Part shown: positions 1 through 64,000 of the stretch, in pieces | How the letters are laid out: each line of letters starts with the position of its first letter | Position numbering within the stretch: the first letter of the stretch is position 1 | Assembly (NCBI GenBank): GCA_016188965.1 | Contig: JACPGT010000002.1 | Span: 84,125-148,124, forward strand | Source: Candidatus Micrarchaeota archaeon | Lineage (GTDB): Archaea; Micrarchaeota; Micrarchaeia; Norongarragalinales; Norongarragalinaceae | DNA length: 64,000 nucleotides | Direction of reading: 5' to 3' | Notes under the pieces: generated by a model | The model's input: the letters and a program-made list of their open reading frames with translations, nothing else | What the model was told of the DNA's origin: nothing | The model's database searches: none | Made by a program: the position numbers and the translations under genes

Positions 1-39
1 AAGGAACTCCAGGACGAGCGAAGGAGAACGTGAAGTCGC

Positions 40-417
40 ATGACTCAATATTTGTTGGATGCCAGCGCCATCCTGCACATCGTGGGCGGCACGCCTCAAG
101 GCGCTCGCATCCGCGACTTGGTCCGGAACGGCGAATCCGCGACCAGCATCATCTGCTACTGCGAGGTCTTGAACAAGGCGGATTTGGATAAGCTGGCCAA
201 GGCGGAGGCATTCATGTCCAACTTGCTTGTCTTTCCTTTTGACGTTTCGGACGGCTCGACGGCCAAGAAAATCCAGTTGGACTGCCGCCGAAACGGCGGA
301 TACGTTCCGACGTTGGATTGCATGGTCGCCGCCACCGCCATCCAGTATGACTGCGAATTGGTCACGTCCGATTCGGACTTCGAACGCATCGGCGGCCTAA
401 AGAAACACCTCTTCTAA
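40..417 (+). CDS. PIN-domain ribonuclease (VapC-like toxin)
   Basis: 125-aa ORF with ATG at 40. N-terminal LLDAS and C-terminal VTSDSDF acidic motifs fit the PIN fold. Any partner antitoxin would lie before the window edge. Confidence 0.65.
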   Translation: MTQYLLDASAILHIVGGTPQGARIRDLVRNGESATSIICYCEVLNKADLDKLAKAEAFMSNLLVFPFDVSDGSTAKKIQLDCRRNGGYVPTLDCMVAATAIQYDCELVTSDSDFERIGGLKKHLF

Positions 418-426
418 AGGTATCCT

Positions 427-1104
427 ATGCCGGATGGACTTGTTTTCGACCCCCAATTGTCCGCTTCCGGCCAATTGCAAATCTTCATCGACGACCGCGA
501 ACTGAAATCCGCCGTAGCCAAGTCCCTCTTCCGCCAGAACGTGGTGCTCAAGCCCGTCCGCCTGCCCGTGGCCGACTTCGTCGTCTCCGACCGCGTCGCG
601 GTGGAACGCAAGATGGATGCGGATTTTGAAGCCTCCATTTTGGACGGCCGCCTTTTCACGCAAGCCGGCGAACTCAAATCCACTTTCGAATCGCCGATGA
701 TCGCCCTGGTCGGCTCGACGTTCCAACGCATTCAACCCAACGCGCTTCGCGGCGCCCTCATATCGCTTGCCGTGGACTACAAACTGCCGTTGTTCTTCTT
801 CGACACGGACGCGGAATTGGCCGACTTCCTGTATGCCTTGGCCCTGCGGGAACAACTGGCGCCGGACCGGCTGCATCGCGTTCAATTCGCCAAGAAAGGC
901 GACTTGGTTGCCGACCAGCAACGCCTGCTGGCTGAAAGCCTGCCGAGCCTGGGCCCTAAGACGGCCCTTTCCTTGTTGAAGCACTTCAAGACCCTTCAGA
1001 ACATCGCCAACGCCTCACAAAAAGACTTAGAATCCGTCGAAGGCATCGCCAAGAACCGCGCGAATGCCATCCGGAAGGTATTTGAGGCGGAATACCGCGA
1101 TTGA
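427..1104 (+). CDS. ERCC4-type structure-specific nuclease (short archaeal XPF/Hef-like) with C-terminal HhH2
   Basis: ADFVVSDRVAVERKMDADF matches the GDxnERKxxxD ERCC4 signature. The C-terminus (LPSLGPKTALSLLKHF..LESVEGIAKNRA) looks like tandem helix-hairpin-helix. Confidence 0.75.
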   Translation: MPDGLVFDPQLSASGQLQIFIDDRELKSAVAKSLFRQNVVLKPVRLPVADFVVSDRVAVERKMDADFEASILDGRLFTQAGELKSTFESPMIALVGSTFQRIQPNALRGALISLAVDYKLPLFFFDTDAELADFLYALALREQLAPDRLHRVQFAKKGDLVADQQRLLAESLPSLGPKTALSLLKHFKTLQNIANASQKDLESVEGIAKNRANAIRKVFEAEYRD

Positions 1105-1119
1105 TTCAGCCGTGATTCC

Positions 1120-2625
1120 ATGCCGTTGAGTGATTTTGACCGTGGCCGCCTTCATCAGTTCGAAAAGGGGAAAACGGCACGTAGGATTCGTTCCAATTTT
1201 GAAAGACTGAGCCGCTTCGAAGCCCATGCCACGGGCGAACGGGAAGAGCGCGAGCGTTTCATTCAGAAATACGACGGCCTGCTGAACCTAAACGACAGGC
1301 AAATCGAGATTTTGAACGGGTTGTCTTTGCCGGAACTGAAAGCGTTGGACCTTATTCCTCCTCGTTTCCGCAAGCCCTTCATTACCCAGTTGCCCGTTCT
1401 TGTCCAACGTGACTTGGAACGGTGGAAAAAACAGGAAAGTCCTGTCCTGCATAACGACCACGTTCGCCTAGACTTCACTTTGAAAAAAGGCGGCGGCGAT
1501 GAAATTCCCAGTACTGGCGGGGACTCCTCTGATCTTCTTGGCATCGATGATCGCCATGGGCTTTTCACCATGTTGGACTTCGAAGGCAAGGGCGCTTCCG
1601 CTAATGAGCCCCGCGGAATGGTTCAAGGCCTGTTGCGCGGTCACGTCAATTCGGTGCGTTGGGTGGCCAATGGAGTCCGCAAGCTCACAGGCAACCGCGT
1701 GAATTTGCTTAACCTCCTGCCTCAAAAGACCCTACATCGGCTGTTGCTGTTCATGTTGAACAGCACGGAACGCACGCATGACTTGCATTTTCCCGACGTT
1801 TCCTGCTATGGAACCGCGGGGCTATTCCAAGTTGACCCCAAGCGGAAACAGGTGACGCTTCACTATGTGCATTTGGGTGGTGAACCTTTGTTTGTATTGC
1901 GTAAACAAGGCGACGGCTCTTTCAAGGTAGAGGCGCACGGTGTCGCGGGCCCGGTTCCAGAAAACCCGGAAACGGAAGTTGAAGGCTGGGACGAGGGAAT
2001 CGGTGAACGTCCCTTTGGAAACGAACTGTATCGATCCACCATGGGCGGGGTCTTCGAATCGTACGCCACTACTTCCGATTTCCTCAAGAAGCTTGATGTC
2101 TATCGGAAGAAACATCCCAATCTTAATCCTCCGAAGATGACCGCAAAAAGCGCCCAAAAATTGTTCGAATTGCAAGATGGTCAGATGATGCAACTCAATT
2201 CGAATTATGCTGTCAAGTATGAGAAGAATCGCTTCCATATGCTATCCGCGGAAGGCAGCCCGTTTACCAAAGTCAACACCCTCAAGCTCGGCGTTGGAGA
2301 CAAGGTCGTATCCTTTACGGACGGACTTACCGAGGCGATGAGCCATGACGGCGAACCGTTTGGCCACCACCGCATCCTTTCGATTCTGCGCGAAAATGGC
2401 CACTTGAATGCCGAAGAACTCTCCGGCGTACTCAAAACCGCTCGCGAAGAGCATATAGGCTCCAACATCCAGGAAAACGGCTACACGCCGGACGACATGC
2501 GCATCCGCGTGTTTGAAGTGGCTGAAAATACGAGTGTGCCCAGGCCCCGCGTTCCCTTCGGAGAGCGCTGGCAACGCTTCAAAGACCGAGTAATGCAATC
2601 CTGGAAACGTTCAAGAGCTGCCTAA
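1120..2625 (+). CDS. hypothetical protein with PP2C/SpoIIE-like phosphatase region
   Basis: 501-aa ORF. LDFEGKGASA and FTDGLTEAMSHDGEPFGHHRI resemble SpoIIE/PP2C metal-binding motifs. The N-terminal half is unassigned. Confidence 0.4.
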   Translation: MPLSDFDRGRLHQFEKGKTARRIRSNFERLSRFEAHATGEREERERFIQKYDGLLNLNDRQIEILNGLSLPELKALDLIPPRFRKPFITQLPVLVQRDLERWKKQESPVLHNDHVRLDFTLKKGGGDEIPSTGGDSSDLLGIDDRHGLFTMLDFEGKGASANEPRGMVQGLLRGHVNSVRWVANGVRKLTGNRVNLLNLLPQKTLHRLLLFMLNSTERTHDLHFPDVSCYGTAGLFQVDPKRKQVTLHYVHLGGEPLFVLRKQGDGSFKVEAHGVAGPVPENPETEVEGWDEGIGERPFGNELYRSTMGGVFESYATTSDFLKKLDVYRKKHPNLNPPKMTAKSAQKLFELQDGQMMQLNSNYAVKYEKNRFHMLSAEGSPFTKVNTLKLGVGDKVVSFTDGLTEAMSHDGEPFGHHRILSILRENGHLNAEELSGVLKTAREEHIGSNIQENGYTPDDMRIRVFEVAENTSVPRPRVPFGERWQRFKDRVMQSWKRSRAA

Positions 2626-2963
2626 TCCTTCTTGAGCTTCAGGATGGCTTCGGCCAAGTCGCCGCCGGATTCTTCCAACGCTTTTTCGGCTTCTTCCTTG
2701 GTGCAGCCCGTTTCGTCCATGACCAAGTCCGCGTCCGTGGGCGTGGCGTCGCCTTCCGAGCCGGCTTCTTCGCGGAACGTGCCGGAGACTTGGAGGCTTT
2801 TCTGGCCCTGCATTTCGACGAGGATGACTTGCGCCGGTTCGACGACCGTTTTGGTGCCGTCGGCCTTCTCGACGATGACGCGCACGGCGTCGACGGGCTC
2901 GTTCTTGATGCCCATCTGCTTCATGATCTGGGCCATCTGTTTCGGATTCATGTTGGGTAGCAT
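2622..2963 (-). CDS. nac: nascent polypeptide-associated complex protein (archaeal NAC, NAC+UBA)
   Basis: MNPKQMAQIMKQMGI..VEMQGQ NAC domain and a C-terminal UBA-like TKEEAEKALEESGGDLAEAI. Start moved to ATG 2963, which is preceded by GGTGA. Confidence 0.85.
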   Translation of the reverse strand: MLPNMNPKQMAQIMKQMGIKNEPVDAVRVIVEKADGTKTVVEPAQVILVEMQGQKSLQVSGTFREEAGSEGDATPTDADLVMDETGCTKEEAEKALEESGGDLAEAILKLKKD

Positions 2964-3276
2964 ACCTTTCACCTTATTGGATTCGCAGGACAAGACCATT
3001 TTCTTTTCGGCAGGCCGCCTTTCCCGGGCAATTGCATTCGCAATTGCTGGGCCCCGCAAAGCCAAATGCTTTGCGCGGGTCTTTTTTGAAAAGAAAAGGC
3101 GACCGGGCCATTTGTTTGGGGTTCATATTCGGCAACATGAGGTTCACCTGTTTGATTCGCGCGCTTTTTTTTAAATGGCGAGATTGGTTTTTCGCATCGC
3201 CTTATTTTTCTTTTCGGGCTTTTTCGTCATCGGAATCGGCGGGCTTTAATTCCGCCTCCGCCATTACGCACTAGCC

Positions 3277-3705
3277 ATGTCTTCCAAGCGCTTTAAGTTT
3301 TTCGACCACACGGCGGACATCCTTTACGAAGGATACGGCTCTTCATATGGGGACGCCTTGCAGAACGCGGCCGCGGCCTTGTTTGAAACCATTGCCGACT
3401 TGAAAAAAGTCAAAGCCACCAAAACCGTCAAGATTCGCGAATGGGCGCCGAACCGCGACGAATTGGCCGTCCGCGTGCTGTCCGACTTGGTGGCGCAACG
3501 CGACGCGCAAAGCCTGTTCTTCAAGACGTTTACCGTGACGAGCATCGTGGAAAAAGACGGCGGGTTTGCCTTGGAAGGCGTGGCCAAGGGCTCGGCCATG
3601 TCGCCGGAAGCTGGGATGCTGGACGTCAAGGCCGTGACGCACCACGAGACGAAAGCGTTTGAAAACAAGGGCAAGTGGACGGTGCGCGTCCTGTTGGACA
3701 TCTAA
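3277..3705 (+). CDS. archease (RtcB tRNA-ligase cofactor family)
   Basis: N-terminal FKFFDHTADILYE signature and C-terminal VKAVTHHE, 142 aa. Confidence 0.85.
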   Translation: MSSKRFKFFDHTADILYEGYGSSYGDALQNAAAALFETIADLKKVKATKTVKIREWAPNRDELAVRVLSDLVAQRDAQSLFFKTFTVTSIVEKDGGFALEGVAKGSAMSPEAGMLDVKAVTHHETKAFENKGKWTVRVLLDI

Positions 3706-3719
3706 AGGGTCACGTACGG

Positions 3720-4073
3720 ATGAAGTGGGTCAAGCCATCGCAGGAAAAAATCAACGTGTTCTTGAAGATACTGCCACAGGGCGCACGCGTCGAGCCGCGC
3801 AAGATGTTCGGCTATCCCTGCGCTTTCGTCAACGGCAACATGTTCTGCGGCATGCATGGCAACGACGTCGTCGTCCGGCTGCCGGAAAACCGGCGTAAGG
3901 CGCTGGTGGCTTCCGGTTGGACTCCCTTCGAGCCGATGCCGGGCCGGTTCATGAATGAATACCTCGTCATCCCCGAAAAAGTGCTGTCCAGACCCAAGGA
4001 CGCGGCGGACGTGTTGCTGGAGTCGTTGGAATTCACGGCGATGTTGCCCAAGAAAGTCAAGACGCCGAAGTGA
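3720..4073 (+). CDS. TfoX N-terminal domain protein
   Basis: RKMFGYPCAFVNGNMFCGMHGNDVVVRL is TfoX_N-like. Start set at ATG 3720 to avoid overlap with archease. Confidence 0.55.
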   Translation: MKWVKPSQEKINVFLKILPQGARVEPRKMFGYPCAFVNGNMFCGMHGNDVVVRLPENRRKALVASGWTPFEPMPGRFMNEYLVIPEKVLSRPKDAADVLLESLEFTAMLPKKVKTPK

Positions 4074-4128
4074 ATCGCTTCCCCGTTTTTCCGGCTGGTT
4101 TTTAACGCACGGCTTCGTTCAGTGTTGT

Positions 4129-4854
4129 ATGCTGAAGACGACGTTTCCCTGCGAGTTGCTGTCATGGGACGACATGTATGAATACGGCCGCATCCTGGCG
4201 GGCAAGATTCGCGAGGAACATTTCAAGCCGGATGCCATCGTCGCGATTGCCCGCGGCGGCTACGTGCCGGCCCGGACGTTGTGCGACTTTCTCATGGTCG
4301 ACCGCTTGTACTCAGTCCAAGTGCGCCACTGGGGCCAAACGGGCCAGAGAAGCAAGAACGCCAAGCTGTGGCATCCGCTGTCCGCCGATTTGAAAGGCAA
4401 GAACGTCCTCATCGTGGACGACTTGGCCGACACGGGACAGAGCTTCGACATCGCGCTGGCCGAAGTCCGCAAACACGATCCGAAAGCCGTCAAGACGGCG
4501 GCGTTGTTCGTTCTGGAAAACAGCAAATTCGTTCCGGATTATTACGTGGCCATGCGGCCGTGGAAGTGGTTCGTTTTTCCGTGGAACTTCACGGAAGACG
4601 CGTGCAACCTCGTCGCGGGTCTGTTCGAAGCCAAATCGGAAGATAAGAAGAGCATCGACATGGTGGCGGAAGAGCTGTTCGTCAAGCACGGCATCCGATT
4701 GCCGCAGGACAAGCTCAAAGGCGTCATGACTGAACTGGTCCACCGCAAAGTCCTGCAGCCGTACTGGGTTTCGGGCCACTTGATGCGGTGGATGGCGGCT
4801 CAGACGCCCAAAGGCGGCACGCTGCACGGCGGACGAAAAATCGTCAAACGGTAA
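4129..4854 (+). CDS. purine phosphoribosyltransferase-family protein with C-terminal extension
   Basis: PRPP-binding loop NVLIVDDLADTGQS and AIARGGYVPAR. Start at ATG 4129; the upstream part of the ORF is Arg/Cys-rich junk. Confidence 0.7.
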   Translation: MLKTTFPCELLSWDDMYEYGRILAGKIREEHFKPDAIVAIARGGYVPARTLCDFLMVDRLYSVQVRHWGQTGQRSKNAKLWHPLSADLKGKNVLIVDDLADTGQSFDIALAEVRKHDPKAVKTAALFVLENSKFVPDYYVAMRPWKWFVFPWNFTEDACNLVAGLFEAKSEDKKSIDMVAEELFVKHGIRLPQDKLKGVMTELVHRKVLQPYWVSGHLMRWMAAQTPKGGTLHGGRKIVKR

Positions 4855-4966
4855 GCCGCAATCGTTTACGTGTTTTCTTTTTGTTTTTTGTACAGGCGTA
4901 ACGCTCGTGCTTCAAAAAATAAGAAAAGGATTCAAGCTTTTTGCCGTCTGGATTGAAAAATGGCTT

Positions 4967-5182
4967 TTAGTACCGGCGGTAGGGCAAAATCTCGTCGATC
5001 AAGTCGACTTGGGATAGCATCATGCGGCGGCAGCAGTAGCGGTCGAATCCCAGTTCGTCCAATACCACGGCTGCGTCTTCGGCTTGTCCGCCTTCTTCGT
5101 GCGAGCGCGTGCGCTTCTTGAACTCGTCCCACCATTCGGCGACGGGTTTGCCGCATGTGAAGCAACGGACGGGGATCAGCAT
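4967..5182 (-). CDS. rpoN: DNA-directed RNA polymerase subunit N (Rpb10)
   Basis: [21 protein letters not shown] zinc motif, 71 aa, downstream of S9 as in the archaeal operon. Confidence 0.92.
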
Positions 5183-5300
5183 GGTTTAAGGCACCTTCAT
5201 GGCTTGCGACTGGAACGGGGCTTTTTTTTGATTTTTTTTTTCGGAATTGCGTTTGTTGTTTTCCTTTTTTTTGCTTTTGGCTTCTTTTTTCTTTCCGGAT

Positions 5301-5744
5301 TTAACGGTACGACTTGGTGAAGCGTGCGCGAGCTCCCGGGCCTCGGAACTTTTTGGGCTCGACGCGGCGGCTGTCTTCGACCAAAAGCGAGCGGTCCTGT
5401 TCCATCATCTTGGCTTTCAACTCGTCGCCTTCGTGGGCGACCAGCAGGTTGGCGATGGCGACGCGGGCGGCTTGGGCCTGGCCCATGGAGCCGCCGCCGT
5501 GCGTGGTGACGTAGACGTCGTATTTCGAGCCGTCCGTCAGGCGCAACGGCTCGGTGATGATCTGGCGCACGTACGCGGAGGGGATGGCGTCCAGCGCCAG
5601 TCCGTTGTAGTAAAGGTTTCCCTTGCCCGGATTCAAGTAGGCACGGGCCGTGGCTTCCTTTCGTTTTCCGCGCAACACGCCGACTCCCTTCTTCTTGCGG
5701 CTGGACGTCTTACGGGTTTTGGAAGCGGGTTGTGCAGTGCTCAT
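5301..5744 (-). CDS. rps9: 30S ribosomal protein S9 (uS9)
   Basis: GGGSMGQAQAARVAIA and C-terminal PGARARFTKSYR. Confidence 0.95.
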   Translation of the reverse strand: MSTAQPASKTRKTSSRKKKGVGVLRGKRKEATARAYLNPGKGNLYYNGLALDAIPSAYVRQIITEPLRLTDGSKYDVYVTTHGGGSMGQAQAARVAIANLLVAHEGDELKAKMMEQDRSLLVEDSRRVEPKKFRGPGARARFTKSYR

Positions 5745-5758
5745 AATCGTTGAACCTC

Positions 5759-6190
5759 TTACGCGGCTTTGGGCGCCTTCCAGCCAAGGCGTTCGCAGAC
5801 TTCCTCAAGGCTGACGTGCGCGCGGGCCAGTTGCTGGGACGTGTTGACGAATGGCTTGGCGTCTTTCGTGCCGTGTGGCACGCCCATGTAGATGCGCAAA
5901 TTGCCTAAGGCTGCCTTCATGCGGGCGTTGCGCTTGGGAAGCATGCCGCGGATGATGCGCTTCAAAAGCAAATCGGGGCGGCGGGGCCATTTGGCGCTGT
6001 GTTCGGGATTCGCCTTGTCCATCATCTCGCGGCGTCGGGAGTAGATGCCGGCGACGTATTCCGCCTTTCCGCTGAAGACGGCTTTTTCGGCGTTGACGAT
6101 GACGACGGACTCGTTCTCCGCGACTTTCTTGGCCACGTAGGCTCCGAGGCGTCCGACGATGGCATCTTTGGCATCGATTACAAGGGTCAT
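5759..6190 (-). CDS. rpl13: 50S ribosomal protein L13 (uL13)
   Basis: VIDAKDAIVGRLGAYVAK..RIIRGMLP motif set; sits between L18e and S9. Confidence 0.95.
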   Translation of the reverse strand: MTLVIDAKDAIVGRLGAYVAKKVAENESVVIVNAEKAVFSGKAEYVAGIYSRRREMMDKANPEHSAKWPRRPDLLLKRIIRGMLPKRNARMKAALGNLRIYMGVPHGTKDAKPFVNTSQQLARAHVSLEEVCERLGWKAPKAA

Positions 6191-6191
6191 G

Positions 6192-6542
6192 TCAAATCAC
6201 GATCTTGATGTTCTTCGCGGCGGCGTTCTTTTCCAAGAAGACCGACAGCGGCATGGCGTTGGACTTGCTTTCCTTCAAGCCATCCAGGGCCGTCTTGGAG
6301 GCGTCGACGTAGGCCAGCGTGAGCGGGTGCGACAGCTTGCCGACGGCCAGGATTTTTCCGGGTACCACGACGACGTCATTGGCCGCGGTGACTTGGTCCA
6401 GCTTGCGGAGGTTGACTTCGACTTCGCGGCGCTTGGGCTGCAGCAACAGTTCGCGCACGCGCGCCCAGACGGGCCGCTTGGCCTTGCGCAGCTGGTTGGC
6501 GAGACGGAGTTTGACGATGTTCTCGATTCCTTTTTTGACCAT
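6192..6542 (-). CDS. rpl18e: 50S ribosomal protein L18e (eL18)
   Basis: 116 aa with RPVWARVRELL..EVNLRKL..VVVPGKILAVG; position upstream of L13. Confidence 0.9.
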   Translation of the reverse strand: MVKKGIENIVKLRLANQLRKAKRPVWARVRELLLQPKRREVEVNLRKLDQVTAANDVVVVPGKILAVGKLSHPLTLAYVDASKTALDGLKESKSNAMPLSVFLEKNAAAKNIKIVI

Positions 6543-6566
6543 GTGTGTTTCACTTCGCTAAAAATA

Positions 6567-6675
6567 TGCAGGGGCTGGGATTTTCACGCCGCTTGCGGGG
6601 CGTTTTGAACCCAGGCACTCGCTAGGAGACTAGCACCTCAAGCTAGCGCATTTGACCAAGCTCTGCCACCCCTGC
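6567..6675 (-). tRNA. tRNA-Leu(GAG) with 23-nt intron in the T-loop (59/60)
   Basis: Acceptor GCAGGGG/CCCCTGC. Anticodon arm CTAGC-TTGAGGT-GCTAG. Long variable arm. T-stem CTGGG/CCCAG encloses 30 nt; removing 6581-6603 leaves the loop TTCAAAT. No encoded CCA. Confidence 0.85.
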
Positions 6676-6698
6676 ATCAAAAACCTCTTGTTTCCTCG

Positions 6699-7427
6699 CT
6701 ATGCGGATTTGGTGAATTCCGCCAACGCCTTATAGCGTTCCTCCAGCACCTTGACGGCGCGGAAGAACTGCTGGCGGGCCGGAATGTTGTTGTACGATTC
6801 GACCAGGAAGATGACGTCGTCCTTGGCCGGCGGCTCAACCTTGCCTTCGCAGCTTTCGCACACCTGCGACATTTCCGGCAGGTCGTCGACTTTTCCGACC
6901 AGTTCGGACTGCGCGGCCACCATGACTTTGGCGCATTTCTTGCATTTCTGCGAAAGCTTGAACTCGTGAACCAGGCCGTAGCTTGCGATGGCGCTTTGGA
7001 ACTTGGCGTTGGCTTTCGCCGTTCCCACCGAGGCGGTCGCTTCCAAGCGGAGGCGCTGTCCTTTACCCAGCTTCATCAGCGGGATGTGCACGAACGCCGG
7101 CTTGATGACTTCGTCCTGCGACACCAAGTCGCCGGAGTACACGGTCTTTTCCTCGTCCGTCGCCTCGGCATCCAGCGAAAAAGACACCTGCGCGCCGGCC
7201 GATGCCTCTTCGAACGTCAACGGAATCTGTCCCAGGCGGTTGGCCAGGTACTCGTTGAACAATGCCGACGTGTTCTCGTAGAAGTTGACCTCGTCGATGG
7301 CGAACGACGGCACGTCGGCGATGATGGCGCGGCGCAAGGCGTTGAGGAACGAAAGGCGGGCTCCGCTGATGCGGTACCAAGCCCGGTTCGTGCCTTTTTC
7401 CGCCAACAGTTGGACTTTCATGGCCAT
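6699..7427 (-). CDS. rpoD: DNA-directed RNA polymerase subunit D (Rpb3-like)
   Basis: LSFLNALRRAIIADVPSFAIDEV and a Cys-rich insert (KCKKCAK..CESCEG). Follows S11. The ORF start is TTG, so the first ATG (7427) is used. Confidence 0.9.
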   Translation of the reverse strand: MAMKVQLLAEKGTNRAWYRISGARLSFLNALRRAIIADVPSFAIDEVNFYENTSALFNEYLANRLGQIPLTFEEASAGAQVSFSLDAEATDEEKTVYSGDLVSQDEVIKPAFVHIPLMKLGKGQRLRLEATASVGTAKANAKFQSAIASYGLVHEFKLSQKCKKCAKVMVAAQSELVGKVDDLPEMSQVCESCEGKVEPPAKDDVIFLVESYNNIPARQQFFRAVKVLEERYKALAEFTKSA

Positions 7428-7434
7428 GAGCAAA

Positions 7435-7953
7435 TCAAACCCTGCGTCCGCGTTTTCCGCCCGGCCGCTTGGTGCTGTCCGTCGGAATCGGCGTCACGTC
7501 TTCGATGCGTCCCACCCGCAGGCCTGAGCGGGCCAAGGCGCGGATGGCTGCCTGTGCGCCCGTGCCCGGGGTCTTTGATCCGTGGCCGCCGGGGGCGCGC
7601 ACGCGGATGTGGATGCCGACGAGGCCGCGTTCTTTCGCGGTCTCGGCCGCCTTGAACGCGGCCTGCATGGCGGCGTACGGCGAGCCTTCCTCGCGCGAGC
7701 TCTTGACCATCATGCCGCCGGAAGCAACCGCAATGGTCTCGGCGCCGGACAGGTCGGTGATGGTGATGATGGTGTCGTTCTTGGACGAGTACAAATGCGC
7801 GATGCCCCACTTGCCTTCCTTGGGCATCACTTTCGTCGGCCGCTCGTCGAAGCGACGGGGTCCGCGCGGCGCGTTGCGGCCATCGGTGCGTGGAGCCGGG
7901 GCGCTGGGCGCGGCGGGGGTGTTGGTGTCAGGAGTTTTTGCGTCCATAATCAT
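7435..7953 (-). CDS. rps11: 30S ribosomal protein S11 (uS11) with Ala/Pro-rich N-terminal extension
   Basis: [47 protein letters not shown]. Confidence 0.95.
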
Positions 7954-8528
7954 GCCGCCTCAGGTTGGGCCTCTGCGGGCGTTGCCGGCTCTTCGGCCGC
8001 TTCCGCCTTGACCGGAGTCGAAGCGGTGCCTTCCGCAGGCGCGGCCAGCTGGATGGGCTTCTTGAACCACGAAATCTGGTCTTCTTCGGAAAAGCTGACC
8101 AGATACGACGGCGACGTGACCTTGTTGCCGCTGACCGCGATGTGTCCGTGGGTGATCAGTTGGCGGGCGCCGCGCACCGTCTTGGACAAATGCTTGCGCG
8201 CCACGATGGTCTGCAGGCGCCGGCCCAGGATGTCCTTTGTCGTCAGCAACAGCACGTCGTCGACTTTCAAATCGGGATTGCGGATAAGGAATTTCTTGAC
8301 GCGGCCCAGCAACTGTTCGGTGCGGCGTTCCAAATCCTTGCCCTTGCTCGACAACAAACGTCTGGCCTCGCGGCGGATGCGGCGCAACATCGTCTGCATG
8401 CGCCACAGTTCGCGGGCGTTCTTCAAGCCGAATTCCGTCCGTAGGGCCTTTTCGTCTTCGATGCGCTTTTTATCCCACAAGCGTTTGGGGCCTTCAAAGC
8501 GTTTGCGCAATCGTCCAGGGTCTCCCAT
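7950..8528 (-). CDS. rps4: 30S ribosomal protein S4 (uS4)
   Basis: [20 protein letters not shown] and S4 domain [31 protein letters not shown] overlap with S11. Confidence 0.95.
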
Positions 8529-8534
8529 TCAAGC

Positions 8535-9185
8535 TCACTTCTTCTCCGCTTTCTTGTCGCCGGCAGCCGGAGCGGCGGTGGCACCCTTCTTGAGCGACTT
8601 CTTCATCACGCCGACGGTCATGCCCGAGCGGCCCGTGGATCGCGTGCGCTGGCCCCGCGTCTTCTGGCCCATCTGGTGGCGCCAGCCGCGGTACGAACGC
8701 ATGTCGACGTGCTTTTCGATGTCCTGCTTGACGGAAAAACGCAAATCCGACATGACGCGGTGCATGGGTTTTCCCGACTCGGGGTCGATGGGCCGGTTCA
8801 AAAGGAACGTGGGAACGCCGTAATTCGTCGGGTTCTTGATGATGTCTTCGAACGACTTGAGTTGTTCATCCGTCAGGTTGCCGACGATTTCGTCGCCAGC
8901 AAAATCGCTCTTGGCCAAGACGGCACGCGTCAGGGACGCCGAAAGGGTGTGGCCGATGCCAGGAATGTGGCGCAAGGCGTGCTTGACTTGGACTTGGCCC
9001 GGCATGTCCTTGCCGACGATGCGGATGATGCCTCGGAAATTCTCCTTTTCCTTGCCGGTCTTCTTGGCGATCGGCTTCGGGGCGTTCGGAGCGCTTTTGG
9101 CAGCCGGACCTGCGGCGGCCGCGGCCTGCTTCTGGTTGAACTTGGGCTTGGATTTTTCGTCTTTTGTCGTTTCAATCTTTTCCAT
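8535..9185 (-). CDS. rps13: 30S ribosomal protein S13 (uS13) with Lys/Ala-rich N-terminal extension
   Basis: FRGIIRIVGKDMPGQ..ALRHIPGIGHTLS..YRGWRHQMGQKTRGQRT. Start set at ATG 9185. Confidence 0.9.
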   Translation of the reverse strand: MEKIETTKDEKSKPKFNQKQAAAAAGPAAKSAPNAPKPIAKKTGKEKENFRGIIRIVGKDMPGQVQVKHALRHIPGIGHTLSASLTRAVLAKSDFAGDEIVGNLTDEQLKSFEDIIKNPTNYGVPTFLLNRPIDPESGKPMHRVMSDLRFSVKQDIEKHVDMRSYRGWRHQMGQKTRGQRTRSTGRSGMTVGVMKKSLKKGATAAPAAGDKKAEKK

Positions 9186-9226
9186 GCGTGCATTCCTTTT
9201 TTGTAATCCGCGTCTTGAAAATAAAA

Positions 9227-9482
9227 CGCCGGGACTGAGACTTTCAGCGAAGCGAGCTGACCTGCGGGTCATTCGCAACTTGGGTTCGCGTTCGAACTCA
9301 GAAGGGCTTGCGCCCACAGACTTAACGGCCCGATGACGACCTATTCAGCACAGCGATGGTCTTGCGACCATCGCATGCTCCTGCGGTCCTTCCTTCTAGG
9401 AATCGGGTTTCCAGGTCTGCGCATTGCCGTTCTGCCATCCCGGCGTGAAAAGCAAAACGAATGCCTTCTGGCATTCGCATCT
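9227..9482 (-). ncRNA. candidate structured non-coding RNA (class unresolved)
   Basis: Gene-free gap of about 430 nt. Minus strand has a TTTAAATA box at 9504-9511. Terminal 8-bp pairing CGCCGGGA/UCCCGGCG, nested GACCUG/CAGGUC and CCCGAU/AUCGGG. Two GCAA-capped hairpins. Followed by a U-run at 9218-9226. Confidence 0.3.
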
Positions 9483-9503
9483 TCCTCTCTTTGCCCGTGT
9501 AGG

Positions 9504-9511
9504 TATTTAAA
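9504..9511 (-). promoter_or_regulatory. TATA-like box upstream of the candidate ncRNA
   Basis: TTTAAATA on the minus strand, roughly 22-28 nt upstream of the proposed 5' end. Confidence 0.3.
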
Positions 9512-9617
9512 CCTCTTCGGAGGCACAATCGGCGCTAACTGAATTCTTCTACTTACATGACCGGAGGCATTTTTAAACCAATCGTCGCAGCGGGTGTATT
9601 AGACTCGGAATTCGCGC

Positions 9618-10520
9618 TCATCCGGCTCTGGCGCTGCGCGAGGTGCCCATGATATTAGCGACGTACTTTTGCGTTTCATCATATGGCGGGATTCCGCGGT
9701 ATTTTTCCACGGCGCCGAATCCGGCGTTGTAGGACGCAAGAGCGCAGGCGTATTCCTTTCCTTTGCAGTAGGCTTTTTTCGCGGAGGATTGGTAGACCTG
9801 GGCCATGTGTTTGGCCCCTGCGCACAACGCCGGCAATGGGTCGAACGGATTTGCAAGGCCGACGGATCTGGCAGTGTCCGGCATGAACTGTGCGATGCCC
9901 TGCGCACCGGCCTTTGATCGTGCGTTCGGGTCGAAGCCGCTTTCGATTTCGATTTGCTTTTGGTAGTAGCCAGGGTTTATTCCGAATTGAGCGGCCGCGG
10001 TTAAGGTGAGCTTCCGGTAGAGCTGGGGTCCTGGTTTGCCTTTGGCCTCTCGCTTCAATTGCTGAATGCAGGCCTCTAAAGTGACTCGGTTGGGGTCCGG
10101 CCGGTCGACCGATGACGTCGGGGTCGAAGCCATTGCTCCATAGGCCTGGGCTAATCCTTCCGCGATTTGTTCGGCCAGCTGTTGTTGGCGGGCTTCGGTT
10201 GCAATCGCCGGCTCGTCGATGGAGCCCATTTCGACCAGGACGGCCGGCATCTGGGTGTTGCGCAGCACGCCGAGCGTGATGGGCTTGTAGGGTTTGCCTG
10301 TGACGTAGGTGCCCACGAAGGCGGATGCCGCCCCGTCCGGATAGACTCCTTTGCCCTCTTTTTCCAGTAAAACGTCCAAGCCCATGGTTTTGGCGATGGT
10401 TTGCGCCAGGGTCTTGCTTTGTTCCGAGCGGCCGTCCTTGGTATCCGGGTAGATGACTCCGGCGGAACAAAGCCGGTGGTCCTGCAAGCCGATGCCTGCG
10501 AATTGGCTGATTTGCGCCAT
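9618..10520 (-). CDS. murein hydrolase fragment: C-terminal part of amidase_3 plus SLT lytic transglycosylase (downstream part of a frameshifted gene)
   Basis: VLRNTQMPAVLVEMGSIDEP is the amidase_3 C-terminus. EIESGFDPNARSKAGAQGIAQFMP..ASYNAG are SLT motifs. This reading frame stays open upstream of the ATG through ADVSLNKRAGIAN..FLSLHVN. Confidence 0.8.
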   Translation of the reverse strand: MAQISQFAGIGLQDHRLCSAGVIYPDTKDGRSEQSKTLAQTIAKTMGLDVLLEKEGKGVYPDGAASAFVGTYVTGKPYKPITLGVLRNTQMPAVLVEMGSIDEPAIATEARQQQLAEQIAEGLAQAYGAMASTPTSSVDRPDPNRVTLEACIQQLKREAKGKPGPQLYRKLTLTAAAQFGINPGYYQKQIEIESGFDPNARSKAGAQGIAQFMPDTARSVGLANPFDPLPALCAGAKHMAQVYQSSAKKAYCKGKEYACALASYNAGFGAVEKYRGIPPYDETQKYVANIMGTSRSARAG

Positions 10521-10561
10521 TTCCTTTACGGCTTTGACCCGATCGCAGTTGACGTGGAGGC

Positions 10562-12577
10562 TTAAAAACGCGTCGGGTTTTGGTTGTTGTGCGTTGGCGA
10601 TTCCGGCCCTTTTGTTGAGCGATACGTCTGCCTCGCCTTGAGTTGCTCTACCAGGCGTTCCGCGACTTTGAGCGTGACTTGGTGTTCGTGCAGCGTGGCT
10701 TCCTGCGGGTTGGCCCCGACGTATGAGCCTTGGCCTTCCGAATAGGGTGTTCCGTGCCCGGCGTCAATCACGAATTTCTTCCCCTGGAGGCTCGCGGCGG
10801 TGGCCGTTTGCGTGCTGAACGTCTGGCAGGTCAGTTTGCCGGCGATTTTCTGGTCGGTGCGGGGTTTGCGGCTGATGCCTTCTTTTTCCGTGTACTTGGA
10901 AAAATCGGTGGTGGCGTCGCTGAGGTACATGTTCAAGACGAGGCCGTTGACGGCGTTGCCGAAGTTCTGCCGGATGGGTACCTCGACGTAATAGAACCCT
11001 GCGTAATTCGGCCGTTCCGAAAGCGCCTGGATGTAGACCGGTGTTGTGCCGGCCGGCAGGTTGCGGTATTGTTCAGGGTATTGCACGCCGGGCTTGTGCA
11101 GGACGGCACGAGCGGCGAAACATCCGCCTTTGTCGTTGCCGTAGCCGGAGAACGCGACGTCGAAGAAAGCGTCTTTGGCGCCGTCTTTCTGGTCGACGTA
11201 GAAATAGACGCACGCTTTGTTGCCGCCGGAAAAATCGGGAAGCGTCTGGAACGATGCGTCTTGGGGGCACGATCCCGGGTTTGACTTGATGGCGACGATG
11301 CGGGTTTTCTGCGTCTGCGTTTCCGCGAACTCCATCGTTTCTTGAGAAGCCGTCTTGCCGGCGAATTCCAGCAACGCGTCTTTGGCGGCTAAGACTCTCG
11401 GAGCATACCCGTTGGCCAGGTACGGCTTGGGGTTGACGGCGCAGGATGCTTCCACGCATCCGATGCGCACGCCGTAATGCAGGTGGACGGCTCCGTTGGC
11501 GCTTCCGGTGCCTCCCATGGTGCCGAGGGTTTGTCCTTGTTTGACGGCTTGGCCGACTTTGAGTGACGGAACGTCTTGCAGGTGACAGAACGTGCCGTAG
11601 ATGGGTTTGCCCATGGTGGCTGAACAGCCCGTGAATTCCATGCTCATCCCGTTGCCGCACGCGCCGCCTTCGTGCGCTCCGAAGACGCTGACGATTTTTC
11701 CGTCAGCCGGCGCGATGATGGTCGGATTTCCCACGATGTCGATTCCATCGTGCGAGTAGCTTCGGCCGTTGTACTGCCTCGGGGTGCCGAACTCGCTGGT
11801 GATTTCGGGGTTTTTCAGTGGCGGGATGAACCGGCACCGCTCTTGGATTTCCGCAGAAGGCAAGAGGGATTCTGACAGCAATCCATACCGCAGTCCGGTG
11901 GGGGTGTCGTCCGTCGACGGCGCGTCCGTCAAGCGGCCGCTTGTTTCGGCGACGGATTCCGCGTTCGTTCCTTCCGTGGATGCGTGCGTCCCATCTGCGT
12001 TGCTTTGCCGGGTGTTCGCATCGGCGCGGGCGTTTTGGACCGGTGGCGTTTTGGGCACGCAGTTCTTGAATGCCACCGCCCTGGCGTCGGTTGATACCTG
12101 GATTTGGCAGGCGGGGTTGACCGCGGCCGGGTACGTTTCATCCAGCATGGTGGTGAGGATCGTCGTGGCGGCGGCCGTGGCATCCGGCGCCGCATACACG
12201 CGCAGGATGTCCCGGTCCAGGAAAATGACGTTGTAGTCTTTTCCGGAAGCGGGGAACGAGAACCGTTCTGACGCCGGGGCGTTGTCTACCGGGTCCGGTA
12301 GCGCGAATGGCATGGGGTTGGCCGATACGCGTTGGAGGTATCCCGTGCCGATGCGGATGTCGATTCCCACTTCTCCTTCGAACGTCTTGTCCTTGATGGC
12401 GCAGTACAGGTAGGATTCCGGCGTCAGCGAGGCGCCGGCGCAGTTGCCGGAAATGGCGGAAATGCCGTGGATTCCCAGCTTGTTCAGGTCGAACAGCGTC
12501 GTGGCGGGTGCGGCCAGGATTGATGGCAATGCGATGACCAGAAAGACCAGCGGGAGTGGACTTCGTGCTGACGCCAT
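10562..12577 (-). CDS. secreted murein hydrolase fragment: signal peptide, M23 peptidase, N-terminal part of amidase_3 (upstream part of a frameshifted gene)
   Basis: MASARSPLPLVFLVIALPSILA signal. M23 HxxxD/HxH motifs (SHDGIDIVG, AVHLHYGV). C-terminal FVIDAGHGTPYSEG begins amidase_3 and then runs into a stop. Start at ATG 12577 because the ORF start is TTG. Confidence 0.8.
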   Translation of the reverse strand: MASARSPLPLVFLVIALPSILAAPATTLFDLNKLGIHGISAISGNCAGASLTPESYLYCAIKDKTFEGEVGIDIRIGTGYLQRVSANPMPFALPDPVDNAPASERFSFPASGKDYNVIFLDRDILRVYAAPDATAAATTILTTMLDETYPAAVNPACQIQVSTDARAVAFKNCVPKTPPVQNARADANTRQSNADGTHASTEGTNAESVAETSGRLTDAPSTDDTPTGLRYGLLSESLLPSAEIQERCRFIPPLKNPEITSEFGTPRQYNGRSYSHDGIDIVGNPTIIAPADGKIVSVFGAHEGGACGNGMSMEFTGCSATMGKPIYGTFCHLQDVPSLKVGQAVKQGQTLGTMGGTGSANGAVHLHYGVRIGCVEASCAVNPKPYLANGYAPRVLAAKDALLEFAGKTASQETMEFAETQTQKTRIVAIKSNPGSCPQDASFQTLPDFSGGNKACVYFYVDQKDGAKDAFFDVAFSGYGNDKGGCFAARAVLHKPGVQYPEQYRNLPAGTTPVYIQALSERPNYAGFYYVEVPIRQNFGNAVNGLVLNMYLSDATTDFSKYTEKEGISRKPRTDQKIAGKLTCQTFSTQTATAASLQGKKFVIDAGHGTPYSEGQGSYVGANPQEATLHEHQVTLKVAERLVEQLKARQTYRSTKGPESPTHNNQNPTRF

Positions 12578-12622
12578 GAGCAAATAGAAGGCGGCTTCCA
12601 ACTAAAAAGGCTTTTCCGAGCC

Positions 12623-13552
12623 TTAAGCGCCGCTTTTATGCGTCCGGATGACGCGTTCGATGTCAAACGCCATGCCTTTTTTCTGGTTCCGGATTTGTTC
12701 GCCGCCCAGCAGGGCTTTCGCGAGGCAGACTAATTCGCCTTTTCCGGACACGATTTGGACTGGCTCATCGACCTTGATGCCTTCATCCAGCGCCAGGATG
12801 CCGGGAATGGCGAGGTTGGCGCCGGTGGTGATGGGCTGGATGGCGCCGTCGGACACGACTACTTTCTTCAGCGCGATGGCCTGCTCGACGGGCACCAGCA
12901 TGGCGCGCAACGTCTTTTCGTCGCCTTTTTCTTTGTAGAGCCAGACTGCGTCAGAAACGTCCTGCAAGGGGTGCGCTTGGCTTTCGGTGAATCCGGCGGC
13001 CACCGTGCGGCGCAGTTCGGCCATGAGGCCTCCGCATTGCAGCACTTCACCCATGTCGTAACAGAGCTTGCGGATGTACGTGCCGGCCTCGACTTCTGAT
13101 TCAAACAGGACGAATTGGCCGTCGTTTTCCAGCAATTCGAGCCGGTAGACGTGGCGGGTGCGCAGGACGCGCTTGACGGCGCTTTTTTTCGGCGGCGTCT
13201 GGAAAATGGGTCCGCGGAAGCGCGAAAAGACGCGTTCCAACTCGGCGTCTGCTTTCGCCTCGCGCAGCTTCATGAGCGCGATGTAGGTCTTCCGGTCCTT
13301 CAGCAGGAAGCCGGCGGCTTTCGTGGCTTCCCCCAGCAAAACCGGCAAGACGCCGGAGACTTCCGGATCCAAGGTGCCTGAGTGGCCTGCCTTTGGCACG
13401 TTGAGCATGCGTTTGACCCACGCGGAGACTTCGTGCGACGACGGCCCGCAGGGCTTGTCAATGACGGCGATGCTGTAGGGCAGCAAATCGGCGACGGTCT
13501 TTTCGGAAAGCATCTTGCCCCAGGTGGATTCTTCCTCGTGCAGCGTAATCAT
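12623..13552 (-). CDS. cbf5: H/ACA RNP pseudouridine synthase Cbf5 (TruB family, PUA domain)
   Basis: IDKPCGPSSHEVSAWVKRML..AGHSGTLDPEVSGVLPV catalytic Asp motif, with a C-terminal PUA-like region. Confidence 0.92.
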   Translation of the reverse strand: MITLHEEESTWGKMLSEKTVADLLPYSIAVIDKPCGPSSHEVSAWVKRMLNVPKAGHSGTLDPEVSGVLPVLLGEATKAAGFLLKDRKTYIALMKLREAKADAELERVFSRFRGPIFQTPPKKSAVKRVLRTRHVYRLELLENDGQFVLFESEVEAGTYIRKLCYDMGEVLQCGGLMAELRRTVAAGFTESQAHPLQDVSDAVWLYKEKGDEKTLRAMLVPVEQAIALKKVVVSDGAIQPITTGANLAIPGILALDEGIKVDEPVQIVSGKGELVCLAKALLGGEQIRNQKKGMAFDIERVIRTHKSGA

Positions 13553-13649
13553 GTGTGTATCCTACGGTATGTGCGTTGGCTTGATAGAAAAAGATGCGTG
13601 CGCCCGGAAAACCAACGGGCGTCAAGAAGGCTGGCGAACGGTTTGTCGT

Positions 13650-13817
13650 TTACGCCGGCAAAGGTTCGATGTGCGCCATGTTGACGCGTTTTTGCTTGCC
13701 TTTGGCGTCCGTGACTTCCACGAAGTGCTTGTCGATCAGCTTGCTGACCGTCACGGTTTCGCCTGCTTTGCGTCCGCGCAGAAGGATGCATTTGCGGCCG
13801 ACGTCGATTGCTGCCAT
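13650..13817 (-). CDS. rpl14e: 50S ribosomal protein L14e (eL14)
   Basis: Hand-translated 55-aa ORF missed by the track: MAAIDVGRKCILLRGRKAGETVTVSKLIDKHFVEVTDAKGKQKRVNMAHIEPLPA (KOW-like). Classic position next to cbf5. Confidence 0.85.
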   Translation of the reverse strand: MAAIDVGRKCILLRGRKAGETVTVSKLIDKHFVEVTDAKGKQKRVNMAHIEPLPA

Positions 13818-13887
13818 GGTTCAGACTCACCTGTAAGTTGAATAAACTTGTTTCTTTAACGGTGGCCGGAGGGGTTTTTCAACGTTG

Positions 13888-14184
13888 TCATTCCGTCAGC
13901 ACGACCCACGTGCGCGGCTGCCGTGGATCCTGCCGGGGATGCGGATAGAACGATACGGTCTTCGATTTTTCAGCCTGCCGCGCCTTGAACTCGTCCAAGT
14001 GCCGGCGCACGTCGCGGGCTTCTTGCGGGCTGACGTCGCCTTTGCCGTCTTTCGTGAACAGCCTCGCCTTTGCGGCTTCCAACTTGGGCGCGTCTTTGCG
14101 CTTCAGACCGGTTGGCAACTTTAGCGGCCCCATGTCCAAGTGGAGGTAGCCGAGGGACTTCAAAGCGGAGCGGAGGGTTTGCAT
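13888..14184 (-). CDS. hypothetical protein
   Basis: 98-aa ORF. Its N-terminus MQTLRSALKSLGYLH resembles that of the next gene. Confidence 0.4.
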   Translation of the reverse strand: MQTLRSALKSLGYLHLDMGPLKLPTGLKRKDAPKLEAAKARLFTKDGKGDVSPQEARDVRRHLDEFKARQAEKSKTVSFYPHPRQDPRQPRTWVVLTE

Positions 14185-14232
14185 GGCCTTGGGTCTCGTC
14201 CGGCCGCTTTTCGGTCTTGCGGCAGGTTTACC

Positions 14233-14652
14233 TCATCTTCCAATGATGCGCTTCAGGATTGCCATGATGCCGGTTTGCGGCTTGGCTTCGAATGCGAATG
14301 CGTATACGTCCGGCGTCTGGGGTGTGCGATGTCCTGTGATTTCGGCCGGAGCCACGTGATTCAGCCGCTGCAGCCCGTCTTTGCCCTGCTTCCCGTGGAG
14401 TTCGAATGCCTCGTGCGCCCCTTCGATGGCTCGGTCGCGTTGCGTTCCTTTTTCCTTTCGGAGTTCAGGATTTGACGAAAAGAAGTGGATTGACGCCACT
14501 TGCCCCTTATCCATCGCTTCCACGATGGGTATGGCTTTGCCAGGCTGCGCTTTGATTGTCTCGCTCTGCAGGTGTTTTTTTCGGTATTCTTCGGGAGTCA
14601 GGACGTGGTGGGCGTACCCCAGTGCCGTCATCCGGTTGATCAATTCCTGCAT
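14233..14652 (-). CDS. hypothetical protein
   Basis: 139-aa ORF. Its N-terminus MQELINRMTALGYAH is paralogous to 13888-14184. Confidence 0.45.
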   Translation of the reverse strand: MQELINRMTALGYAHHVLTPEEYRKKHLQSETIKAQPGKAIPIVEAMDKGQVASIHFFSSNPELRKEKGTQRDRAIEGAHEAFELHGKQGKDGLQRLNHVAPAEITGHRTPQTPDVYAFAFEAKPQTGIMAILKRIIGR

Positions 14653-14662
14653 ATGGGGCGGT

Positions 14663-15244
14663 TCACTTTTTCTTTGTTTTTCGGGCGGCCTTGACTTTCT
14701 TGGCGCAGGCGATGATCAGTTCGGCCACTTGTTCGGCCGTGAAGCGTTCCGTGTTGACGGTGAGGTCGACGGCGCGGGCAAATCGTGCCACGTTGATGCC
14801 GTACAGCGACAAATAACGCTGCTCGTTCTCCTCGTCGCGGAAAAGCGTGTCCTCCAAGACGCGGGCGAACGTCTTTCCCTCGCGCTTGCTGATGCGTTTG
14901 GCCCGCTCGTTCAGCGGCGCGTAAATCCACACCTTCAAGTCGAACGCGGGGGCCTGCACGCCGATCTTGTTGCGGATGCGTTCATCGTCCAGCCAGACGG
15001 ACAGGCGCGAGCCCACCACGCAGTCCTTCGTCTTTTCGATCAGCGCCACTTGGCGGCGGTCGACGTCGTAATCGTATTTCGGCGTGGCTTTGGATTCGGC
15101 TTGGATTTTCTCGAACGGCATCTTCAAGTCGATGGCGAGGTTTCTGAACGTATAGTTGATGAACTGCAAGCCAAGCCGTTCGGCCACGAGGCGGGAGACC
15201 GTGGTGTTGCCGCAACCGGACAATGAGGAAATGGCGATGCGCAT
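14663..15244 (-). CDS. cmk: archaeal-type cytidylate kinase
   Basis: MRIAISSLSGCGNTTVSRLVAERLGL P-loop region, 193 aa, in the conserved L34e-cmk-L14e context. Confidence 0.75.
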   Translation of the reverse strand: MRIAISSLSGCGNTTVSRLVAERLGLQFINYTFRNLAIDLKMPFEKIQAESKATPKYDYDVDRRQVALIEKTKDCVVGSRLSVWLDDERIRNKIGVQAPAFDLKVWIYAPLNERAKRISKREGKTFARVLEDTLFRDEENEQRYLSLYGINVARFARAVDLTVNTERFTAEQVAELIIACAKKVKAARKTKKK

Positions 15245-15400
15245 GGGAAAGATAAGAAAAACGGGTTTAAATCACGTTCGTTCGGATTCGGAATTGATCG
15301 CTATGCCGGAGGCAGTGGTGGGAAAACAAGAACGAAAAAGCGCCGTCTTTTTTTTGGGAAAGGCCGGCGTGCGATGGCGTTTGGCGAATTTCAGGCGTGA

Positions 15401-15727
15401 TTACGCCTTGAGCATCTTGACGTATTTCATGAGCGTCAAGGGCACCGTCGTCTCGTCCGTCACGCCGCTTTGCAGGCGGGTGCGCGTCTTGATGACGTGC
15501 GCCGTGCAGTTGCCGCACAAGACGCCTCCGAAGGTGCGTTGGGGCCGGCGTTGCGTGGCCGAGAGCTTGGCCATGCCGGCGCGCGATTCGCGGGGCACGG
15601 CGGCCAAGGGCTTGCGGCAGAGCGCGCAGTGGGCCTGCTTGGGCTTCTTGTTCTTCGTCAACAACGCCGTGCGGCCGGACGGCGTGCGGCGGGAGAGTTT
15701 CTTCATGCGGTAGCGGGAGCGGTTCAT
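15401..15727 (-). CDS. rpl34e: 50S ribosomal protein L34e (eL34)
   Basis: MNRSRYRMKKLSRRTPSGR..CALCRKPL..GGVLCGNC. Only the last 108 codons of the 210-aa ORF are used; ATG 15727 verified. Confidence 0.9.
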   Translation of the reverse strand: MNRSRYRMKKLSRRTPSGRTALLTKNKKPKQAHCALCRKPLAAVPRESRAGMAKLSATQRRPQRTFGGVLCGNCTAHVIKTRTRLQSGVTDETTVPLTLMKYVKMLKA

Positions 15728-15794
15728 TTCGGTTTCACACCTGTTTTTCGGTAATTGCGGTTCTAAGGCAAAGCAAGGGCTGTGGCCTTTAATC

Positions 15795-16313
15795 TCATTG
15801 TTTTTGCTGGTTGGGGCCGTACAAAAGCCTTTCGATGAACGGGGCGGCGGCCAATTGCAGGACGATGCCGGAGAAGAACAGTACGACGAGGAAGTATCCC
15901 CGCACGCCGTAGACGCTGTCGTGCAGGATGTTGAGGCCCAGCAGTTCCTGGCCGTTGAGGTGCAAGGCGATGGGCAGTTGGATGAGAAACTGGGGGTAGA
16001 TTTCGTTGAGGATGCCGGCGAATCCAAAACCACCGAAGAGGATGATGAACGTGGGCAGGATGACGAGCATGGGCTTGAATTGGTATTTCATGGATTCGAA
16101 CATGAGCCCCGTCATGGCTTTCTGCCTTTCGTCGAGGCGCTTGAGCTCTTTTTCGTCGCCGTCTTTGGCGGCTTTCTGGAATTCCTTTTGCAGGTCTTGC
16201 ATTTCCTTCTGGATTTGCTGCACGCGGCGGCGGTTGCCCAGCGTGTACTGGAGGGCCATCGAGAAGACCGAGTACGCCAGGGCCATGGCGGTGATGATCA
16301 GCGTGTCGGACAT
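15795..16313 (-). CDS. DUF106 membrane protein (archaeal Oxa1/YidC-like insertase family)
   Basis: TM, coiled-coil (QQIQKEMQDLQKEFQKA) and TM architecture. Conserved position after secY. ATG 16313. Confidence 0.75.
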   Translation of the reverse strand: MSDTLIITAMALAYSVFSMALQYTLGNRRRVQQIQKEMQDLQKEFQKAAKDGDEKELKRLDERQKAMTGLMFESMKYQFKPMLVILPTFIILFGGFGFAGILNEIYPQFLIQLPIALHLNGQELLGLNILHDSVYGVRGYFLVVLFFSGIVLQLAAAPFIERLLYGPNQQKQ

Positions 16314-16326
16314 GGTAGTGTGCAAC

Positions 16327-17784
16327 CTATTGGACGACGGATTTGAGCACGGGATACATCTCGAACAGCTGCTGCTGTGCTAATTCTTCGTAGAACCGGT
16401 AGACGATGCCGACGGTCAGCAGGATGCCCGTGCCGGTGCCCAAGGCGCCGGTGATGTCGGCAAACCAAGCCAAGAGGCCGACGAAGATGCTGCCGAGGAT
16501 GGTGATGATGGGGATGTAGCGTTCCAGGATGCCTTGCGTGATGCGCGGGTCCTGTCGGAAGCCGGGAATCTGGAGGCCCGACCGTTCCAGTTGTTTGGCC
16601 ACGTCGGAGGCGCCCATGCCGGTGCTTTCGATCCAGAACCATCCGAAGATGATGCACAACAGGATCAGCGCGATGCCGTAGGTGAAAATGTGGATGATTT
16701 CGTTGGGTTGCGTGATGATTTGCAGGTATTGCTCGTAGCCGCCCAAGAGCAGGGGATTCGGCAGGGCGTTGATGTAGTAGGCAAATCCGTCGACGGGTTG
16801 GTTGTTCTGGAACGTGCCGAACAGGCCCATTTTGATGTCCGGCTGGCCGGCGACGGGCGCAGCCATGACCGCTCCCAGCAACTGGATGTTCAAAAGGACG
16901 GCCGATGCCAGGATGACGGGGATGTTCGACACGTAGAGGAACTTGATGGGATAGCGTGCGCCCAATCCGCGGGCGCGTCCGTACGCCAGGGGTAGTTCGA
17001 TTTTCATGCCTTCGGCAAAGACGACGATCAGGAAAATCAGTATGGTGAAGACGATGGGTACTAAGCTGAACACGGCGGTGTTGATGCTGCCGGCGGAGTT
17101 GATTAGGTTCCAGATGAAGCGCGGGATGAGGCCGGACGGCTCGCCGGACGCGCTCAACGACACGAAGCTGAACGCGCCGACGAAGACGGCTTTGCTCACG
17201 CCGGCGGCGATGAACAGGGAAATGCCCGAGCCGATGCCGTAGCGCTGGCATACTTCGTCCAGGTACAACAGGAGGATGGCACCCAGAGCGATTTGGAACA
17301 TGACGAGCAGTTGCGTGATGAATATGCTGCCGAACAGCGGCGAGGCTGCGTCGATGGGGATGTAGCCGGAAAAGGAGAAGATGGCGGCTTCGAACAGGGC
17401 CAGGACGATGGCGAGCATTTTCTGCAGGCCTTGGAAGAGTTTCTTGTTCTCCGGGTCGGACATGTCCAGGTTGATGAGTTTGGCGCCGACGGCCAGCTGG
17501 AGGAAGATGGAGGACAGCACGATGGGGCCGATGCCGGCGGTGATCAAGCTACCGGTGGACGAACCCAGCAGGATGTCGAGGCGTTCGAACGTGGCCGCAA
17601 TCTTGGACGGGTCGGAGCCAATGGGGAAAATCTGGCCCAGGATGAAGAATACCAACAAGCAGGCCAGCGTCCAGAGCAGCCTCTGTGTCAGCGGCGGCGC
17701 GCGGTCCGGTTTCTTGACTTCCGGCAGGAGCCGGGTAATCGGGCGAAAGATGTCCAATAATCCCATAAAGAGTTTCTCTACCAT
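16327..17784 (-). CDS. secY: preprotein translocase subunit SecY
   Basis: About 10 TM segments, LPEVKKP..LLWTLACLLVFFILGQIFPIG N-terminus, YGIGSGISLFIAAGV. ATG 17784 used because the ORF start is TTG. Confidence 0.95.
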   Translation of the reverse strand: MVEKLFMGLLDIFRPITRLLPEVKKPDRAPPLTQRLLWTLACLLVFFILGQIFPIGSDPSKIAATFERLDILLGSSTGSLITAGIGPIVLSSIFLQLAVGAKLINLDMSDPENKKLFQGLQKMLAIVLALFEAAIFSFSGYIPIDAASPLFGSIFITQLLVMFQIALGAILLLYLDEVCQRYGIGSGISLFIAAGVSKAVFVGAFSFVSLSASGEPSGLIPRFIWNLINSAGSINTAVFSLVPIVFTILIFLIVVFAEGMKIELPLAYGRARGLGARYPIKFLYVSNIPVILASAVLLNIQLLGAVMAAPVAGQPDIKMGLFGTFQNNQPVDGFAYYINALPNPLLLGGYEQYLQIITQPNEIIHIFTYGIALILLCIIFGWFWIESTGMGASDVAKQLERSGLQIPGFRQDPRITQGILERYIPIITILGSIFVGLLAWFADITGALGTGTGILLTVGIVYRFYEELAQQQLFEMYPVLKSVVQ

Positions 17785-17862
17785 TTCAAGCAAGTTTTAA
17801 TAAAAAGGTTGTGGCTTTTGGGTTTTGCCGTCCGCGGCGGATTCCGCACGCATGATGCGCCG

Positions 17863-19023
17863 TCATTTGGTTCGGAATGCTTCGCCGGGGATGGCGGTGG
17901 CCAACTCCTGGCGGGCTTCTTTCCGCGTGCGGTCGATGGCGTTGAACAATCCGGGGTACGGCCCCAGCTGGGCGTGGTGGTAGCGGGGAAATCCCAACCA
18001 GTCCAGCACGCGCTGGATGGGTCGCATGCGCGTCAGCCGGTTGTTCCACCGGACGATGCGTTTGACTCCTTCGATTCTGTTCTGTTCGTCGGGGTGCTGC
18101 ATGAACGCGTCCATGAGGGCGCGCAGGCGGTGGACTTGTCGGGAGGCGACCAGGACGCTGGATGCCGGGTCTTCCGGCACGTAGGCCAACGCCGCAGGTC
18201 CGGGCGCGGGGCCGGCGTGTCGGGTGTACGTCGCGGGCCAGAGCCTTTCCAAGAGGTCTTTCGACGGGTTGTGGCCGATGGCCAATCCGCCGTGTTCCAT
18301 GCCGGCGAATAGCATGTCCGTGTCGGTCACGCTGTCGCCCACGACGATGAGCGGCTTGGATTCGCTGTTTTGGCCCAAGCGTTCGCGTTTGAATATCTTG
18401 CGGAGGGACTCGACTTTGTAGGGGCCCGCGTTGGTGGCGCCGGTGACGCGGATGACCCGGCCGGTCTTGGCGTCGTGGTTCACCACCGTGGCGTAGACGT
18501 TCTTCTCGGGGATTCCGAGGCGTTTGGCGATTTCGTTTGCCGTGGGTTTCCACGACGCGCTGTTGATGTATACCGACTTGACCTGCGGGTGGTGGTTCAG
18601 CCAGCGGATGAGTTCGGCGGCGCCATCCATCAATTCAGCGTCGCGTCCCAATTGCCGCAGTTCGTCGATGTGCATCGGCTTGCCGGCGTTGCGGCGGTGT
18701 TCGATGTAGCGGTTCATGACCGAGCGGATGCCGCGGGCGATGTACGGACCTTTTTTGCGCGTCTTGGCGCTGGCGAAGTGCGTCGGAGTGACCCAGTAGG
18801 ATTCGTGCACCGGCGCGGCGTCGGCGGCCGTCATTTTCCGCACTTGCGCCTGCATCGCTTCAAGCCGCTGGTTTTCCTTTCGGATGGTGTCGATGTATTG
18901 ATTTTCCCAGCCTCGGTGCTTGAAGAAGTCGAACGCTAAGTCTTTCTTGCCGAGGATGCCGTCCAAGTCAAGCACGACGATGAACTTTCGTTCCGGCGGC
19001 GCGCGGCGGGAAAAAAGAGCCAT
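17863..19023 (-). CDS. HAD-superfamily hydrolase-like protein with long C-terminal extension
   Basis: Motif I VVLDLDGIL and motif IV VVGDSVTDTDM. 386 aa, lying between L15 and SecY. Confidence 0.55.
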   Translation of the reverse strand: MALFSRRAPPERKFIVVLDLDGILGKKDLAFDFFKHRGWENQYIDTIRKENQRLEAMQAQVRKMTAADAAPVHESYWVTPTHFASAKTRKKGPYIARGIRSVMNRYIEHRRNAGKPMHIDELRQLGRDAELMDGAAELIRWLNHHPQVKSVYINSASWKPTANEIAKRLGIPEKNVYATVVNHDAKTGRVIRVTGATNAGPYKVESLRKIFKRERLGQNSESKPLIVVGDSVTDTDMLFAGMEHGGLAIGHNPSKDLLERLWPATYTRHAGPAPGPAALAYVPEDPASSVLVASRQVHRLRALMDAFMQHPDEQNRIEGVKRIVRWNNRLTRMRPIQRVLDWLGFPRYHHAQLGPYPGLFNAIDRTRKEARQELATAIPGEAFRTK

Positions 19024-19133
19024 GGGTTAATCCGGGTGCGTACGGGGTAATATGCGATTTGTTTGTTTTCCACGCGGACGCTGGAAGCCAAAAAATGAAG
19101 AAGCCTCGTTTGGAGGCGCTTGAAGGAAAAGTA

Positions 19134-19559
19134 TCAGTCCGTTGCCGTCGTTCCGCCGGCCTTTTCGATTTTTTCTTTAGCTTTGGCGGAAAACGCGTAG
19201 GCCTTGACGGCGGCTTTGTGCGACAGGGTGCCGCCGGAGAGAATCTTGGTCTTCGGCAGGCTGACTTGGAACAGGCCCTGGTCGTTCTTCGGAATCTTGC
19301 CTTCGGACAGGACGCGGTCCAGTTCCTGCAGGCTCAACGTGGCGTAAATCTTGCGCGTCGGGTTGTGGAATCCGGAAAGACCTTTGTCCTTCTTGTTCGT
19401 GCCTTCTTCCTTGATGGTGCGCAGCCAGTTGTGCTTGTGGTAGCCGGCGCGTCCTACGCCGCCGCGGTTGCCTTTGCCCCGGCGGTTCTTCGTGTTGCCG
19501 CCGCCGTGCGTGCGGTTGCCGCGGTGCTTGAATCGTCTGGAAACGTTGCGTCTTGCCAT
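19134..19559 (-). CDS. rpl15: 50S ribosomal protein L15 (uL15)
   Basis: HRGNRTHGGGNTKNRRGKGNRGG N-terminus; operon position. Confidence 0.95.
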   Translation of the reverse strand: MARRNVSRRFKHRGNRTHGGGNTKNRRGKGNRGGVGRAGYHKHNWLRTIKEEGTNKKDKGLSGFHNPTRKIYATLSLQELDRVLSEGKIPKNDQGLFQVSLPKTKILSGGTLSHKAAVKAYAFSAKAKEKIEKAGGTTATD

Positions 19560-19566
19560 AATCGAA

Positions 19567-19902
19567 TCACATCATCTTCGAAGCGAGGTCGTTGATTTTC
19601 TCGCCCCAGTTGCCGTAGGCGCCGCCTTGTGCATGGCTGCGCTTGACGCGACCGGGAAACCCGCCGCGGGGCGAGTGGAGCCTGAACGGCGCGCCGCCTT
19701 TGGCTTCTAAGGCTTTGACGGTGGCGTCGTTGGCCGGACCCCACGCCACGAGCGTCAGCACGGTGCGCAGTTTCTGGTTGAGTTGTTCGCTTTCCGGCAG
19801 CAGCGCGGCGTGGTAGTTGCGCGTGAGGCCGAATTGCTTGAGCGTGTCCTTGAGGGGTTGGCGCACGTTGCGCAGTCCGCGGACGAGGATGACGAGCATC
19901 AT
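19567..19902 (-). CDS. rpl30: 50S ribosomal protein L30 (uL30)
   Basis: LVILVRGLRNVRQPLKDTLKQFGLTR; lies between S5 and L15. Confidence 0.9.
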   Translation of the reverse strand: MMLVILVRGLRNVRQPLKDTLKQFGLTRNYHAALLPESEQLNQKLRTVLTLVAWGPANDATVKALEAKGGAPFRLHSPRGGFPGRVKRSHAQGGAYGNWGEKINDLASKMM

Positions 19903-19914
19903 GTCAAATCACTC

Positions 19915-20577
19915 TTATTGGGCTTTCAAGTCGGTGCCCGTCTTGAGGTGGTTCAGCGAATCCAGTGCGCTGATGCAGGCCTGCGCCACGTTCAGCACGT
20001 TGCGGGTGCGCCCTTTCGTGAACGTCCAGGCGTCCTGCATGCCGGCTAATTCCAGCACTTTCTTGGCGACTTTGCCGGCGACGATTCCGACGCCGCGCGG
20101 CGCCGGGCGGATGGAAATCTGCGTCGATCCGGACTTTCCGATGACGGTGCGGGGCAGCGAATTGGTGAATCCGGCGAGGTCTTCCCACGAACCGGATCCG
20201 AACGGCACGCGCACGAGGCGTTTCTTGGCGTTCTTGACGCCTTCGGCGATGGCGTCGCGGACTTCCGCGCCTTTTCCGATGCCGATGGCGATGACGCCTT
20301 TGCGGTTGCCGACCAGGACGACGGCGCGCATTTGTTGCTTGCGACCATATGCCGTCATGCGTTGCGTGCTTCGGATTTCCAGCACTTCGTCCGCCAAGTC
20401 GGGCAGCAGCGTGTCGATGATTTCCGGTTCGAGGATGGGCTTTTCCGTGGCGAGCAGTTCGTCGTACGTCTTGATCTGCCCGGCTTGTACGGCTTTGCCC
20501 AAGGCCGTCTTGGGTACCCATTTTTGGAGTGCGGACGTGTCGCGTTGCGAGGTGAATCGATCTTTTTTGAACTTCAT
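19915..20577 (-). CDS. rps5: 30S ribosomal protein S5 (uS5)
   Basis: VVLVGNRKGVIAIGIGKGAEVRDAI and GVGIVAGKVAKKVLELAG. ATG 20577 used because the ORF start is GTG. Confidence 0.95.
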   Translation of the reverse strand: MKFKKDRFTSQRDTSALQKWVPKTALGKAVQAGQIKTYDELLATEKPILEPEIIDTLLPDLADEVLEIRSTQRMTAYGRKQQMRAVVLVGNRKGVIAIGIGKGAEVRDAIAEGVKNAKKRLVRVPFGSGSWEDLAGFTNSLPRTVIGKSGSTQISIRPAPRGVGIVAGKVAKKVLELAGMQDAWTFTKGRTRNVLNVAQACISALDSLNHLKTGTDLKAQ

Positions 20578-20581
20578 GGAA

Positions 20582-21079
20582 TCAACCACTGAGGATTTTT
20601 TGTTTGGCAGCCAATACGGCGTCCTTCTGCTTGACGTGCTCGCCCATCATGCGGGCTTCGGAGGGGAATGCTTCGGGCGAGAAGCGCGTGGACAGGCCGG
20701 CGTCGACGGCTCCCTTGCAGGCGGCGAAGACGAGGCTGCCCTTGGTCGGCGCGTGCAGGCCGATGTCCAGGACGAAGTCCTTGACGCCGGCTTTGGCCGC
20801 GATTTTGCCCACCAGCAGGCCCGTCAGATAGGCCGAATGCGTGTTGCGTTTTCCGGCGAATCCGTAATCGGAAAGTTGGCGCGAGTCGGCTGATGCCACG
20901 ACGGTGTCGCCTTTTTCGGTGAAGCGAATGACCTGCGCGATGACGGCGCGTAAGGTCTTTCGGACCACCAGGCGCGGTTTGTGGCTCTTCAGCAGGGCCA
21001 GGCGTTTCTGGTAGTCGGTGCGGCCTTCGCGTCTTCGGCGGAAATGCACTTGGTAAAGGGGTCCTTTGGCTTTCGTCAT
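20582..21079 (-). CDS. rpl18: 50S ribosomal protein L18 (uL18)
   Basis: RRRREGRTDYQKRLALLKS..RLVVRKT. Confidence 0.95.
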   Translation of the reverse strand: MTKAKGPLYQVHFRRRREGRTDYQKRLALLKSHKPRLVVRKTLRAVIAQVIRFTEKGDTVVASADSRQLSDYGFAGKRNTHSAYLTGLLVGKIAAKAGVKDFVLDIGLHAPTKGSLVFAACKGAVDAGLSTRFSPEAFPSEARMMGEHVKQKDAVLAAKQKILSG

Positions 21080-21083
21080 ACGT

Positions 21084-21518
21084 TTACGCCCACAACTGGT
21101 TCTCGTCCAGGTATGCTTTGAGGTTCTTTCGGCTGCGGAATGCGCTGCCCTTGATCATCTTGTATACTTTCGGATAGGTGCCTTCCTTGAGGCGGGCCTT
21201 CACGGCGGACAAATACTGGCGTTGCGCGCGGACCAGTTCCATCCAGCGTTCCTTTCGGCTGTGGCCGGCATAGTAGCTGCCTTTCTGGCTGCCCGGGCCG
21301 CGGCGGCGACCTTGTTTGGCACGCTGGGCTTTGGCGCGGGCGTTGGCGCCGCTGGCGTGCTTCTCGGCGAGGATGCCGATGGCGCCTTCGTTGAGCAGTC
21401 CGCGGACGTCGTCGGCGGTGATGGCTTTGCTTGCCGCTTCAGTGTCCAGGATGCGTACGCGGCTTTCGCCGACGTCCAGGATGCGGGCGGCCAATCGTCT
21501 GACGGTTTGCATGGACAT
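21084..21518 (-). CDS. rpl19e: 50S ribosomal protein L19e (eL19)
   Basis: QTVRRLAARILDVGESRVRI and an Arg/Lys-rich middle. Confidence 0.93.
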   Translation of the reverse strand: MSMQTVRRLAARILDVGESRVRILDTEAASKAITADDVRGLLNEGAIGILAEKHASGANARAKAQRAKQGRRRGPGSQKGSYYAGHSRKERWMELVRAQRQYLSAVKARLKEGTYPKVYKMIKGSAFRSRKNLKAYLDENQLWA

Positions 21519-21519
21519 A

Positions 21520-21849
21520 TTAGTTGAGCACCTTGAGTTTCATCTCGGCCGCTTTCTTCTTCAGCGCGAGGTATTTCTTGCGGCCCATCGAGCCGGCGAA
21601 GCGCACGGCGGCGCCTTTGACCTTGGAAAGTTCACCGGCATTGTGTACCAGAATTTCGGCTTGTCCTGACGGGTGGAAGTGCAGCGTGGCATTGGCCTGT
21701 CCGTAGCCGATTTTCGGCAACGCTCCTTGGCCCTTCCATTGGATGCGTTGCTTGTTGTCGATGCCGCGGGGCTTGCGCCAGCCGGTGCGCGCGACGCGCT
21801 TCTTGTACGTGCGGTTCTGTCGGACGAATGAGGGGATCTTGGCTTTCAT
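21520..21849 (-). CDS. rpl32e: 50S ribosomal protein L32e (eL32)
   Basis: FVRQNRTYKKRVARTGWRKPRGIDNKQR. ATG 21849. Confidence 0.92.
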   Translation of the reverse strand: MKAKIPSFVRQNRTYKKRVARTGWRKPRGIDNKQRIQWKGQGALPKIGYGQANATLHFHPSGQAEILVHNAGELSKVKGAAVRFAGSMGRKKYLALKKKAAEMKLKVLN

Positions 21850-21854
21850 AAGGA

Positions 21855-22358
21855 TCACGCGTAGTAGATGCCGTCCTGGAAGACGCGTTCGTCGCGGTGG
21901 CCCACGGACGTGGCTTCGATGAGGCTCGAGGCGGTCTGGCCGACTTCTTCCTTGTTGATGCCCGAAACGGTGATTTCCTGTCCGGCGATGGCGACTTTGA
22001 CTTGGCCTTTGACCTTGACGGTGCGGGGTGTCTTTTCGCCGAGGAAGTTCTTGATCAGCACGGTGTCGCCCTTGCTTTCGACCGTCACGGGAAAGTGCGA
22101 GAAGACCAAAGCGAGCTTGACTTCGTAGCCTTTCTGCACGCCGATGATCATGTTGCGGATGTGCGCTTCGACGGCGCCGGAGGCGGCTTTCAGCGCGCGG
22201 GTGAGCTTCTTGCCGATGGGCGTGACTTTCACGTCGGTACCGTCGATGGATACCGTGATGCGTTTGGCGTTGAAGAGCTTCTGGATCTCACCTTTGGGAC
22301 CCTTGACCTTCAGAAGGCCGGGTTCGATCGTCAGAAAGACGTCTTGGGGGATTTGCAT
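21855..22358 (-). CDS. rpl6: 50S ribosomal protein L6 (uL6)
   Basis: Two-domain L6 pattern (VKGPKGE.., GYEVKLALVFSHFP). ATG 22358. Confidence 0.93.
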   Translation of the reverse strand: MQIPQDVFLTIEPGLLKVKGPKGEIQKLFNAKRITVSIDGTDVKVTPIGKKLTRALKAASGAVEAHIRNMIIGVQKGYEVKLALVFSHFPVTVESKGDTVLIKNFLGEKTPRTVKVKGQVKVAIAGQEITVSGINKEEVGQTASSLIEATSVGHRDERVFQDGIYYA

Positions 22359-22383
22359 AATGGTTTTCACGTTCCAATCTATA

Positions 22384-22767
22384 CTAGTATGCGTATGCCA
22401 GGAGGCGTCCTCCGGTGTTCTTGGATTTGGCCTGCACGTGCGTCATCACGCCCGCGGGCGTGGACACGATGAGGATGCCGGTGTCTTTCGACGGTAAAAA
22501 GCGTTGTTCGAATTTTTCCCACGTGGCCTGCGTGACGGAGAAGCGCGGCTTGACCGGACCGATGGCGTTGAGTTTGCCTTTGAGCTGGACGGTGATGAAG
22601 CCGCCTTGGGCGTCGTTTTGGAATTCGAAGCCGGCAATGTAGCCGGAGTCGGCCAAGACCTGCAGGACTTCTTTGATGAGGCGTGAGGCTGGCTTGATGC
22701 GGGCCGATGCGCGGCCCTTGGTTTCGGCTACTTTCAGGTTGTTCAGTGCGTTGGCGAGGGTGTCCAT
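22384..22767 (-). CDS. rps8: 30S ribosomal protein S8 (uS8)
   Basis: MDTLANALNNLKVAE.. and C-terminal GGRLLAYAY. Confidence 0.95.
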   Translation of the reverse strand: MDTLANALNNLKVAETKGRASARIKPASRLIKEVLQVLADSGYIAGFEFQNDAQGGFITVQLKGKLNAIGPVKPRFSVTQATWEKFEQRFLPSKDTGILIVSTPAGVMTHVQAKSKNTGGRLLAYAY

Positions 22768-22782
22768 GGGGTGCGATCACGT

Positions 22783-22935
22783 CTATGAGTATTTCTTGAA
22801 TCCGATGTCTTCGGCGCGTTCGCGGAAGCACTTGCGGCAGACGTACAGTCCGTACTTCTGGATGAGGCCGCGGGTTCCGCCGCAGAAGCGGCAGCGGCGC
22901 TTGTCGCGCTTTTTGAACTTGGTTTCCAGTTTCAT
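22783..22935 (-). CDS. rps14: 30S ribosomal protein S14 (uS14, zinc type)
   Basis: Hand-translated 50-aa ORF missed by the track: [50 protein letters not shown]. Lies between L5 and S8. Confidence 0.9.
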
Positions 22936-22944
22936 CATAATGTT

Positions 22945-23451
22945 TCAGACCACGTTGATGCCGAATGTCTTTTTCATGAATTCTTCCGCTTCGGCCGTGC
23001 TCACGCGTTGCTTCTTCGGCAGCGAGCGCGGCGCAATCTTGCGGCGCTTGATGCGCGTGCCGGGTTTTTCCAGGGTGAGGCAGACGTCGAATCCCAGGAT
23101 GCCGATTTCGGGCTGGTATTTCATGCCGGGAAAGTCGATGTATTCCGGCACGCCGAAGGCGACGTTGCCGGTGCGGTCGAAGTTCGTGCGGGCGACCTTG
23201 TTCTCACGCGCCACCAGGGCCTTCTTGACGAACTCGACGGCCGGCGTCCCGCGCAGCGTGACCTTGACGCCGATGGGTTCGCCCTTGCGGAGGTTGAACG
23301 TGGGGTTGCGCGTGCGCGACAGCGTCTGGATGGCTTTCGCGCCGGTGAGCTGTTCCAGCAGTTTCTTGGCGTTCTCCAGCGGCTGGCCGCCTTGGCCTAC
23401 GCCGATGTTGACCGTCACTTTTTCCAATTGCACGTCGTTCATGGCCGTCAT
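22945..23451 (-). CDS. rpl5: 50S ribosomal protein L5 (uL5)
   Basis: KVTVNIGVGQGG..GVKVTLRG..GFDVCLT. Confidence 0.95.
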   Translation of the reverse strand: MTAMNDVQLEKVTVNIGVGQGGQPLENAKKLLEQLTGAKAIQTLSRTRNPTFNLRKGEPIGVKVTLRGTPAVEFVKKALVARENKVARTNFDRTGNVAFGVPEYIDFPGMKYQPEIGILGFDVCLTLEKPGTRIKRRKIAPRSLPKKQRVSTAEAEEFMKKTFGINVV

Positions 23452-23452
23452 G

Positions 23453-24166
23453 TCATTTCACGGTGAATCCCGGTTCTACCACGAACAGGTAGTCCTTGAG
23501 GGTGATCAGTTTGTGGCCGTCGGCGGAGAGGTTGGCTTCGGCGCGGCGGGAGCCTTCGCGGTCTACGATCTCGTCCAGCTGGGCGGTCTGGCCCGAGTGG
23601 CGGCCTTGGTGGATGTAGCAGGTCGCGCCTTTTTCCATTTTGAGGAATCCTTGGACGCCTTGTTTCGGGATGCCGAGCTTGACGGTGTCGCCGGTCTTGA
23701 ACCGGTCCTCTTCGCGGACCATGAGTAAGTTGCGGCCGTCATGCAGGTGCAGTTGGATGCGTCCGCCGGGCAGGACCGTCTTGTCCATGATGCGGCAGAA
23801 CTTGGTCTGTGCTTGGGCCGCCGGGATTTCGACGGGCAATAGCTGGCCGCTTTTGACGAGCATGACGTAGTGCTTGTCCAGGGCGGGAATCGAGATGACG
23901 TCCATCAGGCCGATGGGCATCTTGGCGTTATCGACGTTGCGGCCGTCGACCTTCACCTTGCCGTGCGTGATGAGCTTCTTGACCAGGCGTTGCGTCTCGC
24001 ACACGTGCAGTTGCTCGACCAGCAACGTGCCCAATGCGACGCTGTGCTGTTTGCCGTGCGCGCCGGCACTGGGCTTCTGAAGCCACACGTGGGTCTTGCG
24101 GGCGACGGGCAGTACGGCCGGCGCGGCCATGCGTTTTTGGTGTTTGGAAGAACCATGCGATGCCAT
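23453..24166 (-). CDS. rps4e: 30S ribosomal protein S4e (eS4)
   Basis: GSSKHQKRMAAP..VKVDGRNVDNAKMPIGLMDVISI. Confidence 0.95.
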   Translation of the reverse strand: MASHGSSKHQKRMAAPAVLPVARKTHVWLQKPSAGAHGKQHSVALGTLLVEQLHVCETQRLVKKLITHGKVKVDGRNVDNAKMPIGLMDVISIPALDKHYVMLVKSGQLLPVEIPAAQAQTKFCRIMDKTVLPGGRIQLHLHDGRNLLMVREEDRFKTGDTVKLGIPKQGVQGFLKMEKGATCYIHQGRHSGQTAQLDEIVDREGSRRAEANLSADGHKLITLKDYLFVVEPGFTVK

Positions 24167-24180
24167 TTCAGGGGTTTACC

Positions 24181-24513
24181 TCATTGTTTCTTGCGTTCGG
24201 ACAACTGCGTGATCAGGACGTTGGACGGGTCAATCGGTGCGGGAATTTCCTTGCCGGTTTGCTTCTTGACGTTGACGCCTTCGATGGAAACCGTCCGGGC
24301 GGATAGGTTGACGCGGATGACTTTTCCGGAGCGGCCAAAGAAGCGGCCGCGCAGGATCTTGACGGTGTCGCCCTTGCGGACAGGCATCGAGCGTTTCTTC
24401 TGCGTCGCGCGCAGGTCCTTGGCCAAGTGGGCGGCGACCTGTTTCTGGCGCACGTGCAACGGGGCGTTGTAGCGGGCGAGGCGTTGTTTGCGGGGCAGGG
24501 AACTTTCGACCAT
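24181..24513 (-). CDS. rpl24: 50S ribosomal protein L24 (uL24)
   Basis: KOW motif VRKGDTVKILRGRFFGRSGKV. ATG 24513 used because the ORF start is TTG. Confidence 0.93.
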   Translation of the reverse strand: MVESSLPRKQRLARYNAPLHVRQKQVAAHLAKDLRATQKKRSMPVRKGDTVKILRGRFFGRSGKVIRVNLSARTVSIEGVNVKKQTGKEIPAPIDPSNVLITQLSERKKQ

Positions 24514-24523
24514 TTTTCTCACT

Positions 24524-24919
24524 TCAGACGACGCTGGAGGCAATTCCGACGACTTTCGGGAAGCGCTCGGCGATTTCGCGCGCGACGCAGCCTTTGATTT
24601 CGGTTCCTTTGGGCAGGCCTTGGTCGTCGATGATGACGCAGGCGTTGTCCTCGAACTTGACGCGGGTCTTGCCGCGGCGGAATTCCTTGCGCTGGCGGAT
24701 GATGACTGCTTTTTCCTTCTTCTTGACCATGTCGGGTTTGCCTTTCTTGACGGCGACGATGACGATGTCGCCGATGCCGGCCTTCGGATAGCTGCGCAGA
24801 CGTGCGCGGTAACCCTTGACGCCGATGACGGCGACCACTTTGGCGCCGGAGTTGTCGTCGCACCAAAGCGACGTGCCGATCGTGATGCCCTTAGTCGGTT
24901 TGGCGGTCAGTCCGAGCAT
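24524..24919 (-). CDS. rpl14: 50S ribosomal protein L14 (uL14)
   Basis: CDDNSGAKVVAVIGVKG..VIIRQRKEFRR. Confidence 0.95.
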   Translation of the reverse strand: MLGLTAKPTKGITIGTSLWCDDNSGAKVVAVIGVKGYRARLRSYPKAGIGDIVIVAVKKGKPDMVKKKEKAVIIRQRKEFRRGKTRVKFEDNACVIIDDQGLPKGTEIKGCVAREIAERFPKVVGIASSVV

Positions 24920-24920
24920 G

Positions 24921-25205
24921 TCATTGACCTCCCAATACCTCGAGCAGAACGAAGGACTTGGTCTTGCTGATCTTGCGCGTCTCGCCCGCGCGGACCTTCT
25001 GGCCGACCTGCACGCTCATGCCGTCCGGCACGTGGATGGCCAGGCGCGAGCGGCGTTTTTCCAGGCGCTCGTACTTGGGCACCTTCTTGACGTAAGCGAT
25101 TTGGATGATGGCCGTCTTCTTGGGACGCGTGCTGACCACGGTGCCTTCGACGATGGCGCCGCGCACGCGCAGCGGTTGGTGTTCCTTCTTCTGTTTTTCT
25201 GTCAT
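24921..25205 (-). CDS. rps17: 30S ribosomal protein S17 (uS17)
   Basis: VEGTVVSTRPKKTAIIQIAY..YERLEKRRSRLAIHVP. Confidence 0.93.
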   Translation of the reverse strand: MTEKQKKEHQPLRVRGAIVEGTVVSTRPKKTAIIQIAYVKKVPKYERLEKRRSRLAIHVPDGMSVQVGQKVRAGETRKISKTKSFVLLEVLGGQ

Positions 25206-25221
25206 GAGTTTTTCCTTCCTT

Positions 25222-25494
25222 TCACCGGCGCTTGAGGCGCTCGGACGGAGCGTTCTGGATGTCGTTCCCGTCCAGCACGCCGAACGGGAACGAGAAGCGG
25301 GCGCCTTTTTTCGGCACGCGTTTTGGACCGCGTTCGGTCTGGATGAGGAAAGTGAACTTCGTCTCGTCCACTACCACGCCGCGCAAATCTCGGACGTCTT
25401 TGCAGGACGAGTCCAGCACGCGGACCGTTTGACCGATCCGCTCCTGTCGGATGATTTCCTGCTTTCGACGCGCCGGAGGCACGGGCGTGTTCAC
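25222..25494 (-). CDS. rnp1: RNase P protein component 1 (Rpp29/Pop4)
   Basis: 90-aa C-terminal part of the 186-aa ORF: IGQTVRVLDSSCKDVRDLRGVVVDETKFTFLIQT..KRVPKKGARFSF. Proposed GTG start overlaps the SUI1 stop as GTGA. Canonical position between L29/SUI1 and S17. Confidence 0.75.
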   Translation of the reverse strand: MNTPVPPARRKQEIIRQERIGQTVRVLDSSCKDVRDLRGVVVDETKFTFLIQTERGPKRVPKKGARFSFPFGVLDGNDIQNAPSERLKRR

Positions 25495-25793
25495 GTTTTG
25501 ATGATCTCTCGCGGATAACCCAGCTTGACCAGGTATTCGATGGTCTTCTGCAAATGATCGCCTTGCAGGACGATCACGCCGTCCTTGACGGACCCGCCGC
25601 AGGCCAGCTTGCGTTTGAGCTCCTTGGCCCCGGTCTCCAGTTCGTTTCCCTGCAGTCCTTCGACCACGGTGACCAGCTTGTTGAACCGTTTCTTGGTGGT
25701 GTACACCTTCAATTTGGTTGTGGTTTCCTTTTCGATGGTTTGGCATGCACAAATCTCTTTGGGCAGGCCGCACGTGGAACAAATTTCCGACAT
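25491..25793 (-). CDS. translation initiation factor aSUI1 (eIF1 family)
   Basis: N-terminal CxxC..CxC zinc knuckle, VTVVEGL..KELKRKLACGGSVKDGVIVLQGDH. Confidence 0.9.
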   Translation of the reverse strand: MSEICSTCGLPKEICACQTIEKETTTKLKVYTTKKRFNKLVTVVEGLQGNELETGAKELKRKLACGGSVKDGVIVLQGDHLQKTIEYLVKLGYPREIIKT

Positions 25794-25869
25794 TGTGATA
25801 TGTATCCTTTCGCTTTTTCGCGGAGTACTATTCTGGAAGGGTCCGTTTAAAAACGCTTTCCCGTCCCGT

Positions 25870-26079
25870 TCACTCCGTCCTGATGCCTTTCTGGTTCAGT
25901 TTGGTGATGAGCCTCGCGATCATGCGGCGCAGCTGCTTGTAGCGGCCGGGGTTCTTCGGCTTCTGGCCGGAGCCCTTGGCCGCGATTTCGGCCCGCAGTT
26001 CAGAGCGGACCTTGGACAGTTCCGTCTGCATGTCCGTCGCGGTCATTTCCTTGAGCTTGCTTTTCTGGATGATGGCCAT
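25870..26079 (-). CDS. rpl29: 50S ribosomal protein L29 (uL29)
   Basis: MAIIQKSKLKEMTATDMQTELSKVRSEL. The ORF start at 26091 is GTG, so ATG 26079 is used. Confidence 0.9.
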   Translation of the reverse strand: MAIIQKSKLKEMTATDMQTELSKVRSELRAEIAAKGSGQKPKNPGRYKQLRRMIARLITKLNQKGIRTE

Positions 26080-26087
26080 ACAATGTG

Positions 26088-26918
26088 TCACTTCGTTTCG
26101 GAGGTGGCCGCTTCGGGCCCATTCTTAGGAACGTCAGCTTTCGGTTCGGCCGCTTCGCTTTCGGTTTTCTTGGCCTTGCGGGCGGGCCGCTTCTTGGCCG
26201 GTGCCTTCTTGGAGTCGCTTTCGACGGGTTTGACCGTCTCTTCCGCTTGCACTGCCTGGGCCGCGGATTCGCTTTCAGCAGCCAACGCCGCGTCGGCGAA
26301 GATTTTTTCCGTCTCTTCCGACGGCTTCGGCACGCTGATGGTGTCGGGAAAGACGGCCGTGGGCGGGACGATCTTGACCAGTACGCCGATGGCGCCGGCC
26401 TTGAGGTACGCGACGTAGTGGCCCTTGCGGACTTGCTTCATCGGCTCGCCGGACTTGCGGAGGTACCCGCTGCGCATGCGCAGCGATTTGGCCTTTCCGC
26501 CCTTGCCGACGACTTTGCCCGCGACCTGGATTTCGACGCCCAATGCGCCGGCTTCCATGATTTCGCGCATGGCCATGCGCATGATGGGTTTGATGTTGGG
26601 GCGCATCTCGATGCGCTGTCCGATTTTCTCAGCCATCAGTTTGGCATCCAGCGTGGGTTGGGCGACTTCGATGACTTCGAACTGCGGGTTCTCGATGCCG
26701 AAGCGGCGGGAGAGCTCATCGCAGACTTCCTTGATGGTGGTACCCTTCTTGCCGACGACCATGCCCGGCTTGCGCACGCGGGCCGTAATGCGCGTGGCGA
26801 TGGGCGTGCGCTGGATTTGGATGTCGGACACGCCGGCTTTGGACAAATCCTTGTACAGGAACGTCTTGACCATGAGGTCGTCCAGGGCTTTCTGCAGCAT
26901 CTTGCGTTGAACGGTCAT
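26088..26918 (-). CDS. rps3: 30S ribosomal protein S3 (uS3) with Ala/Glu/Lys-rich C-terminal tail
   Basis: KH domain MVVGKKGTTIKEV and GALGVEIQVAGKVVGKGGKAKS. Start ATG 26918; the upstream Arg-rich part overlaps L22. Confidence 0.93.
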   Translation of the reverse strand: MTVQRKMLQKALDDLMVKTFLYKDLSKAGVSDIQIQRTPIATRITARVRKPGMVVGKKGTTIKEVCDELSRRFGIENPQFEVIEVAQPTLDAKLMAEKIGQRIEMRPNIKPIMRMAMREIMEAGALGVEIQVAGKVVGKGGKAKSLRMRSGYLRKSGEPMKQVRKGHYVAYLKAGAIGVLVKIVPPTAVFPDTISVPKPSEETEKIFADAALAAESESAAQAVQAEETVKPVESDSKKAPAKKRPARKAKKTESEAAEPKADVPKNGPEAATSETK

Positions 26919-26928
26919 GTCATCATCC

Positions 26929-27603
26929 TTATGCTTTCGGCGCTTCGGCCTTGGCCGGCGTCTTGACTTCGGCCTTCGCGGGGGCTTTCTTGCCTTCGTC
27001 CTTCGGCGCCGCGGGCTTCGCTTCCGCTTTGGCTTCATTTTTCTTCGCTTCAGCCGCCTTGGGCTTTTGAGCGGTCGCGGCTTGCGTTTCCGCTTTTGCG
27101 CCCGTGGCTTTCTCGGCTTTGGGCGCGGCTTTTCCGCCGACGACGATTTCCATCCAGGCCGTCACGTAGTCGGCCCACATGGCGTGCTTGCCGTAGCCCA
27201 GCGTGGTGCTGCCCACCCAGAAGGTGCGGTAGCGGCGGAACGTGTTCTGCTTGTTGGCCGCTGCGTGCTTGACGACCAGCGAGTTTTCCTCCAGTCCGAC
27301 GTGCACGGCGTTGGCCGCGGCGTTCTTGAGCGTGGCATAGACCATCTTGCATTCCTTCTTCGGGTAGCGGCCCTTCTTGCCGCCCAGTTCCGAGCGGTGG
27401 CCCGATCCCTTGTTGAACTTGGTGTACAAAATGGCGTGCTCGCCTTTGATGGCGGCCTCCAGTTTGGCGTACGCCTTGGCGACCGGCAGGCCCTTGATGG
27501 CGCGGCAGACCTGGGTGAGGTCCTTGTAGGACGCGTCCAAATCGTGCGCTTGCGCTCGGCCGGTCTTCTCGGCGGACTTGGTCGAGTACTTGTACAATCC
27601 CAT
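26929..27603 (-). CDS. rpl22: 50S ribosomal protein L22 (uL22) with Lys/Ala/Glu-rich tail
   Basis: GRAQAHDLDASYKDLTQVCRAIKG..RYPKK; about 70-aa low-complexity C-terminus. Confidence 0.93.
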   Translation of the reverse strand: MGLYKYSTKSAEKTGRAQAHDLDASYKDLTQVCRAIKGLPVAKAYAKLEAAIKGEHAILYTKFNKGSGHRSELGGKKGRYPKKECKMVYATLKNAAANAVHVGLEENSLVVKHAAANKQNTFRRYRTFWVGSTTLGYGKHAMWADYVTAWMEIVVGGKAAPKAEKATGAKAETQAATAQKPKAAEAKKNEAKAEAKPAAPKDEGKKAPAKAEVKTPAKAEAPKA

Positions 27604-27624
27604 TTTCGTTTTCAGCTCGGTTCT

Positions 27625-28011
27625 CTACTTCAGTTCGACGGACTTCGAACCGCGCGTGGCGCCGATACCCGGACCGGAGTGGCGGACCATCTGCACCGGG
27701 TTGGAGAATTCGCCCAGGCGGTGTCCCAGCATCGCGATGTCCGCGGTGAAGTCGATGTACTGCTTTCCGTTGTAGACCTGGAAGCGGAATCCCAGCATCT
27801 CCGGGATGATGACCATCTCGCGGAAGTGCGTCTTGAACGGCTTGTTCCTCTTCATCTTGCGATGGAAGGACTTCAGGAAACGCTTGGTCTGCACGCCGTT
27901 GCGCTTCATCGTGCGCCGCGTCTTGGACGGCAGGATTTCGACGAACTGCTCCAGCGGCATGGCTTTGAGCTCGTCCACGGTCTTTCCTTTGTAGCGGGTC
28001 AGTTTGGCCAT
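27625..28011 (-). CDS. rps19: 30S ribosomal protein S19 (uS19)
   Basis: YNGKQYIDFTADIAMLGHRLGEFS.. Confidence 0.95.
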   Translation of the reverse strand: MAKLTRYKGKTVDELKAMPLEQFVEILPSKTRRTMKRNGVQTKRFLKSFHRKMKRNKPFKTHFREMVIIPEMLGFRFQVYNGKQYIDFTADIAMLGHRLGEFSNPVQMVRHSGPGIGATRGSKSVELK

Positions 28012-28016
28012 ACGGG

Positions 28017-28754
28017 TTAGTCTCCTTCGTTCTTGATTTCAACGCGGCCACGGCGCCGGCCCGTGCGGCTGGACGCGATGTGGCCGACTTTCTGGCCCGG
28101 AGGCGCGTTGCGCGACACGGACGAGGACTTGCCGAAACTGCGGCCGCCGTGCGGGTGGTCATAAGCTGACTTGGCCGTGCCACGGACGACGGGCCAGTAC
28201 TTGTTGCGCGACTTCATCGCGTAGAAGCTGTTGCCGGCCTTCTGCAGGGGCTTTTCCAGCCGGCCGCCGCCCGAAGCGACGCCGACGGTGGCCCAGCATT
28301 CCGGGGAAAGGGTGCGCACGCGCTTGGACGACAGGCGCACGCTGACCTGGTTGGTGTCCTCATCGTGGCCCACGATCAGAGAGGACGAGCCGGACGCGCG
28401 AGAGACGCGGCCGCCGTCGCCGGGGCGCAATTCGAGGTTGAAGACGGACACGCCTTCCGGCACTTTTTCCAACGGCATCACGTTACCTGACCTCAAGGCC
28501 GCGTCGGTTCCTACTTGGATCAAGTCGCCGGCTTTCAGGCCTTCGGCGGCCAGGTACGTCATGCGTTTGCCGTTCTCGAGCAGGATGTCAGCCATGACGG
28601 TGGAATGCGCAGGGTCGGTGAGCAACCGCATGACCTGTCCGCGCATGGTGCCGGACACGTGGACGTATTGCGTGGCGTCATAGAAGCGGTGCGACGGTGT
28701 CTTGAACGCCGGTCCGCCCTTGCCTCTGCGCTGCGGGATGAGTCGAGTGCCCAT
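28017..28754 (-). CDS. rpl2: 50S ribosomal protein L2 (uL2)
   Basis: RPGDGGRVSRASGSSS..GTAKSAYDHPHGGR. Confidence 0.96.
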   Translation of the reverse strand: MGTRLIPQRRGKGGPAFKTPSHRFYDATQYVHVSGTMRGQVMRLLTDPAHSTVMADILLENGKRMTYLAAEGLKAGDLIQVGTDAALRSGNVMPLEKVPEGVSVFNLELRPGDGGRVSRASGSSSLIVGHDEDTNQVSVRLSSKRVRTLSPECWATVGVASGGGRLEKPLQKAGNSFYAMKSRNKYWPVVRGTAKSAYDHPHGGRSFGKSSSVSRNAPPGQKVGHIASSRTGRRRGRVEIKNEGD

Positions 28755-28769
28755 TCTAAATGCACCTAA

Positions 28770-28845
28770 GCCCCAGGGGGCACCAAGGTTCCCCCTTGGC
28801 GCTTAGTCCGCCTCGTCCCCCTCCTTGCGGAAGGGTGTTGGGGGT
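28770..28845 (+). repeat. short copy (X1) of the G/C-tract hairpin repeat family X
   Basis: CCCCAGGGGG-N10-CCCCCTTGG hairpin followed by TCCGCCTCGTCCCCCTCCTT. Aligns to the first ~65 nt of X2 (44091-). Sits in the 113-nt L2-L23 spacer. Confidence 0.6.
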
Positions 28846-28867
28846 GTTGTTGAATCGTGTTTTCATT

Positions 28868-29116
28868 CTAAATCACTTTGAGTTTGCCGGCCAGCTCCGT
28901 GGCGGCGCCTTTGCGTGCGAACCGGACGACGGCCTTCTTGTGGCCCCGGATGCTGTGCAGCGTCCGGACGGCCTTGACTTTTTCCTTGTATTCCGTCTCA
29001 AGCTCGGCCTTGATCTGCGCTTTGGTCGCGTTTTCGCGCACCACGAATACCAGCTGGTTGTCGCGTTCGATGCCGGCCACGGCCTTTTCCGTCGTCAGTA
29101 CGTGTTGGATGATCAT
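28868..29116 (-). CDS. rpl23: 50S ribosomal protein L23 (uL23)
   Basis: LTTEKAVAGIERDNQLVFVV, 82 aa. Confidence 0.93.
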   Translation of the reverse strand: MIIQHVLTTEKAVAGIERDNQLVFVVRENATKAQIKAELETEYKEKVKAVRTLHSIRGHKKAVVRFARKGAATELAGKLKVI

Positions 29117-29123
29117 CGTTTTT

Positions 29124-29921
29124 TCACTCGAACAGTTTTTCCTGGCTCATCTCGTCCAACGCGTCCTGCGTCCAGACGATGAGCCGTCCGGCATCGCCGC
29201 CGGGAGCCAGCAGTTCGGCGTTGAGGTTCTTGACGTCCACCGCATCCACGCCGGGCAGGTTGCGCACGGCCTTCTGGATGCCCTTGTCCTGGGCGTAGAC
29301 GATGAGCACCGACTTAGGCTCGTAGTAACCGCCCTTGCGCAGGCGGGCGCGGCCCGAACGCATCTTGCGGCCTTCGTGGGCCTTCTGCAGGTCAGCATCC
29401 AGACCGAGCGCGTCCAGCACCTTGCGGGCGTCCTGCACGCGCTTGACTTCCTCGAATTGAGCGGTAATCACGATGGGCAAGGCGCCGACGAAGCGGTGGC
29501 GTCTTTCGACCAGCGGTTTTTCTAGGCTTGCGTTCAAGGCGCTGCGGATGGCCTTGTATTTTTCCTTGCGGTTGATGCGCTCGCGCAGGATCTTCCACGG
29601 CTTCGGCGGGTGCGCGCGACGGCCCTTGTTCGAGTGCGGCACGATGCGGACGTGTCCGCTGCGGCCGCCGGGGATTTTCTCGCGCGGCAGGTGGGATTGG
29701 CCCGTGTTGATCATCTGGCGCCAGGCATGGCGGCGGCCGTAATACGCGGCGGTCGTCTGGAGACCGGCCAGCGGATACGCGCCTTTGGGCTGGTAGAATT
29801 GCGTGCGGTGCGCGTGGTAGGCGCGGCGGATGAGATCTGGCCGGTACGGCTCGGAGAACTGCAACGGCAGTTCCACTTCGCTCATCGCTTTTCCATCCAG
29901 TGCTACGACTTTGGCTTTCAT
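29124..29921 (-). CDS. rpl4: 50S ribosomal protein L4 (uL4)
   Basis: GRRHAWRQMINTGQSHLPR..GGRSGH.. Confidence 0.95.
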   Translation of the reverse strand: MKAKVVALDGKAMSEVELPLQFSEPYRPDLIRRAYHAHRTQFYQPKGAYPLAGLQTTAAYYGRRHAWRQMINTGQSHLPREKIPGGRSGHVRIVPHSNKGRRAHPPKPWKILRERINRKEKYKAIRSALNASLEKPLVERRHRFVGALPIVITAQFEEVKRVQDARKVLDALGLDADLQKAHEGRKMRSGRARLRKGGYYEPKSVLIVYAQDKGIQKAVRNLPGVDAVDVKNLNAELLAPGGDAGRLIVWTQDALDEMSQEKLFE

Positions 29922-29923
29922 GT

Positions 29924-30865
29924 TTAGACGACCACTTGTTTGAGTTCGACTTTCGCCGCGGCCTGGTTCTGCAGCGGCTTGCGGAAACGGATGAGCCGCT
30001 TAGCGGGCCCCGGCAGGCTGCCTTCAATCATAACAAAGGCGCCGGAGAGATTGCCGAAGTGCGGAAAGCCCGATTTGGGCTGGTAGGCCTTGGCATCGTC
30101 CGTAATGACCAGCACGCGCTTGTTGCGCTCGGTGCGGCGGTGGAATCCCATCTGGCCCGCACGCGGCACGGTGAACATGACTTTGGCCTGCGTCTCTCCA
30201 CCCAACGCACCGCCGTGGCGGCGCGCTCCGGTGGACTTGTGCGTGTTGAGTGCGACGCCGAAGCGCTTGACGACGCCCTGCCAGCCGTGGCCCTTGGTCA
30301 CGGCGACTACGTCCGTCGCGTCGCCTTCCTTGTAGACGTCCTTGAAGTTGACTTCCTTGCCCAGCACGCTTTTTGCGTATTCCAGGGCTTCCGCGGGGGT
30401 GCCACCGAGAGCGATTTCCAGCACTTCCGGCGTTTTCTTAAAGCCGGTCTTGTGCGGTTGCGTAAACGTGATGAGGCGGTAGGAATCGGCATTCGCGATG
30501 GATTCCAGCGTCTTGGTCGTCTTCTTGGCCACCGGGCGCATGCGCGTCAATTCCTTGGGCGCGCCCACGGACGGCACTTCGCCGACGACTTTCCATCCGT
30601 ACGGCGTCAGCTGGTATGCGACGACGGCATAGACAAAGAGCGGAGGCGTCAAGACGAACGTGACGGCTTTGGCCACTTCCTGGCCCTTGAACGGGCTTTC
30701 GTTGTACTCCGTCATCAGCACGTGAGCCATTCCGACTTTGTAGCCGGCGAAGCCCTGCATGCCTTTGCCAAAGCTGGGCCAAGCGCGGATGCGCGGAGCC
30801 ATGGAAGGGGCGCGTTTGCGGTGCCAGTAGGCACGGGATCCGCGTTTCGGACCTTTCTTACCCAT
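29924..30865 (-). CDS. rpl3: 50S ribosomal protein L3 (uL3)
   Basis: FAGYKVGMAHVLM..VTKGHGWQGVVKRFG.. Confidence 0.96.
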   Translation of the reverse strand: MGKKGPKRGSRAYWHRKRAPSMAPRIRAWPSFGKGMQGFAGYKVGMAHVLMTEYNESPFKGQEVAKAVTFVLTPPLFVYAVVAYQLTPYGWKVVGEVPSVGAPKELTRMRPVAKKTTKTLESIANADSYRLITFTQPHKTGFKKTPEVLEIALGGTPAEALEYAKSVLGKEVNFKDVYKEGDATDVVAVTKGHGWQGVVKRFGVALNTHKSTGARRHGGALGGETQAKVMFTVPRAGQMGFHRRTERNKRVLVITDDAKAYQPKSGFPHFGNLSGAFVMIEGSLPGPAKRLIRFRKPLQNQAAAKVELKQVVV

Positions 30866-30913
30866 AACATCAACACGTTGTTCTTCTTCGCATCAAAGAT
30901 GCGGCAAAGCGTT

Positions 30914-31045
30914 TCAGATTGCCTTGACTTTCTTGACCGTCGGCGGGGTCTGCTTGTTCAAGACCTTGCTGGAGCAGTACGGGCAACGCACGAACGTCAA
31001 CTCGTCGTCGGCGAAGACTTTCCCGCACTTGGCACACACATACAT
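30914..31045 (-). CDS. rpoP: DNA-directed RNA polymerase subunit P (Rpb12)
   Basis: Hand-translated 43-aa ORF missed by the track: MYVCAKCGKVFADDELTFVRCPYCSSKVLNKQTPPTVKKVKAI (CxxC..CxxC zinc ribbon). Confidence 0.8.
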   Translation of the reverse strand: MYVCAKCGKVFADDELTFVRCPYCSSKVLNKQTPPTVKKVKAI

Positions 31046-31280
31046 GGTTCTGAAAACCCGCGTTCTGGCTATCGGAATTATTCCGCTAATTGGCGTTGGA
31101 CCAAAATAAGCGTCGTAAATTCGCGGAGTTACTCTTTTCCGAAGATATTAATAAAGCTTCCGGCCCCCAAAATTCCTACGCAGGCACTGGCTCTGCTTTT
31201 ACCGAAATCCGAAGGCCGTTATGCCTTTTTTTGGCTTTTCCGGCCTTCTTGTCGCTTTTCTTCTTTCCGTCTCTGGGGGT

Positions 31281-31760
31281 TCAGAGCTTGCGGCTGTAGT
31301 CCATGCGGATGTCCTGGGTCAGTTCCAGCGCGCGTTTGTGCAGCAGGCCCACGTCGTTCATGACCACGGCAAACTCCGTTTTGTACGCCGTCACCGCGTT
31401 CGCCTCGAGGCCGGTTTTCTTCTTGGACAACACGGCGGTGAACAGGGTGTCTTGGAAGCGCGCCGCCTGCAAGTGCAACGCCTGCAACCGCAGAATAAGC
31501 GTGTCCACGTCCAGCGTGAGCAGGAATATCTTCTTGTTGACGGCGTCGGAATAGTACTGGTTGGTCCCGAGGTACTGCACGAATTCCTGCACGGCGTGCA
31601 GCGATTCATCCAGTTCTTTCAGGAGCGTCATGCTCACGCCGTACTCCGTCAGGAGCCGCTTGTTGACTTCGAATTCTTCCTTCTGCATCGAAAACGAACC
31701 TGGTATGTCATCCGCCGGACCCCGAGCGCTATTCGGAATGCTGTCTATCCGGCGTTTCAT
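31281..31760 (-). CDS. hypothetical protein (predicted helical)
   Basis: 159-aa ORF with ATG 31760. No recognisable motif. Confidence 0.45.
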   Translation of the reverse strand: MKRRIDSIPNSARGPADDIPGSFSMQKEEFEVNKRLLTEYGVSMTLLKELDESLHAVQEFVQYLGTNQYYSDAVNKKIFLLTLDVDTLILRLQALHLQAARFQDTLFTAVLSKKKTGLEANAVTAYKTEFAVVMNDVGLLHKRALELTQDIRMDYSRKL

Positions 31761-31911
31761 CTTCTTTCCTTATCCCTGGCTGAAAAGCCTTTGCTTTTTT
31801 TTCCGGGCACGGCGCAGACGCGTGACGCCTTGAGAAAAACCAAACGGTTATTATTATTCCGCATATTGTATACGCCATACGTTTTCTCTATAGGTGGAGG
31901 TAGTTTATTCA

Positions 31912-32655
31912 ATGACTGAAAAAGCAATCATGATCTTGGCCGTGGCCATGGTCGTATCGTCCCTCATGCTCTCGATGGCCGTCTGGACCGCGGGCAATAC
32001 CATCGGTTCCGGCCTGTCCAAAGTCCAGCTGAACCTGGCCGCCGGCTCCGGTTCCGGCGGAGCGGCCCCACAACTGCAGCCCACGGCCGCGCCCACGCCG
32101 CAAGTGGATTACCGGGACTTGGTCAAGTCGTTCGCAGGCTCGGAAGGCTCCGACAGCGCCGCGGTGACGGTCGTCGAGTTCTCCGATTACCAGTGTCCCT
32201 TCTGCCGCCGCGCCTTCGAAGACGCCGTGAAAGGCATCCGCGAGGACTACGTCAAGACCGGCAAGGTCAAGCTGTACTACAAGGACTTCCCGCTTTCGTT
32301 CCACCCCGACGCGCCCAAGGCTGCCAACGCCGCCCGTTGCGCCGGAGAACAAGGTAAGTACTTCGACATGCACGACAAGATTTACGCCGGACAGGGGCCG
32401 GCCGAATTGGGTACCGTGGCGATTAACGCGTCGGTCTACTTTACGTACGCCAAGGAACTGAAACTCAACGAAGCCCAGTTCAAGACGTGCGTGGACTCGG
32501 ACAAGTACGCCGCGCAGGTCCAAACCGATTTGAACCAGGGCATCGCCGCCGGCGTCTCCGGAACCCCGACGTTCTTCGTGAACAACCAGCAGATCGTCGG
32601 CGCCCAGCCGTACGCCGTCATCAAGCAGGCCATCGAGGCCGAACTGGCCGGTTAA
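31912..32655 (+). CDS. membrane-anchored DsbA-like thiol:disulfide oxidoreductase
   Basis: N-terminal TM, thioredoxin-fold active site FSDYQCPFCRR, DsbA-like C-terminus GVSGTPTFFVN. ATG 31912 preceded by GGTGGAGG. Confidence 0.8.
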   Translation: MTEKAIMILAVAMVVSSLMLSMAVWTAGNTIGSGLSKVQLNLAAGSGSGGAAPQLQPTAAPTPQVDYRDLVKSFAGSEGSDSAAVTVVEFSDYQCPFCRRAFEDAVKGIREDYVKTGKVKLYYKDFPLSFHPDAPKAANAARCAGEQGKYFDMHDKIYAGQGPAELGTVAINASVYFTYAKELKLNEAQFKTCVDSDKYAAQVQTDLNQGIAAGVSGTPTFFVNNQQIVGAQPYAVIKQAIEAELAG

Positions 32656-32856
32656 GCCGCCCTCCGCTTCGGGCATTCTTTTGACGCCGGTTTTCCGGCA
32701 ACTTCCTTCTTTTCCAATCCTCTTTGCGTTCTTTTCTTTGACGCGGGCTTTCGTCCGGAAATGAAAACGCTTTAGAACGCTTCGTGACAAAAGGAAAGAA
32801 CTTCGAAAGCCAAGGTGTTTGCCGCCGATTGCAGGAATCGGCGGTTTCGCTCAATT

Positions 32857-32969
32857 GCCCCTGTAGCTCAGCCTGGTACAGACGCGGTCGCCTTTTTCTT
32901 TCCGAAAGAAAAATGCGGCCTGCCGAAAAAGAAACGAAGAAAAAGGAATAAACCAAGAGTAAACGAATT
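32857..32969 (+). repeat. 22-nt duplicate of the tRNA-Thr(GGU) 5' end plus hairpin element Y1
   Basis: 32857-32878 is identical to 32970-32991 (GCCCCTGTAGCTCAGCCTGGTA, and the preceding AATT is also shared). It is followed by GC-rich sequence, TTTTTCTTT-CCG-AAAGAAAAA, GC-rich sequence and an AAAAAGAAAC A-rich tail. Confidence 0.7.
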
Positions 32970-33079
32970 GCCCCTGTAGCTCAGCCTGGTAGAGCGCGTC
33001 CATGGTAACACGCGATGGTCGAAAGACTGCCGCGTGCCCATACAGGACGAGGTCGCGCGTTCAATTCGCGTCGGGGGCT
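32970..33079 (+). tRNA. tRNA-Thr(GGU) with 36-nt canonical (37/38) intron
   Basis: Acceptor GCCCCTG/CGGGGGC. Anticodon stem CGTCC/GGACG. Loop AT-GGT-A then intron 33008-33043 forming a relaxed BHB (ATGG/CCAT central helix, CACGCG/CGCGTG inner helix). T arm GCGCG-TTCAATT-CGCGT. Confidence 0.85.
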
Positions 33080-33130
33080 TTCCGACTGGTTTTTAATTTT
33101 TTCCTACCTCGTTCGTTTAGGTGATTGTTC

Positions 33131-33454
33131 ATGGAAGAACGCAGAGTCGCTGCCGGTGCTCAAGTGGTAATCGACCATCTGAAAAAGGGCGGTATCGTTC
33201 GGGTTGTCAACTGGCCCAAAGCGAACGATCGAGTCCGCTCCGGTCTGAAAAATCGCGTCGCAACGAAGTACACGTCTACTGCTTGGACGGGCCATTTTCT
33301 TCCAGTACGAGACGATGAAGTGAAAGGGAAAGATTTAAAGGAATTGATAGGCGTCGCCTTGGTTCACGAACCAGAATCGGATAAAGATATGAAATATTCG
33401 GGCATCATTGGAACCCTCGCATTGCACCCGGATTGGCGGGACCGACGGAAGTAA
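33131..33454 (+). CDS. hypothetical protein
   Basis: ORF with ATG 33131 (track start 33125 is TTG). No motif recognised. Confidence 0.35.
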   Translation: MEERRVAAGAQVVIDHLKKGGIVRVVNWPKANDRVRSGLKNRVATKYTSTAWTGHFLPVRDDEVKGKDLKELIGVALVHEPESDKDMKYSGIIGTLALHPDWRDRRK

Positions 33455-33659
33455 TCCGAAGGGCTCGTTATTTTCCAGTTCAAATTTGTTCGAGGTGCGT
33501 ATCATCATGGAACGATCATCCGATCTTCGAGTCAACCGCGCCGCCCGCCGCGTGCTTGACCAACTGGCTCGCGGTCTGCCGGCCGCTATCGTGGATTGGA
33601 CTCGGCCTAATTGCGTCCTTAAACCTTTGTGATTGGGACGTGATCCCGTGCCGGTCACT

Positions 33660-33863
33660 ATGGGCCGGGGCCAACGCAGCATTTTAGCCGTTACTCAATC
33701 CGAACGGGACGCGCACTTGCTGGACCTGCTTGAACGCGGCGTCCTGATGGAGAAACGCGCTGCCGAAGAACACGCCCGCGCGGGCGTGACCCATTTTCTC
33801 CAGCTGGCTTCCGACTGGCAAGAACGCTTGCCTCCGGCGGGGCAGCAGCCACGGCGCCTCTGA
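33660..33863 (+). CDS. hypothetical small protein
   Basis: 67-aa ORF from ATG 33660. Weak support only. Confidence 0.25.
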   Translation: MGRGQRSILAVTQSERDAHLLDLLERGVLMEKRAAEEHARAGVTHFLQLASDWQERLPPAGQQPRRL

Positions 33864-33942
33864 TTCAACAGGCTCTTGCGTAACTTGCCGGACGCTTCAT
33901 TTTTCCTCCGGTTTTTTTAATTCGTCGGTCCTTAGGCCGTGC

Positions 33943-34266
33943 GTGAAACTCTTCGGCTTTGGACTGAAACCGTCGTCCCTCGCTTTTCTGGCCGGCGTCT
34001 GGCTCATCGTCGACGCGTTTGTCAGCCTGATTTATTCGACCGACCTGATTTGGCTCTTCGGCGTGGGTCGCATCGTCCGCCTCGCCGTCGGCCTGTTGTT
34101 GCTCGCGGACCGTTTTCCCAAGTCGTACGCGCCTTGGATTGGACTTTACCTCGCGTTGGAAGCCATCGGCTCGACGATCATCTCTCCGGACGACGCCCCC
34201 TTGTGGCAAGCCGGAAGAATCGGACGCGTCTTCATCGGCGCGTGGCTTTACGAGTATTACAAATAG
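33943..34266 (+). CDS. small membrane protein
   Basis: 107-aa ORF (GTG start) with about 3-4 hydrophobic helices (LAFLAGVWLIVDAFVSLIY, LAVGLLLLA, IGLYLALEAIG). Confidence 0.4.
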   Translation: MKLFGFGLKPSSLAFLAGVWLIVDAFVSLIYSTDLIWLFGVGRIVRLAVGLLLLADRFPKSYAPWIGLYLALEAIGSTIISPDDAPLWQAGRIGRVFIGAWLYEYYK

Positions 34267-34319
34267 TCGGTGCTGGTTGCAGGTCTTCAAGCTGGGCGCC
34301 AGGATTTTTAGGCTGCTTT

Positions 34320-35483
34320 TCAAGCAATCTTCTGCATTGCTTTTTCCCAAGCCGCCGTGATGCTGACGACGTAGTTGCGCGTCTCGCCAAAGCGGTGGTT
34401 GCGGCAGGTGTTGGCGTTTTTGGTTTGAACTTCGCGGTCGTAGGGTCCGGCGTTGTAGGCGGCCAAGGCGCATTCGACGTTGCCGCTGGTCCTCAATTGG
34501 CGGGAGAGATATTCGACGCCGCCGCATATGTTGAAGTACGGGTCGAATACTTTGTCCTGTCCGATGCCCATGCCGGCCGCCGTCCCCGGAGTCATCTGGG
34601 TGTAGCCCTGCGCGTATTTCGATTCGGCGAACTGCCTCCCGCCGCTTTCCTGACCCAAGACCGATCGCAGCAGTGAATACGGAACGTGGTACAATTCGGA
34701 CGCCTTCTTGAAGATGCAGGTCGGATCCGCCGTGCGCCATGAGCGGCCGCGGTAAGTCGCCGTGCCCGTCTGGGGGCAGGCGGATTCAACCTGCTTGACG
34801 CAGGCAGTCACGCCGGCTAGCTGGACTTGCGTTGTCTGGAATTCCGCCCGCGTTCTGACATCGTACGCGCCCGCCGTGGTCACGGGCTTGGGCTGCGTTG
34901 GCGTCACGGTTGCTGGGGCGGTTTTGCAGATGGTTTCGACGTCGCGTTGTGCGATGCCGGCGCGGCGGAGTTCGAAGTAGAGGGAGGGAAATGCGTTGGC
35001 TTCGGATTTTCCGGTTTTGCCGATGGTTTCGCCTTTTTTGACGTCGCTGCCTTCGGTTGGGTTAGGTCCGGTTTGGAGGTAGCCGTATGTTGTTTCGACC
35101 GTCGGGTTTGTCGCGTGTCGGATGGTGACGTATCGTCCGTAACCTAGCAAGTCGGTTCTGCCCGAGGCGATGACTTTGCCTCCGCTTGCGGCCCGTACGT
35201 CTGTTCCTTCGGGTAGGCGGATTTCGACGCCTTGGCGGATGCGTTTTTCGTTGTTGAGGTTTTTGTATTCGGCTCCGTATGCGCCGGTGACCGGTGCGTT
35301 GACGGGGCAGGTGAAGCTGGTGGTGGAGTAGGTGGTGCCGGTGGGTCCGGGTTTGATTTGTTCTAGTGTGAATCCGGAGAATAGGCAGATGTGGTTGGAC
35401 GGGCAGGATGGAAGCGTGAGGGCGAAGATGAGGCTGGAGTAAAGCAGGACGATTAGGATTGCAATCCCCGCAATGCGCCGCAT
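34320..35483 (-). CDS. secreted murein hydrolase: degenerate M23/LytM-like module plus SLT lytic transglycosylase
   Basis: Signal/TM MRRIAGIAILIVLLYSSLIFA. LytM-like core GVEIRLPEGTDVRAA..GYGRYVTIRH..LYFELRR lacks HxH. C-terminal SLT motifs VLGQESGG, YTQMTPGTA, LAAYNAG. ATG 35483. Confidence 0.8.
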   Translation of the reverse strand: MRRIAGIAILIVLLYSSLIFALTLPSCPSNHICLFSGFTLEQIKPGPTGTTYSTTSFTCPVNAPVTGAYGAEYKNLNNEKRIRQGVEIRLPEGTDVRAASGGKVIASGRTDLLGYGRYVTIRHATNPTVETTYGYLQTGPNPTEGSDVKKGETIGKTGKSEANAFPSLYFELRRAGIAQRDVETICKTAPATVTPTQPKPVTTAGAYDVRTRAEFQTTQVQLAGVTACVKQVESACPQTGTATYRGRSWRTADPTCIFKKASELYHVPYSLLRSVLGQESGGRQFAESKYAQGYTQMTPGTAAGMGIGQDKVFDPYFNICGGVEYLSRQLRTSGNVECALAAYNAGPYDREVQTKNANTCRNHRFGETRNYVVSITAAWEKAMQKIA

Positions 35484-35538
35484 GCGCAAAGCAGGGAGCG
35501 GCACCTTAAAAGAGTTCTTTTGCTTTGGACGCAAACAA

Positions 35539-36597
35539 TCATGAGATGTACTTCGTGGGAAGCAAAAAGGCGCCGTAGTCGCCACCGGTGCGCAGTTCAA
35601 AATGCAGGTGGGCTCCCCGCGAGCTTCCACGGTCCGGATCGCTTGACGCTCCCCCGGTCAGACCCACTGCCTGCGATGTACTGACACGCTGGCCTTTGAT
35701 GACGTCGCGGCGTTTGAGATGGCCGTACCGTGCGAAGACCGGTTTTCCGTTCATGCGGCAGTCGCACTGGATCACGACTTCGCCGCCGTAACCGCCGACG
35801 TCCTCCGCCCAACTGGTGTGCACGACTCCATCGCATGCCGCCGTTGCCACGGTTCCGGAAGCCACTCCGACATCGTCCCCTTTATGGTACCGGTAGCCTC
35901 CTGAACCCGTGGGCCGCAACTCCCCGGCGTGACTTCCCACCAAGGCCGGATAGTTGCCCGGCACCGGAGACTTGAAGTGGCAAGCGCCGGTCTGGGGCAG
36001 CAATGCAGCGGCCGGCGGAGCCGTGGCCTTGGTTTTGCAGATGTTTTCGACGTCGCGCTGCGCGATGCCGCCGCGGCGCAACTCAAAATAAAACGAAGGA
36101 AACGCGTTGGCTTCGGATTTTCCGGTTTTGCCGATGACTTCGCCTTTTTTGACATCGGTGCCTTCGACTGGGTTGGGGCCGGTCTGAAGATACCCATACG
36201 TCGTTTCGACCGTCGGGTTCGTCGCGTGGCGGATGGTGACGTACCGGCCGTAGCCGAGTAGGTCGGTTCTGCCGGAGGCGATGATTTTTCCGCTGGCCGC
36301 TGCTCGTACGTCTGTGCCTTCTGGTAGGCGGATTTCGACGCCTTGCCGCACCCGCTTCTCGCCATTGAGATTGACATATTCGCCGCCGTATGCGCCGGTG
36401 ACGGGTGCGTTGACGGGGCAGGTGAAGCTGGTGGTGGAGTAGGGGGTGCCGGTGGGTGTGGGTTTGATGGGTTCGAGGGTGATTCCGGAGAAGAGGCAGA
36501 CGTGGTTGCCCGGACACGACGGCAAGGTTAATGCCGATGCGGCGGCTGCCGAAAAAACCAAAGCGAATACAGCCGCCAGTACGGCGCGGTTTTCCAT
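35539..36597 (-). CDS. secreted murein hydrolase: degenerate M23/LytM-like module plus catalytic M23 peptidase
   Basis: The N-terminal ~190 aa are nearly collinear with 34320-35483. The C-terminal module has YHKGDDVGV (HxxxD) and GAHLHFELR (HxH). Confidence 0.8.
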   Translation of the reverse strand: MENRAVLAAVFALVFSAAAASALTLPSCPGNHVCLFSGITLEPIKPTPTGTPYSTTSFTCPVNAPVTGAYGGEYVNLNGEKRVRQGVEIRLPEGTDVRAAASGKIIASGRTDLLGYGRYVTIRHATNPTVETTYGYLQTGPNPVEGTDVKKGEVIGKTGKSEANAFPSFYFELRRGGIAQRDVENICKTKATAPPAAALLPQTGACHFKSPVPGNYPALVGSHAGELRPTGSGGYRYHKGDDVGVASGTVATAACDGVVHTSWAEDVGGYGGEVVIQCDCRMNGKPVFARYGHLKRRDVIKGQRVSTSQAVGLTGGASSDPDRGSSRGAHLHFELRTGGDYGAFLLPTKYIS

Positions 36598-36620
36598 GTT
36601 GGAAAAGAAGGTTCAGAGGC

Positions 36621-37352
36621 TTAAGTGCCTTTCGAAACCGGCATGGCGGAAACCGGCGAATGCCCAGCACGAGGTTTGCGCAAGAAACTCAAATACGCCG
36701 TGTGCAGTAACCCCGAATTCTCTGGACGGAATCCCCGCTCGCGCACGAGCATGGGCCGCACGATGACTTCGATCGTCTCGCCTTGCTCAAAACCCGCGGC
36801 AAGAGCCGCCTTGACGAACGTCTGCACTTGCTCGGCATGCGGCAAGTAACCCGCGCAGAAACCCCCGGCTTTCAGCGAAGAAAAGGCATGCGGCAACGCC
36901 AACGACGAGTCGCCCATGTCCAGCGTGACCAAATCGACGTCTTTTTCATCGAAGCCTTCGGCAATGACGTCCCGGAGGCTGACCCGCACGACGGAATCCA
37001 GGCCTGCTTTCTTGACGTTGGCTTCGGTTAGCTTTTGGAATTCCTCCCGCTTCTCGTACGAAAAGACCTTTCCTGACGGCGCCACGATGGAACCCAGATA
37101 GCAGGACAGGAACCCCGAGCCGGCGCCGCAATCGATCACCCGGTCGCCGGACTGCAAGCCGGTCAACGCCGAAATCATGGCGGCGTCTTTCAGCAAAATG
37201 ACTTGCGGCCCGCGGCGGAGCTTCTTCCAGATGGACGGGTTGAACATGATGGCGTTGATGTCCCGCCGGCTTTGTAAAGCTTGCCTTCCTGCATCAGCAA
37301 GGCCCAAGGAAAACGTTTTAGAACGCATGGGCTCAATAAAAAAGTCCGTCAT
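36621..37352 (-). CDS. trmI: tRNA (adenine-N1)-methyltransferase TrmI/Gcd14 family
   Basis: GPQVILLKDAAMISALTGLQSGDRVIDCGAGSGFLSCYL SAM motif I and an overall length of about 243 aa. ATG 37352 chosen because the longer ORF runs into the tRNA-fragment repeat. Confidence 0.75.
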   Translation of the reverse strand: MTDFFIEPMRSKTFSLGLADAGRQALQSRRDINAIMFNPSIWKKLRRGPQVILLKDAAMISALTGLQSGDRVIDCGAGSGFLSCYLGSIVAPSGKVFSYEKREEFQKLTEANVKKAGLDSVVRVSLRDVIAEGFDEKDVDLVTLDMGDSSLALPHAFSSLKAGGFCAGYLPHAEQVQTFVKAALAAGFEQGETIEVIVRPMLVRERGFRPENSGLLHTAYLSFLRKPRAGHSPVSAMPVSKGT

Positions 37353-37465
37353 TTGCGCCTTATCCTGACGTCGGCCGCCTTGCGTCCGCCGTTGCCCGAA
37401 TCGGGTCGTAAAGGTCATGCAGAACTTGCGTTTGCGCCCGGCAGGGCCAAACGCTTTGCTCAAAA

Positions 37466-37603
37466 GCCTCGGTAGCTCAGACGAGCCCATCTTTTCTTTG
37501 CGAAAGAAAAGCTAGGCGCCCCAAAAGAAACAACAAGAAAAGCCGGATAAAGGAAAAACGAAGCTTCAAAAACAGCGCACAACCAAAAAAGCAATGCAAA
37601 ATT
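37466..37603 (+). repeat. 15-nt duplicate of the tRNA-Thr(CGU) 5' end plus hairpin element Y2
   Basis: 37466-37480 is identical to 37604-37618 (GCCTCGGTAGCTCAG). It is followed by GAGCCCAT-CTTTTCTTT-GCG-AAAGAAAAG-CTAGGCGCCCC-AAAAGAAAC.., which shares 14-nt and 28-nt identical blocks with the tRNA-Leu(UAA) intron. Confidence 0.7.
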
Positions 37604-37675
37604 GCCTCGGTAGCTCAGCGGTAGAGCACCTGTTTCGTAAACAGGGGGTCACGAGTTCGATCCTCGTCCGGGGCT
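37604..37675 (+). tRNA. tRNA-Thr(CGU), intronless
   Basis: GCCTCGG-TA-GCTC-AGCGGTA-GAGC-A-CCTGT-TTCGTAA-ACAGG-GGGTC-ACGAG-TTCGATC-CTCGT-CCGGGGC-T cloverleaf. Confidence 0.9.
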
Positions 37676-37856
37676 TTCTATCTTTTTTTCCATCTTTTTC
37701 TTCGTCCGGTTTGTCTTCTTTCTCTTTGTCCGGGTTGAGTAGAACGAAGTTCTACCCAACGCTTTTCTTCTGTCCGCGAATCCGTCTTTTTGACGAATGC
37801 CCGAATCCATCCGAACGCTTAATTATGTGTTGACACATATTTGAGTGGGTGGTCGT

Positions 37857-38072
37857 ATGGCGAACATGACGTTGTCCGTTCCGGATGCATTGCAGAAGAA
37901 AATGAAAAAATATCCCGTGAAGTGGAGCGAAGTGGCACGAAAAGCGTTCGAGCGGCAGGTGTGGGTGTTGGAGCACATGGACGAGCTTTTCAGTGAGAGC
38001 ACCTTGACGGAAGAAGATGCGGAACGTATCGGACACAAGTTGAAAGCCGAGATACGGAAGCGGTTCAAATGA
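37857..38072 (+). CDS. putative antitoxin (VapB-like) upstream of a PIN toxin
   Basis: 71-aa ORF with ATG 37857. Its stop overlaps the PIN gene start (ATGA). N-terminus MANMTLSVPDALQKKMKK resembles RHH/CopG-type antitoxins. Confidence 0.55.
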   Translation: MANMTLSVPDALQKKMKKYPVKWSEVARKAFERQVWVLEHMDELFSESTLTEEDAERIGHKLKAEIRKRFK

Positions 38073-38479
38073 GGCTCGTCGTGGACACCAACCGGCTGAT
38101 GGCCGCTTTGATCAAGGATTCGGTGTCTCGACGGATTCTGTTTAGCCCCCGGTTTGAATTTCATACCGTGGCCCTCCTGCGGCAGGAGATTTCAAAGCAC
38201 GAAATTGAAATCGCGGAAAAATCCTCTTTGCCCCTTTCTCTTTTCTATCGCCTTACCGAGTCACTATTTCAGCGCACGCTCGTGGTCGATGAAATCCAAG
38301 TTCAGGCATGTATGCCGCCGGCAAAAGACGCCATGGATTCGATTGACCCGGACGACACGCCTTTCATCGCAGCCGCGTTGGCCATTGGTGCCGACGGCAT
38401 CTGGTCGGACGACCGGCATTTCGAACGCCAGAATCTTGTGCCGCTCTTCAAGACGCAGGATTTGTTCCGGCTTCTTTGA
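38069..38479 (+). CDS. PIN-domain ribonuclease (VapC-like toxin)
   Basis: MRLVVDTNRLMAAL.., DPDDTPFIAAALAIGADGIWSDDRHF acidic PIN residues. Confidence 0.7.
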   Translation: MRLVVDTNRLMAALIKDSVSRRILFSPRFEFHTVALLRQEISKHEIEIAEKSSLPLSLFYRLTESLFQRTLVVDEIQVQACMPPAKDAMDSIDPDDTPFIAAALAIGADGIWSDDRHFERQNLVPLFKTQDLFRLL

Positions 38480-38544
38480 AAGAGGCTTTCACCGGCCAGC
38501 TGCCCTCTCTTCTCTTTTATTCCCCCATCCGCCTTGTCGTTTCC

Positions 38545-39192
38545 ATGCGCCTGACCCTGTTGCCGCCATCCGAGCGTCCCCGTGAACGCCTCTTGAGCAA
38601 AGGCGCGGAGGGGCTCTCCGACGCCGAACTTTTGGCCCTTATCTTGCGCACCGGTTCCAACGGAAAAAATGCGGTCGAACTGGCCCAAGACCTCCTCTTG
38701 ACCCACGGCGGTCTGCAACGGATCTTCGGCCTTTCGTTCAGCCAACTCTGCCGCACCAAAGGCATCGGAATTTCCAAAGCCGTGCAATTCAAAGCCTGCC
38801 TTGAATTGGCTAAACGGATGCTGAATGACGAAAAACCGGCCGCGAGCTTGCAAGCCGCCCTCGAATCCATCCAAGCCGAAACGGCTTTTGCTGAAAAAGA
38901 GCTACTCTTCGCTATTTACCTGGACGCTCGCGGCCGAGTACTCAAAACTGAACGCATCGCCACCGGAACGGTCAACGCCTCGGCTTTCCACCCCCGTGAA
39001 GTCTTCAAAACCGCATTCGCCGAAAACGCGGCCGCCATCGCGCTGGCGCACAACCATCCGTCGGGCAATGCCGAGGCAAGCGAGGCAGATGTGCGGATGA
39101 CGCAGGCCTTCGCCAAGCTATGCTTACGGCTGGGGTTGATTTTTTCCGGGCACTTCGTCCTTGTTTCGGACCGGGTTGGAAGAATAGTTTGA
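38545..39192 (+). CDS. radC: RadC-like JAB/MPN domain protein (UPF0758)
   Basis: RPRERLLSKGAEGLSDAELLALILRTGSNGKNAVELA HhH region and JAMM motif ALAHNHPSGNAEASEADV. Confidence 0.85.
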   Translation: MRLTLLPPSERPRERLLSKGAEGLSDAELLALILRTGSNGKNAVELAQDLLLTHGGLQRIFGLSFSQLCRTKGIGISKAVQFKACLELAKRMLNDEKPAASLQAALESIQAETAFAEKELLFAIYLDARGRVLKTERIATGTVNASAFHPREVFKTAFAENAAAIALAHNHPSGNAEASEADVRMTQAFAKLCLRLGLIFSGHFVLVSDRVGRIV

Positions 39193-39199
39193 TTTTCGG

Positions 39200-39880
39200 C
39201 TAAACTCGTTGTGCTTCGGGCATCCGGTTGCCGACCCTCTCGCGGGCTTTGATTAGGAATATCATGCTTTTACCCTGGCCTACTGGAAAAACGGTTAGGT
39301 GATCGACCTTCGCATAATCGTAAAGTCTCGGGTAATCGTGTTGCCAGTCCCAACGCAGGGGTGTTTGGCCCGTAATGTAGTTTTTCACTCGACCTGCCAG
39401 CGCTCGTGACGATTCAGGTACGGGTAGCAAAGGGTCGATGTGAATCAGATATTTTTTTGCCAGGCGTTGGGCCTTATGCAACACGATTTGGATTTGACCG
39501 GGCGGAAAATGCAGGAATACTTCCGAAACCAATACGATGTCGCTTGGCTCGAACGGTTCTGTCCGAAAGTCCGCCGTACGTGTTTGAATGCGGTTTCCGT
39601 ATTTTTCCTTTGTTGCCTTGATTTGTTCCGGACTGATGTCGACCGCCTGGTATCGCGCGGCAGTTTCTAATTTTTTCAGCATCATTCCCGTCATTCGGCC
39701 GAATCCGCAGCCGATTTCCAAAACGGATTCGACTTCCGAGAAATCAATCCGGTCTAACATTTGGCGGAATCGGAATTCCTGTTCACAGAAGAAGCGCCGA
39801 AGTTCAGGCGTGTGCCTTTCAAATTCCTCCGGGTAGTGCTTTGACCGGTTCTTCCAATAAGCGGCTTGATCAAATACCAT
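39200..39880 (-). CDS. class I SAM-dependent methyltransferase
   Basis: Motif I VLEIGCGFGRMTG, post-I AVDISPEQI. ATG 39880. Confidence 0.7.
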   Translation of the reverse strand: MVFDQAAYWKNRSKHYPEEFERHTPELRRFFCEQEFRFRQMLDRIDFSEVESVLEIGCGFGRMTGMMLKKLETAARYQAVDISPEQIKATKEKYGNRIQTRTADFRTEPFEPSDIVLVSEVFLHFPPGQIQIVLHKAQRLAKKYLIHIDPLLPVPESSRALAGRVKNYITGQTPLRWDWQHDYPRLYDYAKVDHLTVFPVGQGKSMIFLIKARERVGNRMPEAQRV

Positions 39881-39900
39881 GTCTTTTTTCCTCGTTTTTT

Positions 39901-40551
39901 TCACATCATTCGGCGGTATATGTAGTCTAACGCGTCGCATACGTGCCCCACTTCGTTGGGGTGTGGTATCTTCCTCTCGACGTGCAGTCCCATCCCTTCG
40001 GCTTGGATGGCGGATAACGACTTGACTCCTAGCAACTCCCACGGAAGGTCAACTAAATTGCGATGCGATTCCAATTCTTGAAAGAAACGTTCCTGCGGCA
40101 TTCTTGAAATAGTTTGAATCGGCGTATACCGTGCATTTTCTTCCCACCATACGTCGTTCTTTACCGGGTTCGGAACGTACAGCGCGTTAGGGCACCACTT
40201 GGCCAAATCCGGCGTGGAAACTAAATGCGGCTTCTTGTTGCCCGTCACGCAGCAACCACGGTACCGCACGTCTGAGCCATGGTGGTGGTAGATGATTTGC
40301 TTGCCTCGCATCAGGGGCCACAGATTGGAATCAAGGTAAAACGGCCACATGCTGCACGAGTGCAGGTGGAATATGTCAAATGCTTGGTATGGAAGCAGAA
40401 GCCGCTGGATAAGGGAGACCTGTCCGTCGTTCTTGAACCCGTACGGGTGGCGGTGCAAGTCGAAGACTAGTGCGTCATGGCCGCGCCTGCGTTGCTCGCG
40501 GGCCAACGTGGCGGGGACGTTGGCGACGTTGTTCAAGTGCAGTATCCTCAT
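39901..40551 (-). CDS. hypothetical protein (weak glycosyltransferase-like N-terminus)
   Basis: 216-aa ORF from ATG 40551. MRILHLNNVANVP..HLHSC pattern is reminiscent of GT-B N-domains, but the assignment is not secure. Confidence 0.35.
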   Translation of the reverse strand: MRILHLNNVANVPATLAREQRRRGHDALVFDLHRHPYGFKNDGQVSLIQRLLLPYQAFDIFHLHSCSMWPFYLDSNLWPLMRGKQIIYHHHGSDVRYRGCCVTGNKKPHLVSTPDLAKWCPNALYVPNPVKNDVWWEENARYTPIQTISRMPQERFFQELESHRNLVDLPWELLGVKSLSAIQAEGMGLHVERKIPHPNEVGHVCDALDYIYRRMM

Positions 40552-40661
40552 CCCTATGCCTTTCCGCAAGACGACTACCCGGGGCAACCATTAACAAAAC
40601 ATTAACAAATGATGAGTAAAACAAGACAATTGCATTATTAAATGCTTTCGACGTTGCGTTC

Positions 40662-40928
40662 ATGGACTTTACCGACGTCAGCTTCGTTCTTAAGGGCCGC
40701 AAGCGCAAAGACCTGTTGCTGGCGCTGGACCGTCCGCGGACCCCGACGCAGATTTCCAAGGTCATCGACGTCAGCGTGACGAACCTCTGGTCCAAACTCA
40801 AGGCGTTGGAACGCCAAGGCTTGGTCGAATGCCTGACGCCGGAAGAGCAGAAGGGCCGGATCTACGCCTTGACGAAAAAAGGCGACTCCGTCCGTAAAAA
40901 AGTACAACAGATGGACGTCACTACCTGA
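40662..40928 (+). CDS. winged-helix transcriptional regulator (ArsR/MarR-like)
   Basis: RKDLLLALDRPRTPTQISKVIDVSVTNLWSKLKALERQGLVE. Confidence 0.65.
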   Translation: MDFTDVSFVLKGRKRKDLLLALDRPRTPTQISKVIDVSVTNLWSKLKALERQGLVECLTPEEQKGRIYALTKKGDSVRKKVQQMDVTT

Positions 40929-40973
40929 TGTCTTGGTACGTTTCCATATATTCTTCGATTCACTCATTCTGCC

Positions 40974-41321
40974 ATGCGCATCTTCTTCGACGGCTCCGGG
41001 TGGAACGGCAGGTCCAGCGGCTATGCCGTCGTATTCTCTGATTCACACAAGGCGCCCATCGTCGTCCGGTTGCGCGAGGAAAAGACGAACAACGAGATGG
41101 AGTACGCCGGCCTCTTGGAGGCCTTGACGCACGCCGAAGCCGGGGACGAACTGTTCACCGACAGCCAGCTCTTGGTGGGCCAGGTGTTGGGCGGATGGAA
41201 AGTGAATGCGGCGCATCTGAAGCCGCTGGTGGAAAAAGCCAAGGCCCTGGTCTTGGCCAAGCGCGTGACGCTGGTGTGGGTGCCGCGCGAGCAGAACGCG
41301 GCGGGGAAGTTCTTCGAGTGA
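40974..41321 (+). CDS. RNase H (type 1)-like small protein
   Basis: IFFDGSG..TNNEMEYAGLLEAL..LFTDSQLLVGQV..WVPREQNAAG follows the RNase HI D-E-D order. The last carboxylate is not evident. Confidence 0.55.
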   Translation: MRIFFDGSGWNGRSSGYAVVFSDSHKAPIVVRLREEKTNNEMEYAGLLEALTHAEAGDELFTDSQLLVGQVLGGWKVNAAHLKPLVEKAKALVLAKRVTLVWVPREQNAAGKFFE

Positions 41322-41429
41322 ATGCGGGCGGGCTTTAGGCTTTCGTTTTTTTTCTCCGCGTTGCCGTTGCTTTGGTTCGTTTCCCGTCGTAAGAAGGCTT
41401 AAATTGCCTGTCTTCGTCCTGACTCCATC

Positions 41430-41801
41430 ATGTCGGAATGGCTGGATTTCTTGGGTCCGCTGGTGACGAACATCGGCGGAGTCGTCGACGTCTTCGGCAT
41501 CATCGTCATCCTGGCGGCGGCCATCGAGGCGGCGTGGAAGCTGGTGCGCCTGGAAATGCGTTTGGACAAGTCGGCGCGATTGCCGCAGATTGACGAGATC
41601 AAGGAAGCCTTCGTCTACCGCATGATCTTCGGCCTCGACTTTCTCATCGCCGGTGACATCCTCAAAAGCGTCTTTGCCCCCACCATGGACAAGCTCATCC
41701 TCATCGGCGGCATCGTCGTGGTCCGGGGCATCCTCAGCTTCTCGCTCATCAACGAGCTGAAGTCCGATTCGCGGCGCATCGAGCGTGCCGACCAGGCGTA
41801 A
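41430..41801 (+). CDS. DUF1622-like membrane protein
   Basis: IFGLDFLIAGDILKSV..GGIVVVRGILSFSL. Confidence 0.55.
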   Translation: MSEWLDFLGPLVTNIGGVVDVFGIIVILAAAIEAAWKLVRLEMRLDKSARLPQIDEIKEAFVYRMIFGLDFLIAGDILKSVFAPTMDKLILIGGIVVVRGILSFSLINELKSDSRRIERADQA

Positions 41802-41899
41802 GCTTAAAGAACCCGCTTGGACAACTTTCCCAATGCAACCGTAGTTACTTTTCAGTCCGCAGCGCCGGCCTGGGTTTATTCAGAAGGTGAATCGTGTTT

Positions 41900-42064
41900 A
41901 TGGGCAAGTTTCCCGTCGCCGACAAGGCGTTTTTGAGCGTTATCATTTGCAAGAAATGCAAGGCCCGCAACCCCAAAGGTGCCGTGTCCTGCCGTAAGTG
42001 CCACTATCCGAGCCTGCGGCCTAAGAAAGTCAAGCGCAAGGACGCCAAAGGCGGCGCCAAGTAA
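41900..42064 (+). CDS. rpl40e: 50S ribosomal protein L40e (eL40)
   Basis: Hand-translated 54-aa ORF missed by the track: MGKFPVADKAFLSVIICKKCKARNPKGAVSCRKCHYPSLRPKKVKRKDAKGGAK. Confidence 0.85.
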   Translation: MGKFPVADKAFLSVIICKKCKARNPKGAVSCRKCHYPSLRPKKVKRKDAKGGAK

Positions 42065-42223
42065 TCGGGCCGTTTTTTCGGCTTTCTTTTTCCAACGCCC
42101 AGCCTCCGGCTTTTTTTTTCTTTCCGTCGGCCGCCGGGGTTTGGTTTTTCCCACTTCCTTTTTGTCGTCTTTCATGGCGAAGGCTTTTTCTTTGACGTTT
42201 CCGTGATGTAGCGCGTTGTCTTC

Positions 42224-42841
42224 ATGAGAATCCTCCTTGTCCGCCACGCCCAAACGATTGAGAATGCCGAACACCGGTTCCAAGGCCACATCCACGGCCG
42301 ACTCTCCGCTTTGGGCAGACGTCAGACCAAGGCTCTGGGCAAGGCGTTGGCCGGCGAGAAGATCGATTACTTCTTCGGAAGCCCGCTGGATCGCGCCCGC
42401 GACACGCTGGAAGCCGTCCGCAAACACCATCCCCATTTGCAGGCCGTGTTCATCGACGACTTGAAGGAACGTGGCAAAGGCGTGTGGGAAGGCTGGCGCA
42501 TCCAGGACGCTTACGCGAAAGACCCCCGGTTGCGTGACGACTTCCGAAAGTCCAGTTTCCGGCCCAAAGGCGGCGAAAGTCTTTTGGACGTGCGCAAGCG
42601 CATCCGGCGCTTCCTGAAACTGATCAAACCCCTGGACGACGAATCCACCGTTTTCATTGCAGGCCACGGTATCCTCAACGGCGAACTGCTCCGGTTGTTG
42701 CTCAAGACGCACGGCCACTTCAGCCAGGCCAACGCCTGCATCAACGAGCTGTGGTGGGAAAAATCCGGCACGTACGTCGTCCGCCTCAACGACGTCGCCC
42801 ACCTTTCGGCGCTCAAAACAAAGGCGTCGCGCGGGTATTGA
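42224..42841 (+). CDS. histidine phosphatase family protein (phosphoglycerate mutase-like)
   Basis: MRILLVRHAQTIEN..RFQG RHG motif, and later HG in IAGHGIL. Confidence 0.8.
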   Translation: MRILLVRHAQTIENAEHRFQGHIHGRLSALGRRQTKALGKALAGEKIDYFFGSPLDRARDTLEAVRKHHPHLQAVFIDDLKERGKGVWEGWRIQDAYAKDPRLRDDFRKSSFRPKGGESLLDVRKRIRRFLKLIKPLDDESTVFIAGHGILNGELLRLLLKTHGHFSQANACINELWWEKSGTYVVRLNDVAHLSALKTKASRGY

Positions 42842-42942
42842 ATCTTCGTCCATCCGCGAATTCGGCGAGCGTAAATACCTCTTTTTCCACCATATCCCTC
42901 GCGGGAAAAAAGACCATCCGGATTTATTGGAGGGGTTTGTAC

Positions 42943-43062
42943 ATGGCGAAAAAAACGCGAGGAACGCGCATGGCCGCCGCCATCCGCCGCGCGGCGAAGA
43001 AAAAAGGCGGCAAAGGACGCGTCCGCAGCCGCGCCATCGGAAAACGCATCATGAAGACCTGA
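42943..43062 (+). CDS. candidate small basic protein
   Basis: 39-aa ORF MAKKTRGTRMAAAIRRAAKKKGGKGRVRSRAIGKRIMKT, preceded by GGAGGGG 6 nt upstream. Confidence 0.3.
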   Translation: MAKKTRGTRMAAAIRRAAKKKGGKGRVRSRAIGKRIMKT

Positions 43063-43117
43063 ACCGCGTTCCCTGACTGCATCGGGAACCGGATTCTTTT
43101 TCATTTTCCTTTCTCTT

Positions 43118-43519
43118 TCATTCCGTTTTAATGACTCGTGTATCCGCGATTCCTTTGAAGTCGGAATCCCTCGTCACCAACGTCGCGTTGAGTTTTCGTG
43201 CCGTGGCCAGAGACAGCGCGTCAACGGTGGAAAACTGTGGGTGGCGTAACTTAAGCTGGAGCGCATGGAACACGATTCCCTCGTCCAATCCAATTAGCTT
43301 GCTGCGGTTCTTGATTTGGCCGCCGACGTATTCCACTTCTTTGGGTTTTCGTTGCTGGTAGTATCGCAGCACTTCGTACAGCGTGAGCAGGGAGCAGTAC
43401 CGCTCCGCGTTATTTTCAAGGATCCTTTCCGCTTGGCTCGCGCCGGGATGGTCGTCGAAGAGTGCGATCCATACTCCGCTGTCAATGAAAATCCTTTTCG
43501 AATCGCCCATGGAATTCAT
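43118..43519 (-). CDS. vapC: PIN-domain ribonuclease (VapC toxin)
   Basis: IFIDSGVWIALFDD.., LVTRDSDF. Overlaps the upstream AbrB-type gene. Confidence 0.75.
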   Translation of the reverse strand: MNSMGDSKRIFIDSGVWIALFDDHPGASQAERILENNAERYCSLLTLYEVLRYYQQRKPKEVEYVGGQIKNRSKLIGLDEGIVFHALQLKLRHPQFSTVDALSLATARKLNATLVTRDSDFKGIADTRVIKTE

Positions 43520-43703
43520 TCCAGTCCTGCTCGGTTGCGCCGGTCTTGAATGCGCCGCGCAGCTTCTTCAGCGGCAGCACGGGTACCAGTACGAAGCGCG
43601 CCGGCTCGTATTCGATGATTTCGAATTTGGTGGCTCCCGTCTTTTCCCGGACTTCCTTTGGGATTACGCACCTACCTTTTTCATCCAGTTCCACGTACGC
43701 CAT
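43482..43703 (-). CDS. vapB: AbrB/SpoVT-type antitoxin (VapB)
   Basis: VELDEKGRCVIPKEVREKTG swapped-hairpin motif, 73 aa, overlaps the PIN gene. Confidence 0.75.
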   Translation of the reverse strand: MAYVELDEKGRCVIPKEVREKTGATKFEIIEYEPARFVLVPVLPLKKLRGAFKTGATEQDWNEFHGRFEKDFH

Positions 43704-43773
43704 ATTTTCCCACTTATTCCTATTTAGTGGGAATCGTATTTATGGGTTCGGATTCAAAAACCTCAACCTGACC

Positions 43774-43780
43774 TTTTAAA
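43774..43780 (+). promoter_or_regulatory. TATA-like box for tRNA-Leu(UAA)
   Basis: TTTTAAA lies 24-30 nt upstream of tRNA position 1. Confidence 0.4.
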
Positions 43781-43803
43781 CTCCCCGAGGCATCAATTCC
43801 TGC

Positions 43804-43986
43804 GGAGGAGTGTCCTGAGTCTGGCCAAAAGGGCAGGACTTAAGAGCCGCCCATCTTTTCTTTTTGATAAAAAGAAAAGCTAGGCGCCCCAAAAGAAAAA
43901 CCGTCTAGCGCGCGAATCATACAGCTTCAGCGGCTAAGTCATCCTGTGGCTTTGTGCCTTCGGGGGTTCAAATCCCCCCTCCTCCA
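43804..43986 (+). tRNA. tRNA-Leu(UAA) with 96-nt canonical (37/38) intron carrying hairpin element Y3
   Basis: Acceptor GGAGGAG/CTCCTCC+A. Anticodon stem CAGGA/TCCTG, loop CT-TAA-G. Intron 43845-43940 forms a strict hBHBh' (central CTTA/TAAG, bulges AGA and TCA, inner GCCGC/GCGGC). Long variable arm. T arm GGGGG-TTCAAAT-CCCCC. Mature length 87 nt. Confidence 0.88.
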
Positions 43987-44066
43987 CTTTTGATTCGTAA
44001 GACTAAACTCGGGGGTTCGGGGTAACGTAGGACTATAGGGGGCGGAGCCCCCTGTGGTCCCGCGGC

Positions 44067-44089
44067 GGGTTCAAATCCCCCCTCCTCCA
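44067..44089 (+). repeat. 23-nt duplicate of the tRNA-Leu(UAA) 3' end
   Basis: GGGTTCAAATCCCCCCTCCTCCA at 44067-44089 is identical to 43964-43986. No matching 5' acceptor strand lies between the copies. Confidence 0.75.
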
Positions 44090-44090
44090 T

Positions 44091-44336
44091 GGTCGCCCCG
44101 GGGGAAACGCTGTTTCCCCCTGGCGCACCCTCCGCCTCGCCCCCTTCCTTTACGATTCTCAAATACTAGTTTGAGGGAGGGGCTGGAGGACATCACAATT
44201 TCCTGCCGGAAATTGTGTGGGCCCCCAATTCCGTAAGAATTGGGAGCACCTGAAACTGAAGGGGGAAACGTGGTTACCGACGGTCTTGCTTGACCGTCGG
44301 TTTCTTCCGCGCCCCCTGCGGTTCCGGTTGCAAATC
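44091..44336 (+). repeat. full-length copy (X2) of the G/C-tract multi-hairpin repeat family X
   Basis: Modules: GGTCGCCCCGGG, hairpin GGGGGAAAC/GTTTCCCCC, CCTCCGCCTCGCCCCC, GAGGGAGGGGC, hairpin CACAATTTCC/GGAAATTGTG, hairpin CCCAATTC/GAATTGGG, hairpin ACCGACGGTC/GACCGTCGGT, end CCCCCTGCGGTTCCGGTTGCAAATC. Collinear with X3. Confidence 0.65.
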
Positions 44337-44350
44337 CCTACTCCGTTGAA

Positions 44351-44899
44351 TCATCTTCTCTGGATGTCTTGGCATGTGATGCCTTCGCGCTCAAGGCCGT
44401 AAATGGATAGTTTATTGCAGCGGCTGTCCGAATCCGCCTGGCACTTTTCGCAAATGCGTTCGATTTCTTCGAACGCATCGGATTGACGAACGAGCTCAAT
44501 TTTTTCATCCTTCGTCAATGCGCAGTGTTTTTTGTAGTACCACGGATCCGAAGCGACGCAGCCCGCATAGTTGGCGTACTCGCAAGCCCCCGTCAGCGTG
44601 TTCGTGCGAAAATGCGCAGGTGTGATGGCGGTCAAGCATAGTGGCATGAACCACCCCATCAGGACGAATATGGCAAATCCTACGGAAAGCGTTCCAAGGG
44701 AAAAAACAAAACCCATTTTTATGTTTCTTTCGGCGAACGCTTTCACGGCGTGGGCGGCTAGGACTAATATTCCGAAATAACCGATGCTTTGAAGCAGTGA
44801 AGAAACCAATACGTCGGTCAGTGACGAGCCGTGGACGTTTAGCGCCATGGCGAAAACGAACGCGATTCCAAAAAGCCCGACTAGAATCCTTCGATTCAT
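44351..44899 (-). CDS. membrane protein with Cys-rich C-terminal domain
   Basis: About 4 TM helices, then 8+ Cys (CEYANYAGC..HCAL..ICEKCQADSDSRC..ITC). Confidence 0.5.
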   Translation of the reverse strand: MNRRILVGLFGIAFVFAMALNVHGSSLTDVLVSSLLQSIGYFGILVLAAHAVKAFAERNIKMGFVFSLGTLSVGFAIFVLMGWFMPLCLTAITPAHFRTNTLTGACEYANYAGCVASDPWYYKKHCALTKDEKIELVRQSDAFEEIERICEKCQADSDSRCNKLSIYGLEREGITCQDIQRR

Positions 44900-44908
44900 G
44901 AAAAAAAC

Positions 44909-45322
44909 CTAGTGTTCATGCCCGCCGGAGATTTCGGAAGCCCAGCGGGACGCGATGTGGAAGATGTGCTCGTCGATGGAGCCGTCGTCGATCATTTCGG
45001 CGACTTGCAAATCCATGTCGGTCTTCGAGTCGAAACGCCGGCTGATGCGGAAGAGGTAGGCGCCGCCTTTGAACATCTGCACGTCCGGCTCCAATTTGAC
45101 TTCGACGAGGCAGTTTTTCGGCAGCACTTCAGCCAAGGCGGTTTTGACTTGCCGGCTTTCGCCGCCGCCGAAGCGCTCCGCTTCGTCCTCCATGGCCGCG
45201 TAGTGGCGCAAGCGGATGTAGCCGCTTAAGGATAGGGTCTTGTGTTTGGGGATGACGTCCATCTGTAGCCGTGAGGCGTGGAACCGGCGGCTCTTTTTCA
45301 GTGCGGAGAGGACGTCCAGCAT
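44909..45322 (-). CDS. hypothetical protein
   Basis: 137 aa from ATG 45322. The upstream part of the 262-aa ORF is Arg-rich and overlaps the next gene in another frame. Confidence 0.45.
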   Translation of the reverse strand: MLDVLSALKKSRRFHASRLQMDVIPKHKTLSLSGYIRLRHYAAMEDEAERFGGGESRQVKTALAEVLPKNCLVEVKLEPDVQMFKGGAYLFRISRRFDSKTDMDLQVAEMIDDGSIDEHIFHIASRWASEISGGHEH

Positions 45323-45351
45323 TTTCGGATTCCGTTTTTTTTTGTTTCTTT

Positions 45352-45951
45352 TCAGTTCTTGGAGAACTTCGACGCGTCGGCTTTTGCCGGCATGAGGCGG
45401 CTGAAGATGGCCGGACGCAGGCGGGCCATTCGGATTACGTCTTGCCGTTCGGCTTCTTCGTCGTGGTTCTTGATGGCGTTTCGGACTTCTTCGCACATGT
45501 CGTCGAAGTTCATCATCATGATTTCCTTGATGGTGTCTTGGTTTTCTTCCGAACCCCGCCGCAGCTGGTGGTGGAACATGGGGAATTCGATTTGGACCAG
45601 TCGGAAGGGTCCTTCCGGGTGTTGGATCTGGAACGTTTTGGCTTGGACGGCAGGCGCTGTTTTGAATTCGATTCCGTTTTCTTCTGCCGTTTCGCATACG
45701 AAGTCGGTCGTGCGGTTGGCGATTTTCCGGATGGCGTTTTCAAGCGCGAGGTTGTTTTTGGGCCCGGCGCGTGCGACGAATCGTACGGTCAGCGGACCGC
45801 CTTCTTTCCTGCGTTCGTATCGCGTCATTCCAAGCGGTGTCTTTGCTTCCGGGTGCTGCAGGTTCGGGTTCTGCGTCAAGCGGCGGCTTCGATTTGTTTC
45901 GTTGCCGGTGGAAGCTTGGCCGAACAAAGGGTGGGTTTCCGGCTCCAACAT
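45352..45951 (-). CDS. hypothetical protein
   Basis: 199-aa ORF with balanced composition. No motif recognised. Confidence 0.5.
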   Translation of the reverse strand: MLEPETHPLFGQASTGNETNRSRRLTQNPNLQHPEAKTPLGMTRYERRKEGGPLTVRFVARAGPKNNLALENAIRKIANRTTDFVCETAEENGIEFKTAPAVQAKTFQIQHPEGPFRLVQIEFPMFHHQLRRGSEENQDTIKEIMMMNFDDMCEEVRNAIKNHDEEAERQDVIRMARLRPAIFSRLMPAKADASKFSKN

Positions 45952-45993
45952 GGCGGTTTTCCTCGAGTCAAGCTCTTGACGTGGTGGCTGTTT

Positions 45994-48900
45994 TCAATTT
46001 TCTTGGCGGAAGCGGATGGCGACGATGCCGAAGAGGATCAAGCCGGCGAACAGGGCTGCCCAGGGCAGTTGTTCGGGCCACGAGGGCAGGAATAGTTTGG
46101 GCGGGGTGCCGGACGTCGTTGTGGAGGATGACGTGGGGGAAAGAAAAGGGCTGTCGGCGGGCACGCCTTGGCTGGTGCCGTCGGCGTTTCCGCTGTAACC
46201 GATGCCTTGCGTGGCAAAGGCCGGGTTCATGGGCACGTCTTGTCCGTTGTACACGTTGATGGCGCCGGTGGATGGGTTGAACGTCAGCATGCCGTTTTGT
46301 CCGCGCGCGGCCAAAAGCGCCAGGGCTTCTTTGAGTCCGTCAGGCCCTTCCGCGTTGAGGGTGGGTTGTCCGTTTTCGTTGGTCAGGTTGATCTTGAAGG
46401 GCCCTTTTTCCGTGGGGATGACCAGGTTGCCGTTTCCGTCCTTGGTGATGGGCCCGGTGATGGTGTAGTCGGTGGCTTTGCCCGTGTTCTTGTCGATGAC
46501 CCGGAGCTTGCCGTCGGGCGTGATGTAGTAGATGTGGTCCTTCGTTTCGAACGAGGTGATGCCTTCGGTTCCGGCGATCTTGTCCAACGCGGTGTTGAGC
46601 TTGTTGGCCGTGTCTTCCAAGCCGCGTTTGGCTTGGACTTGGATGTCGGCACCTTTGCCGCGCGTTCCCATCGAGATGCTTTGGATGTTCTGCGACGACG
46701 TCTCGAAGATGGAGTAGATGATGAGGCTGATTTGTTGGGTCGCGGAGTCGTAGTGCAGGGCGCCGTTGTCGCCGATGATGCTGACGAGCGTGCCGATGGA
46801 CTGCGAGTTTGAGCCGGCCGTGCCGTAGAGGACGACTTGTCCGTTGTTGCGGACGCTGATGCGTCCTCCTTGCGTGATGGCGGCTCGCAGGTCTTCCGGC
46901 GTGGGCACGGTTGCGCCGACGCCGGTGCGTGAGACGAAGTCGATTTGGCCGTCCATGAGGCTGGCGTCGCCTTCCGACGTCTGTACTTGGCGTACTTTTC
47001 CGATGGCTTGCGTGAAGTCGGAGCCGATCTGCCGTCCGGTCAATTCGAAGATGGCGCGCGAGAGGTCGCATGGCGGGTTGACCAGCACGCTCTGTCCGGT
47101 GGGCGCGATTTCCAAGAAGGCGTCCGAGCCGCCGGCGAGGGTGGATTGGATGATGGTGTTGGGGATGATGATGCGGGCCAGGGCTTGTATCTTGTTGCGA
47201 GCCATGGCGCGCAGTTTCCAGATGTCGTTCTGGAACGAGAGGGCTTTGCTGCCGTCGGCGTTGTTGGCCTCCAGTCCGTCGCCGAAGGTCAAGGACCGGC
47301 CGTCCTTGCTTTGGAGGCGGTCCTGCAGGCCGCAGGCGGAGCGGACCAGTTCGTACAGGCCACCTTTGATGGAGGACGTGGATTGGTCGATGTGGACGTA
47401 GAGCATTTCCGGCGTGCTGACGAATCCGCCTTGGTCCTGCGTGACGGCGCGCAGGTTGAGCACGTCCTTGAGGTTCTTGATGGATGCGGCGGCTTGGGCT
47501 TCTTCCGTCTTCGCGCCGATGACTTTGCTCAAACCCAGCTTGGAGAGCGGTTCGGAGATGGCGGGTAGCTTGTCGGCGACCACGTTGGCCGGTTTGGTCA
47601 CGCGTTCGGGAATGGTCTGCCAGGTCAGGATGTTGTGCATCTGGTCGCGGCAGTTGGACGTGTATCCGATGGCTTGGTTGCCGATGTAGAACTTCCATAG
47701 GTCGGGTGGATTGGTCCAGTCGAGGAACTCCAGGCCGCCGGCGACGGCCGAGGACCAGAAGTCGGTCTGGCGGAGGTAGTTGCGGAACGGCGTGAACGTG
47801 GAGCGGATGATGCTCAAGGCGGATACGGCGACGCTTCCGGCGAATGCGAGGCGGTACTTGTTCTTGAACTCGGCGTATTCGTCCTTGTCGCAGGCCACTT
47901 CCTTGCCGTAGTTCTCGTTGATGTCCAGGAATTCGAGGGTGGTGAGGAAGACGCCGGCGCCCAGGGCGCGTTCGTTCAGTTCGAAGAGCTTGCGGCTGGC
48001 GATGAACGGGATGGTCAGCGAGAAGAGGCTGGTGAGTGACTTGAGGTTGTTGTCCTCCAATGCCGGTTCGGCGATGATGTTGTTGGAAACGAATGCCAGG
48101 CTGGTGGCGGATTCGGGGCTTTGCTTGTTGGCGAAGGTGCGCATGTCTTCGTAGTTCAGCGTGTACGCCGGCCCGCGCCAACGGCTAAGGATGTTGATGC
48201 TGCCGTCGTCCTGGCTTTGCAGGCGCGTGGTCGACTCGTAGTTGGGCGTTTTTTGGGCTTCCGGATAGTTGAGCAAAAGCAGGTTCTTGGCGTAGAACGC
48301 TTTTTCCGGCACGAGTCCGAAGCCGGCGTATTTGGCGGCCAATTCCTGGATTTTGCCGATGCCTAAGAAGCCGGAGGCCTGCTTGAAGTCCGCCAACACC
48401 TTCTTGTTCGCCAGGATGCGCAGGAACTTGTCGTCTTTCTGGTGGCGGGCTTGGAATAGGACGCCGTTGTTGAGCGTGAATCCCATGCGGGCAGGGCCCA
48501 GCCAGCCGCCAGCCAGCATGAAACTGGCGGTGATGCGCGAGTCCAGCGTGGTCTTGACACGCCGCAGGTTCTGGAGGTTGTGTTCGGCTTCCTCGATTTC
48601 TTTGGCCAGGCCGCCTTCATAGTTGACGGGCAGTTTGTTGTTGGCGACGTATTCCTCCAACTTGTTGACGCCGGTAACCGGTGCGCCTACCGGGGTGCCC
48701 ATCGAGTTGTAGTATCGGAGCGTGCCGGTCGCGTCGACGTCGAACGACGAGACGGGGCCGATGCCGGGTATGGTGTGGCCTTCTTTCAGGACGTACCGGT
48801 TGGCGGCGTTTTTCTGCAGTTTGCCGGACAGTTCTTCCTGGATCCGTTGCGCGAGTATCGCGTTGGGCTCGCGGGCCTGGATGTTGACGCGGCGTTCTTC

Positions 48901-50127
48901 CTTGATTTTCTTGATTTGGCTCAAGTCGCGGATGGCGCCGAACGCGGCGATGGAGCCGATGAGCGAGGAGTAGAAGTCCGCTTTGGTGTACGCGTAGCTG
49001 AACACGATCCAATCGCGGTAGAACTCGGGAACGACGAGGTTGCCTCCGCCGTTGAGGTTCAGATAGCCCACGACGCTGGAGCCGTAGATGCGTTGGTTCA
49101 GCGGCTGTCCTCCGCGCTCGGACGTCAGTTCGGCCGTGGCCACGCCGGTGGCCGGTGACGTGTACGTCCCTTTGATCAGTTGCGTGTTTTTGGTGCCGTA
49201 CGTCAGGTCGGCGTCGAGAATGGCGATGTATCCGACGCGGCCGTTGATGATTTCGTCCTTCAAGAGGCAGCTTTCCGGGTCGATTTTGTGGCTGCGGAAC
49301 ACGTCGGCCATGCTGACTTCCTTGCCGGAGCCCGGCATGATCAGCTTGAACCGTTCGTACGGCTCCAGCTGTTTGGCGTCTTGCTTTTCCTGTTCTTCCT
49401 GGCCTTTCTTGTCGGTCTTTTCCTTCAGCAGATCGGTAATCTGGTTGAGCACTTCCTGGTATGGCGATTCTTTCGGCTCCTTGGCCAGGATTTTCTTGGC
49501 TTCCGCGACGCTGATTTCGCCGTTGTTGCGGACCGTCTTCTTCTGGTCGTCCCACAGGCCGAATTTCTTGGCGATTTCCTCGTCGGTCTTGCCGGTCAGG
49601 CCTTGCAGCTTGGCCACGTCGAGTATGTTGATCGTCTTGGACAAATCGGGGTTTTGGCTGTCCTGTTTTTTCCTTTCCTTGCTGAACGGGTCGTTGGGCT
49701 TGTCCGCCGAGCGGGCCAATGCGTCCAAATCGGACAAGTCGTTCAGGAAGTCGCCTTGAAATGCGCCGTTGGGTGAGAACAGGAAGTTCTGCAGTTGGTG
49801 CCGTTCGGAATCCGAAATGGAGTGGATGGTGCAGGCCGGGCCCGTCGTGGCGCCTGCAGGACGGTTCACCGGCGTCGGCGTGGGGGGCGTGGCCGGCGTC
49901 GGAGGAGTGCCGCTCGTCGTTGCGGGTCCAGGGGTCGGGCTGGTGACCGTAGTCGTGGTGCCGCCCGCAGGCACCGGCGTTGGCGTGGCGAAGTACAGTT
50001 CGCGAAGCGGTTCTGAAGCCGCAGGGCTGCTTTGCGCCCACGCCAAGGGGGCGAACATCTCGACGGACAGCATCAGCAGGATGAAGAGGGAAAATACGCG
50101 TTGGCGCATATTTGAATAGTCAGACAT
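45994..50127 (-). CDS. giant secreted surface protein (signal peptide, Thr/Pro linker, C-terminal Ser/Thr linker and TM anchor)
   Basis: 1377 aa from ATG 50127. [21 protein letters not shown] signal. [38 protein letters not shown] linker. C-terminus [36 protein letters not shown]. Confidence 0.7.
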
Positions 50128-50266
50128 CGTGCCTTTATAGTAATGCCGGCAATGGCCGATGCAACCACCCATCGGCGCGCATGGCTGTTCGGCAAAGCCC
50201 CGTTTTGCTGTTGAATCGTTGCTGGTTCCGATGGCATACGGAGCCTTGCGGTCCTGACCAGGCTTT

Positions 50267-50530
50267 TCAGCCCGTCGGTGCGGTGGGGATCGCCTGCACT
50301 ACGTCGGCGAACGTGGCGTCCAAGTATAGGTAGGCGGCCAGGACGGCCAGGAGGGTGCCCAATAGCGTGACGAGGAGGAACCAGACGGGCTTGGGCACGT
50401 GTTCGAACCGATGGCTCAAACTGGCGTAGATGAATGAGCAGAACAGGGCCAAAGGAAAGACGGCGATGCCAATCATGGCGGATAACAGCGTCAATGGCCA
50501 GAGGTCGGAGGCCAGCGTTTCCAGCGGCAT
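50267..50530 (-). CDS. small membrane protein
   Basis: 87 aa from ATG 50530, with three hydrophobic helices. Confidence 0.4.
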   Translation of the reverse strand: MPLETLASDLWPLTLLSAMIGIAVFPLALFCSFIYASLSHRFEHVPKPVWFLLVTLLGTLLAVLAAYLYLDATFADVVQAIPTAPTG

Positions 50531-50558
50531 GTAGGTTCTACAGCAAACGGCTTTTTTA

Positions 50559-51752
50559 ATGGCTCCTGCGTTACGTCTGGATATGGGCGAGTTGGACACG
50601 GCTGCGGCCTTGCTGTATTATCTTTTCATCATCCTCGGTTCCATCAGTCCTGGCTACTTGGCCGTGCGCTACACCTATCCGGACGTGCGTACCTTCAGCC
50701 GAGAGGAAAGGCTCGGCGCATCCGTGCTGCTCGGCGGCTTCATCGCCATCTTGGCCATCTTGGCAGATGTGACGTTCAGCGGGCTTGGCGCGGTCTTTTC
50801 CACGCAGGGTGTCTGGCCCGCGTTCTGGCTGGCCGCGTCCGTCGTAGCCTTTGCCGTCATGTTCGTCGGCCTCCGCAAGCCGGATGGCGTGGAAGTGGCC
50901 GTGCCGACCAGCAAGCGCCTGGCGCTTCTGCAGAAGGAGCTTGAAATCCTGGACCAGAAGCCGCCGGCGGATTCGGAACTCGCGGCCAAGCTGGAGGCGT
51001 TGCGCCGCAAGGGCGTTATTCCCAAGGACGACGTCACTTCTGCCCAGGCTCCGGCCGAAGCGTCTGCTTCGGGCGTCGCGCCTGCCGTGCCTTCCGTTCC
51101 GCAGAACGTGCGTGAGGCCAAACGCGTGCTGGAAAAGGCCCGCGAGTTGGAAGTGGAGACCATCCTGACGGATTTGCAGTTGGATTACCCGGCCGCCGTC
51201 TCCGGTCCGGAAGTGGGACGCCACCGTCGCCTCTACCTGGCCGCCCGCCAGCCGCCGTCGAAGGAAGAGGAAAAGCAGATTGTGGAGGACGTCTACTTGT
51301 CATTCCACGATGCGGCGGAGGCCAACAAGAAAAAGGACGAAGCCAAGGGGTCCAAAGCGCTGGATTTGTTGAAAGACGAGTTGGCGCTCAAGCCCGCGGC
51401 TGCGGCGGCCAAAACGGGTGCTCTTTCCAAGGCCGCGTCAGCGGCTGCGCCGGGAACCGTCAGCATGGCGGACTTGTTCGGCGAGCCCAAGGCCAAGTCG
51501 GTGCAAGCCGCGCCCAAGAGCGTTTTTTCGCAACTGGACAAGGAAGTCACGTCCGTTCCGGTAGCCACGCCGCCGGTGTGTCCCACGTGCAAGCAGAAGA
51601 ATTCGCGCATCGTATTCTGCCCGTATTGCGGTGCCGGCATGTGCGCCAACTGTTCGCCCAAAGTCACGCCGAACCCGGATGGATTCACGTACACGTGTCC
51701 GAAGTGCCAGGAAGACATTCCCGTCAAGAAGAAGCAGACGCCGCCGCTGTAG
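50559..51752 (+). CDS. membrane protein with C-terminal double zinc-ribbon
   Basis: About 4 N-terminal TM helices, Ala/Lys/Glu-rich linker, then CPTCKQK..CPYCGAGMCANC..CPKCQ. Confidence 0.55.
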   Translation: MAPALRLDMGELDTAAALLYYLFIILGSISPGYLAVRYTYPDVRTFSREERLGASVLLGGFIAILAILADVTFSGLGAVFSTQGVWPAFWLAASVVAFAVMFVGLRKPDGVEVAVPTSKRLALLQKELEILDQKPPADSELAAKLEALRRKGVIPKDDVTSAQAPAEASASGVAPAVPSVPQNVREAKRVLEKARELEVETILTDLQLDYPAAVSGPEVGRHRRLYLAARQPPSKEEEKQIVEDVYLSFHDAAEANKKKDEAKGSKALDLLKDELALKPAAAAAKTGALSKAASAAAPGTVSMADLFGEPKAKSVQAAPKSVFSQLDKEVTSVPVATPPVCPTCKQKNSRIVFCPYCGAGMCANCSPKVTPNPDGFTYTCPKCQEDIPVKKKQTPPL

Positions 51753-51775
51753 GCCGTCTGAATCTATTGCCGTCT

Positions 51776-52174
51776 TTACTCCCGACGGGTGGGGTGTCTG
51801 CGATTTTTCCTGCGTTCAACCTGCTGTTGTAGGCGGGCGTTCTGGATCACGAGCTTCAGATGGTCCTTGAGGTGGGCTCGCATTCCTTCTTCGAACCCGG
51901 TATCAAAGCCGTCGATGTGCAGGCGAATGGGCGCCCGGACGCCTTTTTCTTTCAAGTATCCGCGAACCCATCGGCTGATGACGTTCAGCGTGGTTCCGGG
52001 CCGCCCGAAATGGTAAACCACTTCGGAGGGTTTCGGTTCCCTTTCCAGAATGCTGGGACCGGGTAGCTCGTTTTTTCCAAGCTTGCGGTCATGGACTTCG
52101 AAATGGATGCACGGTTCGTATTCCAAGCGGGTGGGCAGGGTGCGCGCCAGGCGTCCTAAGATGTACAGGTGCAT
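51776..52174 (-). CDS. hypothetical protein
   Basis: 132-aa ORF with ATG 52174. Confidence 0.4.
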   Translation of the reverse strand: MHLYILGRLARTLPTRLEYEPCIHFEVHDRKLGKNELPGPSILEREPKPSEVVYHFGRPGTTLNVISRWVRGYLKEKGVRAPIRLHIDGFDTGFEEGMRAHLKDHLKLVIQNARLQQQVERRKNRRHPTRRE

Positions 52175-52356
52175 TGGGGTTAGTTCCGGCTTCTGCTATT
52201 TATAGCAATTCCAGGGGCCGGACGTCGAACGGTTGGCTGTGCGTCGTATGGCGGCCCGGCATAGTGGCGTCCACGTTTTTGAAACTTCGCGGCTTATGCT
52301 CGCTGGTGCGAGTTGCAACTTTCTGCGTCCGTCTTTGCCGTTGTCGTTTGACGGTT

Positions 52357-53193
52357 TTACGGCGCGTTGGGGTCGGGGTGCCAGATGCAGAACGACAATG
52401 CATAGCTGCGCAGCTTGCGGTCGGGCGGGTTGACGGCAGTGTTCACGTAGATGACTTTGAAGGGCACTTGGACAGTGACGACGTCGGGGCTGACGTCTTT
52501 GGCCCCGGCGCAGATGCCGAATTGCGAGGGCGCGCCAACCCTGAGGAACCGGGGATAGTCCGTAATCAGGCGGCTGTTGAGGTACTCTCCGCTGCCTTTG
52601 GGCATCACCCGCACGGCCGCGCCGTCGGCCGAGTCCGTGTCGATGACGTCGAATCCGTAGTAGAATCCGGCGTACCAGAATGGCTTCATCAGTTCCTTGA
52701 CGGCGCACTTGTAGGCCGTGATGCCGGCGGCTTTCGTGCCGTCGAACTCGTCATCCAGCTTGGCGTCGAATTCCGCCAAGTCGCGCTTGAGCAGTTCGGT
52801 GACGGAGAAGCTGCCGCTGTACTTTTCCAGTCCCTTGCATCCGCTCACGGGATCCGCCAGGTCCCGGTAGATTTCCAGCGGCGTGGTGGCGGGGTTGCCC
52901 GCGCGGTTGACGGTGGACTCGCGGTTGTCGATGTTGCGCAACGTCGACGCATCGATGTAGTAGGATGCCTTCACCACGCTCTGCATGTAGTTGAGGATGT
53001 AGGCCGAGCGCAGGACGCGGTCCTGCTGCGTACCGTACGTCGTGACGAAGCTGAAGATCAACGCGGACGAGATGGCGGCCAGCAGAAGCAGGTTGACGCC
53101 GTCAAAGATGGCGGCTTGTCCTCGCTGGAACCGCGGTCTGTAGTGCCGGCCGGTGGCGGCTTTCTTTTTCAGATTTTCCCACGTTCCTTCCAT
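52357..53193 (-). CDS. type IV pilin-like protein (class III signal peptide)
   Basis: MEGTWENLKKKAATGRHYRPRFQRGQ/AAIFDGVNLLLLAAISSALIFSF. ATG 53193. Confidence 0.6.
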   Translation of the reverse strand: MEGTWENLKKKAATGRHYRPRFQRGQAAIFDGVNLLLLAAISSALIFSFVTTYGTQQDRVLRSAYILNYMQSVVKASYYIDASTLRNIDNRESTVNRAGNPATTPLEIYRDLADPVSGCKGLEKYSGSFSVTELLKRDLAEFDAKLDDEFDGTKAAGITAYKCAVKELMKPFWYAGFYYGFDVIDTDSADGAAVRVMPKGSGEYLNSRLITDYPRFLRVGAPSQFGICAGAKDVSPDVVTVQVPFKVIYVNTAVNPPDRKLRSYALSFCIWHPDPNAP

Positions 53194-53789
53194 ACGATCA
53201 CGTTGATGAGGCCCAGGCCGTTGGTGGGCAACCCGTCGATGATGGCACACGGTACGGCGACGGGGTAGGTGAACGTCACGGCGTCCGCCGGCACCTTTAG
53301 GATTTCGTTCGTTCGGGGGTTGGGCACGTTGGTGCAGTACGTCCACGTGTGTCCATATACTTCGTTGGGGTCGCTTGATTCGGTCCGTGTCTTTTCCAGG
53401 TACGTCGGGCTCAAGCGGGCTTCCTGGGGCGCCGGATTCTCCCTCGGATAATAGAACCGTATCCCGTGCTGGCCTGGCGGTTCGACGCAGTATCGTTTGA
53501 TGGTCACGACGAACTGGATGTGGTTGGACAATGCGTATTTCTTGAGGTTGTTGTCACACGTCTTCTTTTCGAATTCGGTCTGGTTTTGGATGAGGCCTTT
53601 TTCCGTCACGATGTATGACAGACCCAACCCGGCTTGCCTTGTTTCCAGCGTCCGGTTCTTTCCCGTGACCAGTCCGTTGGCGTACACGAGGGTGCCGACG
53701 AACAGCAGGACGGCGGCGATGATGGGAAAGATGCTGGGCAGGTCGTCCCCCAATGGGCCTACGAATCCGCGTTTTTGTTTCATACGCAT
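53169..53789 (-). CDS. type IV pilin-like protein (class III signal peptide)
   Basis: MRMKQKRG/FVGPLGDDLPSIFPIIAAVLLFVGTLVYA. Only the last 206 codons of the 466-aa ORF are used. Confidence 0.6.
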   Translation of the reverse strand: MRMKQKRGFVGPLGDDLPSIFPIIAAVLLFVGTLVYANGLVTGKNRTLETRQAGLGLSYIVTEKGLIQNQTEFEKKTCDNNLKKYALSNHIQFVVTIKRYCVEPPGQHGIRFYYPRENPAPQEARLSPTYLEKTRTESSDPNEVYGHTWTYCTNVPNPRTNEILKVPADAVTFTYPVAVPCAIIDGLPTNGLGLINVIVWKERGKI

Positions 53790-54853
53790 TTGGGTCTGCC
53801 TCCCGTGATGGCGTTCGGCGCTCCAGTAGCCGGGTCGTTCGCCAGCGCTTCCCATCCGCAGCATTGCAGGACGGGATTCTGCAGTTTTTCGCTCAACGAC
53901 GTGACGTTGGTGTTGATGCGGGGGTCGCACGTGGCCGGGTTGAGGGCGACGCCCAGCCGCTCGCCGCAAGACCGCGCGTACAGGTAACTGACGCTGCCGC
54001 TTTTCTTGGGCCGGCACTTGGCCATGACCAGGTAGTAGTCCCGCCATTGCAGGTCCGACGGTTTGAGTACCAGGTTTGCCTCGGCTTGCCAGCGCGAGAG
54101 CATGGTGACCGGGTCGGCCAGGATGATGGATTTGTCGTACACCGCGCGTGCGTAACCTTCGCAACCCGAGCCGGACTGGACGTGGACCACCAGCGATCCG
54201 CTGCCTTGGCCGTCCGTTGCGGACGAGGGGATGTTGGTGATGTTGATGGAGTACCGTTCCAGTTGGCTCTTGCCGACGGAAAGCGATGATTCCAGCGTGT
54301 AGACCTTGCGCTCGTCCTCGACCGGCGAGTTGATGACGTTCGTCAGCGTGGCGGCGATGTTGCGGGCCATAGACTGTGCTTGCGTCCGGCAGATGGATTC
54401 CTTCTGCGCGTCGGAAAAGCTCACCATGATGGCCGCCAAGGTGATGATGAAAAAGACCATAGCGAATTTGGTGAGCATGAACAAGGCGATTTGTCCCCGT
54501 AATCCCCGGGGGGCACATGGTTCCCCCCTGGAGATTCCGCACAAGTCCGTGGGGGACTTGTGGGGCCACACAAATTCCCGTGAGGAATTTGTGCTGACTC
54601 CTCCTCGCCCCCCTCCTCGGGAAGTGGTGGAGGCCCAGGGCGGGCCAGGGAGAAACCGAAGGTGTCTCCCGGGGCGACCGCGTGATTTCGTGAGCATGAA
54701 CCAGGCGATTGGTGCCCGGGTTGTCTGGCTTTGCGGGGGTTCTCGGCGAGGGCTTCGGGCCGCGTTGGGCGTTGCCTCGTCGTCGGATGCCATGACAGCA
54801 GAAACGCAGGCCGTTGTTTTAACCGTTTGGCCTTCCACGTGGGTTTGTGGCAC
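53780..54853 (-). CDS. type IV pilin-like protein whose 5' region contains repeat X3 (start codon uncertain)
   Basis: RGQ/IALFMLTKFAMVFFIITLAAIMVSF at 54491-54499 and downstream. Upstream in frame lies the Gly/Arg/Pro-rich translation of X3 and a duplicated IAWFMLTK. Confidence 0.5.
   Translation of the reverse strand: MPQTHVEGQTVKTTACVSAVMASDDEATPNAARSPRREPPQSQTTRAPIAWFMLTKSRGRPGRHLRFLPGPPWASTTSRGGGRGGVSTNSSREFVWPHKSPTDLCGISRGEPCAPRGLRGQIALFMLTKFAMVFFIITLAAIMVSFSDAQKESICRTQAQSMARNIAATLTNVINSPVEDERKVYTLESSLSVGKSQLERYSINITNIPSSATDGQGSGSLVVHVQSGSGCEGYARAVYDKSIILADPVTMLSRWQAEANLVLKPSDLQWRDYYLVMAKCRPKKSGSVSYLYARSCGERLGVALNPATCDPRINTNVTSLSEKLQNPVLQCCGWEALANDPATGAPNAITGGRPKCV
54494..54683 (-). repeat. 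copy X3 of repeat family X, inverted relative to X2, flanked by an imperfect 29-bp direct repeat
   Basis: Collinear with X2 when read on the minus strand: GGTCGCCCCGGG.., CACAAATTCC/GGAATTTGTG, ACAAGTCC/GGACTTGT, CCAGGGGGG../CCCCCCGGGG. Direct repeats 54465-54493 and 54684-54712 match at 25/29 positions. Confidence 0.65.
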
Positions 54854-54863
54854 TCCTTCCTTT

Positions 54864-55577
54864 TCAGCGGTTGGCCGGCACGGCGCACATCTTGATCTGC
54901 GTGTGTCCCCTGAGGTCGCCTACGGAAAGTATCTTGTTGAACGTGATGAGGTATTGCCGGGTGTCCGAGCTTCCCAGCGTCACCCAATTCGAGCGGGCTG
55001 CGATGTCCGGCGAGATGCCCAAATCGGCTTCGCACGCGTGGCTGCCGTCCGAACACGGCGTGACCCGAAGCTCGGTGCAGCCCTGCTGCGTCCCTTGGTC
55101 TTCGATGCTCACCCGTTCGGCCGGCAGTTCGATGCACGTGATGGCGTCGCTGACGCGCTCGAAGCCGTCCTTGGTCTTGGCCACGGGTACGATCTGCCAA
55201 CATCCCGCGTAATGCCCCGGACAACGCTTGCACAGCTCCGGATTAGTGAATTTGACGAATTGGATGCTTTCAATCGTCTGGTCGCCGCAGCGCGGCATGG
55301 AAAACCGCACCGTCTTCTTGCTTCCGGCCGAGCCGAGGCCCACGTCCAGAATGGCTTCCTGCAGTTGCTGCGTCTGGGTCTTGAGCGTGGCCAGGCAACG
55401 GCCCGTCTCGGTCTGGCCCATGACGTAGAACGCCAGGCCCATGCTGGTCACGAGGATGATGATGGCCACGACCAATTCAATCGGGGCGTCCATTTGTCCC
55501 CGAACCGCGGGGGGGACGCTTCCCCTCCCCAGTTTGAGGTTCTTCCGGCCCCTCCCCTCATTTTTGTGCGTGAACAT
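54864..55577 (-). CDS. type IV pilin-like protein with partial repeat X4 in its pre-sequence
   Basis: MFTHKNEGRGRKNLKLGRGSVPPAVRGQ/MDAPIELVVAIIILVTSMGLAF. ATG 55577. Confidence 0.55.
   Translation of the reverse strand: MFTHKNEGRGRKNLKLGRGSVPPAVRGQMDAPIELVVAIIILVTSMGLAFYVMGQTETGRCLATLKTQTQQLQEAILDVGLGSAGSKKTVRFSMPRCGDQTIESIQFVKFTNPELCKRCPGHYAGCWQIVPVAKTKDGFERVSDAITCIELPAERVSIEDQGTQQGCTELRVTPCSDGSHACEADLGISPDIAARSNWVTLGSSDTRQYLITFNKILSVGDLRGHTQIKMCAVPANR
55497..55560 (-). repeat. truncated copy X4 of repeat family X
   Basis: Minus strand GAGGGGAGGGGCCGGAAGAAC..GGGGAAGCGTCCCCCCCGCGGTTCGGGGAC matches the purine-rich module and the 3' end of X3 and X2. Confidence 0.55.
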
Positions 55578-55625
55578 TACCTTTTGTTGACGTGTGCAGC
55601 TGGCTTGCAATTGAATGCGCATGTT

Positions 55626-55892
55626 TCAGCGCCCTCTGACTAAGATGGTTGGTATGGCCCGGATGCCTAGCATTTCAAGGACGGCCGGATTCTTTTTCTT
55701 CAACCATCCTTGGCTGGCCGGCCACAACAAAAGCGGCAGCAAGGATTTGGCGGCGTCTTTCGCGGCCTGCGCGTTGGTCTCGGCCGTCACGGCGGCTTGG
55801 CGGAACATGGGCTTGACGAACGTCACCAGCAGGATGGCGGCGATGGCCAGCACGACCAGCAAGTAAAGAGGGGCCCATTCGCTTCCGCGCAT
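55626..55892 (-). CDS. small type IV pilin-like protein (class III signal peptide)
   Basis: MRG/SEWAPLYLLVVLAIAAILLVTFV, 88 aa from ATG 55892. Confidence 0.55.
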   Translation of the reverse strand: MRGSEWAPLYLLVVLAIAAILLVTFVKPMFRQAAVTAETNAQAAKDAAKSLLPLLLWPASQGWLKKKNPAVLEMLGIRAIPTILVRGR

Positions 55893-55973
55893 ATGCTCAA
55901 GACGGAAGGGACAAAGAAAAAGGTTTCGGGCCCGAAACCGTGCCAAGCTGGCGCGTCCGGACCCGTCTGGGAC

Positions 55974-56468
55974 TTAGCGGAGGCAGGTTTCCGTACAAGT
56001 CGAGCGGGCATCGCTTCCCTGACGGCCCACGGAGATGCAGTACTTGCCTTTCGAGTCGTCGCCGCAAACCACGACATACGCCTTCGTGTTCTTGTTGACC
56101 GTGATGGAACCCGTGCCGGGCGCGTCCTCCAAGTTCAACGGGGCGTCAGAACCCGAGCACAATTCCGTGCTTTGGGAGCCGCATTTGAATTGTACTTCGC
56201 TTTCGGAGACTGCGGCGTCGCCCAGGACGCTCTTGACGTCGATGTACTCGTCCTTCTTGAATTCGACTTGCTTGGGCGAAGACGTGCCGTAACCTGAAGT
56301 GACGATGCTTTTCAGTTCGGTTTTCATGATTTCTTTGGCGCTGTTGGGGTTGAAGTTGAGGCTGTTCAGTACGTTCATCAGCACGGCGAGGATGGCCATG
56401 GCTACCAGCACCGAGATGACCAGCATCATCGTGTCGAATGCTTGCGCGCGCGTTTTTCCGAAATTCAT
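55974..56468 (-). CDS. type IV pilin-like protein (class III signal peptide)
   Basis: MNFGKTRAQ/AFDTMMLVISVLVAMAILAVLM, 164 aa. Confidence 0.6.
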   Translation of the reverse strand: MNFGKTRAQAFDTMMLVISVLVAMAILAVLMNVLNSLNFNPNSAKEIMKTELKSIVTSGYGTSSPKQVEFKKDEYIDVKSVLGDAAVSESEVQFKCGSQSTELCSGSDAPLNLEDAPGTGSITVNKNTKAYVVVCGDDSKGKYCISVGRQGSDARSTCTETCLR

Positions 56469-56623
56469 GAAAACACCCCTGACGTGATGTCGGCCGAACC
56501 GTGCAAATCTTGCCGCCGCTGCGGGCCCGACCGGGCTGGAGGCATTACGGTTGGGCGGTTTTTAAGCCTTGCATACTACGGGCGGAGCCATCCGTTCGCT
56601 CCATGGCGCAAGCGGGTTGCTTT

Positions 56624-58927
56624 TCAGCCGAAGAAGGAACTGGCCAGAAAGACCGTTACACAGTACAGGATGACGGCCAGAGGCACGTTTTTGGCAATCG
56701 ACATGTAGTTGTGCAGTTCGTTGTCCGTATCCTCGATCTGGGCGTTGAAATACGACAGGAGGATGACGACTTCCAGCACGTAGACGCCCAGGATAAGGAT
56801 GAACAATCCCGGTTCGGCCGCTTTTTCCAGGGCCGTGGGGTTGAACAGGTTGCCGAAACCGCCGCCGCCTAACCCCCCCAGGCCTCCGCTGGCTTCGGCG
56901 CCGGCCTCCACGCCCGAGCCGCCTTGTGAGGCGATGCTGGTGATGATGAGCCGCTGCATGGCTGAGACCACGCCCAGCACGATGGGCGCGATGAACGAAG
57001 CCATGGTCCCGAGCATGACCGTCACGTCTTGCAGGAGCTTGCGGAGTGATTCGTTGATTTTTTCCGAGTTGCGAAGCTGCATGGACAGCGAGATGAGCGA
57101 GCGGGCGGCCACGTCCACGCCTAAGTCTACTGAATCGACGAGGAACTGCATGCCGCTGCGGATGATCTGCGATGGCACCAAGCGCAATGCGCCGAAGGTC
57201 TTGTCGAAAATGGACGATTCCAGCGTCATGCCCAGCGTGGAAATGTTCTCGACGATGCGTCGGAAAACGTTGCGGCCGATCTGGCTTTTCGGCAGGAAGG
57301 CGACGGCGGAGCGCAACGCCTCTTCGATGGGTTTGTTCTCGCCCATGCGCGAGGCCAGTACGTACATGGCGTCCTTGAATTCCGTCTCCATGGCGCGGAC
57401 GTCGTCTTGCACCTTCTTGCGGGCGGAGTACTTGCCGGTGAGGTAATTGCTGATGGCAAGTCCGAGGCCGATGATGAAACCGAAGATGGTGAACTGGCCG
57501 ATGAAAAAACCGTTCTGGGCCGCGAGGCGGATGTGCGGAATCTTTTTGTACTCTTCGGCCAGCGCCGAGGGGTTGGCGTCCGCGGAAGACGATGCCTCCA
57601 ATACCGGCAAAGCGTCTAAAATGCGTTCCTGCCGCTCACTGGGTTGTACCAGGAACGGATCGATTCCGCCTAAGGTGCCCGTGATGCGGATGCCTTCGGC
57701 CAGGGGGCTGGACGGGTCGAAGCCGGGATTGTCCGGCTCGATTAAGTGCATCAATGGCAGGTACGCGGCGTTGTTGACTACGTCTTGCGTCACGCCGATG
57801 TCGGTGAAGTAGCCCAGCGCCAGGGCGCCGATGACCAACAACAGCGCCGTCATGCCGAACGGAGGCGTGGGGGGTAGGCCGGGAAAGTTTGCCGGAATGC
57901 GGGGAGGGCGGTTCGTCGGCGGCTTGTTGGCCAGGATGCTTTTTCCGAACATGAACACGCCGATGGGAATGACGAATACGTACAACGCGATGAGGAAGAA
58001 CGGGCTCGAAATGAGTTCGTTGTTCGCAAGGGATGCGCCGATGGGCAGCAGGATGGCCATCAGAAGCGGAAGCAGGATTCCGAAGTAATACAGATAGACC
58101 GTGGGCTGCTGTAGCTTGCGGGCGTACAAATCCATCTTTTCCTTGCTGCCTTCCAACACGTCCTGGCCGGCCTTGTCCAACAAGGCGAAGCGGCGTTCCT
58201 TGTCGCCTTCCAGGATGGATGCGCGGATCATCATCAACGCATGTTTGAAGTCGTCGTTGTACACGCCCCAGCGGTATGCCAGTTCATCGAGGCCTTCCTC
58301 TACGGACTCGTAGCGGCCGATCTGCACGTCCCAAACGATTTTCTTGAGGTCTTCGGCAATCTTGCCTTGCCCGTGGTTCGCCGCGAATTCTACGGCCCGC
58401 TCCAAATTGGGCGTCAGGCGCATGCTCATGGTGAGGTAGTTGACGATTTCCGGAACGTACGCCAGGCTCTCGATCTTCTCTTTCTCGACTTGTGAGAACG
58501 GAATCTTGCGGTACATGCGCGAGATGACGAATGGCAACGCGACGAGTACCAGGCCGATGCCGCCTTTGATGGTGATGTCGACGCTTTCGCCGGCTACGAA
58601 GAATATCGTCGCGGCCAGCACCAAGCCGATCCACATACCGGTGCCTTGGATGCCTTTGTACGCCGCGCAGAACTGCTCGGGCGTGATGTCCCAGCCCAGA
58701 AAAGCGATGGCGTCCGCTTCGTCGTCGGTGAACTTGCCGCCTTTTCCGTACGACGCGAAGGATTTGGCCAGGTTATGTGTGGTCTTGACGAACGCCGGCG
58801 TCTGCGGCGGGCCTTTGTGGGTATCCTCGAAGTCCGAGTACGCGGCGGCGCCTTGCGAGTAGAGGCCTTGCGGCTTACCTGGCTTTTCGGGCTTTACGCT
58901 TCGCGCCGGTTTGTCGGAAGGGGGCAT
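56624..58927 (-). CDS. polytopic pilus/archaellum platform protein (FlaJ/TadC/GspF-like)
   Basis: 767 aa with many TM helices and two cytoplasmic T2SS-F-like helical regions (YLTMSMRLTPNLERAVEFAANHG..; FKDAMYVLASRMGENKPIEEALRSA). Directly downstream of the ATPase. Confidence 0.65.
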   Translation of the reverse strand: MPPSDKPARSVKPEKPGKPQGLYSQGAAAYSDFEDTHKGPPQTPAFVKTTHNLAKSFASYGKGGKFTDDEADAIAFLGWDITPEQFCAAYKGIQGTGMWIGLVLAATIFFVAGESVDITIKGGIGLVLVALPFVISRMYRKIPFSQVEKEKIESLAYVPEIVNYLTMSMRLTPNLERAVEFAANHGQGKIAEDLKKIVWDVQIGRYESVEEGLDELAYRWGVYNDDFKHALMMIRASILEGDKERRFALLDKAGQDVLEGSKEKMDLYARKLQQPTVYLYYFGILLPLLMAILLPIGASLANNELISSPFFLIALYVFVIPIGVFMFGKSILANKPPTNRPPRIPANFPGLPPTPPFGMTALLLVIGALALGYFTDIGVTQDVVNNAAYLPLMHLIEPDNPGFDPSSPLAEGIRITGTLGGIDPFLVQPSERQERILDALPVLEASSSADANPSALAEEYKKIPHIRLAAQNGFFIGQFTIFGFIIGLGLAISNYLTGKYSARKKVQDDVRAMETEFKDAMYVLASRMGENKPIEEALRSAVAFLPKSQIGRNVFRRIVENISTLGMTLESSIFDKTFGALRLVPSQIIRSGMQFLVDSVDLGVDVAARSLISLSMQLRNSEKINESLRKLLQDVTVMLGTMASFIAPIVLGVVSAMQRLIITSIASQGGSGVEAGAEASGGLGGLGGGGFGNLFNPTALEKAAEPGLFILILGVYVLEVVILLSYFNAQIEDTDNELHNYMSIAKNVPLAVILYCVTVFLASSFFG

Positions 58928-59022
58928 GGATTACATTAGGCACGGAAAACGGGGTTTTAAGGGCATCGATTTTGAGGCGGCCAAAAAGCGGTGGCGTCAG
59001 GGAATGCTTTGCCGGCCCGGAT

Positions 59023-62000
59023 TTATTCGGCCGCGACGGTCGCCTGTTTCTGCCGCACCAGGTCGGCGACGAGTTCGGAGTCGACCCAGGCCTTCCAGTC
59101 GGCCATCAGCTTGGGGTAATCCAAGTTGCCGGTCTCCTCGCGCTGCTTTTCCGTCAAGATCAGGTAATGCATGTGGGCCCGCACGGCGTACTCGGCTTCC
59201 AAGAGCCGGGGGATGCCGTACTGGTTCTTCTGGTCCACCAAGTATTGTTTGGTCTGGCCGCGGGCGAGGATCTCGTTCCACACTTCGTCCGCATCCAGGC
59301 CGCGCATGCGCTGGACTTTCTTGAGCCACTCGCTTTTGCCTATGATGTCGTCCTTGAAGATCTCCAAATCATCCTTGTTGGCGTCGAACGTCATCCAGTT
59401 GACGAAACCGTGCTCTTTGCCGGGGTCGGACTCCCAGTCCTTGAGCACTTCCGTCACCTCGATGAGGCGGCGGTGGCGCTTGAGCGAGCCTTTGAACCGG
59501 ATGGGTGCGGCCACCACGCAGAAGTCCGTGGCCTTGAAACTCGTCGTCGGCACGCCCAAGTCGTTCACCACACGGTCCCAGATGGAATATGCGGATTCGC
59601 CGTGGATGGTGCCCATGACGACGTTGCCCACGGCACCGACACGCATGGCCTCGTACAATGCCTTGGCTTCACCCGAACGCACTTCGCCCACGATCAGCAC
59701 CGAGTCTCCCAGACGCAAGGCCGTACGGAGGGCGTCTTCGGCCGACACTTCCGACTCCGTGCCGCCGCCCAAAGGAGGCCGCGTCTTCATGCGCTGGATG
59801 GAGAGGCCCAATTTTTTCATCTGCGGAACGGGAAGCTCCTGCGTGTCTTCTTGCACGAGTACCCTCAAGTTTTGAGGCAGTTCCAGCATCATGGCCTGCA
59901 GAAGCGATGTGTTGTGGGCGATGATGCCGTTGGCCACGAAGGAGTGCGTCCCGTCAACAGTGAGGTCGTAGACGTATGGTCCGGATGGCGCGACTTTTTC
60001 GATTTGGACGACTCGGTCCCAGTACAGTTCGGAGTGCGCCAGGTTGTGCATCTGGCGGATTTTTTCATCATCCGGCTTTTTTTCGAGGGCATCGTGGGCG
60101 ATTTGTTGCAATTTGTTCCGGCCGATTTCGTGCTGATCAAGGCTCGTTTTTCCGAAGCCGTATTCCTTTTTCGTGTGTTCCAGCAAGGCCCACGCGTTCG
60201 GAATGACGTCGACGTTGGAGTTGAATTTCCGTCCCTTCAGCATGTCCTCTAAGCGTTTTTGCTTGTCGGGGTGGCCGAATCCGATGCGTTGGGCAAACCG
60301 CAGGCAGTTATCCCCCCGGATGAAGCCACGGTAATACTCGGTCCCGTTGACTTGTTTGGGTTTCCGGATGCTTTGGATTCCGAAGCGGAGCAGCGCGTAC
60401 TGCATTTGCTCGGCCATTTTAGGGCTTGCGGTGCAGAACTCGATTTCCGTCTTGTCTTTCCGGACGCTGGAGTCGCAATCGAAATATCCCTTGATGAATT
60501 CGGCCAAGCCGGCGTCGGATGCGGACAAGATTTCGTTCGGCATTTCTTGGAACGGCGCTTTTTTCCCACTGGGCAGGCCGAAACGGCCCCGCACCATCCG
60601 GCTGACGGCCCGCGAGGACACTTGGTACATGGGCGAGCGATTCTTGGGATGGCGGATTTTACCTTTTGCGCCGAAGACTTGTTCCGACAATTTCTGGAAG
60701 TCGGCCAGCAGTGTCGGGTGGGTGTTGGTGAACGTCAGCTCCACGTCATCGACGTGACCGTCGCCGTACAACAGCCCCAGAAGCCGGGCGTATTCCATCG
60801 TCATCCGGTCCGTCAGGATTCCTGCGTTCATCACGTGGTTCGAGTTGTTGGATTTGACGTCATTCAGTTGGCTGACGTATTGGCCAATCTCACTGCCGGT
60901 GTATTGCGCGATTTTTTCCATTTCTTCGAACGAAACAGCATTGCGGACGCCGTTCTTGAGGTTGGCCGCGGTCCTGTAATTCATCCCCATGGCGGCGGCT
61001 GCAATGTTCAGCGGCGTTTTTTGCTGTATTCGAGTCAATCTCTCCCTGGCAAGGGGTGCCAGTTCGGGGTATTTGAGTCCGAAAAGGTGAGACTGTTCCC
61101 GCATCCGGTCCAAATCAAGGCCTTTGGTTTGGCCCGAGTGCGTCGGAATCGTCCTGGGCGTGGCGACGAATCCTCCGGTCTTAAGTTCATCCGCTCGGAT
61201 TTGCGTCACGAATCCTTCTTTGACCGTGAAGAAGGGGTGTTCCGGCGTCGTGGTGATTTGCTTTCCGGAGGCCAGCATGATTTTGAACATTTCGGCGGGT
61301 GCGCTGCGACGCCAAACCTTCTCAACCGGCGCAGCTCGGACTTTCAAATCCGACGTCATGGTCAAAATATCCAATCCGTTGCATTCGGCGTAGCATCCGT
61401 CTTCGATTAACGTCGGGTTGTGGAGGTTTTCTTCCACAAGCTGTTCGATCCGTTTCAGGCTTCCGTCGGCCATCTGGATAAGCGTATCGCCTTCCAGGCA
61501 TTTTCCGGCGCCACGACTGCCCACGATGAGCATGGATGCCTGGGCGTCGACGAAGAAGGACAGCATGCCGGCGGCAAAGCTGCCGAATGCCTTGCCATCG
61601 ACGAACTGCGCCAGGGTCCACGGCGTCTGCTTGTGCAACCGTAAGGCAAACGCGATGCCGTCGAGCGCAAGGGGTTTTCCGATGACGGCGATGCGCGTCT
61701 GCAAGTCCTCCAGGTCGAAGTCCAGGATGGGGTGCGCCTCGTCAAACGGCCGGCCGGAGAGGGCGCGGAATCGTGAGACGATGCTTCTGGCTTCTTCGTT
61801 GGAAAAGATGACGTTCGTCTGGCATTGGCCGTACTTGCCGTGCACCAGGTAGATGGGTTTGTCGCCCAAGGGCGAGTCGATGTATACGTCGGTCACGCGG
61901 CGGTCGGACAGAAGCACTTCCATGATGCCGTAGCCGATAGTGTAGCGCGCCACGATGGACGCCAAGTCTTCTTTTTCTTCGACGGAGAGCTTGATGTTGT

Positions 62001-62886
62001 TCTTCAGCGCCAAGTCGGCGATGGTCGCCACATAGACCTTGCGGAAGTACTTGCGGGCTTGCGTGATGTCCAAGAATTGCACGCTTTCCGGCCGGTGCTG
62101 CGCCACCACTTCCTTGGTCTTTTCCAGCAGGAAGTATTTTTCCGGCGGCAGGCTGTACTCCGGAGGATTGATGAAGTAAAGGTACTGCACCTGGTCGGGG
62201 TGGCGGTAGATGTAGACCTTGCTGCCGCCCACGTCGTACTGGTCGACCAGTTCGAGCTGCTCGGTCGCGGAAAAGAAGATGCGCGAGCCGATGAAGGACG
62301 GCTTGATCGAGCTTTCGAAGAACGCGTGGTACGCGGTGCGGCCTTCCGGGATGCTGCCCAGCTGGGACAAATAGTCTTTCATGGCCTGGATGAGCTTCAT
62401 CTCTTCCATCTTCTGCCGCATGTAGCGCAGCGTGCCCAGGTAAATCTGCACGTCTTCGGCATTGGGCCCGGCGGCGGCTGCCTGCGCGGCGACGGTTTTC
62501 ATCTCCTGCACCAGCGTCAGGTAGGCCTTGAACGGGTCGGACTTGATTTGGGCCATGATGCGCAACACGGCGTCATGTCGCGGGCCCAAGGTCTTGGATT
62601 CCGTCGTCTTGCCCAGGTGCGACGGGCTCCAGACGGCGTCGGCTTCCAGGTTGTTGACCAAGTCGGCGACTTCGCGCAGCCAGCCGGTCTGCTTCTCATC
62701 GTAGATGCGTTCGTAGTACTCGCTGAGCACCACTTCGTCCGCGTCGGCTTCGCGCAGCTTCTCGACGACGTCTTGGAATGCCTGGCCGTACTGGGCGATG
62801 TCGGGGCCCCAGGCCATGCCGCGGTAGTCGATGACCAGTCGCTTTTTGCCGCCGTCGCTTTTCACGACGGCCTGTCCGGGAGCCAT
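59023..62886 (-). CDS. GspE/VirB11/FlaI-family secretion or pilus ATPase interrupted by an intein
   Basis: Walker A GSRGAGK|..|TSLLQ. After the intein come VLVQEDTQEL (Walker B/Asp box), LRLGDSVLIVGEVRSGEA and GTIHGESAYS (His box). The extein totals 757 aa. Confidence 0.85.
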   Translation of the reverse strand: MAPGQAVVKSDGGKKRLVIDYRGMAWGPDIAQYGQAFQDVVEKLREADADEVVLSEYYERIYDEKQTGWLREVADLVNNLEADAVWSPSHLGKTTESKTLGPRHDAVLRIMAQIKSDPFKAYLTLVQEMKTVAAQAAAAGPNAEDVQIYLGTLRYMRQKMEEMKLIQAMKDYLSQLGSIPEGRTAYHAFFESSIKPSFIGSRIFFSATEQLELVDQYDVGGSKVYIYRHPDQVQYLYFINPPEYSLPPEKYFLLEKTKEVVAQHRPESVQFLDITQARKYFRKVYVATIADLALKNNIKLSVEEKEDLASIVARYTIGYGIMEVLLSDRRVTDVYIDSPLGDKPIYLVHGKYGQCQTNVIFSNEEARSIVSRFRALSGRPFDEAHPILDFDLEDLQTRIAVIGKPLALDGIAFALRLHKQTPWTLAQFVDGKAFGSFAAGMLSFFVDAQASMLIVGSRGAGKCLEGDTLIQMADGSLKRIEQLVEENLHNPTLIEDGCYAECNGLDILTMTSDLKVRAAPVEKVWRRSAPAEMFKIMLASGKQITTTPEHPFFTVKEGFVTQIRADELKTGGFVATPRTIPTHSGQTKGLDLDRMREQSHLFGLKYPELAPLARERLTRIQQKTPLNIAAAAMGMNYRTAANLKNGVRNAVSFEEMEKIAQYTGSEIGQYVSQLNDVKSNNSNHVMNAGILTDRMTMEYARLLGLLYGDGHVDDVELTFTNTHPTLLADFQKLSEQVFGAKGKIRHPKNRSPMYQVSSRAVSRMVRGRFGLPSGKKAPFQEMPNEILSASDAGLAEFIKGYFDCDSSVRKDKTEIEFCTASPKMAEQMQYALLRFGIQSIRKPKQVNGTEYYRGFIRGDNCLRFAQRIGFGHPDKQKRLEDMLKGRKFNSNVDVIPNAWALLEHTKKEYGFGKTSLDQHEIGRNKLQQIAHDALEKKPDDEKIRQMHNLAHSELYWDRVVQIEKVAPSGPYVYDLTVDGTHSFVANGIIAHNTSLLQAMMLELPQNLRVLVQEDTQELPVPQMKKLGLSIQRMKTRPPLGGGTESEVSAEDALRTALRLGDSVLIVGEVRSGEAKALYEAMRVGAVGNVVMGTIHGESAYSIWDRVVNDLGVPTTSFKATDFCVVAAPIRFKGSLKRHRRLIEVTEVLKDWESDPGKEHGFVNWMTFDANKDDLEIFKDDIIGKSEWLKKVQRMRGLDADEVWNEILARGQTKQYLVDQKNQYGIPRLLEAEYAVRAHMHYLILTEKQREETGNLDYPKLMADWKAWVDSELVADLVRQKQATVAAE
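59911..61500 (-). mobile_element. 530-aa intein with LAGLIDADG homing-endonuclease domain
   Basis: Residues 463-992: block A CLEGDTLIQMADGS, block B TTTPEHPF, LAGLIDADG motifs LLGLLYGDGHV and LAEFIKGYFDCDSS, blocks F/G YVYDLTVDGTHSFVANGIIAHN, then Thr+1. Confidence 0.85.
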
Positions 62887-63001
62887 GAATCAGAAAACCG
62901 GAGGTCTTACGCCGTCTGGCTATAAAATATGCGGCCCCCGGGCCGGGTTTGGTTCAGTGGCGTCGCCAGCGGAGTTTTCCGACAATCGCTCCTTTCGTCT
63001 T

Positions 63002-63550
63002 TCAGGACTTGCCTGACTTCGCGGCTTCTTTTTTGTCCAATGCCAAGCCGGCTTGCAGGATGCCGGCTACCAAATCATAAGGGGATGGCGGGTTACCAGG
63101 TACGTGCACGCTCACGGGAACGACTTCGTCCACGCGGCCGCTTTTGTACACGGCATAGCTGTGCTTGAAGAGGCCGCCGGTGCACGCGCCGTCGCCTGCG
63201 GCAACGACCGCGCGCGGCTCGGCCATGGCGGCATACGTTTTTTCCAACGCGCGGCGCATGTTGAGCGTCACGGGGCCGGAGACCAACAGCACGTCGGCAT
63301 GGCGCGGCGACGCGACGAAGTGGATGCCGAAGCGCTCGCAGTCCACCTGCGGCGCGTTCATGAGTCCTTCCTCGACTTCGACGTCGTTGGACGAACCTGC
63401 ATCCACCATGCGCACGTGGATGGAGCGCGAGAACACGCCCCCGCTCCGGCGGCGCAACAGAGCGGCCACTTTCCGGATGGCGGGGTCCGTCGCCTCTTCG
63501 CTGATTTCGTCCGTCCGGGGGGCGCGCAACAACGCGGATAGTTCATGCAT
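63002..63550 (-). CDS. NuoB / group-4 hydrogenase small-subunit-like protein lacking most Fe-S cysteines
   Basis: FGIHFVASPRHADVLLVSGPVT, GDGACTGG and VPGNPPSP align to the NuoB/HycG/EchC family. The usual CxxCxxC region reads DAGSSNDVE, and PGCPP reads PGNPP. Confidence 0.7.
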   Translation of the reverse strand: MHELSALLRAPRTDEISEEATDPAIRKVAALLRRRSGGVFSRSIHVRMVDAGSSNDVEVEEGLMNAPQVDCERFGIHFVASPRHADVLLVSGPVTLNMRRALEKTYAAMAEPRAVVAAGDGACTGGLFKHSYAVYKSGRVDEVVPVSVHVPGNPPSPYDLVAGILQAGLALDKKEAAKSGKS

Positions 63551-63559
63551 GGGCTCACG

Positions 63560-64000
63560 TCACAAATCGGTTCCTGCGTAGGACAGGTTGAAGCTCTTGT
63601 TGATCAGTGGGAAATCCGGTATGATGTTGCCGTTTACGGCTCTCTCCAGGCCACGCCAGTTGCGGAAGGACGCCGTCCGGATGGACAGCCGGCTGATCCG
63701 GCCTTTGTCGGTCCTCACGAAGATGGAGCAGGAACCCCGCGGCGCTTCACACCAGCCCCAACCGAAACCGTGACCGGTCCTCTTCTCGCCCGTGTGGGTG
63801 GGCCCGGAGGGCATTTGGTTGATTTCCGAGCGGATCAGGCGTGCTGATTCCTTGACTTCGTTGGCTTTGACGTTGAACCGCGCGAGCACGTCCCCGCTGG
63901 CCGCCATGGATTCGCAAACCGCCCTTTTTTTGTAGGCACCGTACGGAAAATGCCGGCGCAAATCGCACGACTTGCCGCTGGCGCGGGCCACGGGACCGAC
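63560..64000 (-). CDS. NuoD / group-4 [NiFe]-hydrogenase large-subunit-like protein, C-terminal part (gene continues past the window)
   Basis: GPVARASGKSCDLRR.., GDVLARFNVKANEV, EAPRGSCSIFV, RLSIRTASFRNW. The C-terminus SFNLSYAGTDL replaces the DPCxxCxDR nickel ligands. Confidence 0.7.
   Translation of the reverse strand, partial: VGPVARASGKSCDLRRHFPYGAYKKRAVCESMAASGDVLARFNVKANEVKESARLIRSEINQMPSGPTHTGEKRTGHGFGWGWCEAPRGSCSIFVRTDKGRISRLSIRTASFRNWRGLERAVNGNIIPDFPLINKSFNLSYAGTDL

Follow-up and report, generated by a model that had tools for sequence, protein, structure and literature searches.

The locus described here lies on the minus strand of a 64,000-nt stretch of Candidatus Micrarchaeota DNA, termed the window. 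Its flanks, also on the minus strand, are cbf5 (12623–13552) and the rps13-rps4-rps11-rpoD genes (6699–9317). Between them, positions 9618–12577 hold one disrupted gene, the remnant of a putatively secreted M23-Amidase_3-SLT peptidoglycan hydrolase with an ancestral length of about 997 aa, as judged from its collinearity with the intact proteins P0108 and P0113 and from its place in the cbf5/rps13 slot. The gene is read as two open reading frames. ORF A extends from a TTG at 12601, or from an ATG at 12577 (671 aa), to a stop codon at 10562–10564. ORF B (9618–10520, 300 aa) has its ATG 41 nt past that stop, and its frame, which is +2/−1 relative to ORF A, stays open upstream as far as about 10772 and reads ..GEADVSLNKRAGIANAQQPKPDAFLSLHVN.. 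ahead of the ATG. The two frames thus overlap by about 210 nt (10562–10772). The original prediction for this DNA had described the different reading frames, the 41-nt gap and the central Amidase_3 motifs in the upstream-open frame of ORF B, all of which are confirmed from the sequence. It had also correctly placed the gene between cbf5 and rps13 in an archaeal host, and the Cbf5 encoded here shares 82% identity with its counterpart on a contig titled Candidatus Micrarchaeota (L001).

ORF A begins with a predicted Sec signal peptide (MASARSPLPLVFLVIALPSILA/AP, 12509–12577), which was read by eye from the sequence and has counterparts in the comparably hydrophobic N-termini of homologues. This is followed by an N-terminal α/β domain (12059–12508; ..LFDLNK...FLD...DE...AFKNC) that is conserved in 11 homologues. 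Its AlphaFold model (pLDDT 79.7, pTM 0.79) found only a non-significant resemblance (E≥0.12) in the PDB, to N-terminal domains of GH20/GH84 hexosaminidases. The Peptidase_M23 domain (PF01551; 11459–11755, residues 283–381 of the 679-aa ORF) scores 47.4 bits (E=2.3e-12) compared to a Pfam gathering cut-off of 28.7, and contains the HxxxD and HxH zinc-binding and catalytic motifs as SHDGID (11735–11755), FCHL, and the HLH of VHLHYG (11471–11488). Two further M23 hydrolases are encoded elsewhere in the window. Downstream of M23 lies a middle domain (CVYFYVDQKDGAKDAFFDV..., 10778–11284), conserved in 12 homologues, which is predicted to be a β-sandwich from an all-β model (pLDDT 79.3, pTM 0.73); a fold search of the PDB with this model gave no significant match (best E=0.41). 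The N-domain and the middle domain are non-catalytic and family-specific, and are assigned no further function here.

The Amidase_3 domain (PF01520) is split over the two reading frames. Its N-terminal part, with the first two zinc ligands, is in the ORF A frame (10631–10780; KKFVIDAGHG ... LHEH ... VEQLKAR) and covers Pfam profile positions 2–41. Its C-terminal part, with the third zinc ligand and the catalytic glutamate, is in the upstream-extended frame of ORF B (10149–10628; DVSLNKR..SLHVN..LVEMG) and covers positions 51–173 (55 bits, E=1.4e-14). The motifs DAGHG, LHEH, SLHVN and LVEMG all fall in alignment columns that are invariant among the intact homologues. ORF B then continues into an SLT (GH23) lytic transglycosylase domain (PF01464; 9684–10001), which scores 62.3 bits (cut-off 21.3, E=3.9e-17) and features the catalytic E-S motif EIES (9933–9950), AQGIAQFMP and SYNAG. 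The three hydrolase assignments of the original prediction are therefore borne out by both the Pfam profile search and the catalytic motifs. In the same search, recognised cell-wall-binding domain families gave no match in ORF A or ORF B at E≤0.01.

Intact proteins with the same architecture exist in related genomes. M23, Amidase_3 (97–116 bits) and SLT are combined in P0108 (999 aa), P0113 (995 aa) and P0110 (1136 aa), each of which aligns collinearly with ORF A and then ORF B; in P0108, ORF A corresponds to residues 11–625 and the ORF B frame to residues 620–891. The proposal that the two ORFs derive from a single ancestral gene of about 1000 aa is upheld by these proteins. They belong to what is defined here as the cbf5-rps13 slot hydrolase family: a signal peptide, the N-domain (..LNK..FLD..DE..AFKNC), M23, and the middle β-sandwich (CVY.Y.D..DGAKD.F.DV). 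The window gene has this domain set and lies between cbf5 and rps13-rps4-rps11-rpoD. The family was recovered solely by exhaustive HMMER search, in which the window gene matches ten members at E=1e-33 to 1.6e-47; word-index protein searches with ORF B, ORF A and an N-domain profile returned only SLT-domain matches, the query itself, or the fragment P0107. Catalytic modules have been exchanged among the members, which may carry Amidase_2, GH3, a deacetylase (Polysacc_deac_1), YkuD or CHAP, and M23-only and M23+SLT members occur naturally.

Codon-level comparison reveals the nature of the break. Between L(K/Q)AR and DVSL, three intact homologues (P0108, P0113 and P0110) have 12 codons (36 nt), while the window has 2 nt, so that 34 nt (11 codons plus 1) are missing. 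At the junction (10626–10633), the codon for R649 (10631–10633) is followed by the two nucleotides “ca” (10629–10630) and then, in the other frame, by the D of DVSL (10626–10628). The 36-nt figure was counted in contig L027, with identical residue spacing in P0113 and P0110, and the ancestral spacing is that of homologues only 51–59% identical to the repaired amidase domain. The lost segment corresponds to the conserved Amidase_3 strand G-x-x-V-x-M-T-R (G-x-x-V-x-M-T-R-x-x-D; consensus ..VvltR..) between helix 1 and helix 2, and it was not found in any frame elsewhere in the window. The complete Amidase_3 fold is thus not encoded here. The junction had been expected at 10620–10650 and lies inside that interval, but the expected single-nucleotide frame change proved to be a 34-nt deletion.

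Inserting one base anywhere at 10625–10637 does produce the anticipated continuous alignment, a single Amidase_3 match over positions 2–173 with 72–73 bits (cut-off 27). Pinning a 1-nt frameshift by Pfam score was tried and rejected: the scores (61.7–73 bits) change little over the positions, and they place the junction only roughly and do not reveal the size of the deletion. Alignments of the repaired query to PDB sequences and to the intact homologues, in which 2–3 residues are counted twice because both frames are read over the same bases, have gaps of 4–9 residues. These understate the loss, and the codon count is the valid figure. With a core strand of the domain lost to the 34-nt deletion, adding a single base would fail to bring the amidase back. 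The window copy serves as a warning in this respect, since the three activities predicted from the broken gene are not recovered by one added base.

The gene is probably the local copy of a clade-specific Micrarchaeota family of Sec-exported, multi-catalytic peptidoglycan hydrolases that was broken by a recent 34-nt deletion. The deletion would be recent because the 336 downstream codons are still open and all of the motifs are kept. What counts against a deletion is that both halves of the gene are otherwise flawless, which would also fit a minority strain variant or an artefact of assembly or consensus calling, the real gene being intact at about 997 aa and the 34-nt gap arising in assembly or polishing. 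Every catalytic motif is retained on both sides of the junction, the downstream codons contain no stop, and a second copy of the genome was not found by exact-protein look-up of ORF B or by a metagenome scan with ORF A. However, sequencing errors do not typically take the form of a clean loss of 34 nt where the sequence is neither repetitive nor homopolymeric, the source contig, at 391,990 bp, is long, and about 18 conserved neighbouring genes have no frame breaks. An artefact is unlikely. General frameshift noise is ruled out; the assembly is not frameshift-prone, because each of these neighbouring genes aligns to its relatives in a single frame.

It is improbable that the two ORFs form a functional split gene, in which a secreted M23 protein (ORF A) and an SLT protein (ORF B, from the ATG at 10520) are independently expressed. 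The short distance between the ORF A stop and the ORF B ATG, the intact SLT domain, and the natural M23-only and M23+SLT family members would all be compatible with such a split. However, the listed start codon of ORF B (ATG, 10518–10520) encodes an internal methionine of the amidase domain rather than a genuine start: its surroundings, KEMAQI, align with KEMAEI, RETQGI and AEMKGV in the three intact homologues, two of which share the methionine. Moreover, ORF B has no signal peptide, begins partway through the Amidase_3 fold and lacks its first two zinc ligands, and relatives show no such split, the gene being a single intact ORF in eight related contigs.

The ancestral protein would have comprised, in order, a signal peptide, the α/β N-domain, M23, the β-sandwich, Amidase_3 and SLT. 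Its M23 zinc-endopeptidase is expected to cut peptide stems or cross-links, its Amidase_3 the MurNAc-L-Ala bond, and its SLT lytic transglycosylase the glycan strand. Such an extracellular enzyme may attack the bacterial wall, allowing attachment or penetration, lysis, or scavenging. Bacterial peptidoglycan, as originally proposed, appears from the domain sequences to be the only sensible substrate, every module across the family being one that acts on it. It is very improbable that the target is instead archaeal pseudomurein, glycoproteins, or the producer's own cell envelope. M23 and SLT-like folds can act on other substrates, and fold searches assigned no ligands to the two family-specific domains, but the modules brought together in the family are of up to seven types, each specific for murein chemistry, among them Amidase_2/3, YkuD, a GH3 NagZ-like and a PgdA-like deacetylase module. 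Pseudomurein has neither the MurNAc-L-Ala amide nor the β-1,4 MurNAc-GlcNAc bond, which further counts against it. The known hosts of Micrarchaeota are wall-less Thermoplasmatales archaea, and this counts against a role at bacterial walls.

The window copy itself is no longer expected to yield a tri-catalytic protein, contrary to the original prediction; as encoded, at most the M23 part would be made and exported. The deletion inside Amidase_3 would both remove the conserved β-strand and shift the frame, so that translation ends after residue 649 and a 22-residue nonsense tail (QTYRSTKGPESPTHNNQNPTRF, 10562–10630 with the stop codon), which has no counterpart in homologues. The exportable product would consist of the signal peptide, N-domain, M23, β-sandwich and a dead amidase stub, while the remaining amidase and the SLT domain would no longer be translated within the exported protein. 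An M23-only product is plausible because short family members occur naturally, such as P0120 (N-domain and M23, 496 aa). Programmed −1/+2 ribosomal frameshifting within the overlap of the two frames could in principle fuse ORF A to ORF B, but its probability is negligible: no slippery heptamer is evident at 10626–10640, all homologues are single-frame, and even a perfect shift would give an amidase without 11 residues, including the conserved strand.

The position of the family has been strictly maintained. A member occupies the cbf5-rps13 slot in all nine related contigs examined (L001, L017, L018, L027, L028, L029, L031, L032 and L033), being intact in eight and cut off by the contig end in one. 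The Cbf5 proteins of these relatives are 82–88% identical to that of the window. In a more distant archaeon (L019, Cbf5 47% identical), cbf5 and rps13 are only 240 nt apart. Between relatives, the hydrolases are only 26–36% identical compared to 80–95% for the flanking proteins. The recent horizontal acquisition suggested earlier is not supported, the slot being filled in every related contig examined, and the gene family is an old resident of the clade under remodelling, not a recent one-off arrival in this genome. A prophage or mobile-element origin is rejected on the ground that, in all relatives, the gene keeps its syntenic place among genes for ribosomal proteins and RNA polymerase. The locus thus shows strict positional conservation beside essential genes together with extreme turnover of sequence and modules.

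It may be, tentatively, that the cbf5-rps13 gap in this Micrarchaeota clade is a dedicated, fast-evolving slot that houses one or two secreted, poly-catalytic murein hydrolases and in which modules undergo continual swapping, duplication and loss, with the window representing a loss in progress. If so, these Micrarchaeota would attach to bacteria, feed on them or kill them, in contrast to cultured Micrarchaeota, which live on wall-less archaea, and the hydrolase repertoire would follow the range of bacterial hosts or prey. Genomes offer few clues to physical interaction between DPANN archaea and bacteria, murein hydrolases being among them, and the intact orthologues P0108 and P0113 lend themselves to expression and lysis assays.

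That DPANN archaea have secreted peptidoglycan hydrolases is already on record, and the window gene is a copy, now in decay, of a modular variant not described before. The best matches of its SLT domain outside the family are bacterial SLT domains. Bacterial VanY+SLT and M23+SLT proteins resemble it in SLT sequence (up to 59% identity) and in the pairing with a peptidase module, but these matches cover only about 36–40% of ORF B, and no bacterial protein matching the N-domain, the middle domain or the full architecture was found by protein searches with ORF A and ORF B or by HMMER. Mosaic enzymes with several wall-cleaving activities on one polypeptide, and with modules extensively swapped between relatives, are known from mycobacteriophage LysA, an endolysin that combines a peptidase, an amidase or glycosidase, and a binding domain. 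The staphylococcal multi-domain autolysin Atl is likewise a mosaic (PMC7679415). LysA and Atl act from within on the wall of the producer or host, or in cell separation, whereas the slot family belongs to a producer without murein, is encoded outside prophages and carries a predicted Sec signal peptide.

Among archaea, large extracellular proteins with murein lytic transglycosylase domains have been described in Woesearchaeota and Pacearchaeota (fam00969, Castelle et al. 2021, PMC8204110; AR20, Castelle 2015; Vigneron 2022, PMC9723730). Both these and the slot family are long, secreted SLT/GH23 proteins of DPANN archaea that are interpreted as binding or degrading bacterial walls. Compared by description only, the slot family differs in being found in Micrarchaeota, in its length (about 1000–1500 aa compared to up to 3000), in having two or three extra catalytic modules beside SLT as well as two family-specific non-catalytic domains, and in its fixed position in a ribosomal gene cluster.

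Strock et al. 2025 (PMC12352652) carried out a survey and tests of modular archaeal peptidoglycan hydrolases, such as Woldo (M23 with two PG_binding_1 domains) of Halogranum salarium; their S2 table includes three Micrarchaeota genomes with such hydrolases. Like the slot family, these hydrolases are archaeal, M23-containing proteins with signal peptides (predicted here) and a history of domain shuffling. They were defined, however, by at least one known cell-wall-binding domain (LysM, PG_binding, SPOR, SH3b and others) together with a catalytic domain, while the slot family has several catalytic domains and no recognised binding domain. It falls outside this screen for that reason, and with this locus a Micrarchaeota family comes to light that would escape earlier screens. 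Finally, the genes of Strock et al. are patchy in distribution and often plasmid-borne, while the slot family is chromosomal, syntenic and clade-wide.

The gap between cbf5 (12623-13552) and the rps13-rps4-rps11-rpoD operon (6699-9317) is occupied by two open reading frames on the same, minus strand as these flanking genes, which bear out the position originally proposed. ORF A begins with the ATG at 12577, or alternatively with the TTG at 12601 farther upstream, and terminates at 10562-10564; ORF B begins with the ATG at 10520 and terminates at 9618-9620. They are 41 nt apart, and the frame of ORF B, which is +2/-1 relative to that of ORF A, is open upstream as far as ~10772, reading ..GEADVSLNKRAGIANAQQPKPDAFLSLHVN.. 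In Pfam, ORF A matches Peptidase_M23 (47.4 bits, E=2.3e-12) and, at its end, positions 2-41 of the Amidase_3 profile; positions 51-173 of that profile are matched by the upstream-extended ORF B frame (55 bits), and SLT is matched by ORF B (62.3 bits). NCBIfam is consistent with these matches, and all catalytic motifs are present for M23 (SHDGID, HLH), Amidase_3 (DAGHG, LHEH, SLHVN, LVEMG) and SLT (EIES, SYNAG). The ORFs, frames, domains and coordinates were therefore described accurately in the original prediction, and its three hydrolase assignments are upheld.

Word-index protein searches returned no full-length relative. When ORF A was searched exhaustively with HMMER, 11 proteins came out at E<1e-30, and three of them, P0108 (999 aa), P0113 (995 aa) and P0110 (1136 aa), carry in one frame exactly the predicted order: signal peptide, a family-specific N-domain, M23, a family-specific middle domain, Amidase_3 (97-116 bits) and SLT. 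ORF A aligns with P0108 residues 11-625, and the ORF B frame continues the alignment over residues 620-891. Each of the three genes has cbf5 on one side and rps13-rps4-rps11-rpoD on the other. The start ATG of ORF B corresponds to a methionine inside the amidase domain (KEMAQI, compared with KEMAEI, RETQGI and AEMKGV in homologues), and ORF B has no signal peptide. Together, the intact homologues in the same slot, the internal methionine and the missing signal peptide argue that ORFs A and B are pieces of one ancestral gene of ~997 aa, as had been proposed.

The break itself is not the single-nucleotide frame change first suggested. Inserting one base anywhere in 10625-10637 restores a single Amidase_3 match (positions 2-173), but one of only 72-73 bits, and alignment with intact homologues reveals that a segment, G-(A/G)-x-V-(V/T)-M-T-R-x-x-D, is missing. 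In the intact gene of contig L027, which encodes P0108, 12 codons (36 nt) separate CAG GCC CGA (QAR) from GAC GTC TCG CTC (DVSL), and the residue spacing is the same in P0113 and P0110. In the window, only the 2 nt “CA” lie between AAG GCG AGG and GAC GTA TCG CTC. This means that, by codon comparison, 34 nt (11 codons plus one nucleotide) appear to have been lost at junction 10629-10630; the size is taken from the codon count, as alignments with a repaired query show smaller gaps, with the same bases read in both frames. The deleted strand belongs to the Pfam consensus (positions 42-50) and occurs in solved Amidase_3 structures; it was not found elsewhere in the window in any frame. An artefact could produce such a gap, but the junction surroundings are non-homopolymer and ~18 conserved neighbouring genes each aligned to relatives in a single frame, so that the deletion is probably real. 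If real, it is recent, since the 336 codons downstream of the junction are open and every motif is intact, with the amidase domain 51-59% identical to homologues.

As encoded now, the predicted exportable product consists of the signal peptide, N-domain, M23, middle domain, a 47-residue amidase stub and a 22-residue nonsense tail, while no exported protein would include the C-terminal half of the amidase or the SLT domain. The enzyme cutting three bond classes that was originally envisaged thus exists as an architecture in relatives, but appears to have been lost in the window's genome. An M23-only product could still work, since P0120 (496 aa) is a natural family member with N-domain and M23 alone.

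The host is, judging by its conserved proteins, a Micrarchaeota (DPANN) archaeon: its Cbf5 shares 82% identity with the Cbf5 of a Candidatus Micrarchaeota GTDB genome contig (L001) and 85-88% with its counterparts on metagenome contigs L017 and L018, and SecY, S4, S11, S13 and RpoD show 72-95% identity to these relatives. The contig from which the window was taken is 391,990 bp long. Ribosomal protein S13 (8535-9317, minus strand) has a Lys/Ala-rich N-terminal extension of ~60-100 aa; within the listed ORF, the Pfam match begins at residue 99. The called S13 genes of relatives are likewise long (208-249 aa).

A family member occupies the cbf5-rps13 slot in all nine related contigs examined, with strikingly different modules: two M23, a weak CHAP, Amidase_2 and SLT in L001 (1460 aa); M23, Amidase_2 and SLT in L017 (1272 aa); two M23, GH3 and SLT in L018 (1295 aa); M23, Amidase_3 and SLT in L027 (P0108) and L029 (P0113); a tandem in L031 of P0111 (M23, Polysacc_deac_1, Amidase_2) and P0110 (M23, Amidase_3, SLT); YkuD, SLT and M23 in L032 (P0114); YkuD, M23 and SLT (P0116), then P0120, in L033; and, on the short contig L028, only a gene start with the N-domain. 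In the more distant archaeon L019 (Cbf5 47% identical), cbf5 and rps13 are only 240 nt apart. This distribution points to an insertion that is clade-specific and old within the clade, and not to the recent horizontal acquisition once considered. Between genomes the hydrolases are 26-36% identical overall, compared to 80-95% for flanking proteins of the same genomes, and architecture does not follow the similarity of the flanks (the Cbf5 of L017 is the closest, yet its hydrolase is of the Amidase_2 type); both observations point to fast divergence and an exchange of cassettes. Within the ribosomal gene cluster, the slot acts like a small variable island. A HEPN/nucleotidyltransferase pair and small ORFs share it in some relatives (L032:1027-1697, L033:577-1247). 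P0107 (L028:1318-2016; 232 aa, on a 2-kb contig) is the closest N-domain relative (119 aa at 67% identity); the relationship does not extend to its C-terminal half, which has a weak WS_DGAT_C match, and the product is probably chimeric or itself disrupted.

The N-domain is kept in 11 homologues and predicted to be alpha/beta (pLDDT 79.7, pTM 0.79); the middle domain is kept in 12 and predicted to be a beta-sandwich (pLDDT 79.3, pTM 0.73). Neither has a significant PDB match, the best being non-catalytic N-terminal domains of GH20/GH84 hexosaminidases for the former (E>=0.12) and generic Ig-like matches for the latter (E>=0.41). As a guess, both may be wall-binding or spacer parts.

The intact protein would be exported by Sec and act on bacterial murein, where M23 would cut peptide links, Amidase_3 would take stem peptides off MurNAc, and SLT would cleave the glycan to give 1,6-anhydro-MurNAc. 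Pseudomurein or other non-murein material is disfavoured as the substrate because all additional modules seen in the family are also murein-specific. Murein hydrolysis could help the archaeon to attach to a bacterial host, to prey on bacteria or to scavenge, and sequence alone does not discriminate among these purposes. On its minus strand the window also encodes a tandem pair of M23 proteins with signal peptides, an M23-M23 protein (35539-36597, 352 aa) and an M23-SLT protein (34320-35630, true start probably MRRIAG.. near 35486). The two share a duplicated N-terminal part, with a 300-nt repeat (34920-35219 and 36031-36330) that is 84% identical. With these, a small genome is predicted to invest repeatedly in murein hydrolysis, and may tolerate losing one SLT domain. 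In tblastn, it is the 34320-35630 copy that the L001 and L017 SLT domains match, with no reported match for the SLT of ORF B.

Elsewhere in the window, a secretion or pilus ATPase of the T2SSE/FlaI type (59023-62886, minus, 1287 aa) is split by an intein that carries a LAGLIDADG homing-endonuclease domain. Three long minus-strand ORFs near it, 45994-50172 (1392 aa), 56624-58927 (767 aa) and 53169-54569 (466 aa), are without a Pfam match and may encode surface or adhesion proteins. An ORF at 1120-2625 (plus) has a SpoIIE/PP2C phosphatase domain, and small ORFs at 40-417 (plus), 38069-38479 (plus) and 43118-43519 (minus) look PIN-type toxin-like by eye.

Large secreted SLT-domain proteins of Woesearchaeota and Pacearchaeota have been interpreted as means of attacking bacterial walls (PMC8204110; PMC9723730). 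According to Strock et al. 2025, ~5% of archaeal genomes encode modular peptidoglycan hydrolases, one of which was shown to kill bacteria, and their table includes three Micrarchaeota genomes, e.g., one with LysM and SLT (PMC12352652). Only proteins with a known wall-binding domain could pass their screen (PMC12352652); unlike those hydrolases, the slot family has none, and was therefore missed. No paper on this Micrarchaeota family or its fixed slot was found within an incomplete literature coverage. The kind of enzyme is thus already known, and the slot family is a new architectural variant of it in an unusual, conserved genomic position, with a damaged copy in the window.

Follow-up and report, generated by a model that had tools for sequence, protein, structure and literature searches.

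The stretch of 64,000 nucleotides of Micrarchaeota DNA analysed here (the window) carries genes for tRNA-Thr(GGU), tRNA-Thr(CGU) and tRNA-Leu(UAA), and all three of these tRNA genes carry a copy of a small structured element, the Y module (Table 1). The tRNA-Thr(GGU) gene, with DsbA, a small ORF, M23 peptidases and GCD14 as gene neighbours, is preceded by a partial copy of its own 5' end, referred to as the stub. The 22-mer GCCCCTGTAGCTCAGCCTGGTA is found exactly twice, at 32857-32878 and 32970-32991, and the AATT in front of it is duplicated too, so the two copies are identical at 26/26 positions; no such repeat was found in 100 shuffles (0/100) with up to 3 mismatches allowed. The stub holds the acceptor 5' strand, the D-stem 5' strand and the D-loop, and the spacer between the two repeats is only 87 nt.

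The initial annotation had read a tRNA-Thr(GGU), the duplicated 22-mer with its AATT, a perfect A/T hairpin and an upstream AATAAA out of the sequence, and all four observations hold. The hairpin TTTTTCTTT-CCG-AAAGAAAAA forms a perfect 9-bp stem at 32893-32913, and the AATAAA occupies 32947-32952, 18-23 nt 5' of the tRNA. The tRNA gene is missed by ARAGORN in its default mode and by Rfam, and is found in ARAGORN intron mode only. At 32970-33079 we found a cloverleaf, the anticodon, an intron at 37/38 and a BHB with an outer helix A of 5 bp and an inner helix B of 6 bp, as in archaeal intron-containing tRNA genes. What had been overlooked is that the start of the "A-rich tail" is an exact mirror copy of the purine arm of the hairpin.

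Table 1. Features of the three tRNA loci in the window, with positions counted from its first letter
Feature	Positions	Strand	Basis or remark
BRE/TATA-like motif GAAAACGCTTTAGAACGC, upstream of the stub	32763..32781	+	Conserved; putative promoter
Leader hairpin CCGCCGATT-GCAGG-AATCGGCGG, then TTTCGCTCAATT	32822..32844	+	Read from sequence
Stub, AATT + 22 nt identical to the tRNA-Thr(GGU) 5' end	32853..32878	+	Exact repeat
Junction CAGACGCGGTCGCC	32879..32892	+	Remnant of tRNA ~40-50, merging into the lower-stem 5' strand of the hairpin
Y module, GGU locus	32893..32934	+	Pattern and hairpin scans
Y arm TTTTTCTTT	32893-32901	+	Part of the GGU Y module
R arm AAAGAAAAA	32905-32913	+	Part of the GGU Y module, after loop CCG
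Linker TGCGGCCTGCCG		+	Part of the GGU Y module; its GCGGCC pairs with GGTCGC at 32887-32892
Mirror run R' AAAAAGAAA	32926-32934	+	Exact mirror of the R arm
Tail: BRE/TATA-like block (CGAAG AAAAAGGAAT), then the conserved GAGTAAACGAATT adjoining the tRNA	32935..32969	+	Putative promoter
tRNA-Thr(GGU), putatively functional	32970..33079	+	Exons 32970-33007 and 33044-33079; ARAGORN intron mode
BHB intron of tRNA-Thr(GGU), 36 nt	33008-33043	+	Canonical position 37/38
Upstream motif, second copy GAAAACGTTTTAGAACGC (CGU locus)	37309..37327	+	Repeat family D8
CGU stub GCCTCGGTAGCTCAG	37466-37480	+	Identical to the initial 15 nt of the tRNA at 37604 (15/15)
CGU Y module, GCCCAT C-TTTTCTTT-GCG-AAAGAAAA-G CTAGGCGCCCC AAAAGAAA	37485..37530	+	
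CGU tail with ACGAAGCTTCAAAAAC (BRE/TATA-like, ~-45 to -31)	37531..37603	+	Putative promoter
tRNA-Thr(CGU), intronless	37604..37675	+	ARAGORN and Rfam, 66.8 bits
tRNA-Leu(UAA)	43804..43986	+	Sequence reading, BHB scan, T-arm search
Canonical intron of tRNA-Leu(UAA), ~96 nt	about 43845-43940	+	
Third Y module, in the tRNA-Leu intron	43855-43879, R' 43891-43900	+	Hairpin scan

The arrangement is not unique to the GGU locus, as had been considered possible. The tRNA-Thr(CGU) locus has the same layout, in which a 15-nt copy of the gene's own 5' end is followed by the hairpin CTTTTCTTT-GCG-AAAGAAAAG at 37491-37511. Its stub follows GCTCAAAA, a sequence shared with the element-free L127 locus, and its junction has no significant similarity to tRNA sequence. 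The GGU and CGU loci are probably paralogues that inherited their layout from one ancestral locus. The core of the CGU module hardly differs from the module of the tRNA-Leu intron, and the two share GCCCATC...CTAGGCGCCCC AAAAGAAA. In the relative L128 the CGU orthologue has the flipped set TTTCTTTT / AAAAGAAA / AAAGAAAA, an ACGAAG(A/C)TTCAAAAAC block is common to its tail and that of the window, and the intron of its tRNA-Leu orthologue also holds a module, of different sequence.

Conservation, loss and expression of the unit

The stub-hairpin-tRNA unit with the same junction is found in three or four relatives from two clades. Orthologous units were identified in L125, L131 and L128, with L3/L4 identity of ~71-76% across the clades, and their junction CAGRCGCG is common to them and the window except for one R (A/G) position. 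The presence of the arrangement in these independent assemblies rules out the assembly artefact that the initial annotation had allowed for. The stub follows its own tRNA: both copies have GCCCCTG in the window and GCCTCCG in L128. The only difference between the two copies in L128 falls in the upstream one, which has CCGGGTA where the conserved sequence is CCTGGTA, and the duplicated unit of L128 seemingly takes in the promoter region (at least 57 nt). A scan of metagenomes with the stub/junction pattern found one contig only, that of L131.

The unit has been lost cleanly in at least three lineages (L121, L127 and L147) and partially in one, L149, in which the stub is gone and the hairpin has decayed while the tail block and the complete tRNA are kept. 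Comparison of syntenic loci for empty sites had been proposed as a check, and precisely empty sites are indeed present: at both Thr loci of L127 and in L147, the leader context GCTCAA(AA/TC) lies directly 5' of the tRNA and there is no duplication. Because the unit is shared across relatives and has been lost in several lineages, we consider it ancient and dispensable.

Within the window the upstream BRE/TATA-like motif occurs only at 32763 and 37309, both 5' of tRNA-Thr loci. It precedes tRNA-Thr at 7 loci in 6 genomes, 36-172 nt before the first tRNA-like 5' end. At element-free loci (L127 CGU and L147) the intact tRNA comes directly after a leader hairpin equivalent to the one in Table 1 and GCTCAA(AA/TC), and in L131 these precede the stub; the stub occupies the site of the tRNA 5' end in the relatives that lack the element. 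The suggestion that the spacer supplies a promoter stands in part. Conserved BRE/TATA-like blocks are found in the tails at about -35 to -22, consisting of CGAAG plus an A/T-rich run in clade A or GGTTTGAAAAC in clade B, but the AATAAA itself is not conserved in L125, L131 and L128. CGAAGAAAAAGGAA and GAGTAAACGAAT are kept in the tails of the window, L125 and L131, and the clade B block GAAAAGGTTTGAAAACCCG is retained even in the stub-less L149. A scan for sigma-70 promoters found nothing, and that model is irrelevant for an archaeon.

The complete downstream gene would be the producer of the tRNA. Transcription of this gene might start from the BRE/TATA-like block of the tail, read through from the old promoter, or use both routes; the 5' end of the tRNA would be set by RNase P and the 36-nt intron removed by the splicing endonuclease. 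The Y module here would most likely separate the transcription unit of the stub from the tRNA's own promoter. A role as terminator or insulator is doubtful, since the same module sits in sense orientation inside tRNA introns that RNA polymerase must read through. RNA folding of three loci predicted the hairpins, and the two Thr leaders folded no better than shuffles (z = -0.7 and +0.4) with tools that consider Watson-Crick and wobble pairs only. The sequences show the anatomy, the conservation, the covariation, the losses and the missing BHB, and from them we infer promoter use, termination at the T-run, RNase P processing, gene conversion and any triplex.

The Y module family

The modules, which form a family found mostly in DPANN archaea, follow a common plan: a pyrimidine arm (Y), a loop, a purine arm (R), a linker and a second purine run (R') that is the exact mirror of the first. 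Y, R and R' covary in the orthologues. The mirror run is present in 38/47 archaeal hairpin hits vs 13/79 bacterial ones, and in archaeal (mostly DPANN) loci about 80% of the hairpins are accompanied on one side by an exact mirror run. In a separate scan of 44 archaeal hairpins the mirror run was on the expected side in 35, only a direct copy was present in 2, and the run was on the wrong side in 1; we also collected 42 asymmetric cores with an exact mirror run within 40 nt. Across DPANN phyla the modules are located in the discarded portions of pre-tRNAs (introns, leaders and trailers) and also at gene boundaries. They occupy D-loop and T-loop insertions of other DPANN tRNAs (L070, L104 and L120), and three near-identical T-loop copies are found in one MAG (LacPavin; L032, L104 and L120). 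Judged by the proximity of T-arms, 22 modules are sense relative to tRNAs vs 4 antisense-only. The module is found in viral contigs too. An independent case is the tRNA-Glu of an Altiarchaeota (L064), where a stub, the hairpin, TATTAAAT and the tRNA follow in the same order.

The family in and around DPANN tRNA genes is apparently undescribed. A search of Rfam 15 at 32857-32940, 37466-37540 and 43850-43900 gave no match with E<=1 other than weak tmRNA-like hits, which are caused by the split tRNA-Leu and are the only matches that Rfam gives for that gene. Our literature searches found no description of the module or of the duplications.

In the textbook design of a fold-back triplex, one strand reads Y-loop-R-loop-R' and the other Y''-Y-loop-R. 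In its sequence, the Y module has the design of such a fold-back triple helix, of the purine motif on this strand and of the U.A-U type on the complement. It has the homopurine/homopyrimidine tract and the exact same-strand mirror repeat of H-DNA-type motifs, in which a homopurine mirror repeat likewise goes with a complementary pyrimidine arm. Unlike H-DNA, the tracts here are short (8-15 nt), set in a GC clamp, associated with tRNA genes and biased in orientation, and the triplex is predicted from sequence with a geometry that is strained in compact copies. The compact versions have a paired lower stem between the purine arm and the mirror run; the lower stem and a triplex would then be alternatives and would not coexist. 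We also considered an alternative pairing of R' with Y and rejected it: direct copies would be expected in that case, whereas R' mirrors R (35 vs 2 vs 1).

Origin of the upstream copy

The stub consists of tRNA positions 1-21 followed by a remnant of positions ~40-50. The resemblance of the junction to the anticodon-stem/T-stem part of the tRNA, pointed out in the initial annotation, holds up: GACGCGGTCGC matches the tRNA's GACGAGGTCGC at 10/11 positions (p~0.009, with 0.9% of shuffles as good). Apart from positions 1-21 and ~40-50, the parts that would complete a cloverleaf are absent from 32857-32892. A T-arm motif search near the upstream copy found none besides those of the real tRNAs, and neither ARAGORN nor Rfam made a call on the copy. 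Among the four origins that had been listed with none chosen, a collapsed tRNA pseudogene is the best supported.

We give an even chance to the reading that the locus is an old, conserved and dispensable unit, in which the stub is a collapsed, non-functional tRNA-Thr remnant at the original tRNA start. The order in the unit would be the old promoter, the leader, the stub, the Y module, a second promoter-like block and the complete tRNA-Thr, and the mature tRNA would receive nothing from the stub. The stub is most likely kept matched to the tRNA 5' end by short-tract gene conversion between the direct copies, and we propose that recombination between the same repeats accounts for the precise loss of the unit in several lineages. 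Across ~25-30% ribosomal-protein divergence the stub has kept to the slow pace of the tRNA, in contrast to the flanking non-coding DNA, which is scrambled. Such slow evolution would fit gene conversion and direct selection on the stub, for some function of its own, equally well. The AATT is ambiguous as evidence for gene conversion because L147 has CAATC at that place. As in collapsed tRNA pseudogenes, the upstream piece is derived from a tRNA, cannot fold as one and lies directly 5' of an intact paralogous copy. Unlike them, it has remained identical to the 5' end of the live gene over deep divergence, changing with that gene, and it is fused to a conserved structured module and keeps the old upstream motif.

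The Y module could also be a present or past miniature, non-autonomous insertion element that duplicates 15-40 nt of its target. The duplicate would be a target-site duplication of very great length or an att-like core carried by the element. Copies would survive only near gene ends, with one copy of the gene staying complete, and the stub would be the left target copy rather than a decayed gene. We regard this as possible but on the unlikely side. It is supported by repeats that flank modules elsewhere, namely a 29/29 direct repeat at the 3' end of an aEF-1beta-like gene (L086), ~40-nt repeats of protein gene starts (L024 and L035), tRNA 3'-end repeats (L096 and L109) and the tRNA-Glu 5' end (L064). 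Flanking repeats scoring at least 15 were found at 6/24 archaeal modules vs 1/33 bacterial hairpins and 0/215 random sites. In the 10 nt past the identical core of L086 all differences fall at synonymous sites, which suggests that the gene end was imported. The copies with shared flanks in the same genome (the CGU and tRNA-Leu modules of the window, the three LacPavin T-loop copies and L086), the consistent polarity, in which the hairpin is flanked by a short spacer and the mirror run by a longer tail, and the occurrence in viral contigs also agree with an insertion element.

Such an element would resemble MITE/REP elements in being ~50 nt long, non-coding and hairpin-bearing, with several copies per genome (three here in 64 kb) in tolerated or intergenic sites. 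Unlike these, it has no terminal inverted repeats, as the two ends of the insert, CAGACGCG... and ...GTAAACG, do not form an inverted repeat, and there is no associated transposase or integrase. The duplications are long and variable instead of short and fixed in length, ranging from 7 to ~42 nt at the modules (15-42 nt for the gene-end duplications at other loci). The orthologous copies in this clade have been stable over deep divergence, as an active mobile element would not be. Moreover, a simple target duplication does not predict the additional tRNA-derived sequence (~40-50) in the GGU junction, nor a duplicated unit that appears to include the promoter region, as in L128. Retrotransposition with an A-rich tail was rejected, as the apparently recent L086 insert (29/29 flanks) has no A tail.

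A broader proposal, which we consider unlikely, is that the Y module represents a new class of fold-back, triplex-capable, DPANN-enriched elements that duplicate 15-40 nt of target at gene ends and are also present in some CPR, other bacteria and viral contigs. The element would enter or rearrange gene ends. In a tRNA gene the result would depend on which of the duplicated copies decays, and would be a harmless stub in the leader or trailer, as at this locus, a new T-loop or D-loop intron of the non-canonical kind, or eventually a splittable gene.

The transcript of the stub and the Y module might instead be a functional small RNA, so that selection on the RNA, and not gene conversion, keeps the stub identical. 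The stub could pair with the tRNA 3' acceptor strand and D-stem, so that RNase P could cut both leader ends and free a defined RNA, which would owe its stability to the hairpin, mirror run and A-rich tail, by analogy with the MALAT1 triple helix. In MALAT1/MEN-beta a 3' triple helix lies just upstream of a tRNA-like structure cleaved by RNase P, and here too an RNase P site is directly preceded by a U/A-rich fold-back element together with an A-rich tract. Conservation takes in the stub, junction, hairpin and mirror run as one block and does not extend to the neighbouring non-coding DNA, the stub follows the compensatory acceptor-stem changes of its own tRNA, the promoter-like motif upstream of it is strongly conserved, the hairpin decays where the stub is lost (L149) and the modules are mostly sense relative to tRNAs. 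We nevertheless judge such a role quite unlikely. Having been lost cleanly at least three times (L121, L127 and L147), the stub-Y unit is not essential. On the sense strand two A-rich strands go with a single U-rich one, opposite to MALAT1/MEN-beta and to the known stabilising U.A-U helices, the host is an archaeon, and the same module is also found in introns with no RNase P site after them. According to a 1994 report by Semerad and Maher, RNA strands are reportedly excluded from purine-motif triplexes. A hairpin of stub positions 5-9 with the junction is, by our reading of the sequences, not kept by covariation in L128.

Direct repeats of a tRNA end are a classic sign of integrase-mediated insertion in archaea, and the att cores of archaeal tyrosine integrases are similar in length to the repeats found here. 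The locus could be the scar of a large virus or plasmid that integrated at the 5' end of tRNA-Thr, with the 22-26-nt repeats as attL/attR and 87 nt left after deletion, but we find this very unlikely. SSV- and pNOB8-type elements leave attL/attR duplications at archaeal tRNA genes, and the likeness to them lies in 15-30-nt direct repeats of the tRNA end that bracket foreign sequence (26/26 at GGU and 15/15 at CGU) and in the precisely empty sites of relatives. Unlike in those systems, only 87-123 nt lie between the repeats, the duplicated end is the 5' one, and no integrase or other mobile-element gene is found between or beside the repeats; next to them lie DsbA, a small ORF and M23 peptidases. 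The junction and spacer are inherited vertically in two clades and the paralogous locus has the same layout, so that repeated identical collapses would be needed, which is implausible; the spacer is also the same module as that inside tRNA introns. Our attP search, which covered IMG/VR only, matched the 22-mer to one viral contig, at an unrelated tRNA at the contig end.

The weakest reading takes the upstream copy for the true, an alternative or a split 5' exon, with the 113 nt to 32991 as a non-canonical D-loop intron. It has a precedent in Micrarchaeota, whose tRNAs are known to carry non-canonically placed introns and whose endonuclease cleaves at relaxed motifs (PMC3239211), and Y modules do occupy D-loop/T-loop insertions of DPANN tRNAs (L070, L104 and L120). 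We scanned for BHBs with a purpose-written program that covers both possible arrangements, allows a one-nucleotide offset and requires two 3-nt bulges. In the window's GGU locus, L125, L131 and L128 it recovered the genuine introns but no BHB that links the two copies at the same position, and direct repeats alone would not be expected to form a symmetric BHB. One weak candidate, by which 118 nt with the leader, stub and Y module would be spliced out, was seen in the window and L131 and not in L125; it relies on G-U pairs and was taken as a false positive. Searches of the whole window for a trans-splicing partner of the junction CAGACGCGGTCGCC gave matches at chance level, and rerunning ARAGORN after in-silico splicing of candidate T-loop/D-loop insertions proved over-permissive. 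The tRNA gene of L149 is complete with the downstream copy only, L127 and L147 have no duplication altogether, showing that an upstream exon is not indispensable, and it is the upstream copy that carries the single change in L128. As no two-bulge BHB joins the stub to the tRNA body and the L149 tRNA is complete without a stub, we reject the split-exon or D-loop-intron option of the initial annotation as extremely improbable.

The non-canonical tRNA introns of ARMAN (PMC3239211) resemble the Y modules in belonging to the same lineage and in that the modules there are removed by processing. As in the ARMAN and Thermoproteales introns, related modules recur in different tRNAs at 37/38, in the T-loop (~59/60) and in the D-loop, and unlike in those, the module at the two Thr loci lies in the 5' leader without a BHB. 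"Intron transposition" in Thermoproteales was reportedly put forward by Fujishima in 2010. To our knowledge, no tRNA introns with flanking gene-end duplications or with a mirror-repeat architecture have been described.

Meaning for tRNA gene evolution

Default tRNA finders overlooked 2/3 of the tRNA genes of the window, and stubs of the type described here are open to confusion with att sites, both of which matter for annotation. The covariation of three segments is a rare signal that points to a three-stranded structure or to some other constraint, and it could define a new class of motifs.

The origin of interrupted, split and permuted archaeal tRNA genes has been a standing question since Nanoarchaeum, and Micrarchaeota are an extreme case. 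The locus joins a partial duplication of a tRNA end, a structured module that also dwells in introns and repeated clean loss in one anatomy, which makes hypotheses on the origin of introns testable by comparative genomics and RNA-seq. If the Y module does represent a new class of elements that duplicate gene ends, it would provide a concrete DNA-level route to the gain of introns in archaeal tRNAs and to tRNA genes in pieces.

Stubs and Y modules at the tRNA genes of the window

The first 22 nt of tRNA-Thr(GGU), GCCCCTGTAGCTCAGCCTGGTA, occur exactly at two places in the window and have no further match in it at up to three mismatches, nor did any arise in 100 shuffles. AATT precedes both copies, which gives an identity of 26/26 and confirms the exact upstream copy (the stub) and the duplicated AATT of the initial annotation. 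The perfect A/T hairpin behind the stub is also as described there, and the claimed likeness of the post-stub sequence to a later part of the tRNA is statistically supported (GACGCGGTCGC versus GACGAGGTCGC, 10/11; 0.9% of shuffles score as well). An assembly artefact is excluded by the presence of the arrangement in four independent assemblies.

The arrangement could have been absent at tRNA-Thr(CGU); instead the same order of stub, hairpin, GC block and A-rich tail precedes this gene. The stubs match their own tRNAs and not each other (GCCCCTG for GGU, GCCTCGG for CGU). Since both loci share the motif GAAAACG(C/T)TTTAGAACGC, found at only two places within the window, and have homologous leader contexts, they are paralogues as judged from their sequences. 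The motif also occurs in L125, L127, L128, L131 and L147 (loci fetched from other genomes). Highly conserved in the form GAAAAC(G/C)(C/T)TTTAGAA(C/G), it stands 36-172 nt ahead of tRNA-Thr loci in the six genomes where the motif scan matched. This variable spacing implies that the leaders are long or that a further small transcript is encoded in the gap. In the window and L128 the motif is immediately preceded by a structure of T-run, GC hairpin and A-run. Logan short-read contigs of close relatives (L001, ending at window 32848, L124 and L126) end just past perfect tRNA-Thr leader hairpins, so assemblies of this region are prone to end immediately ahead of the stub, and such loci may go unseen in metagenomes.

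Default ARAGORN and the Rfam gathering search both missed tRNA-Thr(GGU), and tRNA-Leu(UAA) was missed by these and by intron-mode ARAGORN. The latter gene was recognized from sequence reading, its bulge-helix-bulge (BHB, the archaeal splice signal), its T-arm and weak tmRNA-like Rfam matches, the only ones obtained because its acceptor and T-arm lie far apart. Its last 23 nt are repeated ~100 nt downstream, and the spacer holds a second structured element, Z. In L127 and L131, tRNA-Thr(GGU) is followed by Z and by 15-20 nt that duplicate the 3' end of the tRNA, and L147 has a Z-like sequence there without a clear duplicate. The window also encodes two adjacent paralogous secreted M23 peptidases. 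One of them additionally has an SLT lytic transglycosylase domain, and their genes share a 300-nt repeat (84% identity). Both are cell-wall-degrading enzymes, which might suit a host-attached DPANN lifestyle.

Features of the window, with positions
Feature	Position	Description
Upstream motif, GGU locus	32763-32781	
Stub, GGU locus	32857-32878	first 22-mer copy
W1 hairpin (GGU locus)	32893-32913	TTTTTCTTT-CCG-AAAGAAAAA
AATAAA	32947-32952	
Second 22-mer copy	32970-32991	start of tRNA-Thr(GGU)
tRNA-Thr(GGU)	32970-33079	ARAGORN, intron mode only
tRNA-Thr(GGU) intron	33008-33043	36 nt, canonical position; ARAGORN intron mode
M23 peptidase genes	34320-35630, 35539-36597	
Upstream motif, CGU locus	37309-37327	
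Stub, CGU locus	37466-37480	GCCTCGGTAGCTCAG, first 15 nt of its own tRNA
W2 hairpin (CGU locus)	37491-37511	CTTTTCTTT-GCG-AAAGAAAAG
tRNA-Thr(CGU)	37604-37675	sole report of default ARAGORN and Rfam gathering search
tRNA-Leu(UAA)	43804-43986	
tRNA-Leu intron	about 43845-43940	~96 nt, canonical
W3 (tRNA-Leu intron)	43855-43879	pyrimidine/purine hairpin scan
tRNA-Leu 3' end	43964-43986	GGGTTCAAATCCCCCCTCCTCCA
Spacer	43987-44066	
Element Z	about 44010-44066	GGGGGTTCGGGGTAACGTAGGACTATAGGGGG...CCCCCTGTGGTCCC
Repeat of tRNA-Leu 3' end	44067-44089	

Mirror covariation and distribution of the Y module

The Y module (pyrimidine arm Y, loop, purine arm R, linker and mirror purine run R') is present in all three tRNA genes of the window. 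In W1, W2 and W3, R is followed by a 10-12-nt GC-rich linker and then by R', the mirror image of R. Orthologous modules differ in sequence and retain the Y/R/R' relation. We rejected R' as an alternative partner of Y, as this pairing would require a direct copy of R. With R' antiparallel to R and like facing like, we infer from sequence symmetry a purine-motif fold-back triplex design, and the complementary strand would have a U.A-U / C+.G-C pyrimidine-motif design. Where the copy is compact, R and R' have a paired lower stem between them, so that stem and triplex would be mutually exclusive.

Module arms in the window and in orthologous loci
Locus	Y	R	R'
GGU, window	TTTTTCTTT	AAAGAAAAA	AAAAAGAAA
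GGU, L125	TTTTTCTTTT	AAAAGAAAAA	AAAAAGAAAA
GGU, L131	TTTTCTTTT	AAAAGAAAA	AAAAGAAAA
CGU, window	TTTTCTTT	AAAGAAAA	AAAAGAAA
CGU, L128	TTTCTTTT	AAAAGAAA	AAAGAAAA
Leu intron, window	CTTTTCTTTTT	AAAAAGAAAAG (AAAAAGAAAA as mirror of R')	AAAAGAAAAA
Leu intron, L128	TTTCTTTCTT	AAGAAAGAAA	AAAGAAAGAA

A hairpin-core scan of representative genomes gave at least 119 stretches, many from DPANN phyla. Among the matches listed, a mirror run lies beside 38/47 archaeal versus 13/79 bacterial hairpin matches, and 26/47 modules have a T-arm motif at most a few hundred nt away (22 of the 26 sense). A general hairpin finder placed an exact mirror on the expected side in 35 of the 44 asymmetric archaeal hairpins among the matches listed (direct copy only, n=2; mirror on the wrong side, n=1), and hairpins outside the search pattern behave alike (8/9). 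The modules are found in canonical tRNA introns (Trp in L117, Tyr in L081, Ser in L088, Cys in L018, L025 and L063), in T-loop insertions at about 59/60 (L104, L120, L032, L033, L073, L080), an intron position already known in Micrarchaeota (PMC3239211), in a D-loop insertion (L070), directly 3' of tRNA-His (L040, L026) and at protein-gene starts or ends. Viral contigs of IMG/VR contribute 13 stretches with the module. The hairpin and mirror-run design is seen in L133-L145 (IMG/VR contigs) and in the bacterial loci L005, L023, L036, L059, L066, L089 and L101, CPR lineages included, often with only a 1-nt linker following the GC clamp; hence the family is not strictly archaeal. Rfam has no known family at the modules, and our literature search found no description of the module.

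History and expression of the stub unit

The type of intron in tRNA-Thr(GGU), the ribosomal proteins L3 and L4 encoded nearby and DsbA homologues that carry the name Micrarchaeota assign the window to a micrarchaeotal DPANN archaeon. Syntenic loci were obtained via DsbA homologues and one metagenome pattern match, and the genomes fall into two clades by L3/L4 and DsbA identity: clade A (window, L121, L125, L127 and L131, the last assigned solely on ~85% L3/L4 identity to the window) and clade B (L128, L149 and L147; ~71-76% identity to clade A). The stub unit, with GGTA joined to CAGRCGCG at its junction, is present at the GGU locus of the window, L125, L131 and L128. The comparison of syntenic loci proposed initially also yielded empty sites: in L127 and L147 the conserved leader (hairpin and GCTCAA(AA/TC)) abuts the tRNA directly, so the stub takes the place of the former tRNA start. 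L121 lacks the stub unit and has its tRNA inverted. The loss is partial in L149, where no stub is left and the hairpin has decayed; the complete tRNA is retained with a tail block, GAAAAGGTTTGAAAACCCG, at about -35 that is 100% identical to that of L128. In the simplest history the unit arose once, before clades A and B separated, and was later lost cleanly at least three times and partly once. The stub unit is ancient, conserved and dispensable. Inverted tRNA-Thr genes (GGU in L121, 8835-8944; CGU in L127, 8976-9049) were found in exactly those relatives without stub and module, a hint that the loss could be connected with local inversion.

In our alignment of the stub-bearing GGU loci, stub, junction, hairpin and R' are conserved, and tail and upstream leader are variable. 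The stub tracks its own tRNA, with GCCCCTG in both window copies and GCCTCCG in both L128 copies. The L128 copies differ at one position, where the upstream one departs from the conserved CCTGGTA (it reads CCGGGTA), and the conserved tRNA sequence is carried by the downstream copy. The upstream copy is no tRNA, nor is it spliced to the tRNA body. A BHB scan of four orthologues, which recovered the genuine introns, found none joining stub to tRNA body, and L149 has a complete tRNA gene without a stub. The suggested alternative or split 5' exon is thereby contradicted.

A conserved upstream motif precedes the stub, and in the tails, between R' and the complete tRNA, BRE/TATA-like blocks are conserved at a suitable distance: clade A has CGAAG + AAAAAGGAA, clade B has GGTTTGAAAAC, and the CGU loci have ACGAAG(A/C)TTCAAAAAC. 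These blocks favour the earlier proposal that the element may supply the promoter; the AATAAA it had named is restricted to the window lineage. Either the tail promoter or read-through, or the two together, would yield the transcript of the complete tRNA gene, after which RNase P would set the 5' end and the endonuclease excise the intron. The module bears T-runs on both strands and decayed in L149 after the upstream unit was lost, so it may separate two transcription units. This reading is weakest in that the same module is found sense-oriented inside introns, where efficient termination is impossible.

Origin and significance

We propose that the stub is probably a collapsed remnant of an older copy, that gene conversion between the direct repeats would hold it identical, and that recombination between them could produce the clean losses. 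A possible, tentatively held alternative is a miniature insertion element with long target or att-like duplications. It best accounts for the recurrent gene-end duplications elsewhere: direct duplications of the adjoining gene end flank many copies (L064, L096, L109, L086, L024, L035, L049, L106), and flanking repeats scoring at least 15 were found at 6/24 archaeal modules, 1/33 bacterial hairpins and 0/215 random archaeal positions among the matches listed. L064, an Altiarchaeota tRNA-Glu locus, has the order stub (18/19), hairpin, TATTAAAT, tRNA. It also best accounts for L086 (620-760), where a 54-nt module has on either side an exact copy of the final 29 nt of a gene read as elongation factor aEF-1beta; in the 10 nt that follow this core there are six differences, all synonymous, and TLL-stop ends both copies, which looks as if one gene end had been imported from a diverged homologue. 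However, it comes with no enzyme and no inverted repeats, and no recent movement was seen in this clade.

It is rather unlikely that stub and module form a functional RNA, which would account for a stub evolving as slowly as the tRNA but is contradicted by its repeated loss and by strand composition. The scar of a large integrated element is disfavoured as improbable, and a D-loop intron or split exon has hardly any likelihood left.

Partial tRNA duplications and tRNA-linked repeats are of already known kinds. What is new, as far as we could find, is that a stub is long-lived and co-evolves with its tRNA, that it is fused to a module whose three mirror-related parts covary, that this module recurs in discarded pre-tRNA parts across DPANN phyla, and that it is associated with gene-end duplications. 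We speculate, with low confidence, that this element class might be what drives tRNA genes to gain non-canonical introns and to become fragmented.

What the first reader, a model, noticed from the sequence alone, without database searches (positions are those of the whole stretch)
43845..43940. The 96-nt tRNA-Leu(UAA) intron carries the same Y element core found beside the tRNA-Thr genes
The intron sits at the canonical 37/38 site in a textbook hBHBh' motif: outer CAGGA/TCCTG, bulge TCA, central CTTA/TAAG, bulge AGA, inner GCCGC/GCGGC. Its interior contains CCCATCTTTTCTTT (14 nt) and AAAGAAAAGCTAGGCGCCCCAAAAGAAA (28 nt). Both blocks are identical to Y2 at 37486-37530, with a longer A/T hairpin (CTTTTCTTTTT-GAT-AAAAAGAAAAG). 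One sequence module therefore exists both as a spliceable tRNA intron and as an extragenic insert next to tRNA fragments. This would fit intron mobility or retro-insertion, or an element that colonises tRNA loci and is tolerated when it lands in a BHB context. Archaeal tRNA introns are usually 12-60 nt, and long ones sometimes encode functional RNAs such as C/D guides. I see no C/D boxes here.
Basis: partly seen in the sequence, partly recalled or inferred. Interest (0 to 1): 0.6.

Follow-up and report, generated by a model that had tools for sequence, protein, structure and literature searches.

The report
Mobile three-arm module inside tRNA-Leu intron
The intron of this tiny archaeon's leucine tRNA gene is built from a small repeated DNA module that also sits in other tRNA introns and at gene ends, which gives a direct view of how archaeal tRNA genes gain and swap introns.

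Summary
Window 43804-43986 is the genome's only tRNA-Leu(UAA) gene. It is split at 37/38 by a 96-nt intron (43845-43940) with a strict bulge-helix-bulge motif. The 14-nt and 28-nt blocks are identical to those at 37486-37530, where chance predicts none.

The shared core belongs to a family of about 19 copies in this Micrarchaeota genome. Each copy has a pyrimidine arm, a complementary purine arm and a third purine arm that mirrors the second. Twelve of the 19 lie in or beside tRNA genes, and three of those are inside introns: Leu-UAA, Cys-GCA and the T-loop of Leu-UAG.

In relatives the module fills introns of at least nine tRNA types at 37/38 or 59/60. Within one genus it is present or absent at a syntenic tRNA-Thr(UGU) locus, which points to an intron gain.

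The "extragenic" Y2 copy aligns as the collapsed exon 1 plus intron of an intron-bearing tRNA-Thr(CGU) seen in another genus.

The Leu(UAA) intron site is old, being shared by three families, but its content was recently replaced.

This is a new variant of the transposed tRNA introns known from Thermoproteales. This scan has met the same family before in other genomes. How the module moves is unknown, and no RNA data exist.

The parts
43775..43781 (+). TTTTAAA, a TATA-like box 23-29 nt upstream of tRNA position 1 (inferred promoter)
   Evidence: Read directly from the sequence. Inference only; no transcript data exist.
43804..43844 (+). tRNA-Leu(UAA) exon 1 (positions 1-37; anticodon TAA at 43841-43843)
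   Evidence: ARAGORN on the spliced and unspliced sequence. It is the only GGACTTAAG...T-arm match in the genome.
43845..43940 (+). 96-nt BHB intron at the canonical 37/38 site
   Evidence: BHB 4/5/6. The outer and inner helices also appear in the minimum-free-energy fold.
43855..43865 (+). Pyrimidine arm (Y) of the module, CTTTTCTTTTT
   Evidence: Perfect 11-bp hairpin with 43869-43879.
43869..43879 (+). Purine arm (R), AAAAAGAAAAG
43880..43890 (+). Spacer CTAGGCGCCCC, the signature of module subfamily a and identical to the Y2 spacer
   Evidence: The same spacer type occurs in relatives of other families.
43891..43900 (+). Third arm (R3), AAAAGAAAAA, the mirror image of the purine arm
   Evidence: 10 of 11 positions mirror the purine arm.
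43907..43919 (+). Tail motif AGCGCGCGAATCA, shared with other copies of the family
   Evidence: The GCGCGCGAATC tail follows the core at G000 C17:176784 and C4:34656 and in the G002 Leu intron.
43941..43986 (+). tRNA-Leu(UAA) exon 2 (position 38 to the discriminator; no encoded CCA)
37466..37485 (+). Stub: tRNA-Thr(CGU) positions 1-15 plus ACGAG. It aligns as exon 1 of an intron-bearing tRNA-Thr(CGU) with a 17-nt internal deletion.
   Evidence: Alignment with the G007 gene. The stub is shared by G001 and G002, where G002 keeps a longer, degenerate version.
37486..37530 (+). Y2 module: CCCAT, Y arm, GCG loop, R arm, spacer and third arm
   Evidence: It is homologous to the 5' part of the G007 tRNA-Thr(CGU) intron.
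37531..37603 (+). A-rich remainder of the former intron, ending exactly at position 1 of the complete tRNA
   Evidence: It shares the GCCGGA...AAAAA...GCTT stretch with the G007 intron.
37604..37675 (+). Complete, intronless tRNA-Thr(CGU)
   Evidence: ARAGORN and Rfam RF00005, 66.8 bits.
32893..32934 (+). Y1 module (subfamily b), 36 nt upstream of tRNA-Thr(GGU) at 32970-33079
   Evidence: Structure-based scan and context table.
44067..44089 (+). 23-nt duplicate of the tRNA-Leu 3' end behind an inserted hairpin element: a gene-end duplication of the kind that accompanies this element class
   Evidence: BLAST self-match. Comparable 3' stubs occur at G000 C4 tRNA-Leu(UAG) and G001 tRNA-Ala(UGC).

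Best explanation
Shown.
- The 96 nt are a genuine BHB intron of the single-copy tRNA-Leu(UAA) gene.
- The genome encodes a splicing endonuclease 390 aa long that matches the broad-specificity epsilon2 enzyme of Micrarchaeum along its full length.
- The body of the intron is one copy of a lineage-specific, non-coding module family. The module runs: pyrimidine arm, loop, complementary purine arm, spacer, mirror-image purine arm, then often a GCGAATC-type tail.
- The family sits in tRNA introns at 37/38 and 59/60.
- It also sits between decayed gene-end copies and intact genes, both tRNA and protein-coding.

Inferred.
- The module is, or rides on, mobile DNA. When it lies where exon and intron ends can form a BHB it is spliced out and persists as an intron. 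Elsewhere it survives only where a duplicated gene end keeps the gene whole.
- In tRNA-Leu(UAA) the 37/38 intron is old, but its content turns over. In the G000/G002 lineage the older CTTTCATG-spacer module was replaced by the subfamily-a version that is also present at Y2. The route could be gene conversion between copies or re-insertion. This replacement explains the exact 28-nt and 14-nt identity.
- Y2 itself is the remnant of an intron-bearing tRNA-Thr(CGU).
- The three arms co-vary, so some folded form is under selection. It could be a class II intrastrand triplex, more plausibly in DNA, or two alternative helices.

The enzyme or process that moves the module is unknown.
For: tRNA, intron and enzyme.
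- Intron and BHB.
- EndA: PF01974 hit in a 390-aa ORF that matches PDB 4FZ2 along its full length at E=4e-131. 4FZ2 is the broad-specificity epsilon2 enzyme (PMC3488258).

The family in G000.
- 19 modules against 0 in shuffles.
- 12 of 19 lie in or within 150 nt of about 40 tRNA genes, which cover roughly 1% of the genome.
- Module-bearing introns occur in Leu-UAA, in Cys-GCA (136 nt) and in the T-loop of Leu-UAG.

Relatives.
- Module introns at 37/38: Leu-UAA, Leu-CAG, Thr-CGU, Thr-UGU and Pro-UGG.
- Module introns at 59/60: Leu-UAA, Leu-UAG, Leu-CAG, Ala-UGC and Ser-GGA.

Gain.
- At the syntenic tRNA-Thr(UGU) locus of genus g6, G015 and G019 are intronless. G024 carries an 85-nt module intron (BHB 4/2/5) and G022 a 143-nt one.
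- Seven further genomes outside that genus are also intronless.

Content turnover.
- tRNA-Cys is intronless in two genera. In same-genus G001 and G002 it has unrelated 46-nt and 38-nt introns, and in G000 a 136-nt module intron.
- Of 29 Leu-UAA genes in the order, 6 are intronless, 4 have other introns and 19 have the module.
- The spacer CTTTCATG is shared by families f1 and f10, but it is replaced in G000 and G002.

Y2 as a former intron. G032 keeps both an intron-bearing and an intronless Thr-CGU gene 1.2 kb apart.

Arm covariation.
- In 18 orthologous Leu introns there are 15 distinct arms. Mirror identity is 159 of 174 positions, against 131 +/- 2.9 for shuffles (maximum 140 in 2000).

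Range.
- The exact pattern occurs in 74 of 401 genomes of the class. The same pattern read backwards occurs in 0.
Against: - There is no RNA evidence that the intron is excised, because no RNA run holds this DNA.
- No candidate mobilising enzyme was found. RVT_1, Y1_Tnp, TnpB and Cas1 are not detected in the 89%-complete assembly, which has only two tyrosine recombinases.
- The sense-strand T-runs in the pyrimidine arm should hinder archaeal transcription through the intron. This is unexplained.
- Arm covariation in old orthologous introns, together with the fixed sense orientation in all intron copies inspected, would also fit a selected function rather than pure selfishness.
- Several relatives' tRNA calls rest on ARAGORN plus my own relaxed BHB script.
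Confidence: 0.7

Rival explanations
1. The module is a selected functional element of tRNA loci rather than mobile DNA. Possible roles include a structured RNA domain of the pre-tRNA or excised intron, or a DNA signal acting on transcription or replication. On this reading copies are alike because of shared function.
For: - The three arms co-vary in orthologous Leu(UAA) introns across three families.
- Orientation is always sense in the intron copies and upstream copies inspected.
- The spacer and tail motifs are conserved across families.
Against: - Copies also lie at the ends of protein-coding genes with 28-41-nt duplications.
- The module is present or absent at a syntenic locus within a genus.
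- Orthologous sites hold different subfamilies.
- Two large families of the class lack it entirely, 0/94 and 0/83.
- The distance from the module to the downstream gene start varies from 14 to 74 nt, so it is not a fixed-spacing promoter.
- This reading is not exclusive with mobility.
Confidence: 0.15
2. The stub-module-tRNA arrangements and the shared sequences are scars of integrase-mediated integration of plasmids or viruses into tRNA genes. On this model attP carries a tRNA end and an intron, as proposed for Caldiarchaeum, and most of the element was later deleted.
For: - Direct repeats of tRNA 5' or 3' ends flank the inserts.
- Two tyrosine recombinase genes are present.
- The published model gives the layout 5' fragment, element, reconstituted tRNA with a new intron (PMC3293823).
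Against: - The inserts are only 40-140 nt and carry no integrase remnants.
- They recur at many loci at that same small size.
- Duplication length varies from 13 to 41 nt.
- Protein-gene ends are hit as well.
- Intron copies have no flanking duplication.
- A scan of viral contigs gave only chance matches.
Confidence: 0.08
3. Retro-insertion: excised intron RNA, possibly circular, is reverse-transcribed and pasted into new sites. The non-intron copies would then be retro-copies of introns.
For: - Sense orientation is fixed relative to the host gene.
- Gene-end duplications start or stop at the ends of the mature tRNA or at the ATG, which hints at an RNA template.
Against: - No RVT_1 reverse transcriptase is found in G000.
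- The non-intron copies lack BHB-defined termini.
- Y2 carries exon-1 sequence directly joined to the intron start, which is not what an excised intron would give.
Confidence: 0.05
4. The match is a chance coincidence of low-complexity A/T-rich sequence.
For: The 19-base A-rich pattern hits random AT-rich bacteria and viruses in very large collections.
Against: - The 28-mer is expected 0 times in window shuffles.
- The genome holds 19 structured modules against 0 in shuffles.
- The pattern read backwards gives 0 hits in 401 genomes, against 74 genomes for the true pattern.
- The GC-rich spacer is also identical between the two copies.
Confidence: 0.01

Closest known systems
Transposed tRNA intron families of Thermoproteales (Fujishima et al. 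2010, Mol Biol Evol 27:2233, as summarised in PMC4090602 and in preprint 10.64898/2026.10.13.758758)
   Same: [quoted passage not shown] The host has a broad-specificity splicing endonuclease. The mechanism of spread is unknown.
   Different: - The lineage is different: DPANN Micrarchaeota with an epsilon2 EndA rather than alpha2beta2.
- The same module also sits outside introns, at tRNA and protein-gene ends with duplicated gene ends.
- It has a defined three-arm architecture of hairpin plus mirror arm.
- One tRNA (Thr-CGU) shows the intron state in one genus and the state stub, intron, complete gene in another.
- I could not read the 2010 paper itself.
Class II intrastrand triplex repeats of bacteria (PIT elements / BoxC / TMECO; Holder et al. 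2015, PMC4666352)
   Same: The domain order is the same: pyrimidine domain at the 5' end, then the purine domain, then a 3' reverse-Hoogsteen domain antiparallel to the purine domain, giving A-A-T and G-G-C triads. Both are multi-copy, conserved and intergenic, and the bacterial repeats are linked to genomic instability.
   Different: - The host is archaeal.
- The arms are A/T-rich, not G/C-rich.
- The module resides inside spliced tRNA introns.
- Triplex formation is untested here, and an alternative pyrimidine-arm/third-arm helix fits the Leu(UAA) set equally well.
- No sequence homology to the bacterial repeats is claimed.
tRNA gene disruption by integrative elements in Caldiarchaeum subterraneum (Sugahara et al. 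2012, PMC3293823)
   Same: A 5' tRNA-Thr fragment lies upstream of a reconstituted tRNA-Thr, with mobile DNA between them. Intron gain is tied to that event and is variable within a population.
   Different: There the insert is 1.8 kb and encodes a recombinase. Here it is about 120 nt, non-coding, and is itself the former intron.
MITEs / REP-like small non-autonomous elements
   Same: Both are short, structured, non-coding and multi-copy, and copies can nest inside one another. Composite copies form long palindromes: module, TTTGATTTGCAAATCAAA, inverted module.
   Different: There is no fixed-length target duplication and no partner transposase was found. Single-arm copies lack terminal inverted repeats.

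Membership tests
Archaeal BHB (EndA-spliced) tRNA intron | Removing the insert restores a canonical tRNA | tested here: met
   ARAGORN calls an 88-nt tRNA-Leu(UAA) on the spliced sequence. It is the only solution among 99 strict-BHB splice combinations.
Archaeal BHB (EndA-spliced) tRNA intron | Two 3-nt bulges separated by a 4-bp helix at the exon-intron junctions, flanked by helices | tested here: met
   Central helix 4/4, inner 5 bp, outer 6 bp at 43844|43845 and 43940|43941. The outer and inner helices appear in the minimum-free-energy fold, but the 4-bp A/U helix does not.
Archaeal BHB (EndA-spliced) tRNA intron | The host encodes a tRNA splicing endonuclease able to cut the motif | tested here: met
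   PF01974 hit in the genome. The 390-aa ORF matches epsilon2 EndA 4FZ2 at E=4e-131 over residues 14-390, and that enzyme has broad specificity.
Archaeal BHB (EndA-spliced) tRNA intron | Excision observed in RNA | not testable with these tools
   No RNA run holds this DNA.
Transposed tRNA intron family (Thermoproteales type) | Related intron sequence in tRNAs of different isotype or at different positions, not explained by whole-gene duplication | tested here: met
   In G000 the module is in Leu-UAA 37/38, Cys-GCA 37/38 and Leu-UAG 59/60. In relatives it is in Thr, Pro, Ser, Ala and Leu isoacceptors.
Transposed tRNA intron family (Thermoproteales type) | Gain after species divergence (presence or absence at orthologous loci) | tested here: met
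   At the syntenic Thr-UGU locus of genus g6, two genomes have the intron, two lack it and seven outgroup genomes lack it. Polarity is by parsimony only.
Class II intrastrand triplex motif (PIT/BoxC/TMECO) | Domain order: 5' pyrimidine, then purine, then 3' third strand on one DNA strand | tested here: met
.
Class II intrastrand triplex motif (PIT/BoxC/TMECO) | The third domain is the mirror of the purine domain (A-A-T and G-G-C triads) | tested here: inconclusive
   - In the Leu(UAA) set the mirror match is 159/174, direct repeat 143/174, and shuffles at most 140.
- In the larger set 27 of 73 copies are perfect mirrors, against 4 perfect direct repeats.
- Antiparallel pairing of the pyrimidine arm with the third arm, allowing G-U, also scores 159/174.
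- In the larger set the mirror beats that pairing only 30 to 17, with 26 ties.
Class II intrastrand triplex motif (PIT/BoxC/TMECO) | Physical triplex formation | not testable with these tools
   This needs UV melting, CD or chemical probing of DNA and RNA oligonucleotides.
MITE | Terminal inverted repeats, a fixed short target duplication and a cognate transposase | tested here: not met
   Duplications vary from 13 to 41 nt, and intron copies have none. No RVT_1, Y1_Tnp, TnpB or Cas1 was found. Only composite copies are palindromic.
Integrase att-site scar | A tRNA-end direct repeat flanking an element that carries, or once carried, an integrase | tested here: inconclusive
   The repeats are present. 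The insert is about 120 nt with no coding remnant. The two tyrosine recombinases lie elsewhere in the genome.
C/D box sRNA-bearing intron | C (RUGAUGA) and D (CUGA) boxes | tested here: not met
   Neither motif is in 43845-43940. Rfam gives no snoRNA or sRNA family, even at E<=1.
Group I intron of tRNA-Leu(UAA) (cyanobacterial/plastid type) | A ribozyme core of about 200 nt or more, inserted within the anticodon (34/35) | tested here: not met
   The intron is 96 nt and lies at 37/38. Rfam gives no Intron_gpI match.

The most novel reading that the evidence does not exclude
The module is a DNA-level triplex-forming (class II intrastrand) element that creates new BHB introns in tRNA genes. When a break at its border is repaired using the gene's own transcript as template, it produces the stub, element, complete gene arrangements. 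The duplications run exactly to tRNA position 1, to the ATG of a GAPDH gene, or to the tRNA 3' end. In one case the copy is followed by a T-run such as a primary transcript would carry. The intron state and the gene-end-duplication state would then be two outcomes of a single process.
Probability: 0.15. Interest if true: 0.85.

Novelty: new variant of a known kind. Interest (0 to 1): 0.62.

Why it matters
How archaeal tRNA genes acquire introns is still open. [quoted passage not shown]

This lineage offers what those studies lacked:
- a recognisable intron module that also exists outside introns;
- within-genus presence or absence at a syntenic tRNA locus;
- replacement of intron content at fixed sites;
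- one tRNA caught in two states, as an intron in one genus and as exon-1 stub, intron, complete gene in another.

The three-arm design also gives a concrete structure that can be tested at the bench.

Tried and rejected
- Pattern scans of genome contigs and viral contigs with the A-rich core returned almost only chance hits in AT-rich bacteria and viruses. One Micrarchaeota contig (L073) was relevant. These scans give no evidence on range or on viral origin.
- A covariance model built from 51 copies had no consensus base pairs, because MAFFT did not keep the arms in register. It was not used. An exact pattern with a reversed-pattern control replaced it.
- No RNA holder was listed.
- Laying four groundwater DNA runs gave only contigs. 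Two joints (37480 to 37603, and 43844 to 43941) could be empty-site or intronless alleles. Their sides are under 30 nt at 85% likeness, so they may come from other organisms. They are not used as evidence.
- ARAGORN at -ps90 gave 464 mostly false tRNA calls and was discarded.
- Promoter idea for the A-rich arms: rejected, because the distance to the downstream gene start varies from 14 to 74 nt.
- A second hairpin that would present the third arm in its loop appears in the G000 fold, but it is not conserved in other copies.
- Target-site duplication of the palindromic anticodon loop CTTAAG as the source of the BHB: not general, because other host tRNAs have their own complementary intron 3' ends.
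- Sub-threshold Rfam tmRNA hits only reflect the tRNA-like ends.
- Fujishima 2010 could not be fetched.

Full report
**The observation**

The window is G000:C1:84125-148124 of a 1.37-Mb, 58% G+C, 89%-complete archaeal assembly. A related contig is titled Candidatus Micrarchaeota (L073), and earlier notes of this scan give the same placement.

ARAGORN with default settings and Rfam at gathering score see only tRNA-Thr(CGU) at 37604-37675. When 43845-43940 is removed, ARAGORN calls an 88-nt tRNA-Leu(UAA). These boundaries give a 4-bp central helix, a 5-bp inner helix and a 6-bp outer helix around two 3-nt bulges. Among 99 strict-BHB splice combinations in the region, this is the only one that yields a tRNA.

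The minimum-free-energy fold contains the outer helix, the inner helix and the A/T hairpin, but not the weak 4-bp A/U helix. The gene is the only tRNA-Leu(UAA) candidate in the assembly.

The 14-nt and 28-nt blocks occur only at the two places named, where chance expects 0.05 and 0.

**What the shared core is**

BLAST and a small profile found further copies of the core, nearly all beside tRNA genes. Reading them showed a common design: a pyrimidine arm, a short loop, a perfectly complementary purine arm, a spacer of 5-14 nt, and a third purine arm that is the mirror image of the second. A GCGAATC-type tail often follows.

A scan for that design finds 19 copies in the genome and none in five shuffles. 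Twelve of about 19 copies lie in or within 150 nt of about 40 tRNA genes. They break down as follows:
- Three are inside introns: Leu-UAA at 37/38, Cys-GCA at 37/38 (136 nt with nested hairpins), and a T-loop (59/60) intron of a tRNA-Leu(UAG) that ARAGORN had missed.
- Five lie between a 13-29-nt copy of a tRNA 5' end and the complete tRNA: Thr-GGU, Thr-CGU, Ala-CGC (twice) and Pro.
- Four lie just downstream of tRNAs.

The other copies sit at the ends of protein-coding genes. One lies between a 41-nt copy of a GAPDH gene's start (from the ATG) and the full gene.

The tRNA-Phe intron shares a different repeat with seven non-intron sites, so introns built from dispersed repeats are not unique to this module.

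**Relatives**

Same-genus genomes G001 and G002 have the Leu(UAA) intron at the same site, with diverged modules.

Across 29 Leu(UAA) genes of the order, 6 have no intron at 37/38, 4 have introns without the hairpin, and 19 carry the module. The spacer CTTTCATG and the 5' GAAAC are shared between families f1 and f10, so the module-bearing intron is old.

G000 and G002 instead carry the CTAGGCGCCCC-type spacer and the GCGAATC tail of subfamily a, the type present at Y2. Same-genus G001 keeps the old type.

Some genomes of genus g24 have a composite inside the same Leu intron: module, an 18-nt palindrome, then an inverted module. The same composite fills the T-loop intron of tRNA-Ala(UGC) in G038.

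In other genomes the module fills these introns:
- at 37/38: Leu-CAG, Thr-CGU, Thr-UGU and Pro-UGG;
- at 59/60: Leu-UAA, Leu-UAG, Leu-CAG, Ala-UGC and Ser-GGA.

In every intron copy I inspected (about 30) the pyrimidine arm comes first on the tRNA sense strand. The only exceptions are the second arms of composites.

**Gain and turnover**

At the syntenic tRNA-Thr(UGU) locus of genus g6, where flanks align over 1.5 kb, G015 and G019 are intronless. G024 has an 85-nt intron that is essentially one module (BHB 4/2/5), and G022 has the same intron with nested hairpins (143 nt). Seven genomes of other genera are intronless. Parsimony makes this a gain.

tRNA-Cys is intronless in two genera. At the same site it has unrelated 46-nt and 38-nt introns in G001 and G002, and the 136-nt module intron in G000. 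All three keep a GCGG-type 3' strand that pairs with the anticodon loop.

**Y2 reinterpreted**

I aligned G000 37466-37620 with the intron-bearing tRNA-Thr(CGU) of G007. The stub plus ACGAG is exon 1 with a 17-nt internal deletion. It abuts the CCCA start of the intron at the same junction, and the homology continues about 75 nt into the intron.

The complete intronless tRNA begins exactly where exon 2 should begin. G001 and G002 share this layout. G002 has a longer degenerate stub and a module of a different subfamily, and the arms of G000 and G001 differ in a three-way compensated manner.

G032 holds both an intron-bearing and an intronless Thr(CGU) gene 1.2 kb apart. So the same tRNA shows an intron state, a two-gene state, and a state of stub, intron and complete gene.

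**The three arms**

In the 18 orthologous Leu(UAA) introns with a hairpin, which were found through exon sequence and not through the hairpin, there are 15 different arms. The third arm matches the mirror of the purine arm at 159 of 174 positions. A direct repeat matches at 143. Shuffled arms match at 131 +/- 2.9, with a maximum of 140 in 2000 shuffles.

This is the class II intrastrand triplex layout defined for bacterial PIT/BoxC/TMECO repeats.

I could not separate it cleanly from a second reading, because the arms are nearly mirror-symmetric. Antiparallel pairing of the pyrimidine arm with the third arm, allowing G-U, also scores 159 of 174. In a larger set selected by hairpin alone, 27 of 73 copies are perfect mirrors, 18 are perfect in that pairing and 4 are perfect direct repeats. 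The mirror beats the pairing 30 to 17, with 26 ties.

Some folded form is under selection. Whether it is a triplex or a pair of alternative helices, and whether it forms in DNA or in RNA, is open.

**Range**

One exact arm variant of the pattern occurs in 74 of 401 genomes sampled from the phylum, all of which belong to the same class. The pattern read backwards occurs in none. Two large families lack it, 0/94 and 0/83.

**Machinery**

The genome encodes a 390-aa EndA that matches the epsilon2 enzyme of Micrarchaeum (PDB 4FZ2) end to end at E=4e-131. That enzyme cuts strict and relaxed BHB motifs. This fits the T-loop and relaxed-motif introns seen here.

I found no RVT_1, Y1_Tnp, TnpB or Cas1, and only two tyrosine recombinases. 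The assembly is incomplete, so these absences are provisional.

**Comparison with what is known**

Intron families shared across tRNA types are known from Thermoproteales, and their mechanism is unknown. A 5' tRNA-Thr fragment upstream of a reconstituted, newly intron-bearing tRNA-Thr was described in Caldiarchaeum, with a 1.8-kb recombinase-bearing insert. A 2026 Asgard study found no arrival route. I found no paper on mirror-repeat or triplex-type modules in archaeal tRNA introns.

This scan has met the same family before in other genomes and reached similar readings. Notes on this genome describe the gene-end duplications.

- the orthology-based reading of Y2 as a former intron;
- the age of the Leu(UAA) intron and the swap of its content;
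- the Thr(UGU) gain;
- the reversed-pattern control across the class.

**Limits**
- There is no RNA evidence.
- Polarity rests on parsimony.
- Several tRNA calls in relatives depend on my BHB script plus ARAGORN.

Noticed in passing
G000:C10:9100-9330 (L333): A module lies between a 41-nt copy of the start of a GAPDH-like gene (from the ATG, MVRIAINGFGRIG...) and the complete gene. This is the protein-gene counterpart of the stub-module-tRNA layout.
   Followed up: partly
G000:C4:48650-48930 (L331): tRNA-Leu(UAG), missed by ARAGORN, has a 53-nt module intron in the T-loop (59/60). Behind the gene come a T-run, a roughly 80-nt hairpin insert and a 14-nt copy of the tRNA 3' end.
   Followed up: partly
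G000:C11:670-872, and window 44117-44143: The 107-nt intron of tRNA-Phe(GAA) shares a 27-38-nt block with seven non-intron sites. These include the repeat just downstream of tRNA-Leu(UAA) in this window and sites beside tRNA-Tyr and tRNA-Thr(UGU).
   Followed up: no
L276 (G032:C10:7121-10206): There are two tRNA-Thr(CGU) genes 1.2 kb apart. One has a predicted 180-nt module-bearing intron and the other is intronless.
   Followed up: no
L320, L321 (G048, G049 tRNA-Leu(UAA)) and L009 (G038 tRNA-Ala(UGC)): A composite palindromic element (module, TTTGATTTGCAAATCAAA, inverted module) is nested in a 37/38 intron in two genomes and in a T-loop intron of another tRNA in a third genome of the same genus.
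   Followed up: partly
G000:C1:303680-303850 (outside the window): tRNA-Ala(CGC) is preceded by two tandem units. Each is a decayed 5' tRNA copy (15 nt and 29 nt) plus a module plus a CTTTGCG-N3-CGCAAAG hairpin that ends exactly at tRNA position 1.
   Followed up: no
window 43855-43865: The sense strand of the intron carries T4 and T5 runs (CTTTTCTTTTT), and G002 has T6. Such runs normally favour archaeal transcription termination, yet they sit inside an essential pre-tRNA.
   Followed up: no
G000:C11:30918-32090 (L269:880-2052): A 390-aa three-unit (epsilon2-type) tRNA splicing endonuclease is a full-length match to PDB 4FZ2.
   Followed up: yes
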